Shown here in pieces: positions 1 to 64,000 of a DNA stretch of 64,000 bases. The DNA is from Dehalococcoidia bacterium. GTDB lineage: Bacteria; Chloroflexota; Dehalococcoidia; SM23-28-2; RBG-16-64-32. Position 1 is the stretch's first letter; every line of letters begins with the position of its first letter. Location of the stretch: the NCBI GenBank assembly GCA_963665775.2, contig CAXXTF010000001.1, forward strand, positions 608,001-672,000, written 5' to 3'. The notes under the pieces were generated by a model. The model worked only from the letters and a program-made list of their open reading frames with translations, searched no databases and was not told the DNA's origin. The translations under genes and the position numbers were made by a program.

Positions 1-966
1 TGACTTCGGATCGGCCAGGAGGCCCAGGTGTATGGGCCAGTTCTTGCCCAGCTCCCAGGGATCCAGGTCGATGTGCGCTATGGTCGCCTCCTCCGGAAAG
101 GGAGATTCGTCTATGGGGAAGAGCAGCGGCAGGACGGACGTGCCGACGGCCAGGATGAGATCGGCGGAGGAGAGCTGGCCCCTGAGGCCGGGGCCGGAGA
201 TGGCGTTCAGGAGCCCCCCGTAGAGGGGATGGTCAGAGGGGAAGGGGAGTTCGGCGGAGAAGGAGGCGTGGACACGGGCGCCGATGCTCTCGGCGAGCTG
301 GACGAGCTCCGGCTGGGCGCCTGAGACGGCGACGCCATCACCGCAGATGATGAGGGGCGATTTGGCCTGCGCGATAAGCTCGGAGAGGCGCTCGACAGCT
401 TCTGGGTCGGGCCGCGGCAGGGCGCTGGCGTAGGCGGCGGGAACGATCTCCACGTCGGCCTCTTCGTCCATCAGGTTCGTGGGGACGGAGAGGAAGACTG
501 GGCCACGGGGAGGGTCCATGGCTACTTTGAACGCTCGTCGCAGGAGGAGGGGGATCTCGGCTGGGTCTTGCGCTTCGACTGCCCACTTGGTGACGGGCTG
601 AGCCAGCCGAACGAGGTCGCCGGCCAGGATCGGCTCCTGGGAGGCGCCGCGCTGGGGGTGCTGGCCGGCGTACAGTACCAGGGGTGTGTGGGTGCGGAAG
701 GAGTTGTAGAGCATGCCCATGGCGTTGCCCAGGCCGGGCATGATGTGGAGTTGGACGAAGGCGGGGCGGCCGCTGGCCCGAGCGTAACCGTCGGCGATGC
801 CCAGGGCGACCCCCTCGTGCAGGGCGAGGATGTAACGCAGCTGCGGGTAGTCCTGAAGGGCGTCCATAAACGCCTGTTCCGTGCTGCCGGGGTTTCCGAA
901 GACGTGCGTGACGCCCTCGGCGGTTAGCTGCTCGATCAGGGCCTGACGTCCGCTCAGCCTGGGCAT
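1..966 (-). CDS. Thiamine pyrophosphate-binding enzyme (benzoylformate decarboxylase/acetolactate synthase-like), runs off the window edge
   Basis: Manual translation from ATG at 966: MPRLSGRQALIEQLTAEGVTHVFGNPGSTEQAF...LHEGVALGIADGYARASGRPAFVQLHIMPGLGNA...GPVFLSVP. AAGGAG RBS upstream. Not in the ORF track because there is no stop in the window. Confidence 0.9.
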   Translation of the reverse strand, partial: MPRLSGRQALIEQLTAEGVTHVFGNPGSTEQAFMDALQDYPQLRYILALHEGVALGIADGYARASGRPAFVQLHIMPGLGNAMGMLYNSFRTHTPLVLYAGQHPQRGASQEPILAGDLVRLAQPVTKWAVEAQDPAEIPLLLRRAFKVAMDPPRGPVFLSVPTNLMDEEADVEIVPAAYASALPRPDPEAVERLSELIAQAKSPLIICGDGVAVSGAQPELVQLAESIGARVHASFSAELPFPSDHPLYGGLLNAISGPGLRGQLSSADLILAVGTSVLPLLFPIDESPFPEEATIAHIDLDPWELGKNWPIHLGLLADPKS

Positions 967-1054
967 GGCAGGGGCTCCTTTCAGGTGAAGAGTATCACAG
1001 GGTGGGCGGTCCAGAGGCCGCGTTTTCGTCGTCTCGATGGCGGACACGGCAACC

Positions 1055-1080
1055 GGTCGAAGGTTGCGCACCCCTCGACC
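1055..1080 (-). terminator. Hairpin just outside the att repeat, possibly the original terminator of the tRNA-Gln/Glu operon
   Basis: GGTCGAAGG-TTGCGCAC-CCCTCGACC near-perfect stem, lying directly downstream of the tRNA 3' end in the pre-integration state. No clear U-tract. Confidence 0.35.
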
Positions 1081-1093
1081 CTTCTGTTCGCTA

Positions 1094-1107
1094 TGGTGGT
1101 GCATACG
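1094..1107. repeat. att core repeat (copy of tRNA-Glu 3' end)
   Basis: 13/14 identity to 9105-9118. Confidence 0.85.
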
Positions 1108-1160
1108 TCCGCCGTATTGCGTCCTATTTCATAGCTAAATCACGGGATATTCTTCCTGTC

Positions 1161-1182
1161 ATATAACAATTCATACACCATT
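1161..1182. promoter_or_regulatory. Putative integrase arm-type binding sites, left end
   Basis: ATATAACAATTCATACACCATT matches ATATGCCAATTCATATGCCATT (8960-8981) at 18/22; both lie just inside the att cores. Confidence 0.6.
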
Positions 1183-1419
1183 ACGAGTTGGTATTCTCTA
1201 GAACGCTAGGGGCCAAATTGGACGTTACTGGATTGTAGAGTGTCCGATAGATTCTCTCCTACGACGAGACAGGGATCGGAAGAGCTGGTCTCTAAGTTGG
1301 AGACCCTGAAACTGGCCATGGTGCTGCTGGAGGCTTCGGGTTGACCTTGCCCCCGAAAACAAGTCCAGGCCCAATGTTAGTAATCAGGGGTTCTGGACCA
1401 GAGAAAGGGGGCAGAAGGA

Positions 1420-1698
1420 TTGGGCAGGCAGCATCACACGGCAGAGGAGATCATCAACAAGTTGAGGGAGGCGGAGGTCGGGCTGGCTAAGGGCCTGGCT
1501 GTGCCCGAGGTCTGCAGGAAGCTGGGCGTGGCAGAGCAGACCTACTACCGCTGGCGGAAGGAGTAGGGCGGCCTGAGGAGGGAGCAGGCCAAGCGGCTGC
1601 GGGAGCTGGAGCAGGAGAACCTGCGGCTGAAGAAGCTGGTAGTCGATCTCTCCCTGGACAACGCCATCCTGAAGGAGGCGGCGCAGGGAAACTTCTGA
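1420..1698 (+). pseudogene. IS3 OrfA (HTH + leucine zipper) with in-frame TAG at 1564-1566
   Basis: LGRQHHTAEEIINKLREAEV...TYYRWRKE*GGLRREQAKRLRELEQENLRLKKLV; the stop replaces the conserved Tyr of RWRKEYGG. Confidence 0.88.
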
Positions 1699-2584
1699 GC
1701 CCGGCCAAGAGACGACAGGCGGTGGCCTGGGTGCGGAATGCGTTGGGCCACGCGGTCATCTCGGAGCGCCGGGCCTGCCAGGCCCTGGGGCAGGAGCGAT
1801 CGACGCAGCGGCGGTGGGGTTCTCCTCCCGACGATGAAGGGAGGCTGCTGAGGCGGATGGTGGAGCTAGCGACCGAGTACGGGCGCTACGGTTACCGACG
1901 GGTAACCGCCCTGCTGCGAGAGGAGGGTTTTCGGGTGAATCACAAGCGGGTAGAGCGGCTCTGGCGGCGGGAAGGGCTGAAGGTGCGGGCGAAGCAGCCG
2001 AAGCGGAGGCGGCTATGGTTGACAGACGGCTCCTGCGTTAGGCTCAGGCCGACTGAGCCCAACCACGTCTGGAGCTACGACTTCGTGTTTACCCGCACCA
2101 GCGACGGCCGTCCCCTGCGGCTCTTGACGGTGCTGGACGAGTTCACAAGGGAGTGCCTGGCTATCCAGGTGGCGAGGCAGATCACCAGTGATGACGTGCT
2201 GGCACGCCTGGCCCAGCTCTTCGTCGAGCGCGGGACGCCTCGCTACCTGCGCTCGGACAACGGGCCAGAGTTCACGGCACGGGCGCTCCGGACCTGGCTA
2301 GAGCGGGTAGGCGTGCAGACTCTGTATATCGAGCCCGGGAGCCCCTGGGAGAACGGCTACATCGAGTCGTTCAATGGGAAGCTACGTGATGAACTATTGA
2401 ATGGGGAGGTGTTCGACACGGTGCTGGAAGCACAGGTCCTCTGCGAGCGGTGGCGACGGAACTAAACGAGGTGCGCCCGCATAGCGCTCTCGGCTACCGG
2501 CCGCCAGCACCGCAAGCGATCGTGCCATGGCCGGGCTCCACCGCGCCATCCCTGGAGACTACGGCGATGGCCACACTAACATAG
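1695..2584 (+). pseudogene. IS3 OrfB DDE transposase, frameshifted near the C-terminus
   Basis: WSYDF, LRSDNGPEF and PGSPWENGYIESFNGKLRDE motifs. A 1-bp loss near 2463 separates the NEVRPHSALGYRPP tail. Confidence 0.88.
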
Positions 2585-2660
2585 CCTGTGGTAGCGTTTA
2601 GGGGGGCAGGTCACTCACCAGAGTTGCCTTGCCTTTGTGTCCGCTACTTTCTGTTGAGGA

Positions 2661-3722
2661 TCAACCCTTGCAATTGGGCGCTCCGTCCATGGTCACGGTC
2701 GGCAGGATTTCGTGGACGCGCCTCTGGGCATCATGCTCTAGGTGCCTAGCCAGTAGACGGTCAACGGTCCGCACCTTCCTCACACCAAGCACCGACGCTA
2801 CTTCATGGTCGGAAAGGCCGCTGGCCCTTAAGTAATAGGCGAAAGCCGACCTGAGTTCAGCTGCTGTCATTGCCGGCACACCTACACGAGAGCAGGCTTC
2901 CCGGACGGTATCTCGGACGGCTCGCGAAGTCAGCGGTTTGGGGTCGCACCTACCCCGTGGGAAAACGTAGCCTTCCGGTCCCACTGGCGGCTGATTGGCC
3001 AGGTGGGTTTTAAGGTGGAACATGGCGTCATTAATGATCCGTAGCCTCAACGGCCTGCCGCTTCGCCATACCTCCACCAACATTGGAGTTGGCTCATGAT
3101 CTCGGAAGAGTTGGCGGGTCTTAAGCGTCACTATTTCTCTAGGATGCAGTCCGGTGAAGCAGTGCAGGGCTAGGAGAGAGCGATTTCGGATGTCCCTGTA
3201 GTTGCTTCCGGGAAAGGCCTTCTCGACCAGTAGTTTGAGCTCTGCAGGCGATAGAGTGGGATTTCGTGGGCGTCTCCTACTCTTGGCTCCAGCGACGATC
3301 GTGCCCGCGTCATGCCACGAGCCGTTCCCCTTGGACGGCAGGAGGGCGTCAAGGGAGCTCATGAAGGCGTGGGCGTCCGGCACTTCCACGTCCGCACCGC
3401 AGAGCGCTACGAACCTGTGGGCGGCGATGAGTCTCGTGCGTCCCGCGGACGCCGATATCCAGGTTGACGGGTGGAGCAGGATGTCGCTCAGGATGCCTGG
3501 ATTCCGGAAGATTGTGGAAGGTGTAAAGTTCCTTCTCTGGGCCTCTCGGAAGAGACTTTTAAGCTGCGAGACCTCCTTCTCAACCGTTGCCCCGCTGCAG
3601 CCCTCGCTGGGTCTGCGTCTGCGGTACAGTCGAAGGAGATCCTCCGACTGGGCATCGACCGGGCTCTTGGTGTTTACAGAGCGCCGGTCTAGGGCCGCCA
3701 ACTGAAAGAGAGGCTTCTGCAT
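2661..3722 (-). CDS. Tyrosine recombinase-fold protein with degenerate active site
   Basis: Box I RNRSLLALHCFTGLHPRE (R>H). Box II TAAELRSAFA (HxxR>AELR), LGV (H/W>V), TVDRLL (Tyr absent). ORF intact, 353 aa. Confidence 0.85.
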   Translation of the reverse strand: MQKPLFQLAALDRRSVNTKSPVDAQSEDLLRLYRRRRPSEGCSGATVEKEVSQLKSLFREAQRRNFTPSTIFRNPGILSDILLHPSTWISASAGRTRLIAAHRFVALCGADVEVPDAHAFMSSLDALLPSKGNGSWHDAGTIVAGAKSRRRPRNPTLSPAELKLLVEKAFPGSNYRDIRNRSLLALHCFTGLHPREIVTLKTRQLFRDHEPTPMLVEVWRSGRPLRLRIINDAMFHLKTHLANQPPVGPEGYVFPRGRCDPKPLTSRAVRDTVREACSRVGVPAMTAAELRSAFAYYLRASGLSDHEVASVLGVRKVRTVDRLLARHLEHDAQRRVHEILPTVTMDGAPNCKG

Positions 3723-4759
3723 TTATCCGGTGGTTCCCTGTTGGCTTGGCTGCTGGCCGCAGCCATCTTCTCGGCGATGCTACGCACCTGAGGTCTGATG
3801 TAGTGATCGTCCATCCGTTCCAGGCCCTGCCATCCTCCGGCCAAGGCCACTGTATATCGTGGAAGGATCGCTGCCGCCTCGCTGGCGAACGCACGCCGGA
3901 AGGCATGCAGGCGGTAGGCGCGGGTTCCGGCGGCGAGGCAGGCCTTCTGGAACGTTTGCCGAACGTTGGGGTAGGACCATTGTGCGATCCAAGTGCTTCG
4001 CCAGAGGGTGGTACTTTCGCCTCCGATGAGCTGCTCTAGCGTGCCATGGAGCCATGCCCGCTCATTGAATTCATCGATGTAGGCGAACAGAAGCCTGCGT
4101 GCGTGGGGAGTAAGTTCGATCTCGCGAGGCTGGCAACGTCCCTTGGCGTGGAGCATCAGCCGGGCAGTACCCATCGGAAGCACAACCAGATCGGCGCAGC
4201 TGGCTTCGCGGAGGGCGTTGACCCTGCTGCCACTCTCGTAGAGTATGGTGAAGAACGCCTCGTTGCGGCGTCCCTTGAAGGTCAGTGCTCGGGCGGCCTC
4301 CCGGATGATGGCGGCGACGTCATCGGGGCTCGGTGCCGGGCCGCCTCGGCGGCGCGGCGCCCCGCCGGTCAGGATGAATCGCCCACCAACGCGCAGGGCC
4401 GACCGGCGCAGTGCTACAGTGACGATCCCCAGGGGCTCTCGGCCAGTCAGTCGCCTTAGTTCCGGGCTCATGAGCCTTGCGAAGGATTGGACTGCCGAGC
4501 GGCGTTGGTCCAGCGTCCACTTCGACAGTTGACGTCCCTCACTTGATCTATCGTCTACCAACGCCTGCCCTAAAGCCTCGGGATGAAGGAACAGCGCCAT
4601 GAACCCTTCGGGGCTTGCCGCCGTCTCGGCAAGGGAATGCAGCTGGTAGACGTATGCCTGGACGGTCTTCTTGGCTGCGCCCGTCGCAACCAGCCTGCGG
4701 CGGTAATTCTCCAATTCAGCGCTGGGACGCCGGTTGGCAGTTGCTTGACGCCTCGCCAT
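3689..4759 (-). CDS. Tyrosine recombinase with complete catalytic set
   Basis: RNEAFFTILYESGSRVNAL (R), HAKGR (K), LHAFRRAFAS (HxxR), AGGW (W), DDHY (Y). Start taken as ATG 4759 (MARRQ); the ORF track extends upstream. Confidence 0.88.
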   Translation of the reverse strand: MARRQATANRRPSAELENYRRRLVATGAAKKTVQAYVYQLHSLAETAASPEGFMALFLHPEALGQALVDDRSSEGRQLSKWTLDQRRSAVQSFARLMSPELRRLTGREPLGIVTVALRRSALRVGGRFILTGGAPRRRGGPAPSPDDVAAIIREAARALTFKGRRNEAFFTILYESGSRVNALREASCADLVVLPMGTARLMLHAKGRCQPREIELTPHARRLLFAYIDEFNERAWLHGTLEQLIGGESTTLWRSTWIAQWSYPNVRQTFQKACLAAGTRAYRLHAFRRAFASEAAAILPRYTVALAGGWQGLERMDDHYIRPQVRSIAEKMAAASSQANREPPDKCRSLSFSWRP

Positions 4760-4815
4760 CGAACGGATTTCCACCGGCGATACGCCGGTTCCGGCAAGAG
4801 ATGGCTGAAGGGCTA

Positions 4816-5729
4816 TCAGCACCGATCCCTCCCATCCGAAACTCGCGAGCTCGGCAAGGCGCCTCCGTCCTTGAGTTGGGCCTCCAGCTCCCTGATCTGC
4901 CGGATGGCCCCTCTGTGCCTGGCCTCGAGGTCGCTGTACTTTCCCTGCCACTGGTTGATGCTGGATTGTAGACCTCGGTTGGTCTCACGCTGCCTGGTGA
5001 ACTCCTCCTCTCGCTCCAGCGTACTCCCGGTCTGGGAACGGATGAACCGCACCCGGGCCTGCAAGTCCTCGTTCCGCTCCTTTGCCAACCGAAGCTCAAA
5101 CTCAAGAGAATCCACATGGGCCGCCAATCGCTGCATCCTCGTGGGGGACTTGAGCTCGTCGCCCCGTCTCGCCTGCGTGGCGGCGGCCTTCGCGGACATC
5201 TCCACACTGGCCACCCTGTCTCCCAATCCCGCCTCCTCGGCGGCCAATTCAGCGTTGGATTTGGCCGTCCCCGAAAAGTGGCACTCGGTCCCACATTAGG
5301 TGTTTTCGCGAGGTCATCTGAGCTTTCGGAGGCATTTGGCAGACTCTTGGCTTTGGGCATCCCGGCTTTATACGAGTCCCGGCAGCGCACCACGCAGGCG
5401 GCCTTCTGGCTCGCCGTGAGATGGCGCCGCTCCGCATTGCGGGACACCACGAAGGAGATGGGAGACTCACCGCTGTACGGCTTGAAGATCAATTGGCTGG
5501 CAATGCCCAGGTCGGTTGCGGCGCGATAGCGGTGCCAGCCGTCCAGCACCATGCCGTCCAGGGTCCATATGACCGGCTCGAGCACGCCGTTCGCCTCCAT
5601 GTCGGCAACGAAACTGGAATAGTCGTCCTCGGATCTGTCGCCCCAGATGGATGACAGGTCATGCCGCTTGTCCGGCATCGCCATGTCCTCGGTAAGAAGG
5701 TCTTCATAGTCCAGGTCGAATAGAGTCAT
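4816..5729 (-). pseudogene. ParB/Srx N-terminal domain protein with coiled-coil C-terminus, frameshifted near 5290
   Basis: SFVADMEANGVLEPVIWTLDGMVLDGWHRYRAA...FVVSRNAERRHLTASQKAA. Continues in another frame as AKSNAELAAEEAGLGDRV...LEFELRLAKERNEDLQAR. Confidence 0.75.
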
Positions 5730-5749
5730 CGAAGCCCCCTGCGGCATTG

Positions 5750-5781
5750 GAAACTTCCGTTTATGACGCGAAACTTCCGTT
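5750..5781. repeat. 12-bp direct repeat GAAACTTCCGTT x2 (20-bp period) upstream of the ParB-like gene
   Basis: Exact copies at 5750-5761 and 5770-5781, followed by (TAG)4 at 5789-5800. Confidence 0.7.
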
Positions 5782-5946
5782 CTTGGCTTAGTAGTAGTAG
5801 GCGCAATCACTAGGAAGCACTTGGCAGGGAGCAATCCGTGGTCGTGCCAGATAACGCAGCTCGATTCGCTCTGACGCCTAGGTGGTTGGGTGGAGGGCGT
5901 GGCATGCGTGATGATCATTCCAGGCTCTCTGTTGTTCATTGGCGGA

Positions 5947-6162
5947 CTACTCAACCGCTGCGGGGTCGTAGGCACGTTCCGGCGCCGCCAGCCAGCCGTC
6001 GATGTCCGCCAGCCTCCAGCCGACTGACCGGCGGCCCAGGCGCAGCGGCTTCGGGAACCGGCCCTCTGTCATCAAGGGGTAGATGGTGGCCCGGGAAAGG
6101 CCGGTAAGAGCTTCGACTTCTTGACGCCGCAAGATCCGCCGGGCCTCAATCTCTGACTTCAT
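5947..6162 (-). CDS. alpA: AlpA-family excisionase/transcriptional regulator
   Basis: RILRRQEVEALTGLSRATIYPLMTEGRFPKPLRLGRRSVGW; GGAGG RBS. Confidence 0.92.
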   Translation of the reverse strand: MKSEIEARRILRRQEVEALTGLSRATIYPLMTEGRFPKPLRLGRRSVGWRLADIDGWLAAPERAYDPAAVE

Positions 6163-6257
6163 GAGCACCTCCAAGTTCCTGATCGCCTCTTCTGCCTATG
6201 ATCAGAAACCCGGTGGGTACTTGTCATGGATTGGAAAATGGCCGATTTTCTGAGCCT

Positions 6258-6334
6258 TTTTTGCCCCACGGGTGCGAATATCGAAGTTTATGGGGCAAAA
6301 ATGCGGCTGTCCCGAAGAGAATTAATGCCCCACG
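6258..6334. promoter_or_regulatory. Operator-like repeats upstream of alpA
   Basis: TTTTTGCCCCA (6258-6268) and TGGGGCAAAAA (6291-6301) form an inverted pair; TGCCCCACG is repeated at 6262 and 6326. Confidence 0.5.
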
Positions 6335-6427
6335 TCCTAGTCGCCAAGGATCGGGGGCGACGGTAAAGGGACGGCGAGGCCCGGTGCGGGACCCTGCGAG
6401 CTATAGGGACATGCTGTGGGGGAAGCT

Positions 6428-7717
6428 CTAGCCCAAGTAGGAATACGGGCGACGACCGCCCCGAAAATGTCGTCCTACAAGAAAGAAGGTTGGAGTGTCC
6501 GGCACACTACCATCGAATTCTTCCAAGAGGTAGTCCTCGGCCTCATCAACGTCGATGTGCTCAAGCCCACTTATGCCTCCTTGCCCCCGGAATTTGAACC
6601 ATATCCGCTTCACGGTGTAGAACGAGAGGCCCGTGGCCCGTGCAACCGCGTCGCAGGCGCTCGCCGATTGGGACGGCTCGTCATTGCGTGTTGGCTTCAT
6701 GCCTAGAGCCATGAGCTCCCGTATTGCCTTCTGGATCGTGAAGGAGCGGAAGGGGACCGTAGGTCGGCCCCTCTTCGACAATGGGCGGCTTATCCTTCGT
6801 TCCAAGGCGTCGTTTCGCCACTTCATCAGATTTGCAGGGATCTCATCGCCTTGATGCTCGACACCATAGCTTAGTCGTTCGTAGATGAGCTGAAGCGCGT
6901 CCCACCTCACTGCGTTGTTTCGTGACTCGGCAATGAGCATGCCGGGCTCTTCTAGCTTGCTTCCCCTGAAGAGCCAACCCTTTGCGAGTGCGCGCGCCGC
7001 GTCCTTCGCTGTCCGGCGAATTGACGATGCAACTTCCAGCAACGGCTTGATGATAACGACGGCTTCATCGACTGTCGGCGGCGTCTTGCTATTCTTCCAC
7101 CGGTCCCTGCATTGCGCGTATGTCCAACCTGCTTCGGACGCCTCCCACGATTCCCGCGTTGCCTCCTTGAACTCTAGCAAAGCCTGACGCCCTGCGGCGA
7201 AGTCTCCGGCCATGATTGCTTGCTCCATCCTCTCCTCGAGCTCAGGGGCTCTATACACGCAATAGATGATCAACAGGTCAAGATACGAAAGGCCGAAGAG
7301 AGAATCAGGAAAGGACGCCTGCGAAGAACGTTGGATAGAGATGGGTTCAGCGACTGTCGGCGCGATCTGATAGGTTAACCGTTGTGCTAATATTGCGGAT
7401 TCCAGCGCTCCCATAGTCGCTGCGAAGCCTGTGAAGCCTCGAATGACCGGCGCGCATTGTACTGTCAGCGCTCTTTGGGTTGTTGCAATGTGCCTAACGA
7501 GCGGGTCGAGGGTTGCATTCAGCGCTTCCATAGTCGCTGCGAAGTCTCTAAGGAATGGGGCGAGTCGTTCTGTCAGTGGTCGTTGAGTTGCTGGACCATC
7601 CGGCACCGATAGCGGTATCAACGCCTCTGCCACCGTTTTCTTACGTCCCAGCATGGCCTTAGGGGACGGGGACGGCGACGTCCACGGGCTGATCGGCTGC
7701 GTCGTCCGCTCCTTCAT
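6428..7717 (-). CDS. Hypothetical protein with putative C-terminal HTH
   Basis: 429-aa ORF between integrase and alpA. C-terminal SACDAVARATGLSFYTVKRIW; internal FAATM(E/G)AL duplication. Confidence 0.6.
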   Translation of the reverse strand: MKERTTQPISPWTSPSPSPKAMLGRKKTVAEALIPLSVPDGPATQRPLTERLAPFLRDFAATMEALNATLDPLVRHIATTQRALTVQCAPVIRGFTGFAATMGALESAILAQRLTYQIAPTVAEPISIQRSSQASFPDSLFGLSYLDLLIIYCVYRAPELEERMEQAIMAGDFAAGRQALLEFKEATRESWEASEAGWTYAQCRDRWKNSKTPPTVDEAVVIIKPLLEVASSIRRTAKDAARALAKGWLFRGSKLEEPGMLIAESRNNAVRWDALQLIYERLSYGVEHQGDEIPANLMKWRNDALERRISRPLSKRGRPTVPFRSFTIQKAIRELMALGMKPTRNDEPSQSASACDAVARATGLSFYTVKRIWFKFRGQGGISGLEHIDVDEAEDYLLEEFDGSVPDTPTFFLVGRHFRGGRRPYSYLG

Positions 7718-7744
7718 GTCGTCGAACCGTCGGGCCTGCTCACA

Positions 7745-8980
7745 CTATAAGCCACGTCGCACCATCGGGACGGCTATTCCGGCCCTGTCACTCAGATACT
7801 CTGCCCACTGCGCCATGAGCCGCCGTCGCCGCTCGAACAGGTCAGACCTGGCGTAGGCAGCCTCCGTCGTGTTGGCAACCACGTGCGCAAGTGCCGCCTC
7901 CATCACCGCGTGCGGCGTGTCCGTACGCTCAGCCGCCCAATCCCGAAAGCTGGACCGAAAGCCATGGGGGACGGCATCGATGCCCAGCTTCCGCAGGAGG
8001 TTTCTGTGCGTCATGTCCGAAAGGGCCCCTCCGGATCGCGGTGCGGGGAATATCAGGATGCTCTTGCTGTCGAGACTCCTGGCCCCGTCCAGGACTTCGA
8101 GCGCCCGCCCTGACAGAGGGACGCGATGTTCGCGCCCGGCCTTCATCCGCTCAGCAGGCACGGTCCATGTCTCAGAGCCGGAGTCCACTTCCTCCCATCT
8201 TGCCTGACGCACTTCCCCGGAACGGGCAGCCGTCAGGACGAGAAACTCGAATGACAGCTTGGTGACTAGCGCAGCATACGACTCCCGGACAGATCGTAAC
8301 ACTTCTCCAACTTCTGAATATGGTACTGTCCGGTGGTGGGTGGCGATCCGGGGGCGCCGGGGCAACGCCTGGCTGATGGCCTTGCCAGCTGGGTTGTCGG
8401 TGCGGAACCCGTTTGCCACTGCCCAGTCCATGACTGCCGAGATACGCTGCTTTACTCGCCGGGCGGTCTCCGGCTTGGCTGTCCAAATCGGGGTCAACGC
8501 GGAGAGAACGTCCTGGCCGCTCACCTCATCAACAGGTAAAGCTCCAAGCCTAGGGAAAGCGTAGGCCGACAGCGTCATCTCCCATTGGTAGACGTGCTTC
8601 GCGTTGCTCCAGGTAGGACGGTGGAAGTCGATCACCTGCCTCGCCGCCTCGGCGAATGTGGGCACGGCCCGACGATGCTTCTCCGCGATCGGGTTGCCCC
8701 CCTCTCGGGCAAGCTTACGGTTCGCTATGGCCTTTTCTCTTGCCTCGTGGAGCGACACTGTGGCACAACCGCCGAGGCCCAAGTTGCGCCGCTTCCCACG
8801 TATGACGATACGCTGTACCCACCGCTTGGCTCCTGAGGGATCGACGAGGAGATAGAGTCCGTTTCCGTCAGCGTACATCCCCGGCCGCCTCTCGGTGCGC
8901 ACACGTGCTGCCGAAAGGGCATTGATCGGATGCTTGCCTTTGCTCTTAGCACCTTTAGTATATGCCAATTCATATGCCAT
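7745..8980 (-). CDS. intA: P4-like phage integrase (arm-binding domain + tyrosine recombinase)
   Basis: YADGNGLYLLV...KRWVQR, LTAARSGEVR, MKAGREHRVPL, PHGFRSSFRDW, LAH...AAYARSDLFERRRRLM. Adjacent to tRNA. Confidence 0.96.
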   Translation of the reverse strand: MAYELAYTKGAKSKGKHPINALSAARVRTERRPGMYADGNGLYLLVDPSGAKRWVQRIVIRGKRRNLGLGGCATVSLHEAREKAIANRKLAREGGNPIAEKHRRAVPTFAEAARQVIDFHRPTWSNAKHVYQWEMTLSAYAFPRLGALPVDEVSGQDVLSALTPIWTAKPETARRVKQRISAVMDWAVANGFRTDNPAGKAISQALPRRPRIATHHRTVPYSEVGEVLRSVRESYAALVTKLSFEFLVLTAARSGEVRQARWEEVDSGSETWTVPAERMKAGREHRVPLSGRALEVLDGARSLDSKSILIFPAPRSGGALSDMTHRNLLRKLGIDAVPHGFRSSFRDWAAERTDTPHAVMEAALAHVVANTTEAAYARSDLFERRRRLMAQWAEYLSDRAGIAVPMVRRGL

Positions 8981-8981
8981 T
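8960..8981. promoter_or_regulatory. Putative integrase arm-type binding sites, right end (ATATGCCA x2)
   Basis: Tandem 8-mers 12 bp apart overlapping the integrase start; similar to 1161-1182. Confidence 0.6.
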
Positions 8982-9104
8982 TCTTATGAGATTCTAGCAG
9001 AACGCATGAGCCAAGTCAAGCCTCTTAGGGCAGTGAATCAAGACTAATTCAGGTAGAGGATGGGTGATAAGAGGATGCTCTTCAAGGAAATCGGAAGGGG
9101 ATAG

Positions 9105-9181
9105 TGGTGGCGCATACGGGATTCGAACCCGTGATCTCCGCCTTGAGAGGGCGGCGTCCTGGGCCACTAGACGAATGCGCC
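9105..9181 (-). tRNA. tRNA-Glu (CTC)
   Basis: GGCGCATTCGTCTAGTGG...CCGCC-CTCTCAA-GGCGG...GGTTCGAATCCCGTATGCGCCACCA. Confidence 0.97.
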
Positions 9182-9186
9182 AGGAT

Positions 9187-9260
9187 TGGCTGCGGGACTA
9201 GGATTCGAACCTAGACTAACTGATCCAGAATCAGCCGTGCTACCATTACACAATCCCGCA
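9187..9260 (-). tRNA. tRNA-Gln (CTG)
   Basis: TGCGGGATTGTGTAATGGTAGCAC-GGCTGA-TTCTGGA-TCAGT...GGTTCGAATCCTAGTCCCGCAGCCA. Confidence 0.97.
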
Positions 9261-9681
9261 GGGACAAGCTGATTCTAGCAAAGTGCCGCTAGGCGGGCAA
9301 ACGCCGAGAACGGCTATGGGTCAGGCAATGATACCTGGCTACCGCAGACTTCGTCGGGCCGCCTTCAGCCTCTCTATGGCGGGCTCGCCCGTGATCGATT
9401 TCCAGACTCGGCAGGCCGTCCAGGGGTACCTTGAGCCGGAGTGAAGGCCGCTGGCAGCAGTCCGTTGTCGCACATTTCGACGATGGCTAGGAAGCCGTCC
9501 TCAAGGGAGGGGAACTGGTAGATCCTCAGGTGCCTTTTAGCTATCTACGCCTCGTCGCCGGAATATAAAGGATCCTTCGATTGACTGCGTGGCCTCGAAG
9601 CCCCATACTGCCGTCTGCGGAAGCACACTAGCTATTTATGCCGCGACCGGTCTGCACTGCATCTGAGGAGGAGGAAGCGCG

Positions 9682-10113
9682 ATGCTAAGCTGCGAGAAGC
9701 GTACTTTAGTGGACGCCCCGGTGGATAAGGTCTTTACTTACCTGGCAGACTTCACACGTCACCCAGAGTGGGCTGCCCATCGATTGAAGATAGAGCCGAC
9801 CTCGCAAGGTCCGGTCGGCATCGGCAGCACGTTCGCCAGTTCGGGCCACCAAATGGGCCGCGAGAACGAGAACAAGGTGGTGGTGACAGAGTTTGTGGCC
9901 AACGAAAAGTTGGTGTTTGAGGCCGAGGGCCAACAGGGGAGGTTCCGCCACTCTTTTGAGGTGCAGCCAGCCAACGGAGGTGCCCGGCTCACCAAGCGCT
10001 TCGAGCCCCTGCGACTCTCGCTCATGGCCAAGCTCATGGCGCCTGTCCTCATCTTACTAAGCCCGCGGGGGCTGGCCGGCGACCTGCAGCGCATCAAGTC
10101 ACACTTGGAGTAA
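9682..10113 (+). CDS. SRPBCC (polyketide cyclase/START-like) family protein
   Basis: VDAPVDKVFTYLADFTRHPEW; strong RBS GAGGAGG. Confidence 0.85.
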   Translation: MLSCEKRTLVDAPVDKVFTYLADFTRHPEWAAHRLKIEPTSQGPVGIGSTFASSGHQMGRENENKVVVTEFVANEKLVFEAEGQQGRFRHSFEVQPANGGARLTKRFEPLRLSLMAKLMAPVLILLSPRGLAGDLQRIKSHLE

Positions 10114-10491
10114 GGGAAAGCGGCGACCTTTGGGTGCCATCCCATGGCCAGGAGTGGGGATGCCTGGGCGATCGCCTGTGGCATGCCAGCTATCCTTATC
10201 CTAAGGGCCCTATTGAGGCTCATCTTCATGCCTCGGATTCGGAAGCTCGATTAGTGTCCGGAGTGTGGGACTCGAAAAGATAGTCGTGACCGTAGCTTAT
10301 GCTCGCCACGACCCGCGTGGGCGGCATGACCGCTGGGTATAGCTTGCGGCAGCCCGCCGCCAATACCAGCCGAAAATGGCTGGCCTCAGCCGGGACAGTC
10401 CGGAAGCGCGCCGCGGGACGCCAGCACCCCACCTACGGCCATTGGTTGCGGTCTGTCGCATCGACGTCTTTCGGCCTGTAGACTTAGAACG

Positions 10492-11151
10492 ATGGATTCT
10501 CTCGGCCAGGTTCACAGTGAAGTGGTTCATTGTCGGAAGTGCCCTCGGCTCGTGGAATGGCGAGAACAGGTGGCCATCGAGAAGCGAACGGCCTTCAAAG
10601 ATTTCGATTACTGGGGCCGCCCGGTTCCTGGATTCGGCGATCCGCAGGCGCGGCTTCTCGTCGTGGGCCTCGCTCCGGCAGCGCATGGTGGGAACCGGAC
10701 GGGCCGGGTTTTCACGGGTGACCGGTCCGGCGACTGGCTATACAGGGCGCTCCATCGTGTCGGCTATGCTAACCAGGCCAGCAGCAGCCATAGCGACGAT
10801 GGATTGGCCCTGACGGGTGCTTATGTGACAGCAGCGGTTCGTTGCGCTCCCCCGGCCAACAAACCCACGGGAGAGGAGAGGGACAACTGTCTGCCCTACC
10901 TTGTCCGGGAGCTGAGGCTGCTAAAGGAAGCGCGGGTGATTGTAGCGCTTGGTGCGTTCGCGTACGATGCGGTATCTCGGGCAACCGGCCTCAGACCGAA
11001 GCCGAAGTTCGGCCACGGCGTCGAGGCCCACCTGCCTGATGGGCGGGTCGTCCTCTGCTCGTACCACCCGAGTCAGCAGAACACATTCACCGGCAGACTC
11101 ACAGAGGAGATGCTCGACGCTGTCTTGAGTCGGGCCCGGCTTCTGGCCTGA
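10492..11151 (+). CDS. udgB: Uracil-DNA glycosylase, family 5 (UdgB-like)
   Basis: [45 protein letters not shown]. Confidence 0.93.
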
Positions 11152-11164
11152 GTTGAAGCATCGG

Positions 11165-12634
11165 CTACCGCAGCCTTCGTCGGGCCGACTTCAGCCGCTC
11201 GACCGTTCGCTGCTGCCCCAGCACGGCCATCGTCTCGAACAGCGGCGGCGCGGCCGTCTTGCCGGTGACCGCCACCCGGATCAGGCCGAACAGCTCTCCC
11301 GTCTTGTAGCCCAGCTCCTGGGCCAGAGGGCGGATGGCCCCCTCAAGCCCATCGTGCGCCCACGGCTCCAGCCCGTCGATGCCGGCGAGAACAGCTTCCA
11401 GGGCGTCGGCGGCCTGGGCGTCGTCGTCGGCGAATCGCTTCCCTAGCATATCCTCGAGCGTATAGTCCAGCTCGCCCTCCTGGAAGAAGAAGCCGGACAG
11501 CGCCACGGCCTCCGGGAGGAGCTTGATGCGCTCGTGGATTAGCGGGACGATGCGCTCGAGGTACTCGCGGTCCAGGGGCCCGACCGCGGCCTCCAGAACC
11601 GGGCGGAGCCGCTCGGCCAGCTCCTCGACGGGCAGGGCGCGGAGGTAGACGCCGTTCATCCAGGTAAGCTTCTCGACGTTGAAGATGGCGGGGCTCTTGA
11701 GGATGCGCTCCAGGCTGAAGTGGCGGACGAACGTATCGCGGTCGATGACCTCGGTACGGTCGTCCAGGGACCAGCCCAGCAGGCCGAGGAAGTTGAACAG
11801 GGTTTCGGGCAGGAATCCCTGGTCGCGGAACTGCAGTACGGAGGTAGCGCCGTGGCGCTTCCCCAGCCGGGCGCCGTCCGTACCCAGGATCGTGGGCAGG
11901 TGGGCGAAGGTGGGCGGCTCCCAACTGAAGGCGTCGTACAGGAGGATGTGCCGAGGCGTGGACGAGATCCACTCGTCACCTCGGAAGACGTGGCTGATGG
12001 CCATGAGGTGGTCGTCTACCACGCTGGCCAGGTGGTAGACGGGGAAGCCGTCCGACTTCAAGATCACAAAGTCGTCCAGGGTATCGTTCTCGAAGATCAG
12101 GTCGCCGCGGATGACGTCACGGTACGTCGTCTGGCCGGCGAGCGGCGTGCGGAAGCGGAAGACGGGGGTGATGCCCTGGGCCTCGAACTGCGCCCGGTCG
12201 TCCGAGGGGAGGTCGCGGCAGCGGCGGTCGTATTTGGGGGGGAGCTTGCGCCTCTGCTGGTCCTTCCGCACCTCGTCCAGACGTTGGGAGGAGCAGAAGC
12301 AGAGGTAGGCCTGGCCGGCGTCAAGAAGCTGGCGGGCCGCCTTCTGGTAGATATCCAGGCGGTGGGACTGGACGTACGGACCGTGCTCGCCGATATAGCG
12401 AGCCGGGTCCTTCGGGTCGGGCCCCTCGTCCCACTCCAGGCCCAGCCAGCGGAGGGTCTCCGCTATCGACTCCAGGGCGCCGGGCACCACGCGGCTCTGG
12501 TCGGTATCCTCTATGCGGAGGATGAAGGTCCCGCCCTCGTGCCGGGCGAAGAGCCAGTTGAATAGGGCCGTGCGCACGTTGCCGACGTGGAGGTCACCGG
12601 TCGGCGAGGGGGAGAAGCGGACGCGGACGGACAT
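11165..12634 (-). CDS. gltX: Glutamate--tRNA ligase
   Basis: RFSPSPTGDLHVGN (HIGH-like), LRIEDTD, LGKRHG (KMSKS-like). Confidence 0.97.
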   Translation of the reverse strand: MSVRVRFSPSPTGDLHVGNVRTALFNWLFARHEGGTFILRIEDTDQSRVVPGALESIAETLRWLGLEWDEGPDPKDPARYIGEHGPYVQSHRLDIYQKAARQLLDAGQAYLCFCSSQRLDEVRKDQQRRKLPPKYDRRCRDLPSDDRAQFEAQGITPVFRFRTPLAGQTTYRDVIRGDLIFENDTLDDFVILKSDGFPVYHLASVVDDHLMAISHVFRGDEWISSTPRHILLYDAFSWEPPTFAHLPTILGTDGARLGKRHGATSVLQFRDQGFLPETLFNFLGLLGWSLDDRTEVIDRDTFVRHFSLERILKSPAIFNVEKLTWMNGVYLRALPVEELAERLRPVLEAAVGPLDREYLERIVPLIHERIKLLPEAVALSGFFFQEGELDYTLEDMLGKRFADDDAQAADALEAVLAGIDGLEPWAHDGLEGAIRPLAQELGYKTGELFGLIRVAVTGKTAAPPLFETMAVLGQQRTVERLKSARRRLR

Positions 12635-12723
12635 CTCCGCCTCATTCTAGCAGAGGCGGAAGCCCAGAACCTAGGGATAGGGGCGTTGAACAAAGGACGG
12701 CGAGCCGGTATCCTGGCAGGGAG

Positions 12724-13023
12724 ATGGCAAGCGTAATCGAGGTCAAACCGGAGCGGTTGGACTCCCTGTACGTGAACGGGCTCGAGCTTCCTTACGTGGA
12801 GTTCGACACGTCGGAGCCAGCCCTCAAGCTGATCTACCAGGGCGAGGAGTTCGCGTACTGGCGGACGGTGCCGCACAAGGGCTACGGGTCGCTGCTGGCC
12901 CGGCGCATCCGGGAGCTGGCGGGGGAGGGGAAGAAGCCTCTGCTGGCGCGGTTCGGCTTGAGGATCTACATCTACGCCACGGGTGTCGTTCCCATCGGCT
13001 CCGGCAAGCCGCCGGCAGCTTAG
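12724..13023 (+). CDS. Hypothetical protein
   Basis: 99-aa ORF divergent from gltX, GC3-rich codon usage. Confidence 0.7.
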   Translation: MASVIEVKPERLDSLYVNGLELPYVEFDTSEPALKLIYQGEEFAYWRTVPHKGYGSLLARRIRELAGEGKKPLLARFGLRIYIYATGVVPIGSGKPPAA

Positions 13024-13922
13024 CCGCCCAGCTCTAAGGCGTTCAGCACCTCGCGAAGCTCCGGCGGTAACGGCGACTCAAACTCGATGGCGCGGTCGCT
13101 GGTCGGCAGCCGGAAGGCGAGGCGGTGGGCGTGCAGGAACTGCCGGCCGATAAGCGCCGAGCGTCTGCCGTACGTGGCATCGCCGACGATAGGGTGACCG
13201 ATGGCGGCCAGGTGCACGCGAATCTGGTGCGTGCGTCCGGTCACCGGCTCCACCGCCAGCAGGGCGTAGTCGTCCCACAGCTGACGGGTGCGGTAGCCCG
13301 TCTCCGCTTCCCGCCCGCCGGCGACGACGGCCATCTTCTTACGGTTCCTGGGATGCCGTCCGATGGGCGCCTCGATGACCCCTTCTGCCGGTCGGGGCAC
13401 GCCCTGGACGAGGGCCAGGTATGTCTTGTGGACATCGCGGTCCTTCAGTTGCTGGGCCAGGCTGCGGTGGGCACGATCGTTCTTCGCCACCACGAGGAGG
13501 CCGGAGGTATCCTTGTCCAGCCGGTGGACGATGCCCGGCCGCAGGGTACCGCCGATGCCCGACAGGTCTGGACAGAGGGCCAGGAGGGCGTTCACCAGAG
13601 TGCCCCGGGGATGGCCGGGTGCCGGGTGCACCGTGAGGCCGGCCGGCTTGTCGACGACGATGATCTCCTCGTCTTGGTAGATGATCGTCAGGGGGATCGT
13701 CTCGGGGAGGAGCCGTAGCGGCTCGGGCTGCGGAATACGGGCGATGACCTGATCGCCTGGGGCCAGCCGCTGGGAGGGCTTCGCCGGGTGACCTCCCACT
13801 GTCACCAAACCTTCATCGATGAGACCGCGGACCCGATTGCGCGAGAGATCGCGGCAACGCCGGGCCAGGAAGACGTCCAGCCGCTCGCCGAGGCGGTCGG
13901 CGGCGAGCTCAATCGTCTGCAT
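13020..13922 (-). CDS. rluD: RluA-family pseudouridine synthase (RluD-like)
   Basis: S4 domain, VDKPAGLTVHP, GIVHRLDKDTSG, TGRTHQIRVH. Confidence 0.95.
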   Translation of the reverse strand: MQTIELAADRLGERLDVFLARRCRDLSRNRVRGLIDEGLVTVGGHPAKPSQRLAPGDQVIARIPQPEPLRLLPETIPLTIIYQDEEIIVVDKPAGLTVHPAPGHPRGTLVNALLALCPDLSGIGGTLRPGIVHRLDKDTSGLLVVAKNDRAHRSLAQQLKDRDVHKTYLALVQGVPRPAEGVIEAPIGRHPRNRKKMAVVAGGREAETGYRTRQLWDDYALLAVEPVTGRTHQIRVHLAAIGHPIVGDATYGRRSALIGRQFLHAHRLAFRLPTSDRAIEFESPLPPELREVLNALELGG

Positions 13923-14436
13923 GGGCGGCGGGCTCCGATCGGCTGGAGAGGAAGGCGTAGCCCAGGATGAGGATGACGATGCCGATGGTTATGGAGGAGT
14001 CGGCAACGTTAAAGGTGGGCCAGATCGGGAAGTCGAGGAAGTCTGTAACCTCGCCCAAGCTGAGGCGGTCCAGCAGATTGCCGAGCGCACCGCCCAGGAT
14101 CATCCCCACCGCGATGGGGACGATAACGTGGTCAAAGGGTGGGAATCGATAGTAGAAGTAGATGGCGGCCAGCCCTATGAGGGTGGTTACGATGAGGAAG
14201 CTGTTCTGGTTCTGCAGGATCCCGAAGGCGGCGCCGCTATTCGTGAGGTGATGCAGCCGCACCGGCCAGTCTGCGCTGGGCCAGATGTCGCCGCGGTCTA
14301 TTAGCGTCCGGACCAGCACCTTACTGGCCTGATCCAGGGTAATGACAAGCGCGGCGGTGGCCCAGAACAGGCTCCGCCGCAGCCCGGAGGCGGGGGTTCT
14401 CTGAGGGGGCGTGTGCGTGACGTCTACAGGGCGCAT
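13909..14436 (-). CDS. lspA: Signal peptidase II
   Basis: LDQASK, NSGAAFG, GGALGNLLDR, VTDFLD, FNVADS. Start uncertain. Confidence 0.93.
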   Translation of the reverse strand: MRPVDVTHTPPQRTPASGLRRSLFWATAALVITLDQASKVLVRTLIDRGDIWPSADWPVRLHHLTNSGAAFGILQNQNSFLIVTTLIGLAAIYFYYRFPPFDHVIVPIAVGMILGGALGNLLDRLSLGEVTDFLDFPIWPTFNVADSSITIGIVILILGYAFLSSRSEPAAHADD

Positions 14437-14608
14437 TCGTACCGAGTTGATGATAGCATGGAGAGCTTCCGGCAAAACCCGGCGCCCGCCGCGTCGAGGG
14501 GGCAGTCGTGGCCGGTGCGCGTCCGATTTGCGCAGGTTTGACGGTTGCCATAGGTGATTGGTAGGCTGAATTCGTAGTTTGCCCCACATCCACTGGAAAG
14601 GTACTGCG

Positions 14609-15211
14609 GTGGCTCTTGACCTAGCCTTTGGCCGCTCGAGGGACCAGGAGAAGTACGGAGAGCGTGTGCCGCCCGGCCAGCGAGTCGTGGCGGATTGGCC
14701 GGTGCTGACCTACGGCGGCACCCCCCAGATCGACCTCGCCAAGTGGGCATTGCGGCTGTTCGGTGCCGTGGAAGGGGAAGTGGAGCTCACCTGGGAGGAG
14801 TTCACCGCTCTGCCTCGCACCACGGTTCACTGCGATATGCATTGCGTGACCTCCTGGAGCCGCCTGGACAACGACTTCGAAGGGGTGGCCCTCCAGGAAC
14901 TGCTCAAACATGTGAAGCCCTTGCCTTCCGTAGAGCACGTCATGGTTCACTCCTACGGCGGCTACACTACCAACGTTTCTCTCCCTGACCTCATGGCGGA
15001 GAACGTCCTCCTGGCCTACAAGCACGATGGTGCGGAGCTGGCGACGGAGCACGGTGGCCCGGCGCGCCTGCTAATCCCCCACCTCTACCTCTGGAAGAGC
15101 GCCAAGTGGGTGCGCGGCCTGGAGTTCCTGAACAGGGAGCAGCCCGGCTTCTGGGAGAAGTACGGCTACCACATACATGGCGATCCCTGGAAAGAGGAGC
15201 GCTACTCGTGA
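14609..15211 (+). CDS. Sulfite oxidase-like molybdopterin-binding oxidoreductase (YuiH-like)
   Basis: [47 protein letters not shown]. Confidence 0.92.
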
Positions 15212-16197
15212 CCCAGGCTGGTACCCTTGACGTCACCGACCGGCAGCTTCTCAATCGGCTGCAGAGCGATTTCCCCCTCGTTGAGCAGCCCTTCGCCATC
15301 GTTGGCCAAGGGCTGGGCCTCGGCGAGGATGAGGTGCTGGAGCGGGCGCGGGCGCTGCGTCAGTCCGGAATCGTGCGCCACCTGAGCGCCATCTTCGATG
15401 TCTATCGGGTGGGCTATCGCAGCACCCTGGTCTCGTTCTCCGTACCGGAGGAGCGGCTGGAGGCTGCCGCCGCTGTCGTGAGCGCTCATCCGGGCGTGAG
15501 CCACAACTACGCCCGGGAGCACGTGTACAATCTGTGGTTCGTGCTGGCGGTGCCCCGTTCAGTCGATCTCGACGCGCTCGTGGCCGACCTGGCCGCGAGA
15601 GCAGAGGCCACCAAGTACCACATATTGCCCTCCCTGAAGCTGTACAAGATCAATGTGGAGTTGGACGTGGTGAAGGGAGAGGGGAACCAGGGCCAGGTGT
15701 CGCGCCACCCGAAGGCTCCCAGGCGGGAGTTGACCGCCGAGGAGATCGGGCTGGTACGGGCGCTCCAGGATGATCTGCCGCTGGTCAGTCGCCCCTTCGC
15801 TCAGGCGGCGGCCGACCTGGGAATGACGGAGGAACAGTTGTTGGCCAGGGCTCGTGCCCTACAGGAGGAGGGGATCATGCGCCGCTTCGCCGCGGTGCTG
15901 CGCCACCGCGCGGTTGGCTTCACCGCTAACGGTATGGCCTGCTGGATTGTGCCGGAGGAGCGGATCGAGGAGTGTGGGACGCGCTTCGGCTCCTATCCGC
16001 AGGTGAGTCACTGCTACCGGCGCCCCACCTTCGACGACTGGCCCTACAGCATCTTCACCATGATCCACGCCCAGAGCCACGCCAAGTGCGAGGAGACGGT
16101 GCTCAGGATCGCCGCCGACGTGGGTGTCCACGAGTACGCTATCCTGTATAGCCACACAGAGTACAAGAAGGAACGAGTCAAGTACTACGCGGAGTGA
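15208..16197 (+). CDS. Fused siroheme decarboxylase (AhbA-AhbB / NirDL-like, Lrp/AsnC fold)
   Basis: Two repeats of LQ.D.PLV..PF...A; GVSHNYAR and VSHCYRR motifs. GTGA overlap with the upstream gene. Confidence 0.9.
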
Positions 16198-16198
16198 T

Positions 16199-17281
16199 AT
16201 GAGCGAATACGCCAAGGATCGACCCCACGACGACAGCGCCTTCGAGCGGATGCGCTACTACCTGCGGGAGATCGGTCAGGGGCCCAAGAACTGCCGCGAT
16301 CTGACGCGGGAGGAGGCGCGGGACGCCATGGAGATGATCCTGGCGCGTCAGGTCACAGACGCTCAGATGGGGGGCTTCCTTCTTGTCGAGCGGTTCAAGG
16401 GGGAGTCGCCGGAGGAGCTGCTGGGGTTCGCCGACGCCATTCGTGCCGGCGCCCGCCTCATCCAGCCCCGGGTGGAGGGGCTGCTGGACATCGGCAGCCC
16501 CTACGACGGGCGCCAGCGAAACCTGGTGATCAGCCCGGCGGCGTCGATCGTGGCCGTGGCGGCGGGGGTGCCTATCGTCATGCAGGGGGAGAAGGACATG
16601 CCGCCCAAGCACGGCATGCCGGTGGGAGACGTGCTGGCGGCGTTGGGGGTGGACGTGGACGCCGAGCCGCCGGAAGTGGAGGCGAGCATCGAGGAGGAAG
16701 GGTTCGGCTACATGCGGCAGGCTCGCTTCGTGCCGGCGGTGTTCGCCCTGAAGGATGTGCGGGAGGAGATCGCCCTGCGCAGCAACATCAACACCATCGA
16801 GAAGCTGTACAACCTGGCGGGGGCGCCGTACAGCCTGATCGGGCTGACGCACGTGCCTTACCTGGAGAAGATGCTGGCGGCCGCCAAGCAGATGGGGTTC
16901 CGCCGCTTAATGATAGTTCAGGGCATCGAGGGCAACGAGGACGTGCCGACCTCGCGGCCCTGTCGCGTGTTCCAGAGCGTGGACGGGGAGATGCAGGAGT
17001 CGCGGCTGAACCCCCAGGAGTACGACCTGTTGCCGGCCTCGGCGGAGGAGCTGGCCGGCGGCGACGCCGCCTATAACGCCGATGTTCTCCTGCAGGTGCT
17101 GGAGGGGGAAGTCAGCGCGCAAAGGGACCTGGTAGTGCTCAACGCGGGCATCCGCATCTACTTGGCCGAGCGTGCCGAGAGTATCGGCGAGGGCATAGAC
17201 CGCGCCCGTGAGGCTATCGACTCCGGCGCCGCCCGGGCGAAGCTCGAATCGCTCCGTCAACGGGCGATCAGCCGCGTTTGA
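16199..17281 (+). CDS. Anthranilate phosphoribosyltransferase-like protein (TrpD/YbiB glycosyltransferase family 3)
   Basis: IGQGPKNCRDLTREEA, GGFLL..RFKGESPEEL, PYDGR (YbiB-type, lacks the TrpD GTGGD motif). Confidence 0.8.
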   Translation: MSEYAKDRPHDDSAFERMRYYLREIGQGPKNCRDLTREEARDAMEMILARQVTDAQMGGFLLVERFKGESPEELLGFADAIRAGARLIQPRVEGLLDIGSPYDGRQRNLVISPAASIVAVAAGVPIVMQGEKDMPPKHGMPVGDVLAALGVDVDAEPPEVEASIEEEGFGYMRQARFVPAVFALKDVREEIALRSNINTIEKLYNLAGAPYSLIGLTHVPYLEKMLAAAKQMGFRRLMIVQGIEGNEDVPTSRPCRVFQSVDGEMQESRLNPQEYDLLPASAEELAGGDAAYNADVLLQVLEGEVSAQRDLVVLNAGIRIYLAERAESIGEGIDRAREAIDSGAARAKLESLRQRAISRV

Positions 17282-17316
17282 CCATGGGCTTGGGCAGCGC
17301 GTAGACTAATTCTGCC

Positions 17317-17754
17317 ATGGACGACTACGGGTTTGATATAGATGAGGTGATGCGGGTCATCGACTCGGCGGAGGTGTTGGTGATTCGTTTCGCCATCCTG
17401 GAGAAGCGTCTCCTCATCGATGCCCGAATCAGCGAGCAGGAAGGACCCATCATCGCTATCGTTCCCAGGGTTGGCTCCGTGGAGGAACGCTTTAAGGGGC
17501 TGAAGATGATGCGGCCTCGTCTTCCCGTGCCCGATAAGATCATGTCTTTCATGTGGCCGCGGCAGATGGAGACGTTCCGCAGTTCAGGCGTCTGGTCAAA
17601 GATAGAGGAGCGGATGGTCAGTCTCGGCGGTGAACCGATGTCAGAGCGGTGCCAGCAGGTATTCCTGGAACTGGCCCGTGCGGAGAAAGCGGAGACGCTG
17701 TCCGCCATCCGTGGCGGGGAAGACTACCAGTCGTTGTGGGAGCGTTCAGGGTAG
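17317..17754 (+). CDS. Hypothetical protein
   Basis: 145-aa ORF with coherent codon usage. Confidence 0.75.
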   Translation: MDDYGFDIDEVMRVIDSAEVLVIRFAILEKRLLIDARISEQEGPIIAIVPRVGSVEERFKGLKMMRPRLPVPDKIMSFMWPRQMETFRSSGVWSKIEERMVSLGGEPMSERCQQVFLELARAEKAETLSAIRGGEDYQSLWERSG

Positions 17755-17810
17755 GCTGGTAGCTAGAGCTGAATCTGTCGAAGGAACCCGGTAGCGGGGC
17801 CCCTTTCTTA

Positions 17811-18593
17811 TTGCTGATGAAGGTTGTAGGCCTGCGTGGCGATACCGTCACGCCCCCTTCTCCGCTGCGTACGAGCGGTAAGTTCGTCGGTCTCGCCCTG
17901 ACTCTGCTGCTGGTGGCGATCGCCTGTGGCGGCGACGCGGCTGTGCGTCCGGGTCAGGCTGTCGTCTCCACCATCCCCTGGGTCGTGCCCGAGACCGCCC
18001 GCTATCGAATCCTGGATAGCGACGACATCAAGGGGTCAGGGGTGCTGAGCATCGAGGCGCGGGGCGACGCTCTGATCTTCAGCCAGAGCTTCCAGTCCCA
18101 GGAGCAGGCGTTCACCGACGACATATCCGTAGAGACGGACGCGACTACCCTGCAGCCTCTCACTGTGCGGCGGGTGATCGCGGGGCCGGAGGGGGAGCGG
18201 GTGTGTGATGCGAACTACGCCGGTGGCGTGGCGGTTGTGACTCAGAGAGCCAGGGACGACGAGCGGATCGACAGGCTCGACGTGCCCGCCCCCTCTTACG
18301 ATAGCTGGACAGACCTCTTCCTCTGGCGCACGCTGCCCTTCGAGCAGGGGTACGAGGCCACCTATACGGATATCCTGACCTGCAGTCTCGCCAAGCCGGG
18401 TGTCCTCTCCGTGGAGATCAAAGTCACGGCTCTGGAGACGGTGTCCGTGCCAGCCGGCTCCTTTCAGGCCTGGCGGCTGGAGATCCGTTCCGGCGGGCTG
18501 ACGCAGAAGGCCTGGTACGCGGACGACGAGGCGCGCACGCTTGTCCGCTATGATAACGGGAACGAGGTCTTCGAGCTGGAGTCCGTGCACTAG
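17811..18593 (+). CDS. Putative lipoprotein (DUF3108-like)
   Basis: Lipobox LVAIAC; ETVSVPAGSFQAWRL motif. Start uncertain. Confidence 0.7.
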   Translation: MLMKVVGLRGDTVTPPSPLRTSGKFVGLALTLLLVAIACGGDAAVRPGQAVVSTIPWVVPETARYRILDSDDIKGSGVLSIEARGDALIFSQSFQSQEQAFTDDISVETDATTLQPLTVRRVIAGPEGERVCDANYAGGVAVVTQRARDDERIDRLDVPAPSYDSWTDLFLWRTLPFEQGYEATYTDILTCSLAKPGVLSVEIKVTALETVSVPAGSFQAWRLEIRSGGLTQKAWYADDEARTLVRYDNGNEVFELESVH

Positions 18594-18749
18594 CCGGCTC
18601 GACGCCCGGTTACAGATACGAATCTAGCCGTTTACCGCCAGGCAGAGAGCGGTAAGGGAAGACAGTTGAACAGGTCAAGAATACCCGGCAAACGCCGCCA
18701 TGATGCGCCGTATTGGCCACCGCCGCGATGGCCCATCCCACAACTATAT

Positions 18750-19469
18750 TCAGGGGATTCGCTCAACGGCTTTGACGGCCAGGCCCTTCGCAATCTCCAA
18801 TTGGGTTGCGCTATCTTCTGCGGGGAGATTCAGCATTATCCGGAGGTAGACATCGCCGTGGCGCAGACTCAGGACGCCCAGTGCCACCGTCTCTTCAAAG
18901 TTAAAGTGGTGAGAGGGGACCCGAACACCGTCGAACCAGGCGGCCTCGTCACCGATTCCGGGCACCGGCTCGCCCGCAACGCCTTCCATCTCAGCGCCTG
19001 CCCGGAGATCTTCCGGAGACCCTGGCTCGATCCGCAAGTAGATTCCAGAATCGGTTTGCCACTGGCCGTTCAGGGTCCCACATGGAAACGCGGTGACAAA
19101 CTCGCCCAGCGCCTCATCTGCCTCGTCCGGGGTCACCAGGTCACAAAAGGAACCGATTTGAGGCAGCGTGGTCGCGGCCGTGGGGGACGCGGCAGCCGTC
19201 GGCGTAGGCCCGCCCGGCGTGGCAGTTGGTTGTTCCACCGTGGGCGCTTGAGTTGGGGTTTCGCCGGGCGTCGTGGCCGCCACCTCCTCTTCTCCGTCGC
19301 CTCCTCCGCCGCACGCCGTGAGCGCCACCAGAGCTGTCAGCGCCAGAACGGCGACCAGCGTGGCAGCGACCCGCCTCGGGTTCGGCGTCGAGACCATAGG
19401 CGGGCGCGGCGGAAGAGGATCGGACAGCCCGGCGATAGGGGGCGAGGTGAAGAGCACGGCCATGAGCAA
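18750..19469 (-). CDS. Putative lipoprotein with T/P-rich linker (DUF3558-like)
   Basis: LVALTAC lipobox, CDLVT..EA, PVPGIGDEA. True start may be MVSTP. Confidence 0.7.
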   Translation of the reverse strand: MLMAVLFTSPPIAGLSDPLPPRPPMVSTPNPRRVAATLVAVLALTALVALTACGGGGDGEEEVAATTPGETPTQAPTVEQPTATPGGPTPTAAASPTAATTLPQIGSFCDLVTPDEADEALGEFVTAFPCGTLNGQWQTDSGIYLRIEPGSPEDLRAGAEMEGVAGEPVPGIGDEAAWFDGVRVPSHHFNFEETVALGVLSLRHGDVYLRIMLNLPAEDSATQLEIAKGLAVKAVERIP

Positions 19470-19689
19470 CCTCCGGTTCAGGCCTCTAAGGATATAAGAG
19501 GCCGCCTAGCCAAGATGGACATTCAAGGAGTGAGCTGCGATTGGACGGCCCTCGGTCTCCGCCTTTGGCTGCATGGTAATGAAGGTGGCTGAGGCGCGTG
19601 GAAGGATATGCCCGTCCTCATCGATGGTTATATTCATGGCCTTGAGTATACTATGCGCGCTGTTCGGGTGTAGCGGCTTTAAGTATGCC

Positions 19690-19900
19690 CTACTTGCGCG
19701 CGCTCCGGAGATATGCCGTCTTAGGCTTCGGCATGACGCCGAGTTGCGGCATCATTTGCGCCATATCCACGTACTCGCGCTCGGCCGTAATCTTGCCGTC
19801 TTTGGTCTCCAACACGGTGACGACCGGCATCGTAACCTTGCGTCCGGTGGCTGCGATTCCCATGAAGTCACCGTCTGTTTGTCGCCGACCGTGAAGCTCT
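19690..19900 (-). pseudogene. SnoaL-like ester cyclase C-terminal fragment
   Basis: GDFMGIAATGRKVTMPVVTVLETKDGKITAEREYVDMAQMMPQLG; no N-terminus. Confidence 0.7.
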
Positions 19901-19931
19901 CCGTTCCGGTTGCTGCGCCGTCCATCGCCCC

Positions 19932-20354
19932 TTACGGAACAGGCTGGAATGCGGTGTCAATGTCCGCGCAGGGTTCCGTTTGGCTGACCGGCAAAAGCAC
20001 TACATGGCGTTGAATCTTTGGAGCGTCCACAGCGTCGATATCTCCGTCACAGTCCACGTCCGCCCACAGTGCTGGCAACACATCCTCCCACAGTGTGGCT
20101 AAGTCATCGCCGAACTCCAGGCAGGGGTCCGTCTGGCTTATTGGAAGCGCCACCAAGTTTCGCAAGACCTTCAGGGCGTCGACAGCATCTACGTTGCCAT
20201 TGCAGTCAACATCCCCGTTCACTAGCTGTCGGGCCTGGATTCTGTAGGTGATTGGTTCACCGCCAGGCAGCTCGCCGCCCACCCCCATCGCGTACGTTGC
20301 ATCAATCATGCCGGAAGATCCAAGGCCGATGGTCCCTTTTATCTCCACAGTCAC
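19932..20354 (-). pseudogene. C-terminal fragment of a secreted protein with duplicated dockerin-like Ca-binding motifs
   Basis: GDVDCNGNVDAVDALKVLR and ADVDCDGDIDAVDA; stop immediately upstream, no signal peptide. Confidence 0.7.
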
Positions 20355-20391
20355 GCCCTAGTTCAGTTGCTAAGCTCTGTAGGTATGACCG

Positions 20392-21540
20392 CTATACGCC
20401 CGTTAGGTTGTAGAAATTGCACGCATTATCGTGCATGATTAGCTTCTTCTCATCGTCGGGCACGTTCCTGAACAGGCGGTCGACTTGATTGCGGCTGTTG
20501 GGCCATTCATTCCCGCCATGCGGGAAGTCCGTCGACCACATGATTCGGTCAACGCCGATGTAGTGGCGCAGCTCGACACCTATGTGGTCGCACATGAAGG
20601 TGGCCCAGAAGTTCCGGCGGAACTGCTCACTGGGAGCCATTTTCAGATGGGACTTGCCCGTGATGAAGCGATAGTGCAGCCAGCGGTCATCAGCCTGCTC
20701 CAGGTAGCACGGGATCCAGCCGACGTTGCACTCCGTGAGCACGATCTTGATCCTCGGGAACCGTTCGGCGATCGACTGGCCCAACAAACTGTCGATTATT
20801 GGCATGGTGGTGGCCCCGCACTTCGCCATAGTGCCGAGAGCGATCTGATCGGGCCCCATGCCCTCGAAGCTAACCTGTGCGGGCGTAAAGCCTCCGCCGA
20901 TGTGGATGCAGACAGGTAGGTTAGTGTCCTCGGCCATAGCCCAGAACCTATCGTCCTCCGGGCTCGGCATCTGCGAGCCATTGGGCCACCGAGAGAGATT
21001 AACCCCTGTGTGGCCTTTCTTCATGCACCGCTCCACTTCCGCCAGAGCGTCCTCGATTCCGGTGGTAGGCACCGTTGCTATACCGAAAATTCTGTTGTCG
21101 GACGGTCCGGAGAACTCCTCAACCATCCAATCGTTATAGGCCCGAGTACAGGCCAGTATAAGCTCCCTATCGTCCCCGTAGGCGCCGGGGCCAAGAGGGT
21201 AGACAACTTCGGCATGGATCCCGTCCAGGTCCATGTCCTGGACCCGAGCCTTAGAATCAAAATGGGAGGGGCGAATAGTCTCGTAGGTAAGGACGACATC
21301 CGGGTTAATATCGGTGCTCATCACACCAGCAGTGCTGTTAGTAATCCATAAGGGCCGCACATGCTTGCCATCTTCGTAGGACCATGCATCGCCACCGTTC
21401 GGCAGTTTCACGACCTTCGGAGCGCGCTCCTTCAGCTTCTGTGGCACCCTGCTCTGCCAGACGTGTGGTGGCTCAGTAACATGACAGTCTGAGTCTACGA
21501 TGTTAAATCCTGGTCCCGAGTAGACTTGTCCTTTTGGCAT
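20392..21540 (-). CDS. Amidohydrolase family 2 protein
   Basis: DSDCHVTEP, DMDLDGI, AYNDW, MWSTDFPH. Confidence 0.92.
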   Translation of the reverse strand: MPKGQVYSGPGFNIVDSDCHVTEPPHVWQSRVPQKLKERAPKVVKLPNGGDAWSYEDGKHVRPLWITNSTAGVMSTDINPDVVLTYETIRPSHFDSKARVQDMDLDGIHAEVVYPLGPGAYGDDRELILACTRAYNDWMVEEFSGPSDNRIFGIATVPTTGIEDALAEVERCMKKGHTGVNLSRWPNGSQMPSPEDDRFWAMAEDTNLPVCIHIGGGFTPAQVSFEGMGPDQIALGTMAKCGATTMPIIDSLLGQSIAERFPRIKIVLTECNVGWIPCYLEQADDRWLHYRFITGKSHLKMAPSEQFRRNFWATFMCDHIGVELRHYIGVDRIMWSTDFPHGGNEWPNSRNQVDRLFRNVPDDEKKLIMHDNACNFYNLTGV

Positions 21541-21754
21541 CTCTACATTTCCTCCCGTCGTGTAGATTAGGAATCGATCCTGGGCCAGCGATGAACCCCG
21601 CAGCCCATCGCGCCTCTCCGATCTAGCCGCCGCAAAGTATCGGCTGAAATAATTCTAGTCCCATATCATAAAGCGTCAAGGGGCGTTCCCAGGGCCAGAT
21701 GAACTTCTCACGTGCTTCGTTCAGCGGATTGCAAGCAGTTCCTGATAGGCGCAT

Positions 21755-21788
21755 ATCGTAAACACTAAGACGTCTTAGTGTTTACGAT
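21755..21788. repeat. Perfect 34-bp palindrome
   Basis: ATCGTAAACACTAAGAC|GTCTTAGTGTTTACGAT, no loop, intergenic. Confidence 0.95.
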
Positions 21789-21887
21789 TCCGAGCATCGT
21801 AGGAATAGCTGCCGTTCCTCGGAAGCGGCGAATGGAGTAGCTAGCGAATGAATCCTGGCACCAGCAAGTCACACCGTGCTGCCACAT

Positions 21888-22295
21888 TCACATCCGTCCA
21901 GGCAGTGGGGAAACCGTTCCTGTTTGCCCCTCGACCGGCCGTTTGCTCGCCTCTCTGGCGGAACCGAAGCAACGTTCGCGGCGCTCCGGGGCGCTGATGC
22001 TGTAGTAGCGCCCACGAAGCGCCCCCTCCTCTACCAGTATGACCGCCGTGGCGCCGGCGATGACCTGCATCACCTGGGCCGTAGAGGCGTAATCGGCATC
22101 TAAAGAGGACTCGCTGGTTGGGGAAGGGCTGGTGGTCGCTGCCGGCGTGGGGGTCGGAATGGCGCCGCCGCCGACTTCCGCAATGAACTCGAAGAAGAGG
22201 ACGAACAAGGCGAGCAGCAGCAAGATAGGCCAGAGGATTTGCGGGCGGGGAATCCGCACCTTGGGCAGCTTGGGGATGTTGCGTTCGTGTTTCAT
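21888..22295 (-). pseudogene. Membrane-anchored protein N-terminus, apparently truncated
   Basis: TM segment plus PTPTPAATTSPSPT linker; the sequence then loses coding character. Confidence 0.45.
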
Positions 22296-22337
22296 GGCGC
22301 CCATGGAATATAATAGGTTTGTTTTAGGGTTAGTAAC

Positions 22338-23012
22338 ATGTCTACCGTTCTCCTGATTTTCAAAGACCCCAGTGCTGAGGAGATGATACATGAGAGCCTT
22401 GGCAATGTGGGCTATGACGTAGTCGTCGCGTCAAATTCCGAGGCCGCTGTCCGCAGCATCTTCAGCGTCAAGGTGGATGTCGTGGTAGTGGACGTGGCCC
22501 TGGGCGACCAGATGGAGTGGTTGCGGCAGCGGCTACGCAACTCCGATGGCGCTCTGCCCGTCGTTTTCCTTGCTCCCGCTGCCGCCCAGTGGCTTCCCGC
22601 TGCCGTCCCGGAACGAGCCGGCCTAGACGAGGTCGTGATCAAACCGTGTTCGGCTACGGATATCAGGCATGCCGTGGAGCGGGCGCTGGCAGCCAGCCAC
22701 CGCGCGCGGCCCAGCGTCGTGCTAGTTGCTGACCTGGAGCTGGATCGGGTCAGTAACTAGCTAAGAAGCGGCGGCGTCTAGGTCCAGTTGACCTCTACCG
22801 AGTTCCGGTTGATGGAGTATCTAGCCCAGCGGCAGGGCGTGATCGCATCTTCCGAGGAGCTACTGGAGAAGGTCTGGGAGTTCCATCCTGGGACTGGCTC
22901 CTCTGAGCTGGTGCGTTCTCACGTTAAGAACCTGCGGGCCAAGGTTAGGATCGCCGCTCCGGGCCGGGAGCTGATTCAGACGGTGCCGCGGCGCGGGTAT
23001 CGATTGGCCTGA
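22338..23012 (+). pseudogene. OmpR-family response regulator with two in-frame TAG codons (22758, 22779)
   Basis: Receiver domain, then LELDRVSN*LRSGGV*VQLTSTEFRLMEYL...VRSHVKNLRAK...IQTVPRRGY in one frame. Confidence 0.88.
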
Positions 23013-23469
23013 TCCGGTCCGGACACTACCTGCCCCCCCCGCTCATCTCCTGCCGACTTCCGCGAGTCCTGAGCGTCCCATTGGGACTCCACGCGCTCGT
23101 ATGATCACCTCGGCACGGCCCTCGGCGAAATGGGGCCATCTACGATGAACTTTCGTTGCCCCTGGGTCTAACGGCGCAGCGTCAGGTGACGCCATCGCGG
23201 TAAGGGAGTTCGAGGAGATCGGGGTTACCGGCTCCACTTGCAGGAAGAGATCGCTTCCGAGCGGTGTCCAAACTCTCAAACGTTGGGCTTTCTGATGGTA
23301 AATAGACTTGACCCGATGATGAACAAAGGTTAGGGACATCGGATTCTCTGGCACGGGCGACCTAGCGCTAGGAGGCGCCACGTCCAGAGAGGCAGATCGG
23401 CGCCGGGCGTTGGCAGTAGCCCAAACCGGCCGAATAAGATACCCTTTACCTGTGACGTCTGAAGGTCCA

Positions 23470-24510
23470 ATGCGCGTAATATTGGCCCGGCCAAGAGGGT
23501 TCTGCGCCGGCGTCGTTCGGGCGATCAAGGTGGTCGAGAGGTCGCTCGATGTCTTCGATGGGCCGGTGTACGTTCGCCACGAGATCGTTCACAACCGGCA
23601 GGTCGTGGAGGATCTCCAGGCTAAGGGCGCGATATCTGTTGAGGACCTAGACGCCGTCCCGGACGGCGCTACGGTCATCTTCTCCGCCCACGGCGTGTCT
23701 AAGGCGGTTGCAGCGGAGGCCAAGCGCCGCGGCCTTAACACGATTGACGGGACGTGCCCGCTCGTCACCAAGGTGCACAGACAGGTGCATCGGCTGAGCG
23801 GGCAAGGCTTTGAGATTCTTCTTATCGGCCACGCCGGCCACCCTGAAGTCGAGGGCACGATGGGCCAGCTGGCTGAGAAGATCGAGCTGATCCAGAGTGT
23901 GGAGGACGCAAACCGCGTCGAGGTCGCCAACCCCGAGCGTGTAGCGTACGTGACACAGACGACCCTCTCCATGGACGACACGTCTAAGATCATCAGCGTG
24001 CTGCTGCGGCGTTTCCCGAAACTTCAACCGCCGCCCACCGACGACATTTGCTACGCCACCCAGAACCGTCAGGACGCGGTGAGGAGAATAGTGAAAAGCG
24101 CCGATCTCGTGATCGTCATCGGCGCCGCGAACTCCTCGAACTCCAACCGCCTTGTCGAGGTGGCGGCGTCCCGTGGTGTGCCCGCATATCGCATCGACTG
24201 TGCGGCGGAGCTTCAAGCGGAGTGGTTTCAGGGCGTAGGGACCGTCGGTATCACGGCCGGAGCCTCGGCCCCGGAATACCTGGTGCAGGAGGTGGTCAGC
24301 CACCTCAAAGAATGTTATGGTGCCCAGGTCGAAAGCGAACTTGACGGCACCGACGAGGATGTACATTTCCCTCTTCCACGCGAACTGGTAACGGTCAGCC
24401 GCCATCGCCCTCGCCACGGAGTGCTCCGAGAAGGCGATCCTGACGAAGGCGGACACGGGAGGGATCGACCTCCGCTTCGGCAAGGCCGAGGCGATGCTTC
24501 AGACCATTGA
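23470..24510 (+). CDS. ispH: 4-hydroxy-3-methylbut-2-enyl diphosphate reductase
   Basis: RGFCAGV, EIVHN, SAHG, TCPLV, DICYATQNRQ, SSNS, TAGASAP. C-terminal tail reads into foreign DNA. Confidence 0.96.
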   Translation: MRVILARPRGFCAGVVRAIKVVERSLDVFDGPVYVRHEIVHNRQVVEDLQAKGAISVEDLDAVPDGATVIFSAHGVSKAVAAEAKRRGLNTIDGTCPLVTKVHRQVHRLSGQGFEILLIGHAGHPEVEGTMGQLAEKIELIQSVEDANRVEVANPERVAYVTQTTLSMDDTSKIISVLLRRFPKLQPPPTDDICYATQNRQDAVRRIVKSADLVIVIGAANSSNSNRLVEVAASRGVPAYRIDCAAELQAEWFQGVGTVGITAGASAPEYLVQEVVSHLKECYGAQVESELDGTDEDVHFPLPRELVTVSRHRPRHGVLREGDPDEGGHGRDRPPLRQGRGDASDH

Positions 24511-24570
24511 GCTCATCGCTCGCCGACAGGGGATAGGCGATTTCGTGCGGGAGGCCTCCGCGAGCGGCGT
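24400..24570 (+). pseudogene. Aldehyde:ferredoxin oxidoreductase internal fragment
   Basis: AIALATECSEKAILTKADTGGIDLRFGKAEAMLQTIELIARRQGIGDF, in an alternative frame under the ispH tail. Confidence 0.7.
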
Positions 24571-24624
24571 GTGGGGAGCGGCGGGCGCCGGACAGCGCTG
24601 GCGCCGTCTCGGGGAGTCAAGCTG

Positions 24625-25106
24625 ATGGATGATGCGCTCTTGGCGTTGACGCTAGTAGCAGCCCTCGGCTGCGGGCTGTTGGCCGGAATTGTCTACGCTT
24701 TCTCCAGCGCCGTCATGAAGGCCCTGGGCCGCCTCCCGGCGGCGCAGGGCATTGCCGCCATGCAGTCCATCAACATCACAGTGATCAATCCATGGTTCAT
24801 GGGAGCGTTTTCGGTCCGGTGCCGGTCTGTGTCGCTGTGGCCGTCTTATCCGTGCTCGAATGGGAAGAATCGGAGGTGTTCTATCAGCTCGCCGGCAGCG
24901 CCCTCTACCTCGTGGGAGCGGTCCTCGTGACGGGGGCCTTCAATGTGCCGCGCAACGACGTGCTGGCGGCCGTCGACCCGGAAAGCGCCGACGGCGAGAA
25001 GTACTGGCGCCGCTACCTTGCAGAGTGGACCCTGTGGAACCATGTGAGGACGGCTGCAGCACTCGCGGCCGCCGCGCTGTTCACTCACGCTCTAACCGTA
25101 CACTGA
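24625..25106 (+). pseudogene. DUF1772 / anthrone oxygenase family membrane protein, frameshifted near 24810
   Basis: YAFSSAVMKALGRL...AMQSIN; second frame VTGAFNVPRN...WTLWNHVRT. 1-bp loss in a T run (could be sequencing error). Confidence 0.85.
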
Positions 25107-25414
25107 CGCTGAAGTCCGTGGCGCGTGGGGTTGGACGTTACAACTAGCGTGTTCCCACGCCGACGTGTCGCTCGACATCCAGCTCGCGACATCTCGTCTG
25201 GCGGAGGGCAGAACCGACGCCACGACGGCTAGCCGTATGTCCCGCGCCTGCTAGCCATGACTGCCCGATCAGTCGTCGCTCCGCTCTCGTGTATTGACAT
25301 CGTTCCGCGGTGCTCTCATGATATCCAGTGCTCACTGGGTAATGTCATGATAACCTGATGCCCTGGTAAGAGCGCTACAGATACGGGCTGTGACCTGAAG
25401 GGAAGGAGAGCGAA

Positions 25415-25951
25415 TTGGCCGGAAAAACGCCAGAGGAGATCCTGGAAGAGGCGTGCAAACTGGTAGGAACGGAGACGAAATCCCATTCGGTCGCCGGACA
25501 GATAGAGTACGCCAGCATCCTGAGACACTGCATGATGACCCACAACGATAACCCCCTATTCCTCGACGCTGACTACGCAAAGACTACCAAACACGGCTCT
25601 GTCCTAGCCCCCGCCTTCTTTCTCTCCGTCATCGAGGGTAACTATCGCTGGCCCGGCGAGGACAGGGCGCCTGACCAGTCGCTGCCGCCGGTGCCGACGC
25701 CGGGAGAGATGATCATCAACCTGGCCACCGAGTGGGAGCTGTTCCGACCGCTCAAGATCGGGGAGCGGTTCACCGCGTCGCAGCGGCTCAAGGACGTGTA
25801 TATCAAGTCCACCCGTGTGGACCCGAAGGCGTTCTGGATCGTTACCGAGCGGATATATCGCGACGAGGCCGGAGAGACGGTGGCGATAGCCAGCAACATC
25901 GGCCTGCGATACAGGTCGCCCGAGCAGGTCAAGGCGGCCGGGGAGGCTTGA
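25415..25951 (+). CDS. MaoC-like (FAS1 N-terminal type) dehydratase subunit
   Basis: NDNPLFLDADYAKTTKHGSVLAP; EWELFRPLKIGE. Confidence 0.85.
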   Translation: MAGKTPEEILEEACKLVGTETKSHSVAGQIEYASILRHCMMTHNDNPLFLDADYAKTTKHGSVLAPAFFLSVIEGNYRWPGEDRAPDQSLPPVPTPGEMIINLATEWELFRPLKIGERFTASQRLKDVYIKSTRVDPKAFWIVTERIYRDEAGETVAIASNIGLRYRSPEQVKAAGEA

Positions 25952-26000
25952 AACCACCAGTCCGCAAAAGCCGCAACCCATCTGAAGCCAGGAGAGAAGC

Positions 26001-26492
26001 ATGAAGGTTAGGGAAAACAGCTACGAGGACATAACCATCGGGCCGGCTCACAGGCAGGTCAGAGAACAAACCTACTGGGACGACATCACGGAGGGGATGG
26101 AGCTGCCCTCGATCCCCATCGAGCTGAACTGGACCGAGATGGCCAAACAGGTCAGCGGCAGTCAGGACTTCAACCCGCTTCATCACGATGTGGACTTTGC
26201 CCGCTCACAGGGGCACGGGAACCCGTTCATGAACACCCGCTGGCACGAGGGATGGTTCAGCCGCCTGCTCCACGACTTCACGGGGCCGGAGGGCTGGCCC
26301 CGCAAATTCCACATGGAGATGCGCCGAACCAACGAGCTGGGCGACAAGATCACCTTTAACGGGAAGGTGGTCAGCAAGTACGAGGCCGACGGCCAGCACT
26401 TGGCCGATCTGGAGCTGTGGATCGATAACGAGCGGCATCCCGTGCCCGCTTCCATCGCCACCGCCACCGTGTGGCTGCCCACCCGCGACTAG
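26001..26492 (+). CDS. MaoC-family hot-dog dehydratase subunit
   Basis: YWDDITEGMEL, QDFNPLHHDVDFARSQG. Confidence 0.85.
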   Translation: MKVRENSYEDITIGPAHRQVREQTYWDDITEGMELPSIPIELNWTEMAKQVSGSQDFNPLHHDVDFARSQGHGNPFMNTRWHEGWFSRLLHDFTGPEGWPRKFHMEMRRTNELGDKITFNGKVVSKYEADGQHLADLELWIDNERHPVPASIATATVWLPTRD

Positions 26493-26562
26493 CCTGCCAC
26501 TGGTACGGGCCTCTTCGCGCCGGCACTGACAGTGATAGCCTGAAAGGAACCAGGGCAGGCCG

Positions 26563-27861
26563 CTAACTGCGCTTAAGCCGATAGATCGTGTTGTCGAAGG
26601 CGAGAACGAGTAGCTCGCCGTCGGGGAGCTCGGCGAAGGAGGAGATGTTCAACTCCGTGTCCGCCAGGAGAACCGGGTCGCCCTCGCCCGCCGTGTCGAG
26701 CGCCCAGACCTTGCCGCTGCAGAAGTCTCCATAGACGTACCAGCCGCGGAGCTCCGGCATGTCCGAACCGTAATAGACATAGCCCCCCGTGATCGAGCAG
26801 CTGGCGCCATCGTGGCGATAGACCGCGCGGGGGAGCTGGAATCCGCTCTCGGGGCAGCCGCTGGGATCGAACCCGGCGAAGCCCTCGTAGCAGCTCCAGC
26901 CGTAGTTGCCCCCCTTTACCACCCGGTCTACCTCCTCCCAGGCGGCCTGGCCCACGTCACCCAGCCACAGATCGCCGGTCTGGCGATCGAAGCTGAAGCG
27001 CCAGGGGTTGCGGAGACCGAAGGCGTATACCTCGTCCGCGCCGGGGCCGCCGACGAACGGATTGTCCGAGGGCACCTCGTACCCGCCGTCACCCGAAACG
27101 TCGAGGCGCAGGATGGAGGCGAGCAGATTCGTGTTGTCCTGGCCGGTCCCCTGGAAATCCCCTCGGCTACCGCCATCGCCCAGTGAGAGATAGAGGTAGC
27201 CGTCCGGCCCAAACAGGATGCGGCCGCCGTTATGGAGTCCGAAGGGTTGCTCGACCTCGAGTATGACCTGCTCCTCGCCCTCTACGATATCGTTGTTGGC
27301 AACGGGAAAGCGGGAGAGGTAGCTGCACCGGTCAGCACCGTCGGAGCAGATATTCGAGGTGTAGTAGACGTAGACCCGCCCGTCTGCCTGGTAGTCCGGC
27401 GAGAAGACCAGGGAGAGGAGGCCCTCTTCGCCGCCTCCGTTGATCCGGTTTCCGATGTCGCCAAACAGGGTCGGCGGGAACGATCCGTCCAGCGATACAC
27501 GCCAGAACTGGCCCCGATGCTGGGTGATGACGACCGCCTCCCGGCCGTTAGTCCCGGGGATGATGGAGAAGTCCACGATGCGTTCAAATTCGCCCGACGT
27601 CAGGTATGTTTCCATCTCGTATCCGCCTGACACAGGCGTAGGGACGGCAGTCGGGTCGGGCGGCGGCGTCGAGGCGACGGGTGTGACGGTACCGCCGGGA
27701 GTTGGAGATGATGAGGCTGACGGCGGCGGTGTCGTCCCTGAGGCGGAAGGGGACTGAACATCCCCGGTTAAGGTGGACGAGCCGTTGCATCCGAGCAGGG
27801 CGAAGGCCAGGGCACCAGCCATTACGGAAATCCAGATCCTCAGCGCTCCCCTACCCCTCAT
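26563..27861 (-). CDS. PQQ-dependent sugar dehydrogenase (glucose/sorbosone family) lipoprotein
   Basis: EEGLLSL, HNGGRILFGPDGYLYLSLGDGG, GLRNPWRFSFD, GNYGW; lipobox LLGC. Confidence 0.93.
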   Translation of the reverse strand: MRGRGALRIWISVMAGALAFALLGCNGSSTLTGDVQSPSASGTTPPPSASSSPTPGGTVTPVASTPPPDPTAVPTPVSGGYEMETYLTSGEFERIVDFSIIPGTNGREAVVITQHRGQFWRVSLDGSFPPTLFGDIGNRINGGGEEGLLSLVFSPDYQADGRVYVYYTSNICSDGADRCSYLSRFPVANNDIVEGEEQVILEVEQPFGLHNGGRILFGPDGYLYLSLGDGGSRGDFQGTGQDNTNLLASILRLDVSGDGGYEVPSDNPFVGGPGADEVYAFGLRNPWRFSFDRQTGDLWLGDVGQAAWEEVDRVVKGGNYGWSCYEGFAGFDPSGCPESGFQLPRAVYRHDGASCSITGGYVYYGSDMPELRGWYVYGDFCSGKVWALDTAGEGDPVLLADTELNISSFAELPDGELLVLAFDNTIYRLKRS

Positions 27862-28609
27862 TAACCCACTCGCCATCCGCCCACCGGAGGCGAACCGTGC
27901 TCTCGCGGGCGAACAGGGGCCCCACCTCCAGCCCTAGCCGGCGGTAGAGCGCGGGCGGCACACTCAGGTCCCCCAGGTAGAGGTCGCCCATCCGCTCCTG
28001 TACCTCCGGGGCCGCCAGTCCCGTCTTGGGCAGAGCCAGGGTCAGCGTAGCGATAGCCCTGACGGACGGCTCGTAGACCCTGCCCGAGCCGGCGTCCACG
28101 CCCGACGGGACGTCCAGCGAGACGATGGGCTTGCCGCTGGCGTTGGCCATCTCGATAAGCGTGGCGGCCGCTCCTCGGGGCGCTCCGGCCAGGCTGTAGC
28201 CGATGAGAGCGTCGATGATCAGGTCCGCCTCGGCGAAGAGAAGCGCCGCCGGCGCGGTGCGCGCCTCGCGCAGCTCCACCGCCATCGCCCGCAGGATCGA
28301 GGCCTGCTGAGCGGGAACATCCGTCAGATCGTCCGCTGCCACCGAGAGGAGCACGCGAACGTGGCTCCCCACGTTGTGCAGATGCCTGGCCGCCACCATG
28401 CCGCCACCACCGTTGTTCCCCTTGCCCGCCAGGACGAGGACGCTCCGGCCGGTGGAGCCCTCCGAAAGGCCGGCCGCCAGCCGCGCCAGGTTGCGACCGG
28501 CATTCTCCATCATCTGCAGGAGGAGTATCCCGTACTCCTCTACCATCAACCGGTCCACCTCCCGCATCTGCTCCCTGGTGAGGGACGGCACGACGGGATT
28601 CGCTGCCAT
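27851..28609 (-). CDS. nnrE: NAD(P)H-hydrate epimerase (YjeF N-terminal)
   Basis: MMENAG, GKGNNGG, IIDALIG, SLDVPSG. Confidence 0.92.
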   Translation of the reverse strand: MAANPVVPSLTREQMREVDRLMVEEYGILLLQMMENAGRNLARLAAGLSEGSTGRSVLVLAGKGNNGGGGMVAARHLHNVGSHVRVLLSVAADDLTDVPAQQASILRAMAVELREARTAPAALLFAEADLIIDALIGYSLAGAPRGAAATLIEMANASGKPIVSLDVPSGVDAGSGRVYEPSVRAIATLTLALPKTGLAAPEVQERMGDLYLGDLSVPPALYRRLGLEVGPLFARESTVRLRWADGEWVNEG

Positions 28610-28761
28610 CAGACTCCTCCTCGGTTAGCCTCCCCAGACCGAAAGAGCCGCTACGATAGGGCGCCACCCGTACTCGTGGATCGAGATGGCGGCGGCCCGG
28701 CCCCAGAACTCGCGGCTGAAACAGCGGCGTGATCTCCCCGCCTCCTCTGTCACCTCTTGTT

Positions 28762-30777
28762 TTACCGCAGCAGCTCCCGTGTTTTTGCGGCCACATTCTC
28801 CGCCGTAAACCCGAACCTCTCCAACACCACCGCCCCCGGCGCCGAGGCCCCGAAGCGATCCACACTGACCGTGGCGTCGGCCCAGCGCCGCCACCCGAAG
28901 GAGGTCGCGGCCTCGACGGCGAGGCGGGGGACGCCCGGCGGCAAGACCTGGGTCTGGTAGTCCTCCGGCTGAGCGTCGAACAGCTCCCAGGAAGGCATGG
29001 AGACCACGCGTGCCGACACCCCCTCCGACGCGAGGAGATCGCGGGCCTCGAGGCAGAGGGAAACCTCGGAGCCCGTCCCGATGAGGACAGCATCGGTTCC
29101 GTCCTCCACCACGTATGCCCCTCGCTCTAACGAGCCGCCCGGCGCCAGCACCGGCAGCTTCTGCCGGGAGAGGACGATCACCGTGGGTCCGTCGCTGCGC
29201 TGCAGCGCCAGCCGCCAAGCGGCGGCGGTCTCGTTGGCGTCGGCGGCGCGCAGCAGGACGAGGTTCGGTATCGCCCGCAGGCTGGCCAGATGCTCGACCG
29301 GCTGATGGGTGGGGCCATCCTCCCCCAATCCAATGGAGTCGTGCGTGTACACGAACACGACCGGTATCCCCATCAGGGCCGCCAACCGGATCGCCGGCCG
29401 CATGTAGTCGGAGAACACCAGGAAAGTGGCGCCGTACACCTGAAAGCCGCCGTGCAGGGCGATGCCGTTCAGCACCGCGCCCATGGCGTGCTCTCGAAGG
29501 CCGAAGTGGAAGTTACGTGCAGCAAAGTCGCCACGGTTGATGTCCCCGTGACCATTGAGATACGTGTCTGTAGACGGGGCCAGATCAGCGGAACCACCCA
29601 CGAGCTCAGGGACGACCCCCGCGATGGCGTTCAGCACGGCGCCGGAGGCGGACCGGGTGGCAATCTGGTCGCCCGGCGGGAACGTCGGCAGAACAGCTTC
29701 CCAATCCGCCGGCAGCTCCCGGGCCAGCACCCTCTGATACGCCGCCGCCAGCTCAGGGTGAGCGGCGGCGTAGGCGGAAACGGCGCTGCTCCACTCCTGG
29801 TGAGCCGCGGCTCCCGCCTCTACCGCCCTACGGAACACATTCAAGGCCTCTTCCGGGACCGTGAACGGCTCCTCATACGGCCAGCCCAGGTTGCGCTTGG
29901 TGGCCCGCACCTCTTCTTCGCCGAGGGGCGCGCCGTGGGCCGCCGCCGTGTCCTGCTTGCCGGGCGAGCCGTAGGCGATGTGGGTCGGCACCACCACCAG
30001 GGTCGGGCGCTGCGGCTCCGAACGGGCCTCCTCGATGACCCGATTGATCTCTGCCAGATCGTTCCCGTCCGCGATCCGGAGGACGTTCCAGCCGTAGGCG
30101 CGAAAGCGGTCCGCCACCTGCTCGCGGAAGGTGAGATCGGTGGAACCCTCGATGGTGATCTGGTTGTCGTCGTAGAAGACGATGAGCTTGCCCAGATGGA
30201 AGTTTCCGGCCAGGGAGCAGGCCTCTGATGCTATCCCTTCCATCAGGTCGCCGTCGCTGGCGATGACGTAAGTGTAGTGGTCCACCACCTCAGGCCCCGG
30301 ACGGTTGAACCGCGCCGCTAGCATCCGCTCCGCAATGGCCATACCGACAGCGCTGGCGATGCCCTGGCCCAGCGGGCCGGTGGTCGCCTCCACGCCTGGG
30401 GCATGGCCGTACTCCGGGTGTCCCGGCGTCCGGGAACCCCACTGGCGGAAGCGCTTGATCTCGTCCAGGCTCAGGTCATAGCCGGTCAGATGCAGGAGGG
30501 AGTAGAGGAGCATCGAGGCGTGCCCATTGGAGAGGACGAACCGATCGCGATCGGGCCAGGAGGGATCGCGGGGGTTGTGCTTCAGGTATCTAGTCCAGAG
30601 CGCATAGGCCAGCGGTGCCAGCCCCATCGGCGCACCGGGGTGACCTGAATTCGCCTTCTGCACGGCGTCCATGGACAGGGTGCGGATCGTGTTGATACAG
30701 AGCTCGTCCAGATCATCCGGTGGGTGCGCGCGCAGCCTGACATCCGGTCGCAGATCAGAGCTGGTGTCGTCCGTCAT
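28762..30777 (-). CDS. tkt: Transketolase
   Basis: [46 protein letters not shown]. Confidence 0.97.
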
Positions 30778-30965
30778 CCTGCTTTCCTCCTAGCCTGCCT
30801 TTCCCGCCCTCCCGAGCCGGCGGATGCGGCCCGAGACTCCCCCCTTTACGTAGCGTCTCCTGACCCTCAGGCGATAATTCTATCACCGACCGTTGCCCCT
30901 TGACCGCGATGGGGGGCACGACCCCGCATCCCCTCGCTTCGGCACCAGCCAGCGGCGGCTATCCC

Positions 30966-32795
30966 TCAGCGGCTGTTCCCGGCACCGCTCAGGGATCGGT
31001 CCAGGTTATAGGCGGCGCTGACCAGGGTCAGATGGGTGAACGCCTGCGGAAAGTTTCCCAGCGCCTCGCCCGTAAGGCCTATCTCCTCGGAGTACAGTCC
31101 CAGGTGGTTCGCGTACCCCAGCATCCGTTCGAACAGGAATCGCGCCTCGTCCAGGCGGCCCTGTCGGGTCAGGCACTCCACCAGCCAGAAGGTACACAGA
31201 GAGAACGTGCCCTCATTGCCGCTGAACCCATCGTCGGCGGCCTCCCCCGGATCGTACCTCCGCACGAGGCTGTCGCTGGTCAGCTCCTTCAGCGTGGCAT
31301 CGACGGTCCGGATCATGCGAGGGTCGGTCGGCGACATAAAGAACACGAGCGGCATGATCAGATTCGCTGCGTCCAGCGCCGACGAACCGTAGTGCTGGAC
31401 GAAGGCGTCCCGCTCGTCATTCCAGCCGTGGGTCATGATCTCCTCGTAGATGGTGTCTCGCTCCCGCTCCCAGAGACCGCGGTTTCCCGGAAAGGAGCGC
31501 CTGGTGGCGAGGCGCAGCCCCCTGTCCAAGGCGACCCAGCACATCAGCTTGGAGTAGACGAAGTGAAACTGCCCGCCGCGCACCTCCCAGATCCCCTGGT
31601 CGGGGCGGCGCCAGTTCTCGGCGACCCAGTCGAGGATCTTCTGGATCTGCCTCCACAGATCATAGGAGATCGGCGAGCCGTACTTGTTGAACAGGTAGAT
31701 CGAATCCATCAACTCTCCGTAAGTGTCCATCTGGAACTGGTCGCGGGCGTCGTTACCCACCCGCACCGGCCTCGAATCCCGGTATCCCCGCAGGTGGTCC
31801 AGCGTTTCCTCCTTGGGGATGTGATGTCCATCGATCGTGTAGACGCTGCGCAGCCCGTCCCTCTCGTCGAAGTCCAGCATGCGGCCCTCTAGCCACCGCA
31901 TAAAGTGGCGCGCCTCGTCCGTCATCCCCACGCGCATGAAGGCGTACAACGTGAACGCCGCGTCCCGCAACCAGGTGAATCGATAGTCGTAGTTACGCCC
32001 CCCCCCGACGCATTCCGGCAGGCTTGTCGTGGGGGCGGCCACCAGGGCACCCGTGGGCGCGTAGGTCAACAGCTTAAGGGTCAGCAAGGACCGCTGCACC
32101 ATCTCCCGCCAGCGGCCCCTGTAGCTGGACTTCGCCAGCCAGCGCCGCCAGAAGGCGATCGTCTGCTCGGAGAGCTGCCAGGCCGCCTCCTCGCTGAGGT
32201 GGAGTTGCTCCTCGCCGGGCCGGAGGGGGCGCAGTACGAAGGCCACCTTCTCCCCCTCTTGCAACGTGAACTCGCACTCCACCGCCCCGTCGCGCACAAC
32301 GTACGGTCGGGCCACCGTCAGCCCCAGGCGATCACCATCGTCCGATACGAAAACCACCCCGTCGTCGTAACGCTCCACCCGATGCGACGTGCGGGCGTAG
32401 TTGAATGCCGGGAAGCATTCCATCCGCACGCGGGTTTCGCCGCGCAGGCACTGCACGTGACGGATGATGGCGTGCGGGTGGCCATCTTCCGCGGGCCCGT
32501 CCGTCAGGACCGGCATGAAGTCCATAACGCGTACCACCCCGGCCGCCTCGGAGAAGCGCGTGATGAGAACGTTGGTCTCCGGGTAATAGAGCTGCCGGTG
32601 GTTCACCTTCCCCACACCGGAAACCCTGAAGTGTCCGCCCTTCTCGATATCGAGGATAGCCCCGAACACGCTGGGCGAATCGAAGTGAGGCAGGCAACAC
32701 CAGTCGATCGACCCGTCATTCCCCACCAACGCGGCCGTATGAAGGTCGCCGATAATCCCGTAATCGTCTATAGGTTTGTGGTCCAAGATCGACAA
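30966..32795 (-). CDS. Glycoside hydrolase family 15 (trehalase/glucoamylase-like)
   Basis: [42 protein letters not shown]. Confidence 0.95.
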
Positions 32796-32941
32796 CCCTC
32801 CAAGCGGACATCCACGGCAGGCCCCCTGGCCCCTACGTTATCTATGCCCTTCTATCATCCATCTACTGCAGCGTTAAGCACAACACGTCCCAGGGGGACC
32901 GTACGGACGCCGGAGCCCGAGCCGTCCCTAGCGGCGGGCAG

Positions 32942-33303
32942 CTACCCCTCACAGGAGGGCGACCCGGCCGAGTAGGGCTGCGCGGTGTGGGGGATGCAGC
33001 AGATGAAACGGAAGACCTCGTCTCCGGTGTTGGTGCAGCAGTGCTCCTCGTTCGGCGCTACGACCCGACATCGTTGGGGGCCAGAGGCCGCTCGCCCTTA
33101 TCGCCGCGCGCCTTACCGCGCCCGGAGAGGATGAACAGCTCGTGCTCCGATTCGCGGGTGGGCAACGGCGTCGAGCTACCGACCGCCACCGCGAAGACAG
33201 GCATCGAGAACCGAGGCGCCTCCGCCGCGGAGATGACTGAGCGCAGGGCGACATCCGGAATGTCCGTGTCCGCCGGTACCTCCCGATAGTTGCGTACCTT
33301 CAC
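32942..33303 (-). pseudogene. Cupin-domain protein, frameshifted near 33065
   Basis: EAPRFSMPVF...EHELFILSGRG; second frame VAPNEEHCCTNTGDEVFRFICCIP. Confidence 0.75.
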
Positions 33304-33348
33304 GGCTCACCTCCGCCTGCTGGCTAATCGAGGTCCGAGGCGGGCCCC

Positions 33349-34551
33349 CTAGTCTCTGGCCAGGACCACAGTAGCCCCGCTATGTATGGCGCCTATCCCT
33401 CCACCGGTGCCGTGGCACAGGGCTATCTTGCAATCCTTCACCTGGCTCTCCCCCTGGTTGCCCCACAGCTGGCGAGCGGCCTCGATCAGGAGGAACATCC
33501 CCCGCGCACCCGGGTGGTTAGAGGAGAGGCCGCCCCCGTCAGTGTTGAGGGGGAAGTCCCCATCGAACCGCATGTTCTTGCTGGCCACGAACGGCCCGCC
33601 CTCGCCAATCTTGCAGAACCCCAACCCCTCCAGGGTGGTCAGGACGGTGATCGTGTAGGAGTCGTAGAGCATGCAGAGGTCGATATCGTCGTGCGTAACC
33701 CCGGCGTCGGCGAAGGCCCGGGGGCCCGACTCGGCGGCTGCGATCCGCCCGTAGTCCCGATAGCCGGCGTCGCGGTGCCCGATGGCCATGGCGCCCCCCA
33801 GCAGCCAGACTGGCGGCTGCTTGCAGCCCCGCGCCACCTCCGGGCTGGCCACCACCACAGCGCCGGCGCCGTCGGTGACGACGCAGCAGTCCAGCAGGTG
33901 CAAGGGCGCGCAGATCAGCCGCGAGTCCACCACATCCTCCACCGTGATCGGGGTCTGGTACTTGGCCTGGGGGTTGAAGGAGGCGTTGTAGCGGGTATCC
34001 ACGGAGATCTCCGCCAGCTGCTCGCTGGTGGTGCCGTACTCGTACATGTGGCGCTGCGCAACCTGGGCGTAGCCGGCCACCCCCACCAGTCCATAGAGGG
34101 AGGAGAACGCCTCCGTCCAGGAGGGAGCCGGACGAGCTGCCGCCCTGATCGCCGAGGAACTACGAGGTCGCCTCGAGCCGCCGGTACCGCCGCCCCAACC
34201 CCGGCTGACGGAGAGCTGGGAGTAGGTGATGAGCCCCACGTTCATCAGGCCGGCGTTGATGAAGGACGCCGCCTCCAGCACAAACCGGAGGAACGTAGCG
34301 CCCCCTATGTTAGTGTCGCCGACGATCCTGGGGTGAATGTTCAGATAGTCGCAATAGGTAGCGGCGCTCATGTTCTCCACGGGGGCGGTGACCCCGAAGA
34401 AGCCGTCCACATCCTTCAGGGTGAGGCCCGCGCCCTCCAGCGCCTCCCTGGCGCATTCCGCCTCAATCCCCATCTCCGTGTAACCAGGAGCTACCCGCAA
34501 CGGGTGTTCATAAGCACCGACGATAGCTGCTTTCCTAGCGAGGGAACCCAT
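33349..34551 (-). CDS. Thiolase-family protein (SCP2/LTP-type)
   Basis: PLHLLDCCVVTDGAGA, LYDSYT, PLNTDGGGLS, HGTGG. Confidence 0.92.
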   Translation of the reverse strand: MGSLARKAAIVGAYEHPLRVAPGYTEMGIEAECAREALEGAGLTLKDVDGFFGVTAPVENMSAATYCDYLNIHPRIVGDTNIGGATFLRFVLEAASFINAGLMNVGLITYSQLSVSRGWGGGTGGSRRPRSSSAIRAAARPAPSWTEAFSSLYGLVGVAGYAQVAQRHMYEYGTTSEQLAEISVDTRYNASFNPQAKYQTPITVEDVVDSRLICAPLHLLDCCVVTDGAGAVVVASPEVARGCKQPPVWLLGGAMAIGHRDAGYRDYGRIAAAESGPRAFADAGVTHDDIDLCMLYDSYTITVLTTLEGLGFCKIGEGGPFVASKNMRFDGDFPLNTDGGGLSSNHPGARGMFLLIEAARQLWGNQGESQVKDCKIALCHGTGGGIGAIHSGATVVLARD

Positions 34552-34765
34552 TGAAGCCTCCTTACTTACTCCTAATGACTCGCGCTCTTAGCCTGGACGG
34601 GCGTCCAGCGTCTTTGTGGCGCGATTATACACCACTCGCAAGTCCCGGCTACAGCGCGGCCGGTTCGCCAGCCGGGAGAGCGGCCTCCGCTGATCGCCGA
34701 CCTGACCGACGCCCGTCCCCCAAGATCGCTTGCCCCATGTGTAGGACGGGCGCCTAATTGTCAAA

Positions 34766-34840
34766 TGGAGCGGGCGGTGGGGATCGAACCCACGACAGCC
34801 TGCTTGGAAGGCAGGCGCTCTACCACTGAGCTACGCCCGC
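34766..34840 (-). tRNA. tRNA-Gly (TCC)
   Basis: GCGGGCGTAGCTCAGTGGTAGAGCG-CCTGC-CTTCCAA-GCAGG...GGTTCGATCCCCACCGCCCGCTCCA. Confidence 0.97.
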
Positions 34841-34989
34841 TCAGACTCGTATCCAGTTAGAGCGTCTAACTGGCGAAGGCTTGATGTACAGCGTGTCTGC
34901 AGCGCATAAGTGAACCACTACAGCACAATCATGCGAAGGAGCCAGAACCATGCGCCAAGCCGCCGCGCCCATTACAGCAGTGGGCGACA

Positions 34990-35177
34990 TCGCTGTCAAC
35001 ATCGAATCCTTTGCCCGCCCTCTTACGGCCTCGATAACCTGCTCCGGCTTCGTCCGATCCGCCCTGATGCGCTCCACCTCCTGGGGTGACGGCCAACTGG
35101 AACTCCGTTTCCGATGCCGCGCCGCGCCGGTAATACGGGGATTCACCCACACCCACGATAGCAGTTGTACCTCTCAT
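34990..35177 (-). pseudogene. Thiolase N-terminal fragment joined to a probable NAD-dependent epimerase fragment
   Basis: MRGTTAIVGVGESPYYRRG...FQLA, then PQEVERIRADRTKPEQVIEAVRG. Confidence 0.55.
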
Positions 35178-35373
35178 CTCTCTCCCTCCGCTGGCTTATC
35201 CCGCGGCGAGCGGTCTTCCTACGTCCTCGCAACACCGGCGATTGGGAAGGTATTATACGGCGGACTCTGATGCGACCGAAGCGCCGCGCAGTCGGGTTCG
35301 CCTATGCTCCTCCGCCAGCTCTTGATGGGGGAATTCGCCCTGTGCCCCACGATTTTCAGGGGCGGCCCACACG

Positions 35374-36996
35374 CTAGTCGAAGAGTTCGGCGGCCCGCTC
35401 TCCCGTCATGACTGCGGTCGCGTTGGTGCAGCGCCGCACGGCCTCCGGCCAGATGGACGTATCGACGACTCGCAGATTCCGGATCCCTTTGACCCGGCAG
35501 TATTGGTCCACGACAGCCGTCTCGTCACGGTCCGGACCCATCCTGCAGGTGCCGGCCATGTGGAAATAGGTGAACACATGCTGCTGGAGGTGCTGGTCCA
35601 GAGCGGCGTCTGAAGCGAGCTCTTCGTCCGTGGGAGAAAGCCGCTCCACGCCCAGCCTCTGGAAGGGCTGGCTCTCCACTAGCGAGACCATCAGACGGGC
35701 GCCGTAACGCAACCGCTGGAGGTCGAAGGGGTCTTCCAGGTAGTGGGACTCGATGCGTGGTTTATCGTATGGATCAGCGGAGGTTAGGGTTATTTCACCC
35801 CGGCTGTTGTTCTTCATGAGAGCGACCGCGAGCCCCATCCCCTGACCGAACCGCGCCTCTTCCAGGACTCGCTTGATCGACATCGTGCGCATCATCTTGA
35901 GCCCCATCATCGCCTTGCCGAGGAGCGACCTCTTGTACAGAAGCTGGACGTTGTGGGGGATGCTCGTGGCCAGGCTGAACAGGTCGCTGTGGAAGGGAGA
36001 GCCCTCGGCGGTGTAGTGCATGCCCACGTGCACGCCGGAATGCTGTGTGGGGTCGACCTTGATCTGTTTCCTGAGGCGGTACTGGATCGTCGTGCCCTGG
36101 ACGTGGTCGGTGAACCTCTTCCCTACATACGGAATGTCACAGATGACCGGAATCTCGAACCGCTTGAGCTCCGCTGCCGGCCCGACTCCGGACAACATGA
36201 GGAGGTGCGCCGACTTGATCGCACCGCTGGAAAGGACGATCTCGTCACCCTGAATGACCGTCCTTTCACCGTTGTAGTCCACCTCCACGCCCATCGCTTC
36301 ACGCCCTGAGAAGGTTACCCGCCGCGCGTAGCATTCACCCCGCACCGTGAGGTTTGGGCGCTCGCCAGAGATCGGCTCCAGGTAGCGGTGGGCCGTGTTC
36401 ATCCTGATTCCACGGACATTGTTCACCGCCAGGGCGCCGACGCCGTAGGACTTGGGGGAATTCATGTCCGGATCAGCGGGGAACCCGGCCTCCTGGCAGG
36501 CCTCGAGAAAAGCGTGGTCGGTGGGAACGAACTCGTCGGGCTTGTGCCGCCGGACCTGGATGGGGCCATCCATCCCGTGCCATTCGGTCCCATGGTCCAG
36601 GTCAGTCTCGAGTTTCTTGAAGAAAGGGAGGACTTTGTCGAAGGCCCACTGGTCGTTGCCGCTTTCAGCCCATTCGTTGAAGTCCTCGGGAAGACCCCTT
36701 TCGAAGATCGTGCCGTTTACAGCGCTGCCACCACCGACCACTTTGCCCCGAGGGACGATCTGTCTCGCGCCTTGCGTCGTGAGTTCTCCCTCAAATGCCC
36801 AGTTATTCGGATGGCCGGGGTCCATCGCCCCCTGTAGACCGCCATGTCGTAGCTCCAGGGGGTACTCGTCCAGGGTTCTGAAGTGGGGCCCGGCATCCAA
36901 TAGAAGGACCTTGCGGTCTGGATTCTCAGACAGGCGGGCAGCCAGTGGGACGCCTGCGGATCCGGCACCGACGATGATGACGTCGTAACGTTCCAT
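35374..36996 (-). CDS. GMC-family FAD oxidoreductase
   Basis: IVGAGSAG, RGKVVGGGSAVNG, LMLSGVGP, HMAGTCRMG, LRVVDTS. Confidence 0.94.
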   Translation of the reverse strand: MERYDVIIVGAGSAGVPLAARLSENPDRKVLLLDAGPHFRTLDEYPLELRHGGLQGAMDPGHPNNWAFEGELTTQGARQIVPRGKVVGGGSAVNGTIFERGLPEDFNEWAESGNDQWAFDKVLPFFKKLETDLDHGTEWHGMDGPIQVRRHKPDEFVPTDHAFLEACQEAGFPADPDMNSPKSYGVGALAVNNVRGIRMNTAHRYLEPISGERPNLTVRGECYARRVTFSGREAMGVEVDYNGERTVIQGDEIVLSSGAIKSAHLLMLSGVGPAAELKRFEIPVICDIPYVGKRFTDHVQGTTIQYRLRKQIKVDPTQHSGVHVGMHYTAEGSPFHSDLFSLATSIPHNVQLLYKRSLLGKAMMGLKMMRTMSIKRVLEEARFGQGMGLAVALMKNNSRGEITLTSADPYDKPRIESHYLEDPFDLQRLRYGARLMVSLVESQPFQRLGVERLSPTDEELASDAALDQHLQQHVFTYFHMAGTCRMGPDRDETAVVDQYCRVKGIRNLRVVDTSIWPEAVRRCTNATAVMTGERAAELFD

Positions 36997-37047
36997 TCCT
37001 TTGCTCCTCTACCGCCTGCCGCTGCGACGGTCGTCGGTTGCCAATAC

Positions 37048-37548
37048 CTACAAGGTCCATTCCCCGGTCCGGACCCAATGGAGCAGCGGCTCGCGAAGAG
37101 CTTCTGATACCAGCTCTACGCACACGCCGTGGGCCCCGGACGGGTCCAGGTAGGCGATCTGGCTCCCTCCCGACTCCGCCGGCACCCCCAGTTGCTCGGC
37201 CCGTTTCAGAAGCTCCGGGATGTTGTCCACGAAGTAGCCGAGGTGGAAGACCCCTTCCCCGTGCTCTCGCAGGTGCTTCGCCAGGCTCGACTGCGCTGTC
37301 CCCGTAGGCTGTAGGAACTCCAGTAGGGGCAAGTCCGTAACGGAATAGGCAAACTTCATCCCCGGAGATGGTGCCGGCTCGCCGTGCCAGTGCCAGGTCG
37401 ATGCTTGCTCAGTGGTCTCCCGGAGCCGCCAGTCCCGAATGCCGAACGCCTTGCCGTACCGCTCCATCGCCTTCTCTATGTCATAAACTGCGATACCGAT
37501 GTGGTATGGAGCACCGAGTCCGAGATCAAGAACAGGTTCACCACTCAT
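37048..37548 (-). CDS. VOC-family protein (methylmalonyl-CoA epimerase-like)
   Basis: YHIGIAVYD, LEFLQP, GEGVFHLGYFV, GVCVELV. Confidence 0.88.
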   Translation of the reverse strand: MSGEPVLDLGLGAPYHIGIAVYDIEKAMERYGKAFGIRDWRLRETTEQASTWHWHGEPAPSPGMKFAYSVTDLPLLEFLQPTGTAQSSLAKHLREHGEGVFHLGYFVDNIPELLKRAEQLGVPAESGGSQIAYLDPSGAHGVCVELVSEALREPLLHWVRTGEWTL

Positions 37549-37686
37549 TGTTCCGTTGCTCCTTCCTCAGTACTTTAGCGGTGGCTCCCTGATTATTTCC
37601 TGGCGTGCTTCATCAATCTTGCCTGAATGATAGCCGCCGTTTGGTTCGGATCGATTTTCGATTCCCCATCATAACACCACGCGGAA

Positions 37687-37881
37687 TCAAGTAAACGAGT
37701 CAACCTTGCTCATGGTCCAGATGGGACGCACGATATAGCTGGGGAGCAAAGCTGCCTTGAGCCCCAGTACCATGACCGCGTACTCCAGCTCCTCTATCGC
37801 TTCCTGCGGTGTGTTCGCGGGGATGGTTGCCGCCGCCGTCATGCGGTCGCCGTACTCGCCGTAGAGCTCCGTCGCAACCAC
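37687..37881 (-). pseudogene. Amidohydrolase internal fragment
   Basis: YGDRMTAAATIPANTPQEAIEELEYAV.VLGLKA. Confidence 0.7.
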
Positions 37882-37904
37882 TACCCGGAAAGAGAGAGAT
37901 TAAA

Positions 37905-38308
37905 ATGCAGGAACAAATCCCCAGGCCGCTGCCTCAACCCAATCTCGATACACAGCCCTATTGGGACGCAGCCAAGCAAGGCAAGCTGGTCGTTCAGTAC
38001 TGTCCCCAGACCGGTCAGTATCAGCATCCGCCGAAGCCGTCAATGGTGGGATGCAGATTTGACTTCGAGTGGCAGGAGGTGAAGGGCACCGGCAAGATCT
38101 ACTCCTTCACTATCGTAGGTCCTCCGGCGCATCCGGCCTTCGAGCCGCCGTACGCGGTCATTTTAGTTGAAATCGATGACGCGCCCGGGGTACGCATAGT
38201 CGCAAACATCAAGGGCGTCGAGCCGGAGAAGCTGGAGATCGGGATGCCGGTCAAGGTCCAGTTCGAGACCGTGGAGGACGTACCTTGCCCTATTTCGTCC
38301 CGGCGTAG
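37905..38308 (+). CDS. DUF35 OB-fold (thiolase partner) protein, 1-bp frameshift near the C-terminus
   Basis: PYWDAAKQGKL, GTGKIYSFT, PPYAVILVE, IGMPVKV. Natural tail TLPYFVPA* lies in the shifted frame. Confidence 0.85.
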
Positions 38309-38597
38309 AGAAGCGAGTCCGATACAAGTGAGGAGCGTGCCGCTCGGGCGTGGATCGGTCGGAGGCTGAGCAAGGGCTATGCGCTGGAGAAGATCGCCTG
38401 CGAGGTGCTGAAGATAGATGCGCTCGGGCTTGACTTTGCTGTAGCCATAAATGGATGATGTAAGGCCGTTGAGCACGGGGGGATATCGCCTAGGACGCCC
38501 AAGAAGCGGTGTCGGATATCCTCATTGATAGCGGGGCCTGGCATGCTGCTTGCACGATGATATGGTATCCAGGGTTGATTCGGAAGGGAGTATAGAT

Positions 38598-39125
38598 ATG
38601 CCGATCTACGAGTTCGAGGGTAAGAGACCAAGGATAGGAGCCAGCTCCTATGTTCACCCAACGGCAGTGATCATCGGGGACGTCGTCATCGGGGAACGCT
38701 GTTGGATCGGGCCTAACGTCACCTTGAGGGCGGATGTTAGCGAGATTCGGGTGGCGGACGGCTCCAACATCCAGGACAACTGCGTTTTTCATGGCAGAAC
38801 TACGCTAGGCCCTTACTCGCATATTGGGCATGCGGCGACGATTCATGGTGCTACCCTGGGCGAGCATGTCCTCGTGGCCATCAACGCTACGGTCCTGGAT
38901 GGGGCACGTATCGGCGACTGGTGCACCATCGCCGCCGGGGCTGTGGTGCCCCCGCGGGCTGTGGTGCCGCCTCGCAAGATGGTCATGGGTGTGCCAGGAG
39001 CTGTCGTCGGTGATGCGCCGACGGACCGCGAAGATCGGTTTGACGAAGCTTCCGGTTACCTGGCACTGGTTGGAAGGTATAAAGAGGGGCTACGAGAAGT
39101 CGGGATCGAAGAAGTAAAGGGCTAG
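38598..39125 (+). CDS. Gamma carbonic anhydrase-family (hexapeptide repeat) protein
   Basis: YVHPTAVIIGDV, LRAD, SNIQDNCVFH, IGH...HG, GVPG. Confidence 0.92.
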   Translation: MPIYEFEGKRPRIGASSYVHPTAVIIGDVVIGERCWIGPNVTLRADVSEIRVADGSNIQDNCVFHGRTTLGPYSHIGHAATIHGATLGEHVLVAINATVLDGARIGDWCTIAAGAVVPPRAVVPPRKMVMGVPGAVVGDAPTDREDRFDEASGYLALVGRYKEGLREVGIEEVKG

Positions 39126-39206
39126 CCTAGTCCGGGCGGCGCTATTAGAGGCGAACTTTCCGAACCGGCGGCAGGGCTGCCCCAAGTTCTAGTTGGGAGT
39201 GAACCG

Positions 39207-39386
39207 GTGGCCAGAACGATGTCCACAGAAGAGATCACCCGCGCTGTGGGAGAAGCCATGGAAGAAACCATGAGGATGGAGGATTATCCGGAGCGTCTCT
39301 TGCCCTACACGCCGGCTGAGCTGAAATTCTTGAGGGAGTTCGTCGGCAGAGCCATAATCCGAGTGTTGGAGCAAGTTGAGGCGTAG
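39207..39386 (+). CDS. Small hypothetical protein (59 aa), absent from the ORF track
   Basis: MARTMSTEEITRAVGEAMEETMRMEDYPERLLPYTPAELKFLREFVGRAIIRVLEQVEA; GGGAG upstream. Confidence 0.5.
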   Translation: MARTMSTEEITRAVGEAMEETMRMEDYPERLLPYTPAELKFLREFVGRAIIRVLEQVEA

Positions 39387-39491
39387 GCCTAACGGCCGCT
39401 TCGCGTTCCGCTGCTGGCGGGCGATCTCGCCCACGGCACGGAGTATGCGTTTCCCAGGGCCGAGCGACGTACCAATCTTGAGGAGGCTGCC

Positions 39492-39944
39492 ATGTCCTAT
39501 ACTGACCGATCTGAAATAGTGCGCAGAATGAGTGAAGCCAGAGACAGTATGGCCAAGGAGCTAACTGATATCTCTGCTGAGGAGGCGAACAGGGGCTCGT
39601 CCTGGGCCGTGGTCGATCTTCTACGGCACTTGCGCGGTCGGCCCTACTACATCAACCTGGCCGAGCGGGTTATCAAGGGAGAGACAGTGTCTCCGCCCCG
39701 CAGGCCATCGCCGGGGGAGATGTGGCAGCGGACCGTTGAACAGACCCTGAAGGATATGGACGAGTGCATAGGCTGGGTTGAGGCGCTGCAGGACGAGGAC
39801 CTGGAAAAAGGCTTTGGAGAAGGTGCTGAGGGGCGCACAGTCAAATCCCTACTAGAGACGGCGGCCACCCACTACGAGGAGCACCTCGAACAGCTCCGCC
39901 GTGATATCAAGCCTGCCGTCAGGTCTGGAGTGAAGTCCACCTGA
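39492..39944 (+). CDS. DinB-superfamily protein
   Basis: WAVVDLLRHL...HYEEHLEQL; RBS GAGGAGG. Confidence 0.8.
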   Translation: MSYTDRSEIVRRMSEARDSMAKELTDISAEEANRGSSWAVVDLLRHLRGRPYYINLAERVIKGETVSPPRRPSPGEMWQRTVEQTLKDMDECIGWVEALQDEDLEKGFGEGAEGRTVKSLLETAATHYEEHLEQLRRDIKPAVRSGVKST

Positions 39945-40108
39945 CTCCAGGCTGCTTGCCCCGGCCCTCGCGGGAGGCCGGTGCGACATGGGGTCACGGG
40001 ATACAGGCCCCCTGGGGCACAGCACACTTAGGGGTCACCAGGCTGATATTGGGGTTCCGGGCTAACATTGAGCGCGGACCGCCCGGTGTTTAAAGAAGGA
40101 GGCTATTA

Positions 40109-42346
40109 GTGCCCGCGAGACCATTTTCGACGGAGTCAGTCGTTCGCGCTGCCGCTGGGCGCCCCTGGACCACCATCGGGATCTGGATATCGCTATTTCT
40201 GGTCGCAGCAGTCCTGATTTAGACTCTTCTGGACGGCGTCCAGACGTCCGAGTTCGCCTTCACCAACAATCCGGACTCCAAGAAAGCCGACGATCTCCTG
40301 GAGGATAGGTTGCGCGGCCCTAAGGGTACGAACGAGATAGTCATCATAGGATCGGACACGCTCACGGTAGATGCCCCGGCCTTTCAACAGGCCGTGGAAG
40401 GCCTCACCGCGGAGCTGGCCGCCCTGGTCCCCGAGATCATCAGAGAGGGCTCCCTGACCAACTTCTACGAGAGCCAGTCCGAGACTCTGGTGTCTGCCGA
40501 CCGCCAGACCACCCTCATTCCCCTCACAATGGCGGGAGACTTCGACGATGCGGCGGACAACATCGACCGCGTCGTAACTGTTGTCAACAACGCGAAGGGC
40601 GAAAGCGGTTTCCAGATCTTGATCACGGGCCAAGCCTCGGTCGGCAGGGACTTTCAAGAGGTGTCGGAGGAGGACCTCTTGAATGGCGAGATGTTTGGCG
40701 TACCGATCGCCCTCGTCATACTGCTCCTGGTCCTTGGCGCCCTGGTGGCATCCCTAATCCCCATCGTGCAGGCCGCCGTCTCCATCGCGGTCGCCATGGG
40801 GGCGGCCTCCCTGGTCGGACAGGCCTTTGAGCTCTCCTTCTTCGTCACAAACATGATCACCATGATCGGCCTGGCCGTTGGCATCGACTACTCCCTCTTC
40901 ATCATCGCTCGATACCGGGAGGAGCGCCGTAACGGACTGGAGAAGTCCGAGGCCATCGGGCGGGCCGGGGCGACGGCCTCGCGGACCGTCCTGTTCAGCG
41001 GCTTAACAGTGGTGCTAGCGCTCTTCGGAATGCTTCTGATCCCCTCTGCCGTCTTCATCAGTGTCGGCTTGGGCGCTATCCTCGTCGTGATCGCCTCCGT
41101 GCTGGCATCGCTCACGCTTCTCCCAGCCATTCTCAGCCTCCTGGGAGACCGCATAAATTCGCTTTCGATCCCGCTGATCGGCAGGGCCCAGGCGAGCTTC
41201 GACGAGACCCGCCGCGGCGGCATCTGGGACCGGATCTCGCAGACCGTCATGGGGCACGCCGTGCTGAGCTTGGTACTGGCCGGCGGACTTCTTTTGGGCC
41301 TTTCCGTCGCCCTGCTCGATATCAACACAGGCGCGGCCGGCGTCTCCTCCTTCCCAGACGGCATAGAGTCTAAGCAGGGGTTCCTCATCCTTGACGAGGA
41401 GTTCTCCGCGGGGGAGGTCACTCCGGCGGAGATCGTGATCGACGGCGACATCGATTCCCCGGCCGTGCAGTCCGGAATCGACGACCTTAGGGCGGCTCTC
41501 GAGGCCGACGGCGCCTTCGCCGAGCCCCGTCCGCTCGAGGTGAACAGCGCTGGCGACCTGGCCCTCCTCTCCGTACCGGTGACCGGCGACGCGACGAGCA
41601 CGGAGGCTCAGGACGCCGTCAAGCGCCTGCGAGAGGAGTACGTCCCCGCCGCCTTTGCTGGCCTGCCGGCCACCGTGCTTGTCAGCGGTGACACTGCCGT
41701 GAACCTGGACTTTTTCACGATGGCCAGTGAATCGGTGCCCATAGTCTTCTCATTCGTCCTGAGCATCAGCTTCATCCTATTGATGGTAGTCTTCCGCTCC
41801 ATCATCGTGCCTATCAAGGCGATCATCCTGAATCTGCTGTCGGTCGGCGCAACCTATGGGCTCCTCGTCCTTGTGTTCCAGAAGGGAGTGCTAAACGAGG
41901 TCTTCGGATACCAGCGGACGGAGGTTATCGAAGCCTGGATCCCGCTCTTCCTGTTCTCGGTCCTGTTCGGTCTCTCCATGGACTACCACGTGTTCCTGCT
42001 GAGCCGCATCCGTGAGCGATTCGATCAGACCCAGGACAATGCGGAATCGGTGTCCTTCGGCATCCGGTCCACGGGGCGCCTGATAACCGGCGCGGCCCTC
42101 ATCATGGTCTCCGTGTTCATGGCATTCTCCAGCGGCCAGCTCGTCAGCCTGCAGCAGATGGGATTCGGCTTGGGGGTAGCCGTGCTCCTTGACGCCACTA
42201 TCGTCCGAATAGTCCTGGTCCCGGCCAGCATGAAGCTCCTGGGAAACTGGAACTGGTACCTCTCGCCCGCACTTAGCTGGCTGCCGGACCTGCGCGTGGA
42301 GCCCAGTGAGATGGCCGCCGTCCCTGTCCGGAGTGATGATGACTGA
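40109..42346 (+). pseudogene. MMPL-family transporter with in-frame TAG at 40220
   Basis: RBS AAGGAGG + GTG 40109; frame continuous apart from one TAG. GLAVGIDYSLF and FGLSMDYHVFL motifs. Confidence 0.88.
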
Positions 42347-42442
42347 CCTACCACTGAGCGAATAGCGGGCGGATGCGGATGGGGTATTGGCGCCCTACAC
42401 CTATCAGGGCGATGCTCTATAATTGATGAGGGGGGAGTCTAG

Positions 42443-42760
42443 ATGCCACCAAACATCACGCACTTCAAGATGAAGGCCAAGCCCGGAGAGCGCCAGGCGG
42501 TCATCGACCTGTTCGATCGCTGGTTCCAGGATCGGCGGCCGAAGGCACGCGGCTTTGTCCGTGCCGACCTCAGTTCAAACATCGACGACCCTGACGAATT
42601 CATGGCCACCGCCTGTTTCGCCGATAAGAGAACGCACGACCTTAACTCGAACGACCCGGAACAGGATGCCTGGTACGCGGAGCTCCGGTCGCACCTCGTC
42701 GCCGACCCAGAGTGGTTCAACGGAACGCTGGAGCGACAGAGGATGGGCTTGAGGGGCTAA
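42443..42760 (+). CDS. ABM-like (dimeric alpha-beta barrel) protein
   Basis: KMKAKPGERQAV...NSNDPEQDAWY...DPEW. Confidence 0.7.
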   Translation: MPPNITHFKMKAKPGERQAVIDLFDRWFQDRRPKARGFVRADLSSNIDDPDEFMATACFADKRTHDLNSNDPEQDAWYAELRSHLVADPEWFNGTLERQRMGLRG

Positions 42761-43011
42761 AGTTTCCACCGGGTTGCTGTCAGCGTTGCGGTCAATCCAG
42801 GCCGAGTCAGCGCGTCAGGCCGGCGGACTGCACACCGCCCGGCTAATGAAAAACCGTGAAGGCGGCGCCGGGGCTCGGCTCATCATTCCGCCCGCTATCT
42901 AAAACGCGGAACTGGAAATAGAATTGAGGAAGGTGAGGTGGGCGGAGATATCCGATCTGCATCCACAGATGGAGAGCCACAGGACCGCCGTTAGCTGGAA
43001 TGGGGGATCCT

Positions 43012-43821
43012 ATGTCCGGACCGCTGAAGCTCATGGGCATATTTGCGCACCCGGACGATGAGTCGCTGGGCAATGGTGGCACCTTCGCGAAGTGCGCGGC
43101 GGAGGGCGTGGAGACATACCTGGTCACGGCAACGCGGGGGGAGCGCGGCTGGTTCGGTGAGGAGGACCAGTACCCGGGACTCGATAGGCTGGGACGGATT
43201 CGCGAGGAGGAGTTACAGGCGGCGGCCGGAGTGCTCGGCTTCAAGGAGGTGCGCTTCCTGGACTACCGTGACGGCGAGCTGGACCAGGCGAATCCAGCGG
43301 AGGCCATCGAGAAGATTGTGGAGCATTTGCGGCGGGTGCGGCCCCAAGTCGCCCTGACTTTTGATCCCAACGGGGCTTACGGCCACCCTGACCACATCGC
43401 GATATGCCAGTTCGCCACGGCCGCCGTCGTGGCCGCAGCCGATCCCGGGTTTGCTCCGGCCCAGGGGTACCCGCCCCACCGTGTGTCGAAGCTCTACTAC
43501 ATGGCCTGGACGGAGAAGACGTTCGCGGCCTATCAGGCCGCGTTCGGTGACCTGGTGATGCACATCGATGGCGACGAGCGGCGAACCCGCGGCTGGGCGG
43601 ACTGGGCGATCACCACCCGCATCGACACCGCCGCCTACTGGCCCCGCGTTTGGGAGGCGGTCTCCTGCCACAGGACGCAGCTGCCCGGCTACCAGGCGCT
43701 GAAGGAACTACCGGAGGATCACCATAAGAACCTCTGGGGCAGCCAGACCTTCTACCGAGCCTTCAGTCTGGTCAACGGCGGACGAACGCTGGAGCAAGAC
43801 CTTTTCGAGGGGCTGCGCTGA
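43012..43821 (+). CDS. PIG-L family deacetylase (MshB/Mca-like)
   Basis: AHPDDE, TRGERG, GAYGHPDH, CHRTQ. Confidence 0.93.
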   Translation: MSGPLKLMGIFAHPDDESLGNGGTFAKCAAEGVETYLVTATRGERGWFGEEDQYPGLDRLGRIREEELQAAAGVLGFKEVRFLDYRDGELDQANPAEAIEKIVEHLRRVRPQVALTFDPNGAYGHPDHIAICQFATAAVVAAADPGFAPAQGYPPHRVSKLYYMAWTEKTFAAYQAAFGDLVMHIDGDERRTRGWADWAITTRIDTAAYWPRVWEAVSCHRTQLPGYQALKELPEDHHKNLWGSQTFYRAFSLVNGGRTLEQDLFEGLR

Positions 43822-44233
43822 CATGCTCGTAGGGCCGGCCAGGATCTGGGGCCCGAGTCAGACCCGGGTCAGGGCCTGGCGGGGTCCACCTGGCATCGCT
43901 GGATCCGGAGCCCGATCGAGGCGGGGTATCACTACCCTGGCCGCCGGCTTTGCGGAAGGGTATCTGGACGCCCACTAGTTCATCGATCTCGGAGCCGCAT
44001 CTTGCACGTTGGGGGAGGGCACCCATATGAGTGACTCAGTGGATCGGTCTGAGCTACCTCGCCTGGACTTCGACTGGCCTCCGGAGATGTGGCAAGACGT
44101 GGGCGGCCGCCTCCTGGAAATGGCCGCGTCCGCCGCCACGGGTTGGAACGAACGTCGGCCCTCGCCGGCGGAAGAGGTGGGGGTCCGCGCTCATTTCCGC
44201 GACCCCCTGCCGGAGCGTCCGGTGGCCGTCGAT

Positions 44234-44362
44234 CATCTGCCCGCATACCTCGACGAGATGGCATTCCGGTTCAACAACAGACACAACCCATTCCTGTTCC
44301 GCGACACGCTGAAAAAGCTCATCGAAGCCGCCACTTTACCCTACCAAGACCTTACTGCCTAG
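44234..44362 (+). pseudogene. IS1595-family transposase C-terminal remnant
   Basis: HLPAYLDEMAFRFNNRHNPFLFRDTLKKLI..LPYQDLTA. Confidence 0.8.
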
Positions 44363-44741
44363 ACTCCCTGCGGATGGTGTCCAACTCCGACCTACGCATC
44401 CTCCACGTTATACAGGCTAGTAGGAAGGCAACGAGCGATATCAGACAGATTATGGGAGCCGCGACATATGCCAGCACCTTGCTTGTATCTGTGAGAGTGT
44501 CCTCTATGAGGACGCCAATCCAAATGCTTAATGCAGCGGCCAGCAAGAAGGAGCCAAGCGAAGAAAACGTAACTATAAGCGTATTCAGAAAAGAGATGGC
44601 GCGTAACTCATGGTCGGTAACAGCGTAATGCATTACGTCTCGCGTTGCGTAAATTGGGTTGACGACTGCACCCTGAGTATCCCCCGCTCGCCCAGGGGAG
44701 ACCCCGACCGGCTTATCTTGGTTAGGCGGTTGACTAGCCAT
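44352..44741 (-). CDS. Small two-TM membrane protein (passenger gene)
   Basis: Two hydrophobic segments; lower GC. Confidence 0.65.
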   Translation of the reverse strand: MASQPPNQDKPVGVSPGRAGDTQGAVVNPIYATRDVMHYAVTDHELRAISFLNTLIVTFSSLGSFLLAAALSIWIGVLIEDTLTDTSKVLAYVAAPIICLISLVAFLLACITWRMRRSELDTIRRESRQ

Positions 44742-44745
44742 AGCC

Positions 44746-45030
44746 CTACTCTTTGGGCAAATCCATCGCTGTTAGGTCGTCCAGAGAGAATTCGAGTGTC
44801 AGTAGGTTGATGAGGTGAGTATTGCCGCAGTTGTTGCAGGAAAGTGCGGCAAGGGGCAGTATCCTCCCCCCAAGTTGTACCTGTTTGGGGGAGTCGCTGA
44901 CTGACAGAGGAACGTAAAAACCTAAATTCCAAGAATTCTGCTTGCACAAAGGGCAGACAAAGCCCTCCCCCCCTACCCTGCTTCGATAGACATCTATAAT
45001 GCGCTGAAGGACCTCGTCGCGGGTTGCCAT
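44746..45030 (-). CDS. Small Zn-ribbon protein (passenger gene)
   Basis: CPLC...CNNCG; TATACT about 7 nt upstream of the ATG (leaderless-like). Confidence 0.7.
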   Translation of the reverse strand: MATRDEVLQRIIDVYRSRVGGEGFVCPLCKQNSWNLGFYVPLSVSDSPKQVQLGGRILPLAALSCNNCGNTHLINLLTLEFSLDDLTAMDLPKE

Positions 45031-45371
45031 CAATGGAAGTATACATCTGCACTCTGGCCGCCTACCTGGAGGAGTTGGTGCAGAGCACGCCAGGATTGGT
45101 GCTCGCCGCCCCGCGCCAGCTGTCTATCGTCTGCTGGCGCGTCGAACCGCCCGGCGTCACAGACCCTGCCGAACTCGAACAGCTCCAGACGGAGATCATC
45201 CGTCAGCTAGAGGCCCGCGGGATAGCGATGGTCTCTAACGCACGGCTTTCCGACGGACGCGGTGCTATACGCGCCTGCATCGTCAATTTTCGGACCGCCC
45301 CGGAAGATGTCGAAGCCGTAGTGCAGGCGAGCGCCGCCATCGGGCAGGAGCTTGCCGACTCCGGGTCTTGA

Positions 45372-45560
45372 CTGCGGGGTGCTAAAACCCCATCCGCGGC
45401 GGTCAGGCTGCATCTCGCCGGAGATCGGGTGAGTCCCGAGCCGCGTGAGGATCCCCCTCGCAGGTGGGGCAGCGACACGGCCACTTGCCCCATCGCTCCT
45501 CGAATCAGTTCGATGTAGTCGCGGGGCATCGCCTAATCGGCCTCTGAAAGCCTCAGACCT
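45372..45560 (-). mobile_element. Remnant end of an rve/integrase-core-type IS
   Basis: Minus strand RDAA*-CCGCCGCGGATGGGGTTTTAGCACCCCGCAG, preceded by a MPRDYIELIR fragment. Confidence 0.55.
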
Positions 45561-45607
45561 GGGCCGGTTCCCGCACGATGCTAGGGGCCAGAATTGCCGA
45601 TCCTGTA

Positions 45608-46735
45608 CTAACTTTCCCTTACCGCGAGACTGGCCACCTGGATTGACTCCAGAATTTCCCTATAAGACTGAACCAGGCTCGTCTCGCTATAGGCTACGGA
45701 TCGCTCCTCGCAGAAGCGCCTGATGATGGGCTGCGCTTCTCTTAGCTTGTTTCGTGGCATGTTTGGGAACAGGTGATGCTCGATCTGGAAGTTGAGACCG
45801 CCATACCAGAAGTCGATAAGAGGGTGGGATTTCACGTCTCGGCTGGTGAGCACCTGTTGGCGCAAGAAGTCAAAATCGTTGCCCTCTTCCCACATAGGCA
45901 TGCCTTTGTGATTTGAGGCGGTCACAGAGGCGTAGTACAGGCCGAACAACCCTTGATGGATCACGATAAACAGCACCGCCTGCCACACGCCCAGCAAGTA
46001 GAATGACAGGCCAAAGTACAACAGGAAGTGGACGGCAACCAGGAGTATTTCTGCTGGAGGGCGCCTTCGCCCCGGCGGGAGGGTCGGTACCTTGCCGACA
46101 TGGCCGCCTTTCGCCCAAAGCAGGAATTGCACTGTATATAACCGCAGAGCAACCGGGTAAAGGGCTAACGAGGGCACCAGGAAGACCTGGTATTTCATTA
46201 AGAACCGTTGAAAGCCCTGCCTCCTGCGGGCCCCCTCTGCCGAAAAGCCGAGGAACCCGAGCTCAGCATCGGGGTCCGCGTCCAGCTCATTGGAACGAGC
46301 GTGATGTCGGTGGTGCCTACCCATCCACCAGCTCTTGCTGACTCCGAGCAGAAGATTCCAAGATACTAACGCGATGAGGTTGTTGTTGCGGACAGAGCTG
46401 GCAATTTGCCGATGGGCGGAATCGTGGCCAATGAAAGCAATCTGCTGGAAGATGAAGGCCAGAAATACGGCGTTCAAGAGCTGTATCCACAGGGTGTCTA
46501 TGAGCACGAACAAGGTAACGCTTAGAGCGAGCAGAGCGAAGGTGAGTAGAATTTTGAAGGTGTAGTAAGCGGGCTGCCTATCCAGCAACCCTTTCTGCTT
46601 GATGAGTTGCTTTAGCTCAACGTAGGCATTCCCCTGAAGGCCCGTTGCCCGTGTCGAAGAATACGGTGGAGCCGGAGGGGTGCCCCGCACGTCAAGTCCA
46701 GGACGATCGCTCAGCTCTTGTCCGATATTTCTCAT
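45608..46735 (-). CDS. Membrane fatty-acid (acyl-CoA) desaturase
   Basis: His boxes HDSAH, HHRHH, QIEHHLFP. Confidence 0.94.
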   Translation of the reverse strand: MRNIGQELSDRPGLDVRGTPPAPPYSSTRATGLQGNAYVELKQLIKQKGLLDRQPAYYTFKILLTFALLALSVTLFVLIDTLWIQLLNAVFLAFIFQQIAFIGHDSAHRQIASSVRNNNLIALVSWNLLLGVSKSWWMGRHHRHHARSNELDADPDAELGFLGFSAEGARRRQGFQRFLMKYQVFLVPSLALYPVALRLYTVQFLLWAKGGHVGKVPTLPPGRRRPPAEILLVAVHFLLYFGLSFYLLGVWQAVLFIVIHQGLFGLYYASVTASNHKGMPMWEEGNDFDFLRQQVLTSRDVKSHPLIDFWYGGLNFQIEHHLFPNMPRNKLREAQPIIRRFCEERSVAYSETSLVQSYREILESIQVASLAVRES

Positions 46736-46913
46736 ACTAACCCCCTAACCCCTTGCGCGGATGGCCTACCTGCAAAATGGCACGACCTGATGTCCACCTA
46801 CTTAACAAGACAAATAGCCGCCTACGCACCTGCCCGGTCGATCTTCAAGCTTATGGCGACGTTTGGCAACGGCTCTATGGTAGTAGCCACAGGATACCAC
46901 GTACGCCTGATTG

Positions 46914-47280
46914 CCTGTGGGGGCTCAAACTATATCCGCCTCTCTCAGGCAGCTTCCCGTTCATATTCGTGGTGCAATCCAGCCAGCACCGGGCGGACGA
47001 TAAGGCGGCCGGGACGTCGTGCTGCGATCCGGATAGGCGGACCGTTTGGCGGTACCAATGCGAGTGCCATCGCGCACCTCCTCGCGGATCGCTTCCCGGA
47101 CGTAGGGACCGTGATTGTAGAAGAACGTTCCTCAACCCTGTGTCGGCAGTGGTCACGCGATGGCCGCCCGGTACCGGCGCACCGTCGAGTTGCTCACCCT
47201 GAAGCCCAGAGCCCGTAACGCCAAGACTATATCGGCGCCGTGGGCGGCGAACATCCGGCAGGGCATCTCCATAGGCCACT
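46914..47280 (-). mobile_element. Degenerate rve/integrase-core transposase remnant with terminal sequence
   Basis: LRALGFRVSNSTVRRY...TFFYNH and RPVLAGLHHEYEREAA*, followed by GCGGATATAGTTTGAGCCCCCACAGG. Confidence 0.7.
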
Positions 47281-47503
47281 CGCCTGACGGCGAGCCAACG
47301 GTCCTTACGCCGAGGAGCGGCCCCAAGGTTTCAGAAATGGGATCAACTACTTGTGTCCGACTGCATGATCTTCTTCAGATGAACATGGATCGCCGGGCGT
47401 TGTGTGCCTTGATAGCGCATTCGCTAACGGACGAGGAGAGCGGCTGCCTGTGAACGATCTGGCATTATCGGCCCATCCTGATGGTGTGCCCGACAGCATA
47501 CCG

Positions 47504-48016
47504 TTAGAGGCCGGAGGCTTTGTAGCGCTGGGACAGATCTCTGTATCCAAGACCGCCGGAGGAATTCCGCTTTAGGCGTTCCTTTTGTTGGGGCGAGAGC
47601 TCCCTGATCTCGGCTGGCACACCCATGGCCATTGATCCTGTCGGGACCTTTGTTCCGGGCGGTATCAGGCTATGGGCAGCGACGATACAGAAGTCGTCTA
47701 TTTCTGCACCTTCCAGGAGGGTAGCATTGTTCCCAATGAGGCAATTGTTGCCGATTCGGCCGCAGTGGACAATAACGCCGTGGCCGATAACGTTGTCGTC
47801 GCCGATAATCATGGGCCCGCCCGAATGGAGCACACAATTATCCTCGACGTGGGTGTTAGCGCCTACAGAAATGGTGGAGAAATCTGCTCGGAGGACCGCA
47901 CCGGGCCAAACGCTGGAATTCTCGCCCACCTTAACGGCGCCGACGACGTAGGCCGCTTGGCTGACCCAGGCGCTATCATCGATTTGGGGCGTCTTGTCCT
48001 CAAAGCTAACGATCAC
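47504..48016 (-). CDS. Gamma carbonic anhydrase-family protein (second paralog)
   Basis: VWPGAVLRAD, VEDNCVLH, IGHGVIVH, GVPA. Confidence 0.92.
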   Translation of the reverse strand: MIVSFEDKTPQIDDSAWVSQAAYVVGAVKVGENSSVWPGAVLRADFSTISVGANTHVEDNCVLHSGGPMIIGDDNVIGHGVIVHCGRIGNNCLIGNNATLLEGAEIDDFCIVAAHSLIPPGTKVPTGSMAMGVPAEIRELSPQQKERLKRNSSGGLGYRDLSQRYKASGL

Positions 48017-48318
48017 GGTCGGCCCTCCTGAAAACGTAGCCTTCTGAATCTGACGGTTCTGATACTAGTCGACCTACCCTGTCATCCTTAAACGTTAACG
48101 CCAGCGAGCATAGCTGCCGTACCCTCTCTTGTCAACGCCCGTCACCTCCAAGACTGCCGCCAAACTGTCCTCCACTGTAGTCCCTGACCAGAAACAAAGA
48201 TCGCCCCAAGCAAAGAATTCAAGAGGAACATCGCCTTACACTCTCCCATCAATGCTGACGGGAATCAGTCCAGGAGGTATCCTTAAGCAAAGACCCTAGG
48301 AAGCGAGTGGTTTAGCCC

Positions 48319-49791
48319 ATGACGCTCAAGCTCCCGGAACGGCCACCTTTGGTCCCTGTCATCCTCCAGCCTCGCAGCACTGACGAATACAGACCTCGGC
48401 CGTACAGCCTCCCGGATCTGGCTGCGGTTAGGAGCTTGAAGGTCAGCGTGCCCGATTCGGCACACCGTGTGAACATGTCAACTGCGGACTATTCGTCCGG
48501 CCGATTCGGCACCGCCACGGCTCTACGAACGATCAACGAGCAATGGGGCTACGATTTCTATAATGTGCCGCGCGAGGCTATGCTCGATACGGCAGCCGCT
48601 GATGCGGCCCTCGGGGGCGATCAACTGGTGATCGATGTCCAGACGCATTACGTAGCCGACCGCCCAGCAATTACCGACTTCACGAAACGGGTGCTCCAGT
48701 CATATCGGGCCCTAATGCCGGAAGGTTTCAAGGGACTCGATGGTATGTCGGCCTATTCCCTGGCTGAGTATCTGAGGTGCGTCTTCTTGGAAAGCGAGAC
48801 GGCGGTGGCCGTACTAACGTCGCCACCTGGTATTCATGAAGATAGGCCCCTGACCAATGGAGAGATGGCCGGCACACGCGAGTTATTCGAGAGATTTGGC
48901 GGAAATGGGCGTCTCCTAAATCACTGCGTGGTTCATCCCAATGTGCCGAGCGAACTGTGGCGTCTTGACCGTTGGCAGGAGATGTACAAGCCTCGAGGTT
49001 GGAAAGTTTACACCCCCGGCGTCTTGGGAAGCAGCGGCTGGGTTGATGGGTCCGGCTGGATGCTCGATGACGAAGACTCAGGGGTGCCGTTCTTGGAGCG
49101 CACCCGCGAGGTGGGAGTCAACATAGTATGTGCGCACAAAGGACTCAGTGGCGGATCTCCCTTGGGCTCTCCACGGGATGTGGGTCCGGTCGCCGCCTAC
49201 TTCACCGACATCGATTTCCTGATCTACCACTCCGGATACGAACATCCTGATGCCGCCGGCGAGGCTGAGGGGCCTTACGATCCGATATCGGGCCATGTTA
49301 TTGATCCATGGGGTGAAGAGGGCCAGGAGGGACCCTATTCGGACGACGTCGCTGACGTCGGCACGAACCGCCTGATAAAGAGCCTTAAGGATTCGAAGGT
49401 GCCTCCCGGCGCCAACGTTTACGCGGAGCTCGGCTCAACCTGGTTTTCTTTGATCAGGCGTCCCCGAGAGGCGGCCCACGTTCTCGGGAAGCTCCTCCTG
49501 GCGGTCGGCGAGGAGAACGTCCTCTGGGGCACCGACTCCATCTGGTACGGACCGACGCAGCCGATCGTCGACGCTTTCCGCGCCTTCCAGATCCCAGAGG
49601 AGTACCGGCAACGATACGGTTATCCCGAGCTCACGCCGGCGGTTAAGGAGAAGATCCTAGGATTGAACGCCGCTCGCGTTTATAGCATCGATCTTGAGGC
49701 GACACGAAGCGCTGTGAAGAATGATGACCTTGGATGGGCCAAAGCTGCGCTCGAAGAATATCAAGTCAAAGGCGTCCCAACGGTAGCATAG
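48319..49791 (+). CDS. Amidohydrolase-family protein
   Basis: IDVQTH, CAHKG, IYHSG, YAELGSTW, WGTDSIWYG, KILGLNAAR. Confidence 0.9.
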   Translation: MTLKLPERPPLVPVILQPRSTDEYRPRPYSLPDLAAVRSLKVSVPDSAHRVNMSTADYSSGRFGTATALRTINEQWGYDFYNVPREAMLDTAAADAALGGDQLVIDVQTHYVADRPAITDFTKRVLQSYRALMPEGFKGLDGMSAYSLAEYLRCVFLESETAVAVLTSPPGIHEDRPLTNGEMAGTRELFERFGGNGRLLNHCVVHPNVPSELWRLDRWQEMYKPRGWKVYTPGVLGSSGWVDGSGWMLDDEDSGVPFLERTREVGVNIVCAHKGLSGGSPLGSPRDVGPVAAYFTDIDFLIYHSGYEHPDAAGEAEGPYDPISGHVIDPWGEEGQEGPYSDDVADVGTNRLIKSLKDSKVPPGANVYAELGSTWFSLIRRPREAAHVLGKLLLAVGEENVLWGTDSIWYGPTQPIVDAFRAFQIPEEYRQRYGYPELTPAVKEKILGLNAARVYSIDLEATRSAVKNDDLGWAKAALEEYQVKGVPTVA

Positions 49792-50073
49792 CCTCGGGTA
49801 GACCGGCGGCACTCCTCTTCAGGGGCGTGCTGCACCGTAGCGTGATATCCCATACTCCAATTCTATCTAATCACGCCATGACCTGTCTCACATGTCCTGA
49901 CACAGCACGCCGGTGGCGATTATCGGCTTGACACACCTCTTAGGATACAGGCACGACGCCGAGAATTTTCTCGCAGCTGTCGTTGGAGCAATAGACTACA
50001 ATGACAGATATGCCACTCGCCCCGGTCAATCCTTTTTTGCTTCCCACAGCAGCGGCTCTCTGTTACCAACCCC

Positions 50074-50982
50074 TTAGCCGCTCTTCCCCGCCCTTCGACG
50101 TGCCAGGACCCGCCGGATGAGGCTGGCCAGGCCCACCTGGTCGCGGCGGTAGGCCCGCGACTCCAAGACTTGCCCAACCTCCACACTTGGTTGCTCGCTT
50201 CGGTTGCGCCGACGCATCTTTGCGGAGTCTACAGTGGCCACCCTCATGAGGTGTGCCGCCGTAGCGTCTCGAATCCGGGCGGTACGCATCATATCCCTAA
50301 TGTAGTGCTTACCCCGGTACCTCGGGTGCGTCAGGGATCGGCCAGCGAGCATCACGCCATATGTTGGGGATATCGCTTCGTTGGAAGTGATCGCTATCAG
50401 GCGTCCGTCCTCGAAGAATCCATACCAAAGGCCACGGTCGATCAGCTTACGCCGATAATGCCCTAGCGAGCCACCACACGCACGGAATAGGCGGTTGATC
50501 TCCCTGATATCGGCCCCTGTAAGCCGCCTGACGGGAGGCTCAACTGTTCCCTGATCAACACGATCGTCCCGTAGGAGTAATTTGGCGGAGTGCTCTACCA
50601 ATCGGAAATGTCTCTTGAGGACAGGCCCATGCTCGACCTGAGCCCACAACCAGGAAACGTAGCGCGGGCCTGGGTGTAGGGAGAGTAGGACGGCTAGCGC
50701 ATCCGGTTCGCCCATGCAGAAGAGGTCCGCCCCGTAGCCGTATAGACTGCTCCTCAGGCTGCCGGTGCCGCTCATCACCAGCGCTTCGCGATCCTCGCCA
50801 TCCGCCACGTACCAGCGCGTGTGCGGGAACCGCTCAGGCTCTAGCTGGCAGAGGGCGTAGGCGCAGAACACCCGGTCCTTCTCCAGCCGAGGCAGGACTT
50901 GCGACACCTCGGTGAGACGCCGGATGCGGTAGGTGACGCTGTCCCTGGTCACTACTTCAACAGGCGGCGGGGCGTTCTCCAT
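50074..50982 (-). CDS. GNAT-fold protein
   Basis: YGFFEDGRLIA, LTHPRYRGKHY. Confidence 0.7.
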   Translation of the reverse strand: MENAPPPVEVVTRDSVTYRIRRLTEVSQVLPRLEKDRVFCAYALCQLEPERFPHTRWYVADGEDREALVMSGTGSLRSSLYGYGADLFCMGEPDALAVLLSLHPGPRYVSWLWAQVEHGPVLKRHFRLVEHSAKLLLRDDRVDQGTVEPPVRRLTGADIREINRLFRACGGSLGHYRRKLIDRGLWYGFFEDGRLIAITSNEAISPTYGVMLAGRSLTHPRYRGKHYIRDMMRTARIRDATAAHLMRVATVDSAKMRRRNRSEQPSVEVGQVLESRAYRRDQVGLASLIRRVLARRRAGKSG

Positions 50983-51192
50983 GCCGTCGATTGTACCCTA
51001 GTCGCTCGCTTCAGATCACGATCCTAGATCGTGGCCTCGCCGCCCTCGGGCCCGCCGCGCCGACCACGAACGCCAGGGGCAGAGGCGGGCGCCATCGCCG
51101 GCTGTTCGCGGCTATCGTCCTGTTGCCGGCCGCGTACTCACGGTCGGTTGCGGAATGGCTACGACTCGTTCCCATCTTGGTGTCCCGACTAA

Positions 51193-52440
51193 TCACCCAG
51201 ACCGGAGCGCCTCTATCGGATCGAGGCGGGAGGCCTGGTAGGCAGGATAGATGCCGAAGAAGAGGCCGATCAGCACAGAGACGCCTAGGGCGACGAAGAT
51301 GCTCCAGGGGGCTACCACGGTGGTCACCGGGGTCCCCGTGCCGAATTCCCGTCCGTCGGCGAGCTCAGCGGCGGCGACGCCGGCCAGCACGCCGATCGCT
51401 CCGCCCAAGACCGTCACGATTATCGCTTCAATGATAAACTGCCTCAGAATGTCGCCGCTGTTGGCGCCCACTGCCTTCCGGATGCCGATCTCGCGCGTCC
51501 GCTCCGTCACAGACACGAGCATGATGTTCATGATGCCGATGCCGCCCACGATGAGCGAAATGCCAGCGATCGCTCCCAACAGGAGGGTCAGCGTTCGACT
51601 CACTTGCCTCGCTGTGGCTGTGAGGTCTTCCTGGGTTTCAACCGTGAAGTCCTCGACGAAGTCATGGCTTATGAGCAGGAGCTGCTGGATCTTTTCCTTA
51701 ATCCCATCAACCTTGTTGCCCTCCGTTACCTTGATGACGATCTGGCCGACGTTCGACTCGCCGGTAGGGCTGCGTGCAAACGGCACCCTCTCCTGGAAAG
51801 TGGTGAGAGGTATGAGGATCTGATTGTCATCCTCGCCGCTTCCGGACGCCCCCCGTTCCTCCATGACACCTACGACCGTGAGGTTCAGTGAGAAGGGCCC
51901 AAAGCTCAGGCGCACCCGCTGGCCGATCGCGCTTGCCGGTGTGTCGAATAGATCCGCGGCCACCTGCGATCCCAGTACGACATTGGTGGCGCTTCGGCGC
52001 GCGTCCTCGTCGTTAAGGAACCTGCCGGCCTCAAGATCCCAGCCACGCACGAATGTGAAGTCGGGCTCGGTGGCCGTCATGTTGGCCGAGGTATTTCGCC
52101 CGTTGCCAACGACCTGTGCATCCAGAGGCAGCGTGAATTGGGAGATGACGGCTTCGGTGTCAGGCAGGGTTTTAATCGCCTCCGCGTCGTCGGTGGTCAG
52201 CGTCAGGGCACCTATCCCAAACCGTCCAGCCTGCTCGGTTTCTCCCGGCTCCACAAAGATCAGGTTGCTACCCAGACCGCTGATCTCCCTGGTTACGCCC
52301 GACTGGGCGCCCTGTCCGGCAGCCATTAGGGCGATCACGGCGCCCACACCGATGACGATGTCCAGCATGGTGAGGCCAGTGCGGAGCTTGTTGGTGCTGA
52401 GCTCCACAAGGGCCGTCTGGATCGAGTCCATGATATTCAT
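51193..52440 (-). CDS. MacB-like ABC permease (FtsX domain)
   Basis: GGIGIMNIMLVSVTERTREIGIRKAVGA; GIYPA..ASRLDPIEALR. Confidence 0.95.
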   Translation of the reverse strand: MNIMDSIQTALVELSTNKLRTGLTMLDIVIGVGAVIALMAAGQGAQSGVTREISGLGSNLIFVEPGETEQAGRFGIGALTLTTDDAEAIKTLPDTEAVISQFTLPLDAQVVGNGRNTSANMTATEPDFTFVRGWDLEAGRFLNDEDARRSATNVVLGSQVAADLFDTPASAIGQRVRLSFGPFSLNLTVVGVMEERGASGSGEDDNQILIPLTTFQERVPFARSPTGESNVGQIVIKVTEGNKVDGIKEKIQQLLLISHDFVEDFTVETQEDLTATARQVSRTLTLLLGAIAGISLIVGGIGIMNIMLVSVTERTREIGIRKAVGANSGDILRQFIIEAIIVTVLGGAIGVLAGVAAAELADGREFGTGTPVTTVVAPWSIFVALGVSVLIGLFFGIYPAYQASRLDPIEALRSG

Positions 52441-53165
52441 GCTGGTGCCGCCCTCGGTCGATCCGCAAGCGGCGGTATGGTGACAGTTGCACCGTCTGGA
52501 GGCCCGTCGGAGACCACCAGACCGTCACGCATCCGGATCACACGGCGCGTATAGTCCGCCACCTCCGGCTCGTGCGTCACCACCATAATCGTCATACCGC
52601 GCTCCGCGTTGAGGCGGACGAACATCTCCATCAGGTCCGCCGAGCTCTTCGTGTCCAGGGCGCCTGTGGGCTCGTCGGCGAGGATCAGGGCGGGGTTCGT
52701 CACCAGCGCCCGCGCTATGGCTACGCGTTGCTGCTCGCCGCCGGAGAGCTGGGTCGGCCGATGACGGGCACGGCTGGCCAGGCCTACCTCCCTCAGCTCC
52801 CGCATCGCCAGCTTCCGTCGGTTCGGCGAGCCTTTGTAGATGAGGGGAAGCTCTACCTGGGCAACCGCCGGCAGGCGATGAAGCAGGTTGAAGGATTGGA
52901 ACACGAATCCCACGCGTCGACTGCGCACCCGGGCCAATTGGCTATCGCTCATGCGGCGGATGTCGCGCCCCTCCAGTTCGTAGACGCCGCGGGAGGGACG
53001 GTCGAGACCGCCAAGGATGTTCATCAGAGTCGACTTGCCCGATCCGGACGCTCCCACGATGGCCAGGAACTCGCCGCGTTCGATCTCCAGGTCGATCCCG
53101 CGCAGGGCGGGCACGAGTATGTCGCCGGCGCGGTAGACCTTGGTTATGCCACGCAGACTGATCAC
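52437..53165 (-). CDS. ABC transporter ATP-binding protein (LolD/MacB-type)
   Basis: GASGSGKST, LSGGEQQRV, ILADEPTG. Confidence 0.96.
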   Translation of the reverse strand: MISLRGITKVYRAGDILVPALRGIDLEIERGEFLAIVGASGSGKSTLMNILGGLDRPSRGVYELEGRDIRRMSDSQLARVRSRRVGFVFQSFNLLHRLPAVAQVELPLIYKGSPNRRKLAMRELREVGLASRARHRPTQLSGGEQQRVAIARALVTNPALILADEPTGALDTKSSADLMEMFVRLNAERGMTIMVVTHEPEVADYTRRVIRMRDGLVVSDGPPDGATVTIPPLADRPRAAPA

Positions 53166-55588
53166 GGCCCGCCTCCGCCGCCGCCGGCTCCGCCGCCGCC
53201 GGCACCGCCGCCGCCAGCACCGCCGCCACCAGCGCCGCCGCCGCCACCGAATCTGCCGCCGCCACCACCGCCTGGGAAGGCCGGGGCAGCGGTCGGCTGA
53301 ACGGTTGCCGCCGCACGGCCCGAGAATACGATCACCGCCCCGGCCTCTAGCTCACCCGTGATCTCCGTGTTGGTCCCATCGCTGAGCCCTGCCTGGACTT
53401 CGACCCTCTCCGTCGATCCGTCCTCCCGCAGGATCTCCACGAAGCTTTGCAGCCCCTCGTTCTGGATGGCCTGCGCCGGCACGGTGAGGACGTTCACGCT
53501 CTGAGCGATCGTGATCGTGATGGAGGCGTTCATGCCAGGCAGTGGCCTAACCTCGGCGTCGCCAGCGGCGCCTCCGACCGGCGCCTGGCCAGAGCCACCC
53601 CGGCCCGGCGTAAGGGCTCCACCATCGATGATGGTGTCGACGTTAGAGGTCAGATTCTCGATCAGAGTGTCCACATTCCCCTGCGGGAGGGTGCCGGCCT
53701 CCACCGCCTCGCTCAGGCTCGTCTCAATCTGGTCAATGAGGAAGGAGCTCAGCTCGTCGCGGCTGCGGCCGTGCGCTTCGGCCACGCTGCCTGGCGTCGC
53801 ACCTTCGGAGCCCAGCTCGGACTCCAGTTGAAGCTGTGAGATACCCAGGAAGTCGGCGAACTCCTCGCTGGGGCCCGCCACGTTGAATAGCCCCTGCCCA
53901 GCGCCGCCACCGAAACGGCCCCCACCGAATCCGCCTTCACCGCCCGGCGCCCCTACCGCGCCAGCCCCCGTCCCTGAAAAGATGCTCGCTTCCACCCTGT
54001 ACGTGACGACACCCTGCGTCGTGGTGGGCGCCGTCCCAATCGAGTCGATGACGATCGGGACCGGCGTGTCCCCAAGGGCGTCCAGGAAGGCGAGTCCCAC
54101 CTGGCCGACGGCGACGTCCGCCCGGTCCGATTCGGTGATCGTGATGTCGAACCGGACGGCATCCGGGGTGTTAAGAATGATCGTCGTCTGATTAGGACCT
54201 GTCGCCTGGCCCACCTCGATGTTTAGCGCCGCTACTGTGCCATCGAACGGAGCGATGAGCAAGGCGTCCTCGAGACCGTTCTGGGCGCGTGCGAGCGCAA
54301 GCTCGGCGAGTTGCACTTGTCCGCGCTGCGCCTCAATCTCATCGGCCGTGGCGCCGGCGTACGACTCGTCCCGCTTGAGCTTCGCCGTGTCGAGCGAGAA
54401 TGCGGCGTTGTCAACATTGTGCTGCGCCGACGCCAATTCGTCCGCCGTGGCTCCATCCTCCACCTCCGCCCGCCTTATTGTCGCCAGGTCGAGCGAAACG
54501 GCCGCCGAGGCGATCGCATCATCGTCCCGCGAGATCTCCTCCGCTGTGGGGTCATTCTTCGCCTCCTCAAGCTCCTGCTTAGCCACCTTAATGTCCGCTT
54601 TCGCCGTCTCGACAGCCTCATCGGCAGCCTTCCTTGAGGCCAGAGTATTCTTGTAGGACACGTTGGTGCTCAATAGTTGTGCGGCTTGCGACGCTCGTTG
54701 GGGATTCTCCGTAGTTGTGTCCTTCAGGAGAATAGTTTCGTCCGCGGCGGACATCGGTGCTGCCCGCTCATGGCAGAACGCGATGGCATCCGAATCCGGC
54801 CAGAAATCGTCACAGTAATTCGTCTCTGCGCTCAGCAATGAGGCCTGCGAAGATATGAGGCTGCCGGCAGAATTGTCCGCCGACCGCTGTACGCTTTCGA
54901 GCGTGGTCTGGGCTCTTGTAACGGCCTCTTCCGCGGCCGCCACGGCGGCTTCGGCAGCTTCGAACAGATTGCCCTTGGATTCCATCGCTTGGACTAGCTG
55001 GGACTCTGCCGACATGACGGATTGCTGAGCCGAAAGCAACTCGCTCTCAGAGGGACCGTCCAGCAGGTCCTGAAGGGCCCGGCTAGCCTGATCCAAGTTC
55101 GCTTGCGCCGGCGCCAGGCTCTGATCGGCAGATATGAGCTCGGCGGCGCTGCTTCCCGCCAAGATCTCGTTCAGCCGGACCTGCGCGGACGCAAGGTTTA
55201 GCTCGGCGCTTATCAGGGAGTCCTGAAGCGAGTCCGACTCGATCTCGGCAAGGACGGCACCTTCCTGGACTTCCTGCCCCAGCGTTACGTTGACGGCTAT
55301 GACCTGTCCGGACGTGCCAAACGAGAGCTCCGCAGTCGACTCCGCGACGACCACGCCGCTGGTGCTGATCGTCTGTGTGATCGATCCTTGCGCGACCGTA
55401 GCCGTTTGGACCTCCGTGCCCGACGAACTCTCGCCGTCCAGCACCATGGCCCAGAGGGCATATGCGCCCGCCGCGACCAGCACCGCCAGCAGGGCTAGAC
55501 CAACGAGGCGATTACGCCAACGATGGCCGCCTTCGTCTAGCAGATCGTCGTAATCGTCCACGTCCTCAAGGGTAGGCGACTGGCTCAT
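53162..55588 (-). CDS. MacA/HlyD-like periplasmic adaptor with long coiled coil and Gly-rich tail
   Basis: TM anchor, LSFGTSGQV, LIAPFDGTV, PLPGMNA, VLTVP, GLSDG..TEI. Start 55588 or 55642. Confidence 0.9.
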   Translation of the reverse strand: MSQSPTLEDVDDYDDLLDEGGHRWRNRLVGLALLAVLVAAGAYALWAMVLDGESSSGTEVQTATVAQGSITQTISTSGVVVAESTAELSFGTSGQVIAVNVTLGQEVQEGAVLAEIESDSLQDSLISAELNLASAQVRLNEILAGSSAAELISADQSLAPAQANLDQASRALQDLLDGPSESELLSAQQSVMSAESQLVQAMESKGNLFEAAEAAVAAAEEAVTRAQTTLESVQRSADNSAGSLISSQASLLSAETNYCDDFWPDSDAIAFCHERAAPMSAADETILLKDTTTENPQRASQAAQLLSTNVSYKNTLASRKAADEAVETAKADIKVAKQELEEAKNDPTAEEISRDDDAIASAAVSLDLATIRRAEVEDGATADELASAQHNVDNAAFSLDTAKLKRDESYAGATADEIEAQRGQVQLAELALARAQNGLEDALLIAPFDGTVAALNIEVGQATGPNQTTIILNTPDAVRFDITITESDRADVAVGQVGLAFLDALGDTPVPIVIDSIGTAPTTTQGVVTYRVEASIFSGTGAGAVGAPGGEGGFGGGRFGGGAGQGLFNVAGPSEEFADFLGISQLQLESELGSEGATPGSVAEAHGRSRDELSSFLIDQIETSLSEAVEAGTLPQGNVDTLIENLTSNVDTIIDGGALTPGRGGSGQAPVGGAAGDAEVRPLPGMNASITITIAQSVNVLTVPAQAIQNEGLQSFVEILREDGSTERVEVQAGLSDGTNTEITGELEAGAVIVFSGRAAATVQPTAAPAFPGGGGGGRFGGGGGAGGGGAGGGGAGGGGAGGGGGGP
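53175..53249. repeat. 15-bp tandem repeat x5 encoding (GGGGA)n
   Basis: CCGCCGCCRCCRGC(T/A/G) units at 53175, 53190, 53205 and 53220, with a divergent fifth at 53235. Confidence 0.85.
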
Positions 55589-55645
55589 GTTGAAACTCCT
55601 GGCGTGACTTCCGGAGGCTGCTCCTTGAAGGGTAGGCTCCATTTA

Positions 55646-55682
55646 TTAGGGGTACATTAGAGAACAGTTAGAATCCTTTAAT
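55646..55682. promoter_or_regulatory. Tandem direct repeats resembling an OmpR/PhoB-family binding site
   Basis: TTAGG (55646), TTAGA (55657), TTAGA (55668) at 11-bp spacing upstream of the efflux operon. Confidence 0.5.
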
Positions 55683-55784
55683 CCCCAGAGGCAGTGACGA
55701 ATTCGTTATCTGTTCAGTCACTTGCAGCCCATCTCAGGAGCCGCTAAGCTCCAGTTCCCACCTCCTCAGGATAAGGAGCGGACT

Positions 55785-56609
55785 TTGCCGGTCATCGATA
55801 CGCACGCCCACTTCTGGGAGCGGCCCGCCACCGCACCTCAAGCCAGCGAATCGGGGGAACCGGTCTCCTCTGAGCAGCTGCTCGCCGCGATGGAGCAGGC
55901 AGGGGTCGACAAGGTGATCCAGGTGACGCGGTCCCTGATGGGCTACGACAACCGTTACTCGCTGGAGGGGGCGGCCCGCTACCCGGACAGGTTCAGAGTG
56001 TTCGGCCGCTTTGATCCGGCCGCACCCAACGTGGTATCGCGTCTGCGGTCCTGGCTCGATCAACCGTACATGATCGGCATCCGCCTTATGCTGATCGCTC
56101 CACCCGAGGACGGATGGCTGCAGGACGGGACTCTGGAGCCGTTTTGGGCGGAGGCCGAGAGGCTGGACATCCCCATCGCGGTCTACGCCCCGCACCAGGT
56201 AAGCCGTCTGGCCGCAGTGGGCGAGCGCCATCCCGGGCTGCGGCTGCTGGTGGATCACCTGGGTCTGCGCGTCTTCAGGGTCGACGAGCCGCCCTCGCCG
56301 TTCGAGGACTGGGACGACATCTTCAAACTGGTCGCCGTGCCGAACACGTTCCTGAAGGTGTCCGGCCTTCCGGAGGCCACCTCTGAACGATACCCGTTCC
56401 CCAGGGCAGGGCGGTACCTGCGCGAGCTCTACGAGCGGTTCGGCGCGGACCGGCTGATGTGGGGATCAAACTATCCGGTGACCCTCCATGTTTGTTCCTA
56501 TCAGGAGTCTCTCGATCTCGTCCGGGTCGCCTGCGACTTCATATCGGCCGGGGACCGGGAGAAGATTCTGGGCGGGACCGCCAAGCGGGTGTTACGGCTC
56601 CCCTGGTGA
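55785..56609 (+). CDS. Amidohydrolase family 2 (lactonase-like)
   Basis: IDTHAHFW, VDHLG, LKVSG, MWGSNYP; RBS AAGGAG. Confidence 0.92.
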   Translation: MPVIDTHAHFWERPATAPQASESGEPVSSEQLLAAMEQAGVDKVIQVTRSLMGYDNRYSLEGAARYPDRFRVFGRFDPAAPNVVSRLRSWLDQPYMIGIRLMLIAPPEDGWLQDGTLEPFWAEAERLDIPIAVYAPHQVSRLAAVGERHPGLRLLVDHLGLRVFRVDEPPSPFEDWDDIFKLVAVPNTFLKVSGLPEATSERYPFPRAGRYLRELYERFGADRLMWGSNYPVTLHVCSYQESLDLVRVACDFISAGDREKILGGTAKRVLRLPW

Positions 56610-58132
56610 CGGCCTAGGCAGAGGCGCGTCCAGGTTAACCTAGAAGCTCCGGCGCCATCGGTTGATCCGATATTCCATGGTCGGCTCGTGCTAGGTGAGG
56701 GCGGAGATTGGCAACGCGGGCAGTTCATGGGTAGCTCCTCCTCTAGACTGAGACAAGCCCACCCCGGAGGCCCGAGTTCTGACAGAACCGATATTGGACC
56801 CCCACAGGCATACAGATGGTTGTTGCCCGGTGCTGGGTCGCCTACACTGCGAAAACGGGAGGCCGGCTTCTTGTCCTGTTCAGATACGGGGGAAATCTTG
56901 GCGCACCACACAAATCAGACGCAGTCAGGCGGCGCGAGAAGAGCCAGCACCGGCTGTGCCAAGGAGGAAGCGAAGATTAACTGGCGTCAAAGCAGGTGGT
57001 ACTGGGATCTGCCGGTTCTGACGCAGTGACACAAGCGATATGCCTCAGAACCGCCTCATCCACTACCTTCTGAGATACAAGTGGCGCTACCTCCCTGGCT
57101 TTGTGGCGCTTCTTGGTGCCTCAGTGCTCGTGATGCTGCCGCCCATAGTGATCCGGGAAGCCGTCGATAGTATCACCCGGGGGACCACGATGACCAGGTT
57201 GGCTGCCCTCGGAGGCGTGATGCTGGGACTGGCGGTCGCTGAGAGCGGCCTGCGTTTCGCCGCCCGTCACCTGGTCTCGGGCACATCACGGCTGGTTGAG
57301 TATGATCTGCGCGGCGTCTTGGCGGCTCACCTGATGCGGTTAGACCAACGATTCTATCTGAAATCCCAGACTGGGGATTTGATGGCTAGAGGTACCAACG
57401 ACCTTGAGAGGGTGCGCATGCTGGCGGGGGCAGGTCTCATCGACCTAATCCGGCTCCCGGTAATGATGCTCGTCGGCCTGCTCCTCATGCTCACGATTGA
57501 CGTACGCCTGGCGCTGATCTCAATCGCCTATTTCCCAGTCATCATCGTCATTATCATCCTGGTCCAGACCACCACAGAAGCGAAGTATCGAGCCGTGCAG
57601 GACCAGTTCGGAGTATTGACGAGCCGTGTCCAGGAGAACATCTCTGGCGTACGAGTAATCAAGGCCTACGCCCAGGAAGAAGCGGAGTTGGCCACCTTTG
57701 CCGCGGCGAATCAGGAGATGATAAGACGCACAATGGCCTGGGCATACTACGCAGCCGGATTCTGGCCGGTGATGGTCCTGGCCACCGGCTCGTCGATCGT
57801 TCTAGTCCTCTGGTTCGGCGGCCGCGAGGTCGTGGCCGGACAACTTACGGTCGGCCAGTTTGTACAATTCATCGCCTACCTGGCGATCCTAGCGGGCCCG
57901 GTACTCTTATTGAGCTGGACCGTTATGCTAGTCCAGCAAGGGCTCGCCTCTTGGAAGCGCGTTCGAGAGGTTCTCTCATCGGAACCTCAGATCGTCGAGC
58001 CGAGGCAGTCGGTCCCGCGGATAGCCTCAGGGGGCGATATAGAGTTTAGATCGGTCACGTTTGGCTACAATGATCGGCCGGTGCTGAGGAACGTCAACCT
58101 GAGGATACCGGCAGGCGCCACAGCTGCCTTAG

Positions 58133-59836
58133 CCCGAATCCACCGAAGGACACGGATGGACGGCGTGAGGACAGCGGAAGGGGGTGGGTGAGGGAGCTAC
58201 AGGGGAGATGGCCTGGGGTCTTGGGGTAGATGGGAGGCCGGCGGACGGTCTTCAGTCGCCGCACAGGGCCCCTAAGGCCCTATGCGGGAGTTGCGATGCG
58301 CGGGATGGCGAGAGGATACGCAGCAGGGGACTCTCGCGACCGGGGTGGCGCGAGATTGCGGGGACGTTGGGTCAGTTGCAGGCTGGCCGTCAGGCCGGGA
58401 ATGGAATGGCTTGCAGCCGGGCCAAGGCGCGACTGAACTGGGTTTCCCAAGGCCAGCGCCGGGGGAGATGCAAAGTGAGGCGGCGCGCCGAGCGGGTGAT
58501 CCGTCCCACGAGAGCGAAGACCCGCCGCCTGAGGGTCTTGGTGGTCACGATCTGCTGACCCAGGCCGATGCGGGCTGTCCAGCGGGCCAGGTTATGCGCC
58601 ATCACCTGGACCGCCAGCCAGGCGCCGTTGGCGGCGAAGCGCCCCGACGGCATGTGGTTCAGCCCGACGCCGTACTTGAGGTCGCGTATGGCGTTCTCGA
58701 CCTCGGCGTGGCGGCGATGATCGGCCTCCAGTTCCAGCGTCTCCCCATCGCGGTCGGTGATGAAGGCGTGATAGCTGTATCTGGCGAAGAGGGCGAGCTG
58801 GGAACCGGGCGTCGGCTTCACCCGCCGGACAATGAGCCGCACCGGCGCGGCGTCCGGCTTGGTCTGGAACGGGGTGTAAGTCGTCTCGGCGACATCGGCG
58901 GCGCCGTCCATCTAGTAGGGAATGGGAGTCCAGTCCTCCTCTGGTATCGCCTCGATCAGGTCCCGCAGGCTGGCGCGCTGGCGGATGGTGATAGAGAAGC
59001 GGACATCCATTTCCCGGCAGGCGGCAACGACAGTGTGGGCGTAGAAGCCGCTGTCGGCCCGCACCGTGAGTTGTCCCCTGGCCCCGCCGTAGCGCACCCG
59101 CCCCACCGTCTCACGCAGGAAGTGGGCGGCGCCACGGGCGGTGTTGGCCCGGCCCTCGCGCAGCCGGGACATCAGCACCTCGCCGGTGCCGGCGGCAATG
59201 GCCAGCAGCGGGTGATAGCCGCGGGCGCCGGTATAGCCGTGGTGGCGCGCTCCCTCCTTGGCCAGTCCATAGGTCTCGCAGATGGTCGAGTCCAGGTCGA
59301 TGGTCAGGGGCGAGTCGCCGGGTCCGGCCCCAGCGGCCCAGGCCCGGGCCAACAATTGGCGGCTCACGCGGTCGAGTTGACGGACATGCCCCCACCGGAA
59401 GCTGCGCAGGAAGGTCCCCAGGGTGGATGGCGCCTTGACCACGCAGCCTAGAACACCGACCGTCCCACCAGCGCGCAGCGCATCGGCGTCGTCGATGCAG
59501 TCGCCGCCTGCCAGCGCGGAAGCGACCAGCGTCAGCATCTTGTCCCCAGTGTTCGCCCGTCCCGGCGCTCCGCCGAGGTCAAGGTGATGGTCGACGAGTT
59601 CCCGCAGGCCCAGGTGCCGGGCTAGGGTGGCTGGCAGGAGCAGGCCGGCATTGGCCACCAGGCGATGGTCGTCAAAGAGGATGCGGATACGGTCGGGTTT
59701 GTTCTGTGGCAGCATCTATTGGGTGCTCCTTGTTTCCGGGCTGGTTTCTGTTCCAAAACCATTATCCCAGATTCAGAGGAGCACCCGATGGCTTCTTCAA
59801 GGACTGTCCCCAAGGCCGTCCTTCGGTGGATTCGGG
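58133..59836 (-). mobile_element. IS1380-family insertion sequence
   Basis: 19-bp perfect IR CCCGAATCCACCGAAGGAC; 5-bp target duplication CTTAG (58128-58132, 59837-59841). Confidence 0.95.
58390..59715 (-). pseudogene. IS1380 transposase with in-frame TAG at 58912-58914
   Basis: TIDLDST, GYHPLL, VRADSGFY, EVENAIRDLK; PIPY*MDG. Confidence 0.9.
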
Positions 59837-60520
59837 CTTAGTAGGAGAAACCGGGTCTGGCAAGACCACCCTTGTGAATCTCCTGGTTCGGCTCTTCGAT
59901 CCCTGGGAGGGGCAAGTAACGCTCGGCGGCGTGGATGTGCGGCAGTTCTCGCTGGAAGAGCTGCGTGAAGCGGTGGGCTTCGTCTCCCAAGAGAGCTTTC
60001 TTTTCTCCGATCCGCTCAGGGAGAATCTCTCCTACGGGCGATCAAACCCGCCACACGAAGAGCTGGAACAAGTTATCGAAACTTCACAGCTGGTTAACGA
60101 CCTGCCTCAGTTTACCCACGGCCTCGACACCCTGATTGGAGAGCGCGGCATGACCCTCTCCGGCGGCCAGAAACAGCGGGTGGCACTGGCGCGTGCCCTG
60201 CTTAAGAGGCCGCAGATCTTGGTCTTGGACGACGCCCTAGCGCACGTGGACACCTACACGGAGGAGCAAATACTGCAGCGGCTTCAGGCCTCCAAGGGGC
60301 AGCGAACGACGATCTTGATCGCTCACAGGACCTCCACCGTCGCCTCGGCGGACCTGATCGTCACTCTAGAGGATGGCGCGATTGCGGAGATAGGGACACA
60401 CGAAGATCTGCTGGGGCGCGATGGTGTGTACTCTCGCTTCTACCGTCGACAACTTGTCGCTGAGCAGCTGCAAGAAGAGACACAGGTAGTTCCGCCGGAA
60501 GACCAGGAGATCTCATCTTG

Positions 60521-62317
60521 ATGGTCGACCGCTCGGAAGAAGAAGATCCCGTCGGCAAGGTCTATGACGCCCGTCTCGTTCGGCGGATGTCCGGCTACGT
60601 CCGTCCCTATTGGCGGCCATTAGCCATTTCTGTGGTGTTGCTAACGTGTGTAGCGGGCCTGGAGATTGTTGGCCCCTTGATCGTTCGGTATGCCATAGAC
60701 AACCAGATAGCCCAAGGACGGACCGATCGTCTCGGGCTGTTGGTCGCGCTGTACCTCGGCAGCCTGGCAGCCATTTTTCTCTTGCGCTACGGTCTCACCT
60801 TGCTGATGATCTATATCGGGCAACGGGTGATGATGGCGCTACGCATGGCGCTCTTCTCTCACCTGCAGCGGATGTCCATCGCCTTTTTCGATCGGAACCC
60901 AGTCGGACGCCTCACGACACGCCTCACCAACGATGTAGCCACCCTGGAGATGGTCATCTCTGAAGGCATAATCGAGATCATCACGAATCTCATGCTAGTG
61001 AGCGTCATCGCTGTCGCGCTGCTGGTGCTGGACTGGCGGCTCGCGCTGGCAATGTACGTATTCCTGCCCTTCGGGATCTTTACCGTGCGCTACTTCGCCT
61101 CGGCACAGCGAGAGGCACATCGTGAACAGCGAGCTTGGCTGGCGCGCATCAACGCCTTCCTCAATGAAAACATTTCGGGGATGGCCACCGTGCAGCTATT
61201 CAACCGGCAGAAAGAGAATCTGCACCGGTTCGATGGTCGCAACCAAGGTCTCCTTGGGGCTAGCCTTCGAAGCATTGCCGCTTACGCCGTGTTTGAGCCG
61301 ACGGTGATCATGTTCAATGCTCTCACCACCGCCACGATCCTTTGGTATGGCGGGGGCCGGGTTGTCCAGGGCGCGCTGACTTTGGGCACCTTGGTCGTGT
61401 TCATCCAACTCATGCAGCGCGTTTACTGGCCGCTTCGCGATCTCGCTGACCGATACACGACTATGCAGCAGGCCATGGCTTCGTCAGAGCGAATCTTCTC
61501 GCTCCTTGACGAGCCGGAGGAGATCATCGACGCGTCATCACCGCGACACCTCGTTGATGTCAAGGGCAAGGTCGAGTTCCGCAACGTCTGGTTCGCTTAT
61601 GACGAAGAGAATTGGGTCTTGCGGGACGTTTCCTTCGTAATCAATCCTGGTGAGAAGGTCGCCATTGTCGGCGTGACCGGGGCTGGCAAGTCGACCATCA
61701 TCAGCCTGCTCAGCCGGTTCTACGACGTCCAGCGCGGGACGATTCTGGTGGACGATGTCCCAGTTGACCAGATCCCTCAACGGGAACTGCGGCGCCACGT
61801 GGGAATAGTCTTGCAGGACGCCTTCCTGTTCACGGACACCGTTGAAGAGAACATACGCTTGCGCGATTCGTCGATAACGTCGGCGCAGGTCCGGGAAGCA
61901 GCTCACGTTATCGGCGCGGACGTTTTCATCACGCAACTGCCGGAGGCCTACAGCACACTCTTGGCGGAGCGAGGAGCCAATCTCTCAGTCGGTCAGAAGC
62001 AGCTCCTAGCCCTGACGCGCGTCGCAGCCTTCAATCCCGAGATTGTTCTCGTTATGGACGAAGCGACGGCTAGCATTGATCCGCTGACTGAGGCTGCGAT
62101 CCAGCGTGGAATTCGGCAGGTGACTTCAGGGCGAACGTCGATCATCATCGCACACCGCCTCAATACGATCCGAGACGTGGACTGGATCGTTGTCATGCAT
62201 CAGGGCCAGGTCGCTGAGGTGGGCACTCACAAGGATCTGTTGGTCCAGAGGGACATCTACTACCGATTGTACAAACTGCAATACGACGAACAGGAGTCCT
62301 TCCGGACCGGGGGCTAA
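60521..62317 (+). CDS. MdlB-like ABC exporter (TMD+NBD)
   Basis: FFDRNPVGRL, GVTGAGKST, LSVGQKQL, MDEATAS. Confidence 0.95.
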   Translation: MVDRSEEEDPVGKVYDARLVRRMSGYVRPYWRPLAISVVLLTCVAGLEIVGPLIVRYAIDNQIAQGRTDRLGLLVALYLGSLAAIFLLRYGLTLLMIYIGQRVMMALRMALFSHLQRMSIAFFDRNPVGRLTTRLTNDVATLEMVISEGIIEIITNLMLVSVIAVALLVLDWRLALAMYVFLPFGIFTVRYFASAQREAHREQRAWLARINAFLNENISGMATVQLFNRQKENLHRFDGRNQGLLGASLRSIAAYAVFEPTVIMFNALTTATILWYGGGRVVQGALTLGTLVVFIQLMQRVYWPLRDLADRYTTMQQAMASSERIFSLLDEPEEIIDASSPRHLVDVKGKVEFRNVWFAYDEENWVLRDVSFVINPGEKVAIVGVTGAGKSTIISLLSRFYDVQRGTILVDDVPVDQIPQRELRRHVGIVLQDAFLFTDTVEENIRLRDSSITSAQVREAAHVIGADVFITQLPEAYSTLLAERGANLSVGQKQLLALTRVAAFNPEIVLVMDEATASIDPLTEAAIQRGIRQVTSGRTSIIIAHRLNTIRDVDWIVVMHQGQVAEVGTHKDLLVQRDIYYRLYKLQYDEQESFRTGG

Positions 62318-62450
62318 GCTTGCCGTCCCACATCCTCGCTCTCAATGGTAGGGACGAACAGCTTGAGGGTCCCCCGGTAGGACCGAACGGTTTCGTCGGC
62401 CTTCCCCGCGATGCGGCAGGAGATGACTTTAGGGAGCCTGGTTGACACCT
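62314..62450 (-). pseudogene. Tyrosine recombinase N-terminal (SAM-like) fragment
   Basis: ISCRIAGKADETVRSYRGTLKLF, then an early stop. Confidence 0.45.
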
Positions 62451-62511
62451 CGCATCGTTGATAGTATCTTAGGGTTTCAAACAGTGCCGGGCACTGGCCA
62501 GGTAAAGTTCG

Positions 62512-63417
62512 ATGACTAGCGACGAAATCGTATCTAAAGAAGGTCACTTTTACGGACCGTGGCGCCAGTCTCGCAACCCGGGCGCTGGCGGGACCGGTAG
62601 CCTTCACGCCGATACCACCGCCCAGCAACTCGGGTTTCGTGGGGGCGCCGTGGCTGGAGTGACCCACTTTGAGCTCTTTCCACCCCTCATCCAGAAAGCG
62701 TGGGGCCAGCGGTGGTTTGAGCGGGGCACCCTGTCAATCGACTTCCACAACCCTACGGTGGACAGAGAGGATGTCCGCGCTATCCTCGGCCAGCCCCCGG
62801 CCGGTGAGGCTGCGTCTCAGGTTGTGGCCTGGATCGAGCGGCCCGATGGCATGATGGTAGGCAAGGGGACAGCGTCTGCAGGGGACTGCGAAGAGACAAC
62901 GACTCTGAGCGCGAAGGACATCCACAAGTACGACACCGGCACCTACTCCATCCTTAAGAACGTGCAGCCAGGTGACGTCCTGCCGACTGTGGACGTGTCG
63001 GTAACATTGGAACAGTCACGTCGGCGGATGGAAACGATCACAGAACCGCTGCCCTGGTATGTAGGGGAATCGCCATGGGGCGGCCCGATCGCCACCCCTA
63101 GCATGGCGACCAGCACAATGTCACAGCCCTGGCGGCCCTACATTAAAGAGCGTGGCATGCCGGCGGTGGTTCTTTGGGGAGCCGCAGAATTGCGGCTCCT
63201 GAATGGACCGGTGAAAGTCGATGAACTGTACCAGGCCGGCGGGGAAATAGTGGCGCGGGGACAGAGCCCAAAGACTGAATACTTCTGGTCTGAGACGTAT
63301 CTGAATGACGCGACGGGTGGGCGTGTCGCGGAGTTACGAATGCAATTGCGGTTCCTCAAGGATTCAGGGGAGCTGGTTGATCCGGATTGGCCGCGGGTCC
63401 GCACGGCAAGCCGTTAA
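62512..63417 (+). CDS. Hypothetical protein, probable double hot-dog fold
   Basis: SLHADTTAQQLGFRGG, ESPWGGPIA, GPVKVDELY. Confidence 0.75.
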   Translation: MTSDEIVSKEGHFYGPWRQSRNPGAGGTGSLHADTTAQQLGFRGGAVAGVTHFELFPPLIQKAWGQRWFERGTLSIDFHNPTVDREDVRAILGQPPAGEAASQVVAWIERPDGMMVGKGTASAGDCEETTTLSAKDIHKYDTGTYSILKNVQPGDVLPTVDVSVTLEQSRRRMETITEPLPWYVGESPWGGPIATPSMATSTMSQPWRPYIKERGMPAVVLWGAAELRLLNGPVKVDELYQAGGEIVARGQSPKTEYFWSETYLNDATGGRVAELRMQLRFLKDSGELVDPDWPRVRTASR

Positions 63418-63464
63418 GCCCTAGCTGGAAACGGGAACCAAAGGTGGCCCCCGCCACTATATGC

Positions 63465-63618
63465 GCGTTTGTCCCCCCGCGACGGCAACTTCGAGGTCTA
63501 CGTCACGAACGCCGATGGCTCCAACGTTAGCAACCTCACGAACAACCTCGCTAATGAGGATGCCTCCCCCTGGTCGCCGGACGGTAGCCGCATTGCCTCC
63601 GACCGCGACAGGAGGTGA
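63465..63618 (+). pseudogene. TolB/PD40 repeat fragment
   Basis: RDGNFEVYVTNADGSNVSNLTNN...WSPDGSRIA. Confidence 0.75.
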
Positions 63619-63879
63619 GATGGAACTCGGCTATCTCCGTCAAGTTCTGCCGTGGGCTACCATTGCCGTTGCGGCTTCTCCTCATGCTCTCCCCCACATT
63701 TAGATATAGAAGGCTGCGTCGCATTCATGACTCTGCCGGGCAAGGAAGTCAAGGGCGGTTGCGGAGAACATGGGAGGAAATCGGACCGATTCGGGCGGAT
63801 TGGCCCAATTCAGGTCACGGGAGAGGGGACGGCCCGCACTGGAACGAGCGAAGTGCCGCGCCCAGGCGCGCTCACCAAT

Positions 63880-63939
63880 GCCACCCACAGAATTGCCGCC
63901 TGAACTTTTCAGATACGGATGGAATTTTGGCACCCCAGG
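63880..63939 (+). mobile_element. Remnant end of an rve/integrase-core-type IS
   Basis: HRIAA*, then CGGATGGAATTTTGGCACCCCAGG, similar to the ends at 45372 and 46914. Confidence 0.5.
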
Positions 63940-64000
63940 GTCAGTCGGGCCGGCCGACTCATCGGCTGACCAGCGTGTCCCGGCGGTTATGCCACCACCG

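Follow-up and report, generated by a model that had tools for sequence, protein, structure and literature searches.

Genes and features of the locus

The window, that is, the whole 64,000-nucleotide stretch of DNA analysed here, contains two adjoining tyrosine recombinase (YR) type genes, referred to below as A and B, which lie on the minus strand among the genes of an island. The features are as follows.

1342..2613 (approximate), plus strand: IS3-family remnant (rve and HTH_21 Pfam matches)
2661..3722, minus strand: gene B, 353 aa, predicted dead paralogue of A (ORF, PF00589 match, profile comparison)
3689..3722, minus strand: 34-bp A/B overlap, the end of A over the start of B
3689..4822, minus strand: gene A, Xer-like YR (ORF, PF00589 match, catalytic set)
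4773..4789, no strand: palindrome (7-bp arms around a spacer of 3 bp) in the conserved N-terminal stretch of the A coding sequence
4816..5747, minus strand: ParB-like gene with a coiled-coil tail (PHROG ParB-like matches; the start at 5747 is our own reading)
5947..6174, minus strand: AlpA-type small HTH gene of the island (PF05930, E 1.1e-21)
7745..8980, minus strand: P4-type integrase of the island (Pfam Arm-DNA-bind_3, Phage_int_M and Phage_integrase)
9105-9181: tRNA-Glu, adjoining the P4-type integrase

The preliminary description of this DNA had reported two co-oriented ORFs overlapping by 34 bp, and both are indeed read from the minus strand and share positions 3689-3722. Translational coupling is suggested by this overlap of the end of A with the start of B.

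Gene A is an active-type tyrosine recombinase

The open reading frame of gene A extends over 3689-4951 on the minus strand and includes an ATG at 4759, from which the protein would be 356 aa long, and a GTG at 4822, from which it would be 377 aa. The GTG is most likely the start, because the database cluster P0022 has a length of 377 aa and because an N-terminal motif upstream of the ATG is kept in homologues; a GGGAGG also precedes the GTG. A matches PF00589 in the Pfam profile search with 29.1 bits (cut-off 27.1) and possesses the catalytic set R179, K206, H285-x-x-R288, W310 and Y320, numbered from the ATG at 4759. The R-K-HxxR-W-Y signature noted for the first ORF at the outset is thereby confirmed, and it is invariant in 26/26 sequences of the A family. 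Profile and residues together place A in the tyrosine recombinase superfamily. The protein, which is closest to XerD and XerA, has an N-terminal SAM-like domain of its own and a QLxLxG peptide at its N-terminus. At one near-invariant Arg position the window's A has Q91, while the family and other populations have Arg.

Gene B has lost the nucleophilic Tyr and is under purifying selection

Gene B also matches PF00589, with 39 bits and above the cut-off (Pfam profile search), and in the window it has H193 in the box I Arg column, A288 for His II, V314 for His/Trp III and L324 for the nucleophilic Tyr, with R291 retained. The preliminary description had the second protein lacking the box I Arg, the His, the H/W and the Tyr. 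This is correct for the window's B, but family-wide the box I Arg is lost only in part: among 79 full-length representatives of the B family, Arg I is retained in 39 and Arg II in 47, and the other active-site columns drift. The Tyr column is different, in that a search for homologues of B with a retained Tyr, proposed together with the preliminary description, returned none (0/79). At E<=1e-30 the B family comprises 101 clusters; to judge from its sequences, it is large and old and its loss of catalysis is ancient. B would thus belong to the tyrosine recombinase superfamily by fold, not by chemistry.

The same description had proposed that dN/dS be checked for values below 1. It is 0.10-0.41 for B over 27 informative pairs and 0.25-0.36 for A over 3 informative pairs, and B is held by purifying selection despite its dead active site. 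These findings refute the view that B is a recently decayed, functionless duplicate of A, which drew on the decay of the island (the IS3 remnant, the ParB-like frameshift and the lost far end described below) and on the His of the window's B in a column that holds Arg I in about half of the family. The family comprises more than 100 clusters, none of its 79 representatives has the Tyr, and the B ORF is intact in the window, in the genome's second copy and in other populations. The decay reading is almost certainly wrong.

Two further features of the B family bear on its function. Three distant members of the B family also contain, as a fusion, a RuvC Holliday-junction resolvase domain (PF02075, E 1e-12 to 1.6e-7) whose acidic motifs are kept. 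The fused proteins form a distant B-like clade, related to the B family at E 1e-30 to 1e-39. A search of 401 genomes of the phylum did not find the RuvC-fused form. No fused form above 633 aa turned up either, which is weak evidence. The second feature is a conserved N-terminal QxxLF peptide. Beta-clamp binders carry a short Q-L-x-L-F peptide at the protein end, which docks in a pocket of the clamp, and the peptide of B matches this consensus. Within their first 30 residues, 28/40 core B representatives contain Qxx[LIMF][FL], versus 1/58 window ORFs, and the motif is present in 21/24 sequences of alignment A3. The literature searched in full text, subscription journals aside, yielded no YR described as carrying a clamp-binding motif.

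A and B are paralogous and inherited together

BLASTP finds no significant similarity between A and B (best E 0.043). Profile-profile comparison with hhalign, in contrast, aligns them over 305 columns with a probability of 99.4% and an E of 2.3e-21, and the B profile matches the N-terminal half of A at E 3.3e-10. The resemblance of the N-termini and Arg-rich linkers, first noticed by eye, therefore reflects real homology, and profile comparison shows A and B to be true, ancient paralogues.

Co-occurrence of the two genes, another check that had been proposed, is borne out by gene order, with A directly upstream of B in 10/10 informative loci, and by a second A/B pair in the same genome, which has 31-33% identity to the first and a 4-bp overlap. 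The pairwise identities of A and B co-diverge (r 0.947 over 11 pairs, with 0/2000 permutations as high), and the tree has a clean A/B split with congruent partners. Adjacency and co-inheritance of A and B are in themselves no proof of physical interaction. Both families were found only in this genome among 401 sampled genomes of the phylum, and no relatives on other replicons were found in viral contigs, 72,556 PLSDB plasmids or phage records. Not all copies are intact: in L048 an in-frame stop interrupts A, in L049 A is frameshifted, and L046 has disruptions in both B and the serine recombinase.

The island and the neighbourhood of the pair

The P4-type integrase attributed to the island in the preliminary description was found beside tRNA-Glu. 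In relatives, about 0.9 kb separates the tRNA from the left-flank gene. No tRNA-end direct repeat or long island-bounding repeat was found in window positions 1000-9400 or in L005 positions 7000-20000. The end of the ParB-like gene, with its stop, shares 7 nt with the GTG start of A. It had been pointed out that the B ORF is intact although the neighbouring genes are broken. B is intact, and the first ORF of the IS3 copy is interrupted by an in-frame stop; the ParB-like gene in the window does carry a frameshift, at an A-run near 5273, but this break is polymorphic, since an extra A behind 5273 joins the two frames in contigs from 3/4 public runs (X7, X8 and X13; not X4). The IS3 remnant begins some 47 bp downstream of the stop codon of B and has no matching 3-bp target duplication.

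The surroundings of the pair in other loci reveal what the window has lost. A large serine recombinase lies downstream of the pair in 10/15 loci, and a small HTH or RHH gene is encoded between the pair and the serine recombinase in 7/8 spacers tested. The serine recombinase abuts host genes (dnaN, comEC), so that in most relatives the pair lies immediately inward of an integration module, made up of a small gene of HTH/excisionase type and the serine recombinase, at the element's outermost edge. A tblastn search with a large serine recombinase gave no match in the 64-kb window. Here the IS3 remnant and a deletion stand where relatives have the HTH gene and the large serine recombinase, and because these neighbours are absent from the window they were invisible to the preliminary description. 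The window's module is a survivor in a truncated, decaying island whose HTH/serine-recombinase end was lost. In other loci RepO-like/ParA or ParB-like genes neighbour the pair, which would fit an episome-maintenance role.

SPbeta-like phages integrate via a large serine recombinase. The neighbourhood just described suggests that B could be a stand-alone regulator on a dead recombinase fold, either a repressor or an architectural or directionality factor for the serine recombinase and element induction, with A as an independent homomeric recombinase. The pair stands directly upstream of the HTH gene and serine recombinase in those 10/15 loci, the active-site columns of B drift freely, and SroF of the SPbeta-like phages is a monomeric repressor on a Tyr-less YR fold. 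However, B never occurs without A in the 10 informative loci, yet it occurs without the serine recombinase in 5/15. The A/B overlap and tight co-divergence speak for a joint role, and RuvC fusions would be unexpected for a repressor. This regulatory role for B is unlikely.

The order of genes also recalls fimB-fimE-fimS, in which two recombinase paralogues lie ahead of a switch and the gene that it regulates. By analogy, A and B might form an inversion switch that flips a promoter in the 200-450 bp spacer before the serine recombinase gene. The spacers, however, are taken up by the gene for a small HTH or RHH protein, the 10 loci examined show no inverted repeats that consistently flank them, and no inversion joints were found in public-run contigs (contig joints with sides of fewer than 30 letters, e.g. 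155 to 7660, were left out). A Fim-like role is accordingly very improbable, and an invertible promoter between B and the serine recombinase was rejected in view of the flanks of the 10 loci and the coding content of the spacers.

A search for the site of action of the pair itself led to a further negative result, in that neither a recombination site nor consistent repeats flanking the A/B module were found. The palindrome at 4773-4789 had been placed upstream of the pair in the preliminary description. It exists, but with the start of A at GTG 4822 it lies inside the coding region of A, and, being conserved coding sequence, it was rejected as the site.

Comparison with known systems

Like A and B, XerC and XerD are simple, paralogous YRs whose N-terminal domain is SAM-like, and each of the two Xer subunits binds one half of an asymmetric site. 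Among solved structures, XerD, XerA and a XerC-like protein come nearest to A as well as to B. In some Xer reactions strand exchange is carried out by one partner only and the junction is finished otherwise. Unlike the A/B pair, both Xer partners keep the Tyr. The NCBIfam equivalog scores (37.3 bits for A vs a XerC cut-off of 335, and 29.6 for B vs a XerD cut-off of 330) place A and B, as far as profiles can tell, outside the XerC/XerD/XerA dimer-resolution families. Because the pair is carried on mobile islands, with two copies per genome, it is not the host's dimer-resolution system.

The preliminary description had also suggested comparison with the RIT and Tn554 trios, and the pair is neither, since it has only two YR-fold genes, one of them active. 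RIT (recombinase in trio) elements consist of three consecutive YR genes, each with a catalytic motif; here the two YR-fold genes are followed by the HTH gene and serine recombinase, by RepO-like genes or by IS3. The BIM (bipartite module) of Betaproteobacteria pairs a YR with a conserved non-YR protein of the SMC-domain type, whereas the partner of A is a YR paralogue.

A close likeness is with the GInt and SE elements. These are integrative elements in which one operon combines active YRs with a YR-fold protein that lacks a working catalytic set (GinC or Tfp). GInt can neither excise nor integrate without GinC, the gene overlap suggests coupled translation, and strand exchange by SE is biased. 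The Tn554, GInt and SE operons are described as two active YRs with a degenerate YR (GinC or Tfp) or TnpC and a small fourth protein at one element end, and GInt and SE are reported from Gamma- and Betaproteobacteria, with a Tfp of more than 550 aa and GinD or Srap as the fourth protein. The A/B pair thus shares with them a dead YR fold beside an active YR, in overlapping genes on an integrative element. It differs from these descriptions in consisting of one active and one dead gene that are equal-size, clear paralogues, in its occurrence in Chloroflexota and in its usual association with a large serine recombinase and an HTH gene. The A/B loci yielded no GinD- or Srap-like gene, and by gene content the pair falls outside Tn554, GInt and SE.

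Tyr-less YR folds have also been reused for sequence-specific DNA binding in SroF (YopR) of SPbeta-like phages and TnsF of Tn6022. SroF is a lone monomeric repressor and TnsF works with a Tn7 transposase, and neither is paired with an active paralogue, unlike B. The claim that the system is undescribed stands only in part. Dead YR-fold partners are already published for GInts and SEs, and GinC, Tfp, TnsF and SroF are precedents, but a pair of a YR and a dead YR next to a serine recombinase was not found described in the full-text literature searched, subscription journals aside. The A/B pair can be regarded as a little-described, bipartite module for DNA rearrangement on the mobile elements of Chloroflexota.

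A different kinship, with MpsA/MpsB of SGI1, would make the pair a mobilisation module, in which A is an atypical YR-type relaxase nicking a single strand at an oriT, with B as its non-catalytic DNA-binding accessory. MpsA has a YR catalytic set and MpsB consists of a core-binding-like domain alone; their two genes make up an operon on a mobilisable integrative element. As in A/B, a catalytic YR is joined by a YR-derived, non-catalytic DNA-binding partner, and TcpM and MobK are further YR-like relaxases. A single nucleophile suffices for a relaxase, which fits an active and a dead subunit, and the pair adjoins an integration module, a frequent position of mobilisation modules. Against this, the similarity of MpsA is to the catalytic domain, while A and B are both full length, and A has a SAM-like domain of its own and is nearest to XerD and XerA. 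No oriT or conjugation partner was identified for A/B; a VirD4-type coupling gene was sought in the genome (91% complete) and none was found. The absence of homologues from the 72,556 plasmids and the RuvC fusions, which point to junction resolution, also weigh against mobilisation, which is decidedly unlikely.

Proposed mechanism and significance

Purifying selection on B, co-divergence, overlapping frames and the RuvC fusions support the reading that A and B together constitute a Xer-like, two-subunit module for site-specific recombination, carried by Chloroflexota integrative elements and with one catalytic partner, to which we assign a probability of about one half. From these data we infer a heteromer of A and B in which a single strand pair is subject to catalysis. 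The two proteins would assemble on an asymmetric DNA site, with B as the non-cleaving DNA-binding and synapsis partner, and only the strand pair of A would be cut and exchanged. The product may be a Holliday junction or a single-strand exchange, which RuvC-type resolution or replication would then complete. Integration into the chromosome would be left to the serine recombinase in relatives and to the P4-type integrase here. The most likely substrate of the pair would be the element, whose excised or replicating circle it might, for example, process or free from multimers. The dead copy had already been viewed in the preliminary description as a subunit of an asymmetric recombinase. The four lines of evidence named above fit that proposal, and none of the three refuting outcomes set out with it (retained Tyr, lack of co-occurrence, RIT or Tn554 membership) was obtained, but the site put forward for it is coding sequence and the pair usually adjoins an HTH gene and a serine recombinase.

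A more specific and unlikely version of the two-subunit module is a replication-coupled half-site recombinase. Putative clamp peptides on the variable tails (QxxLF in B, QLxLxG in A) would recruit the complex to replicating DNA, only A would cut, and the junction would be resolved by replication or by a RuvC nuclease, as fused to the dead subunit in the sister clade. If true, this would be an undescribed class of mobile-element machinery, distinct from Xer, GInt/SE and integrases.

To our knowledge, multi-subunit YRs that include a dead partner have been described only in a handful of proteobacterial elements (GInt, SE), without a solved mechanism. The A/B family may represent the simplest version of such a system, as its two paralogues are equal in size and only one of them is active. 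It offers more than 100 clusters, naturally occurring RuvC fusions and perhaps a handle for clamp binding. With it one could test in what way a subunit without catalysis makes strand exchange one-sided, how the junctions left by such exchange get completed, and why elements that own an integrase keep a second recombination module. A/B-type genes are currently annotated merely as 'integrase' or 'XerC', and the annotation of genes under these labels would be improved by recognition of the family.

Sequence relationship of the two recombinases

The two tyrosine recombinase (YR) genes A and B form a co-inherited, co-evolving pair in which one active site is complete and the other is dead. Their ORFs overlap by 34 bp and are probably co-translated.

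2661-3722, minus strand: ORF B, 353 aa, ATG start
3689 to 4759 (ATG), 4822 (GTG) or 4951 (GTG) as possible starts, minus strand: ORF A

The GTG at 4822 was taken as the start of A because its database cluster has 377 aa, GGGAGG precedes the codon, and a homologue-conserved N-terminal motif is encoded between 4822 and 4759. The palindrome at 4773-4789, earlier placed upstream of the pair, does exist but lies within the coding stretch of A. Repeat searches around the module, in the window and at other loci, found no recombination site for A and B; consistent flanking repeats of the kind expected for a Fim-like inversion switch were not found at the 10 loci examined, making this reading of the pair very improbable.

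Both proteins match the phage-integrase catalytic domain (A 29.1 bits, B 39 bits; Pfam cut-off 27.1), and A gives a near-threshold match to a SAM-like N-terminal domain. XerC, XerD and XerA are the nearest NCBIfam families for both, with scores an order of magnitude under the curated cut-offs, and the nearest solved structures by family profile are XerD (1a0p), an XerC-like protein (4a8e) and XerA (5hxy). Direct BLASTP between A and B is not significant (best E 0.043); the B-family profile matches the N-terminal half of A (E 3.3e-10), and when the two family profiles are compared, 305 columns align with 99.4% probability (E 2.3e-21), spanning the N-terminal motif, the N-terminal domain, the Arg-rich linker and box II. 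The likeness that the preliminary description had noted by eye thus reflects true homology beyond the general YR fold. A joint tree of 98 rows, from which 8 B rows were omitted as chimeric or truncated, separates A from B with support 100, and the nearest partners of the window and second-copy proteins correspond between its two halves.

Active sites and maintenance of B

Residues R179, K206, H285, R288, W310 and Y320 of A (counted from the ATG at 4759) are invariant in an alignment of 26 A-family proteins. For B, a word-indexed search returned 21 family members, and HMMER, run against all 1.84 billion representatives, gave 101 clusters at E<=1e-30, rising to 309 at E<=1e-10. Active-site counts were taken from the 79 full-length proteins (>=300 aa) among the best 150, with the nucleophile column set against the A tyrosine via a shared Asp three or four residues ahead and the column assignments backed by alignment to XerD.

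Active-site columns of the B family (column; residue in window B; residues among 79 proteins)
Nucleophile; L324; Leu 52, Val 7, Thr 5, Arg 4, Phe 3, others; Tyr 0
Nucleophile +3; H327; Tyr 5
Box I Arg; H193; Arg 39
Arg II; R291; Arg 47, Lys 8
His II; A288; His 6
His/Trp III; V314; Leu 26, Tyr 16, Val 12, Arg 10, Ile 6, Thr 3, gap 2, Phe 2

Loss of the tyrosine, first described for the window copy, is conserved among the B homologues (Tyr in 0 of 79), and neither His nor Trp is among the eight commonest residues of the His/Trp III column. Because the nucleophile column never holds Tyr in this sample while the other columns vary, B is no recent casualty but a member of an ancient family that lacks Tyr and in which the residues of the one-time active site drift. 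The reported absence of the box I Arg applies to the window copy and about half of the family; the other half keeps it. In B', the B protein of a second pair (A'/B') in the same genome, both arginines are lost too.

The ratio dN/dS was computed by the Nei-Gojobori method on coding DNA from the loci, for 36 pairs of B genes sharing 60% identity or more. Those set aside were five with an in-frame TGA in L046, two more L046 pairs with corrupted values, one saturated pair and one near-identical pair (L038/L039); the 27 remaining pairs gave 0.10-0.41, below the value of 1 earlier put forward as a test, and three informative pairs of A gave 0.25-0.36. The reading frame of B is intact in the window, in the second copy and in contigs of other populations; damaged copies are A in L048 and L049, and the L046 locus. 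That B is a product of recent decay has negligible probability, given the family-wide lack of Tyr and these ratios.

Distribution and genomic neighbourhood of the pair

The second pair, on the other contig of the same genome, has genes overlapping by 4 bp and shares 31-33% identity with the window pair. B homologues were found at 20 loci outside the window, ten with at least 150 nt upstream of B and ten ending within B or 92 nt ahead of it. An A homologue lies directly upstream of B on the same strand in all ten informative loci, which, together with the second pair, bears out the conserved adjacency anticipated for these genes. Pairwise identities of A and B correlate (r 0.947, 11 pairs; 0 of 2000 permutations as high), with B slightly more divergent (mean identity 43.5% vs 48.2% for A). 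Among 401 sampled genomes of the phylum, a tally that takes in two unpublished ones (G227 and G344), this genome was the only one in which full-length members of either family were found; the named records that contain the pair come from MAGs of Thermomicrobiales and Chloroflexia. That the pair is a mobilisation module like MpsA/MpsB, in which A would nick one strand, is unlikely, as homologues are absent from the plasmids searched and a VirD4-type gene was not found in this genome.

Of 15 loci with 500 nt or more of sequence downstream of B, 10 encode there, on the same strand, a large serine recombinase (Resolvase, Recombinase and Zn-ribbon domains). The intervening 200-450 bp hold a small excisionase/MerR-type HTH, XRE HTH or RHH gene in 7/8 spacers tested, and the serine recombinases share a mutual identity of only 23-51%. 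Three of the five loci without this gene carry a divergent RepO-like gene (one also ParA), one carries RtcR-like and helicase genes, and the fifth has no assigned gene at this place. At the second copy (L005) the 3' end of the serine recombinase overlaps that of dnaN convergently by 26 bp (7406-7431), and at L037 it faces comEC; thus, the module lies right at the border of an integrated element. The position is reminiscent of DsiB in the Dehalococcoides ssrA islands, where the published module likewise includes a ParB-domain gene but lacks a YR.

The insertion point of the element with the second pair appears to be the end of dnaN, which encodes the clamp. Directly upstream of that pair, L005 11746-16855 encodes a 570-aa QatC-like, QueC-related protein (PADLOC E 3.7e-51) and 257-aa and 773-aa proteins of no family, and these genes may be defence cargo.

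The island in the window

The orthologue of the gene that opens the window is separated from tRNA-Gln and tRNA-Glu(ctc) by ~0.9 kb in two relatives, so positions 1105-9104 represent an ~8 kb insertion at tRNA-Glu. Relatives (L061) have an aldolase-like gene in that interval, between tRNA-Glu and the left-flank gene, which the window lacks; the arrangement at window 1105-2613 suggests that the far end of the island and a neighbouring host gene were deleted beside an IS3 remnant. The remnant (~1342-2613) starts ~47 bp past the B stop; its first ORF is interrupted by an in-frame stop, and its inverted ends have no matching 3-bp target duplication. The island encodes a P4-type integrase, AlpA, a 429-aa protein of no family, a ParB-like protein, A and B; no serine recombinase trace was found within the window.

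Contigs from sequencing runs of four studies share the island and IS junctions. Three of the four runs (X7, X8, X13) have one extra A behind 5273, and X4 agrees with the window (A-run 5268-5278); the difference in length may reflect genuine polymorphism or an assembly error in the homopolymer. The extra A fuses the N-terminal part and coiled-coil tail of the ParB-like gene (4816-5747, minus) into one ORF whose stop overlaps the A GTG start by 7 nt, and therefore the ParB-like gene, A and B read as a single coupled operon in the X7, X8 and X13 populations. Residue 91 of A (window 4488) is Gln in the window and Arg in at least 90% of the A family and in these three runs; further changes in X7 and X8 are A290T (A) and V320L (B). 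The frameshift and Gln91 are thus early signs of decay in the window allele, in which the A/B pair is still open.

The gene for the 429-aa protein (6428-7717, minus), unmatched in Pfam, NCBIfam, PHROGs and PADLOC, has direct repeats within it, 28-29 nt long, at 7403/7520 and 7052/7334.

Comparison with known systems and possible mechanism

Dead YR-fold partners as such are already in print. [quoted passage not shown] B could similarly be an SroF-like regulator or architectural factor beside an ordinary recombinase A, a possible but clearly less favoured reading. As initially proposed, the pair is not a described RIT or Tn554-type set: its gene content differs from that defining RIT, Tn554, GInt, SE and BIM, with Tn554, GInt and SE set apart by their published descriptions. 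In the full-text literature searched, neither a clamp motif on a YR nor the pairing of an active with a dead YR next to a serine recombinase was described.

The B N-terminus (window 3708-3722) carries a conserved Qxx[L/I/M/F][F/L] peptide, often QLSLF, separated from the first conserved helix by a variable tail of ~12-18 residues. It occurs in 21/24 sequences of family alignment A3, and in 28/40 core-clade representatives, 9/39 distant ones and 1/58 control ORFs of the window. Q-L-x-L-F is the beta-clamp-binding consensus in print, used by many transposases; by its match to this consensus, the B peptide is a candidate clamp-binding peptide. A QLxLxG motif at the A N-terminus aligns with it in the profile comparison.

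The simplest and favoured reading, with a probability of about 0.5, is that A and B would assemble as a heteromer on an asymmetric site, with A alone cleaving and one pair of strands exchanged. The complex would then stop at a junction, to be completed through RuvC-type resolution or replication. Three distant B-like proteins of ~540 aa (P0203, P0221, P0228), Tyr-less in their B-like part, have a C-terminal RuvC domain (Holliday-junction resolvase) that retains the acidic motifs, and a similar peptide in the linker ahead of this domain. A resolvase fused to the non-cutting subunit is expected if the complex stops at a junction, and these fusions were counted as independent support. The heteromer would act in multimer resolution or in processing of an excised or replicating element; such a role is favoured over chromosomal integration, since the serine recombinase or P4-type integrase already provides for integration, and genes for Rep, ParA or ParB often lie nearby.

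One source names P0203 'RuvABC endonuclease subunit/integrase'. Two other proteins, both excluded from the joint tree, have a B-like N-terminal part that is followed in P0166 by a kinase/WD40 region and in P0198 by a type I restriction specificity domain; they may be gene-call chimeras.
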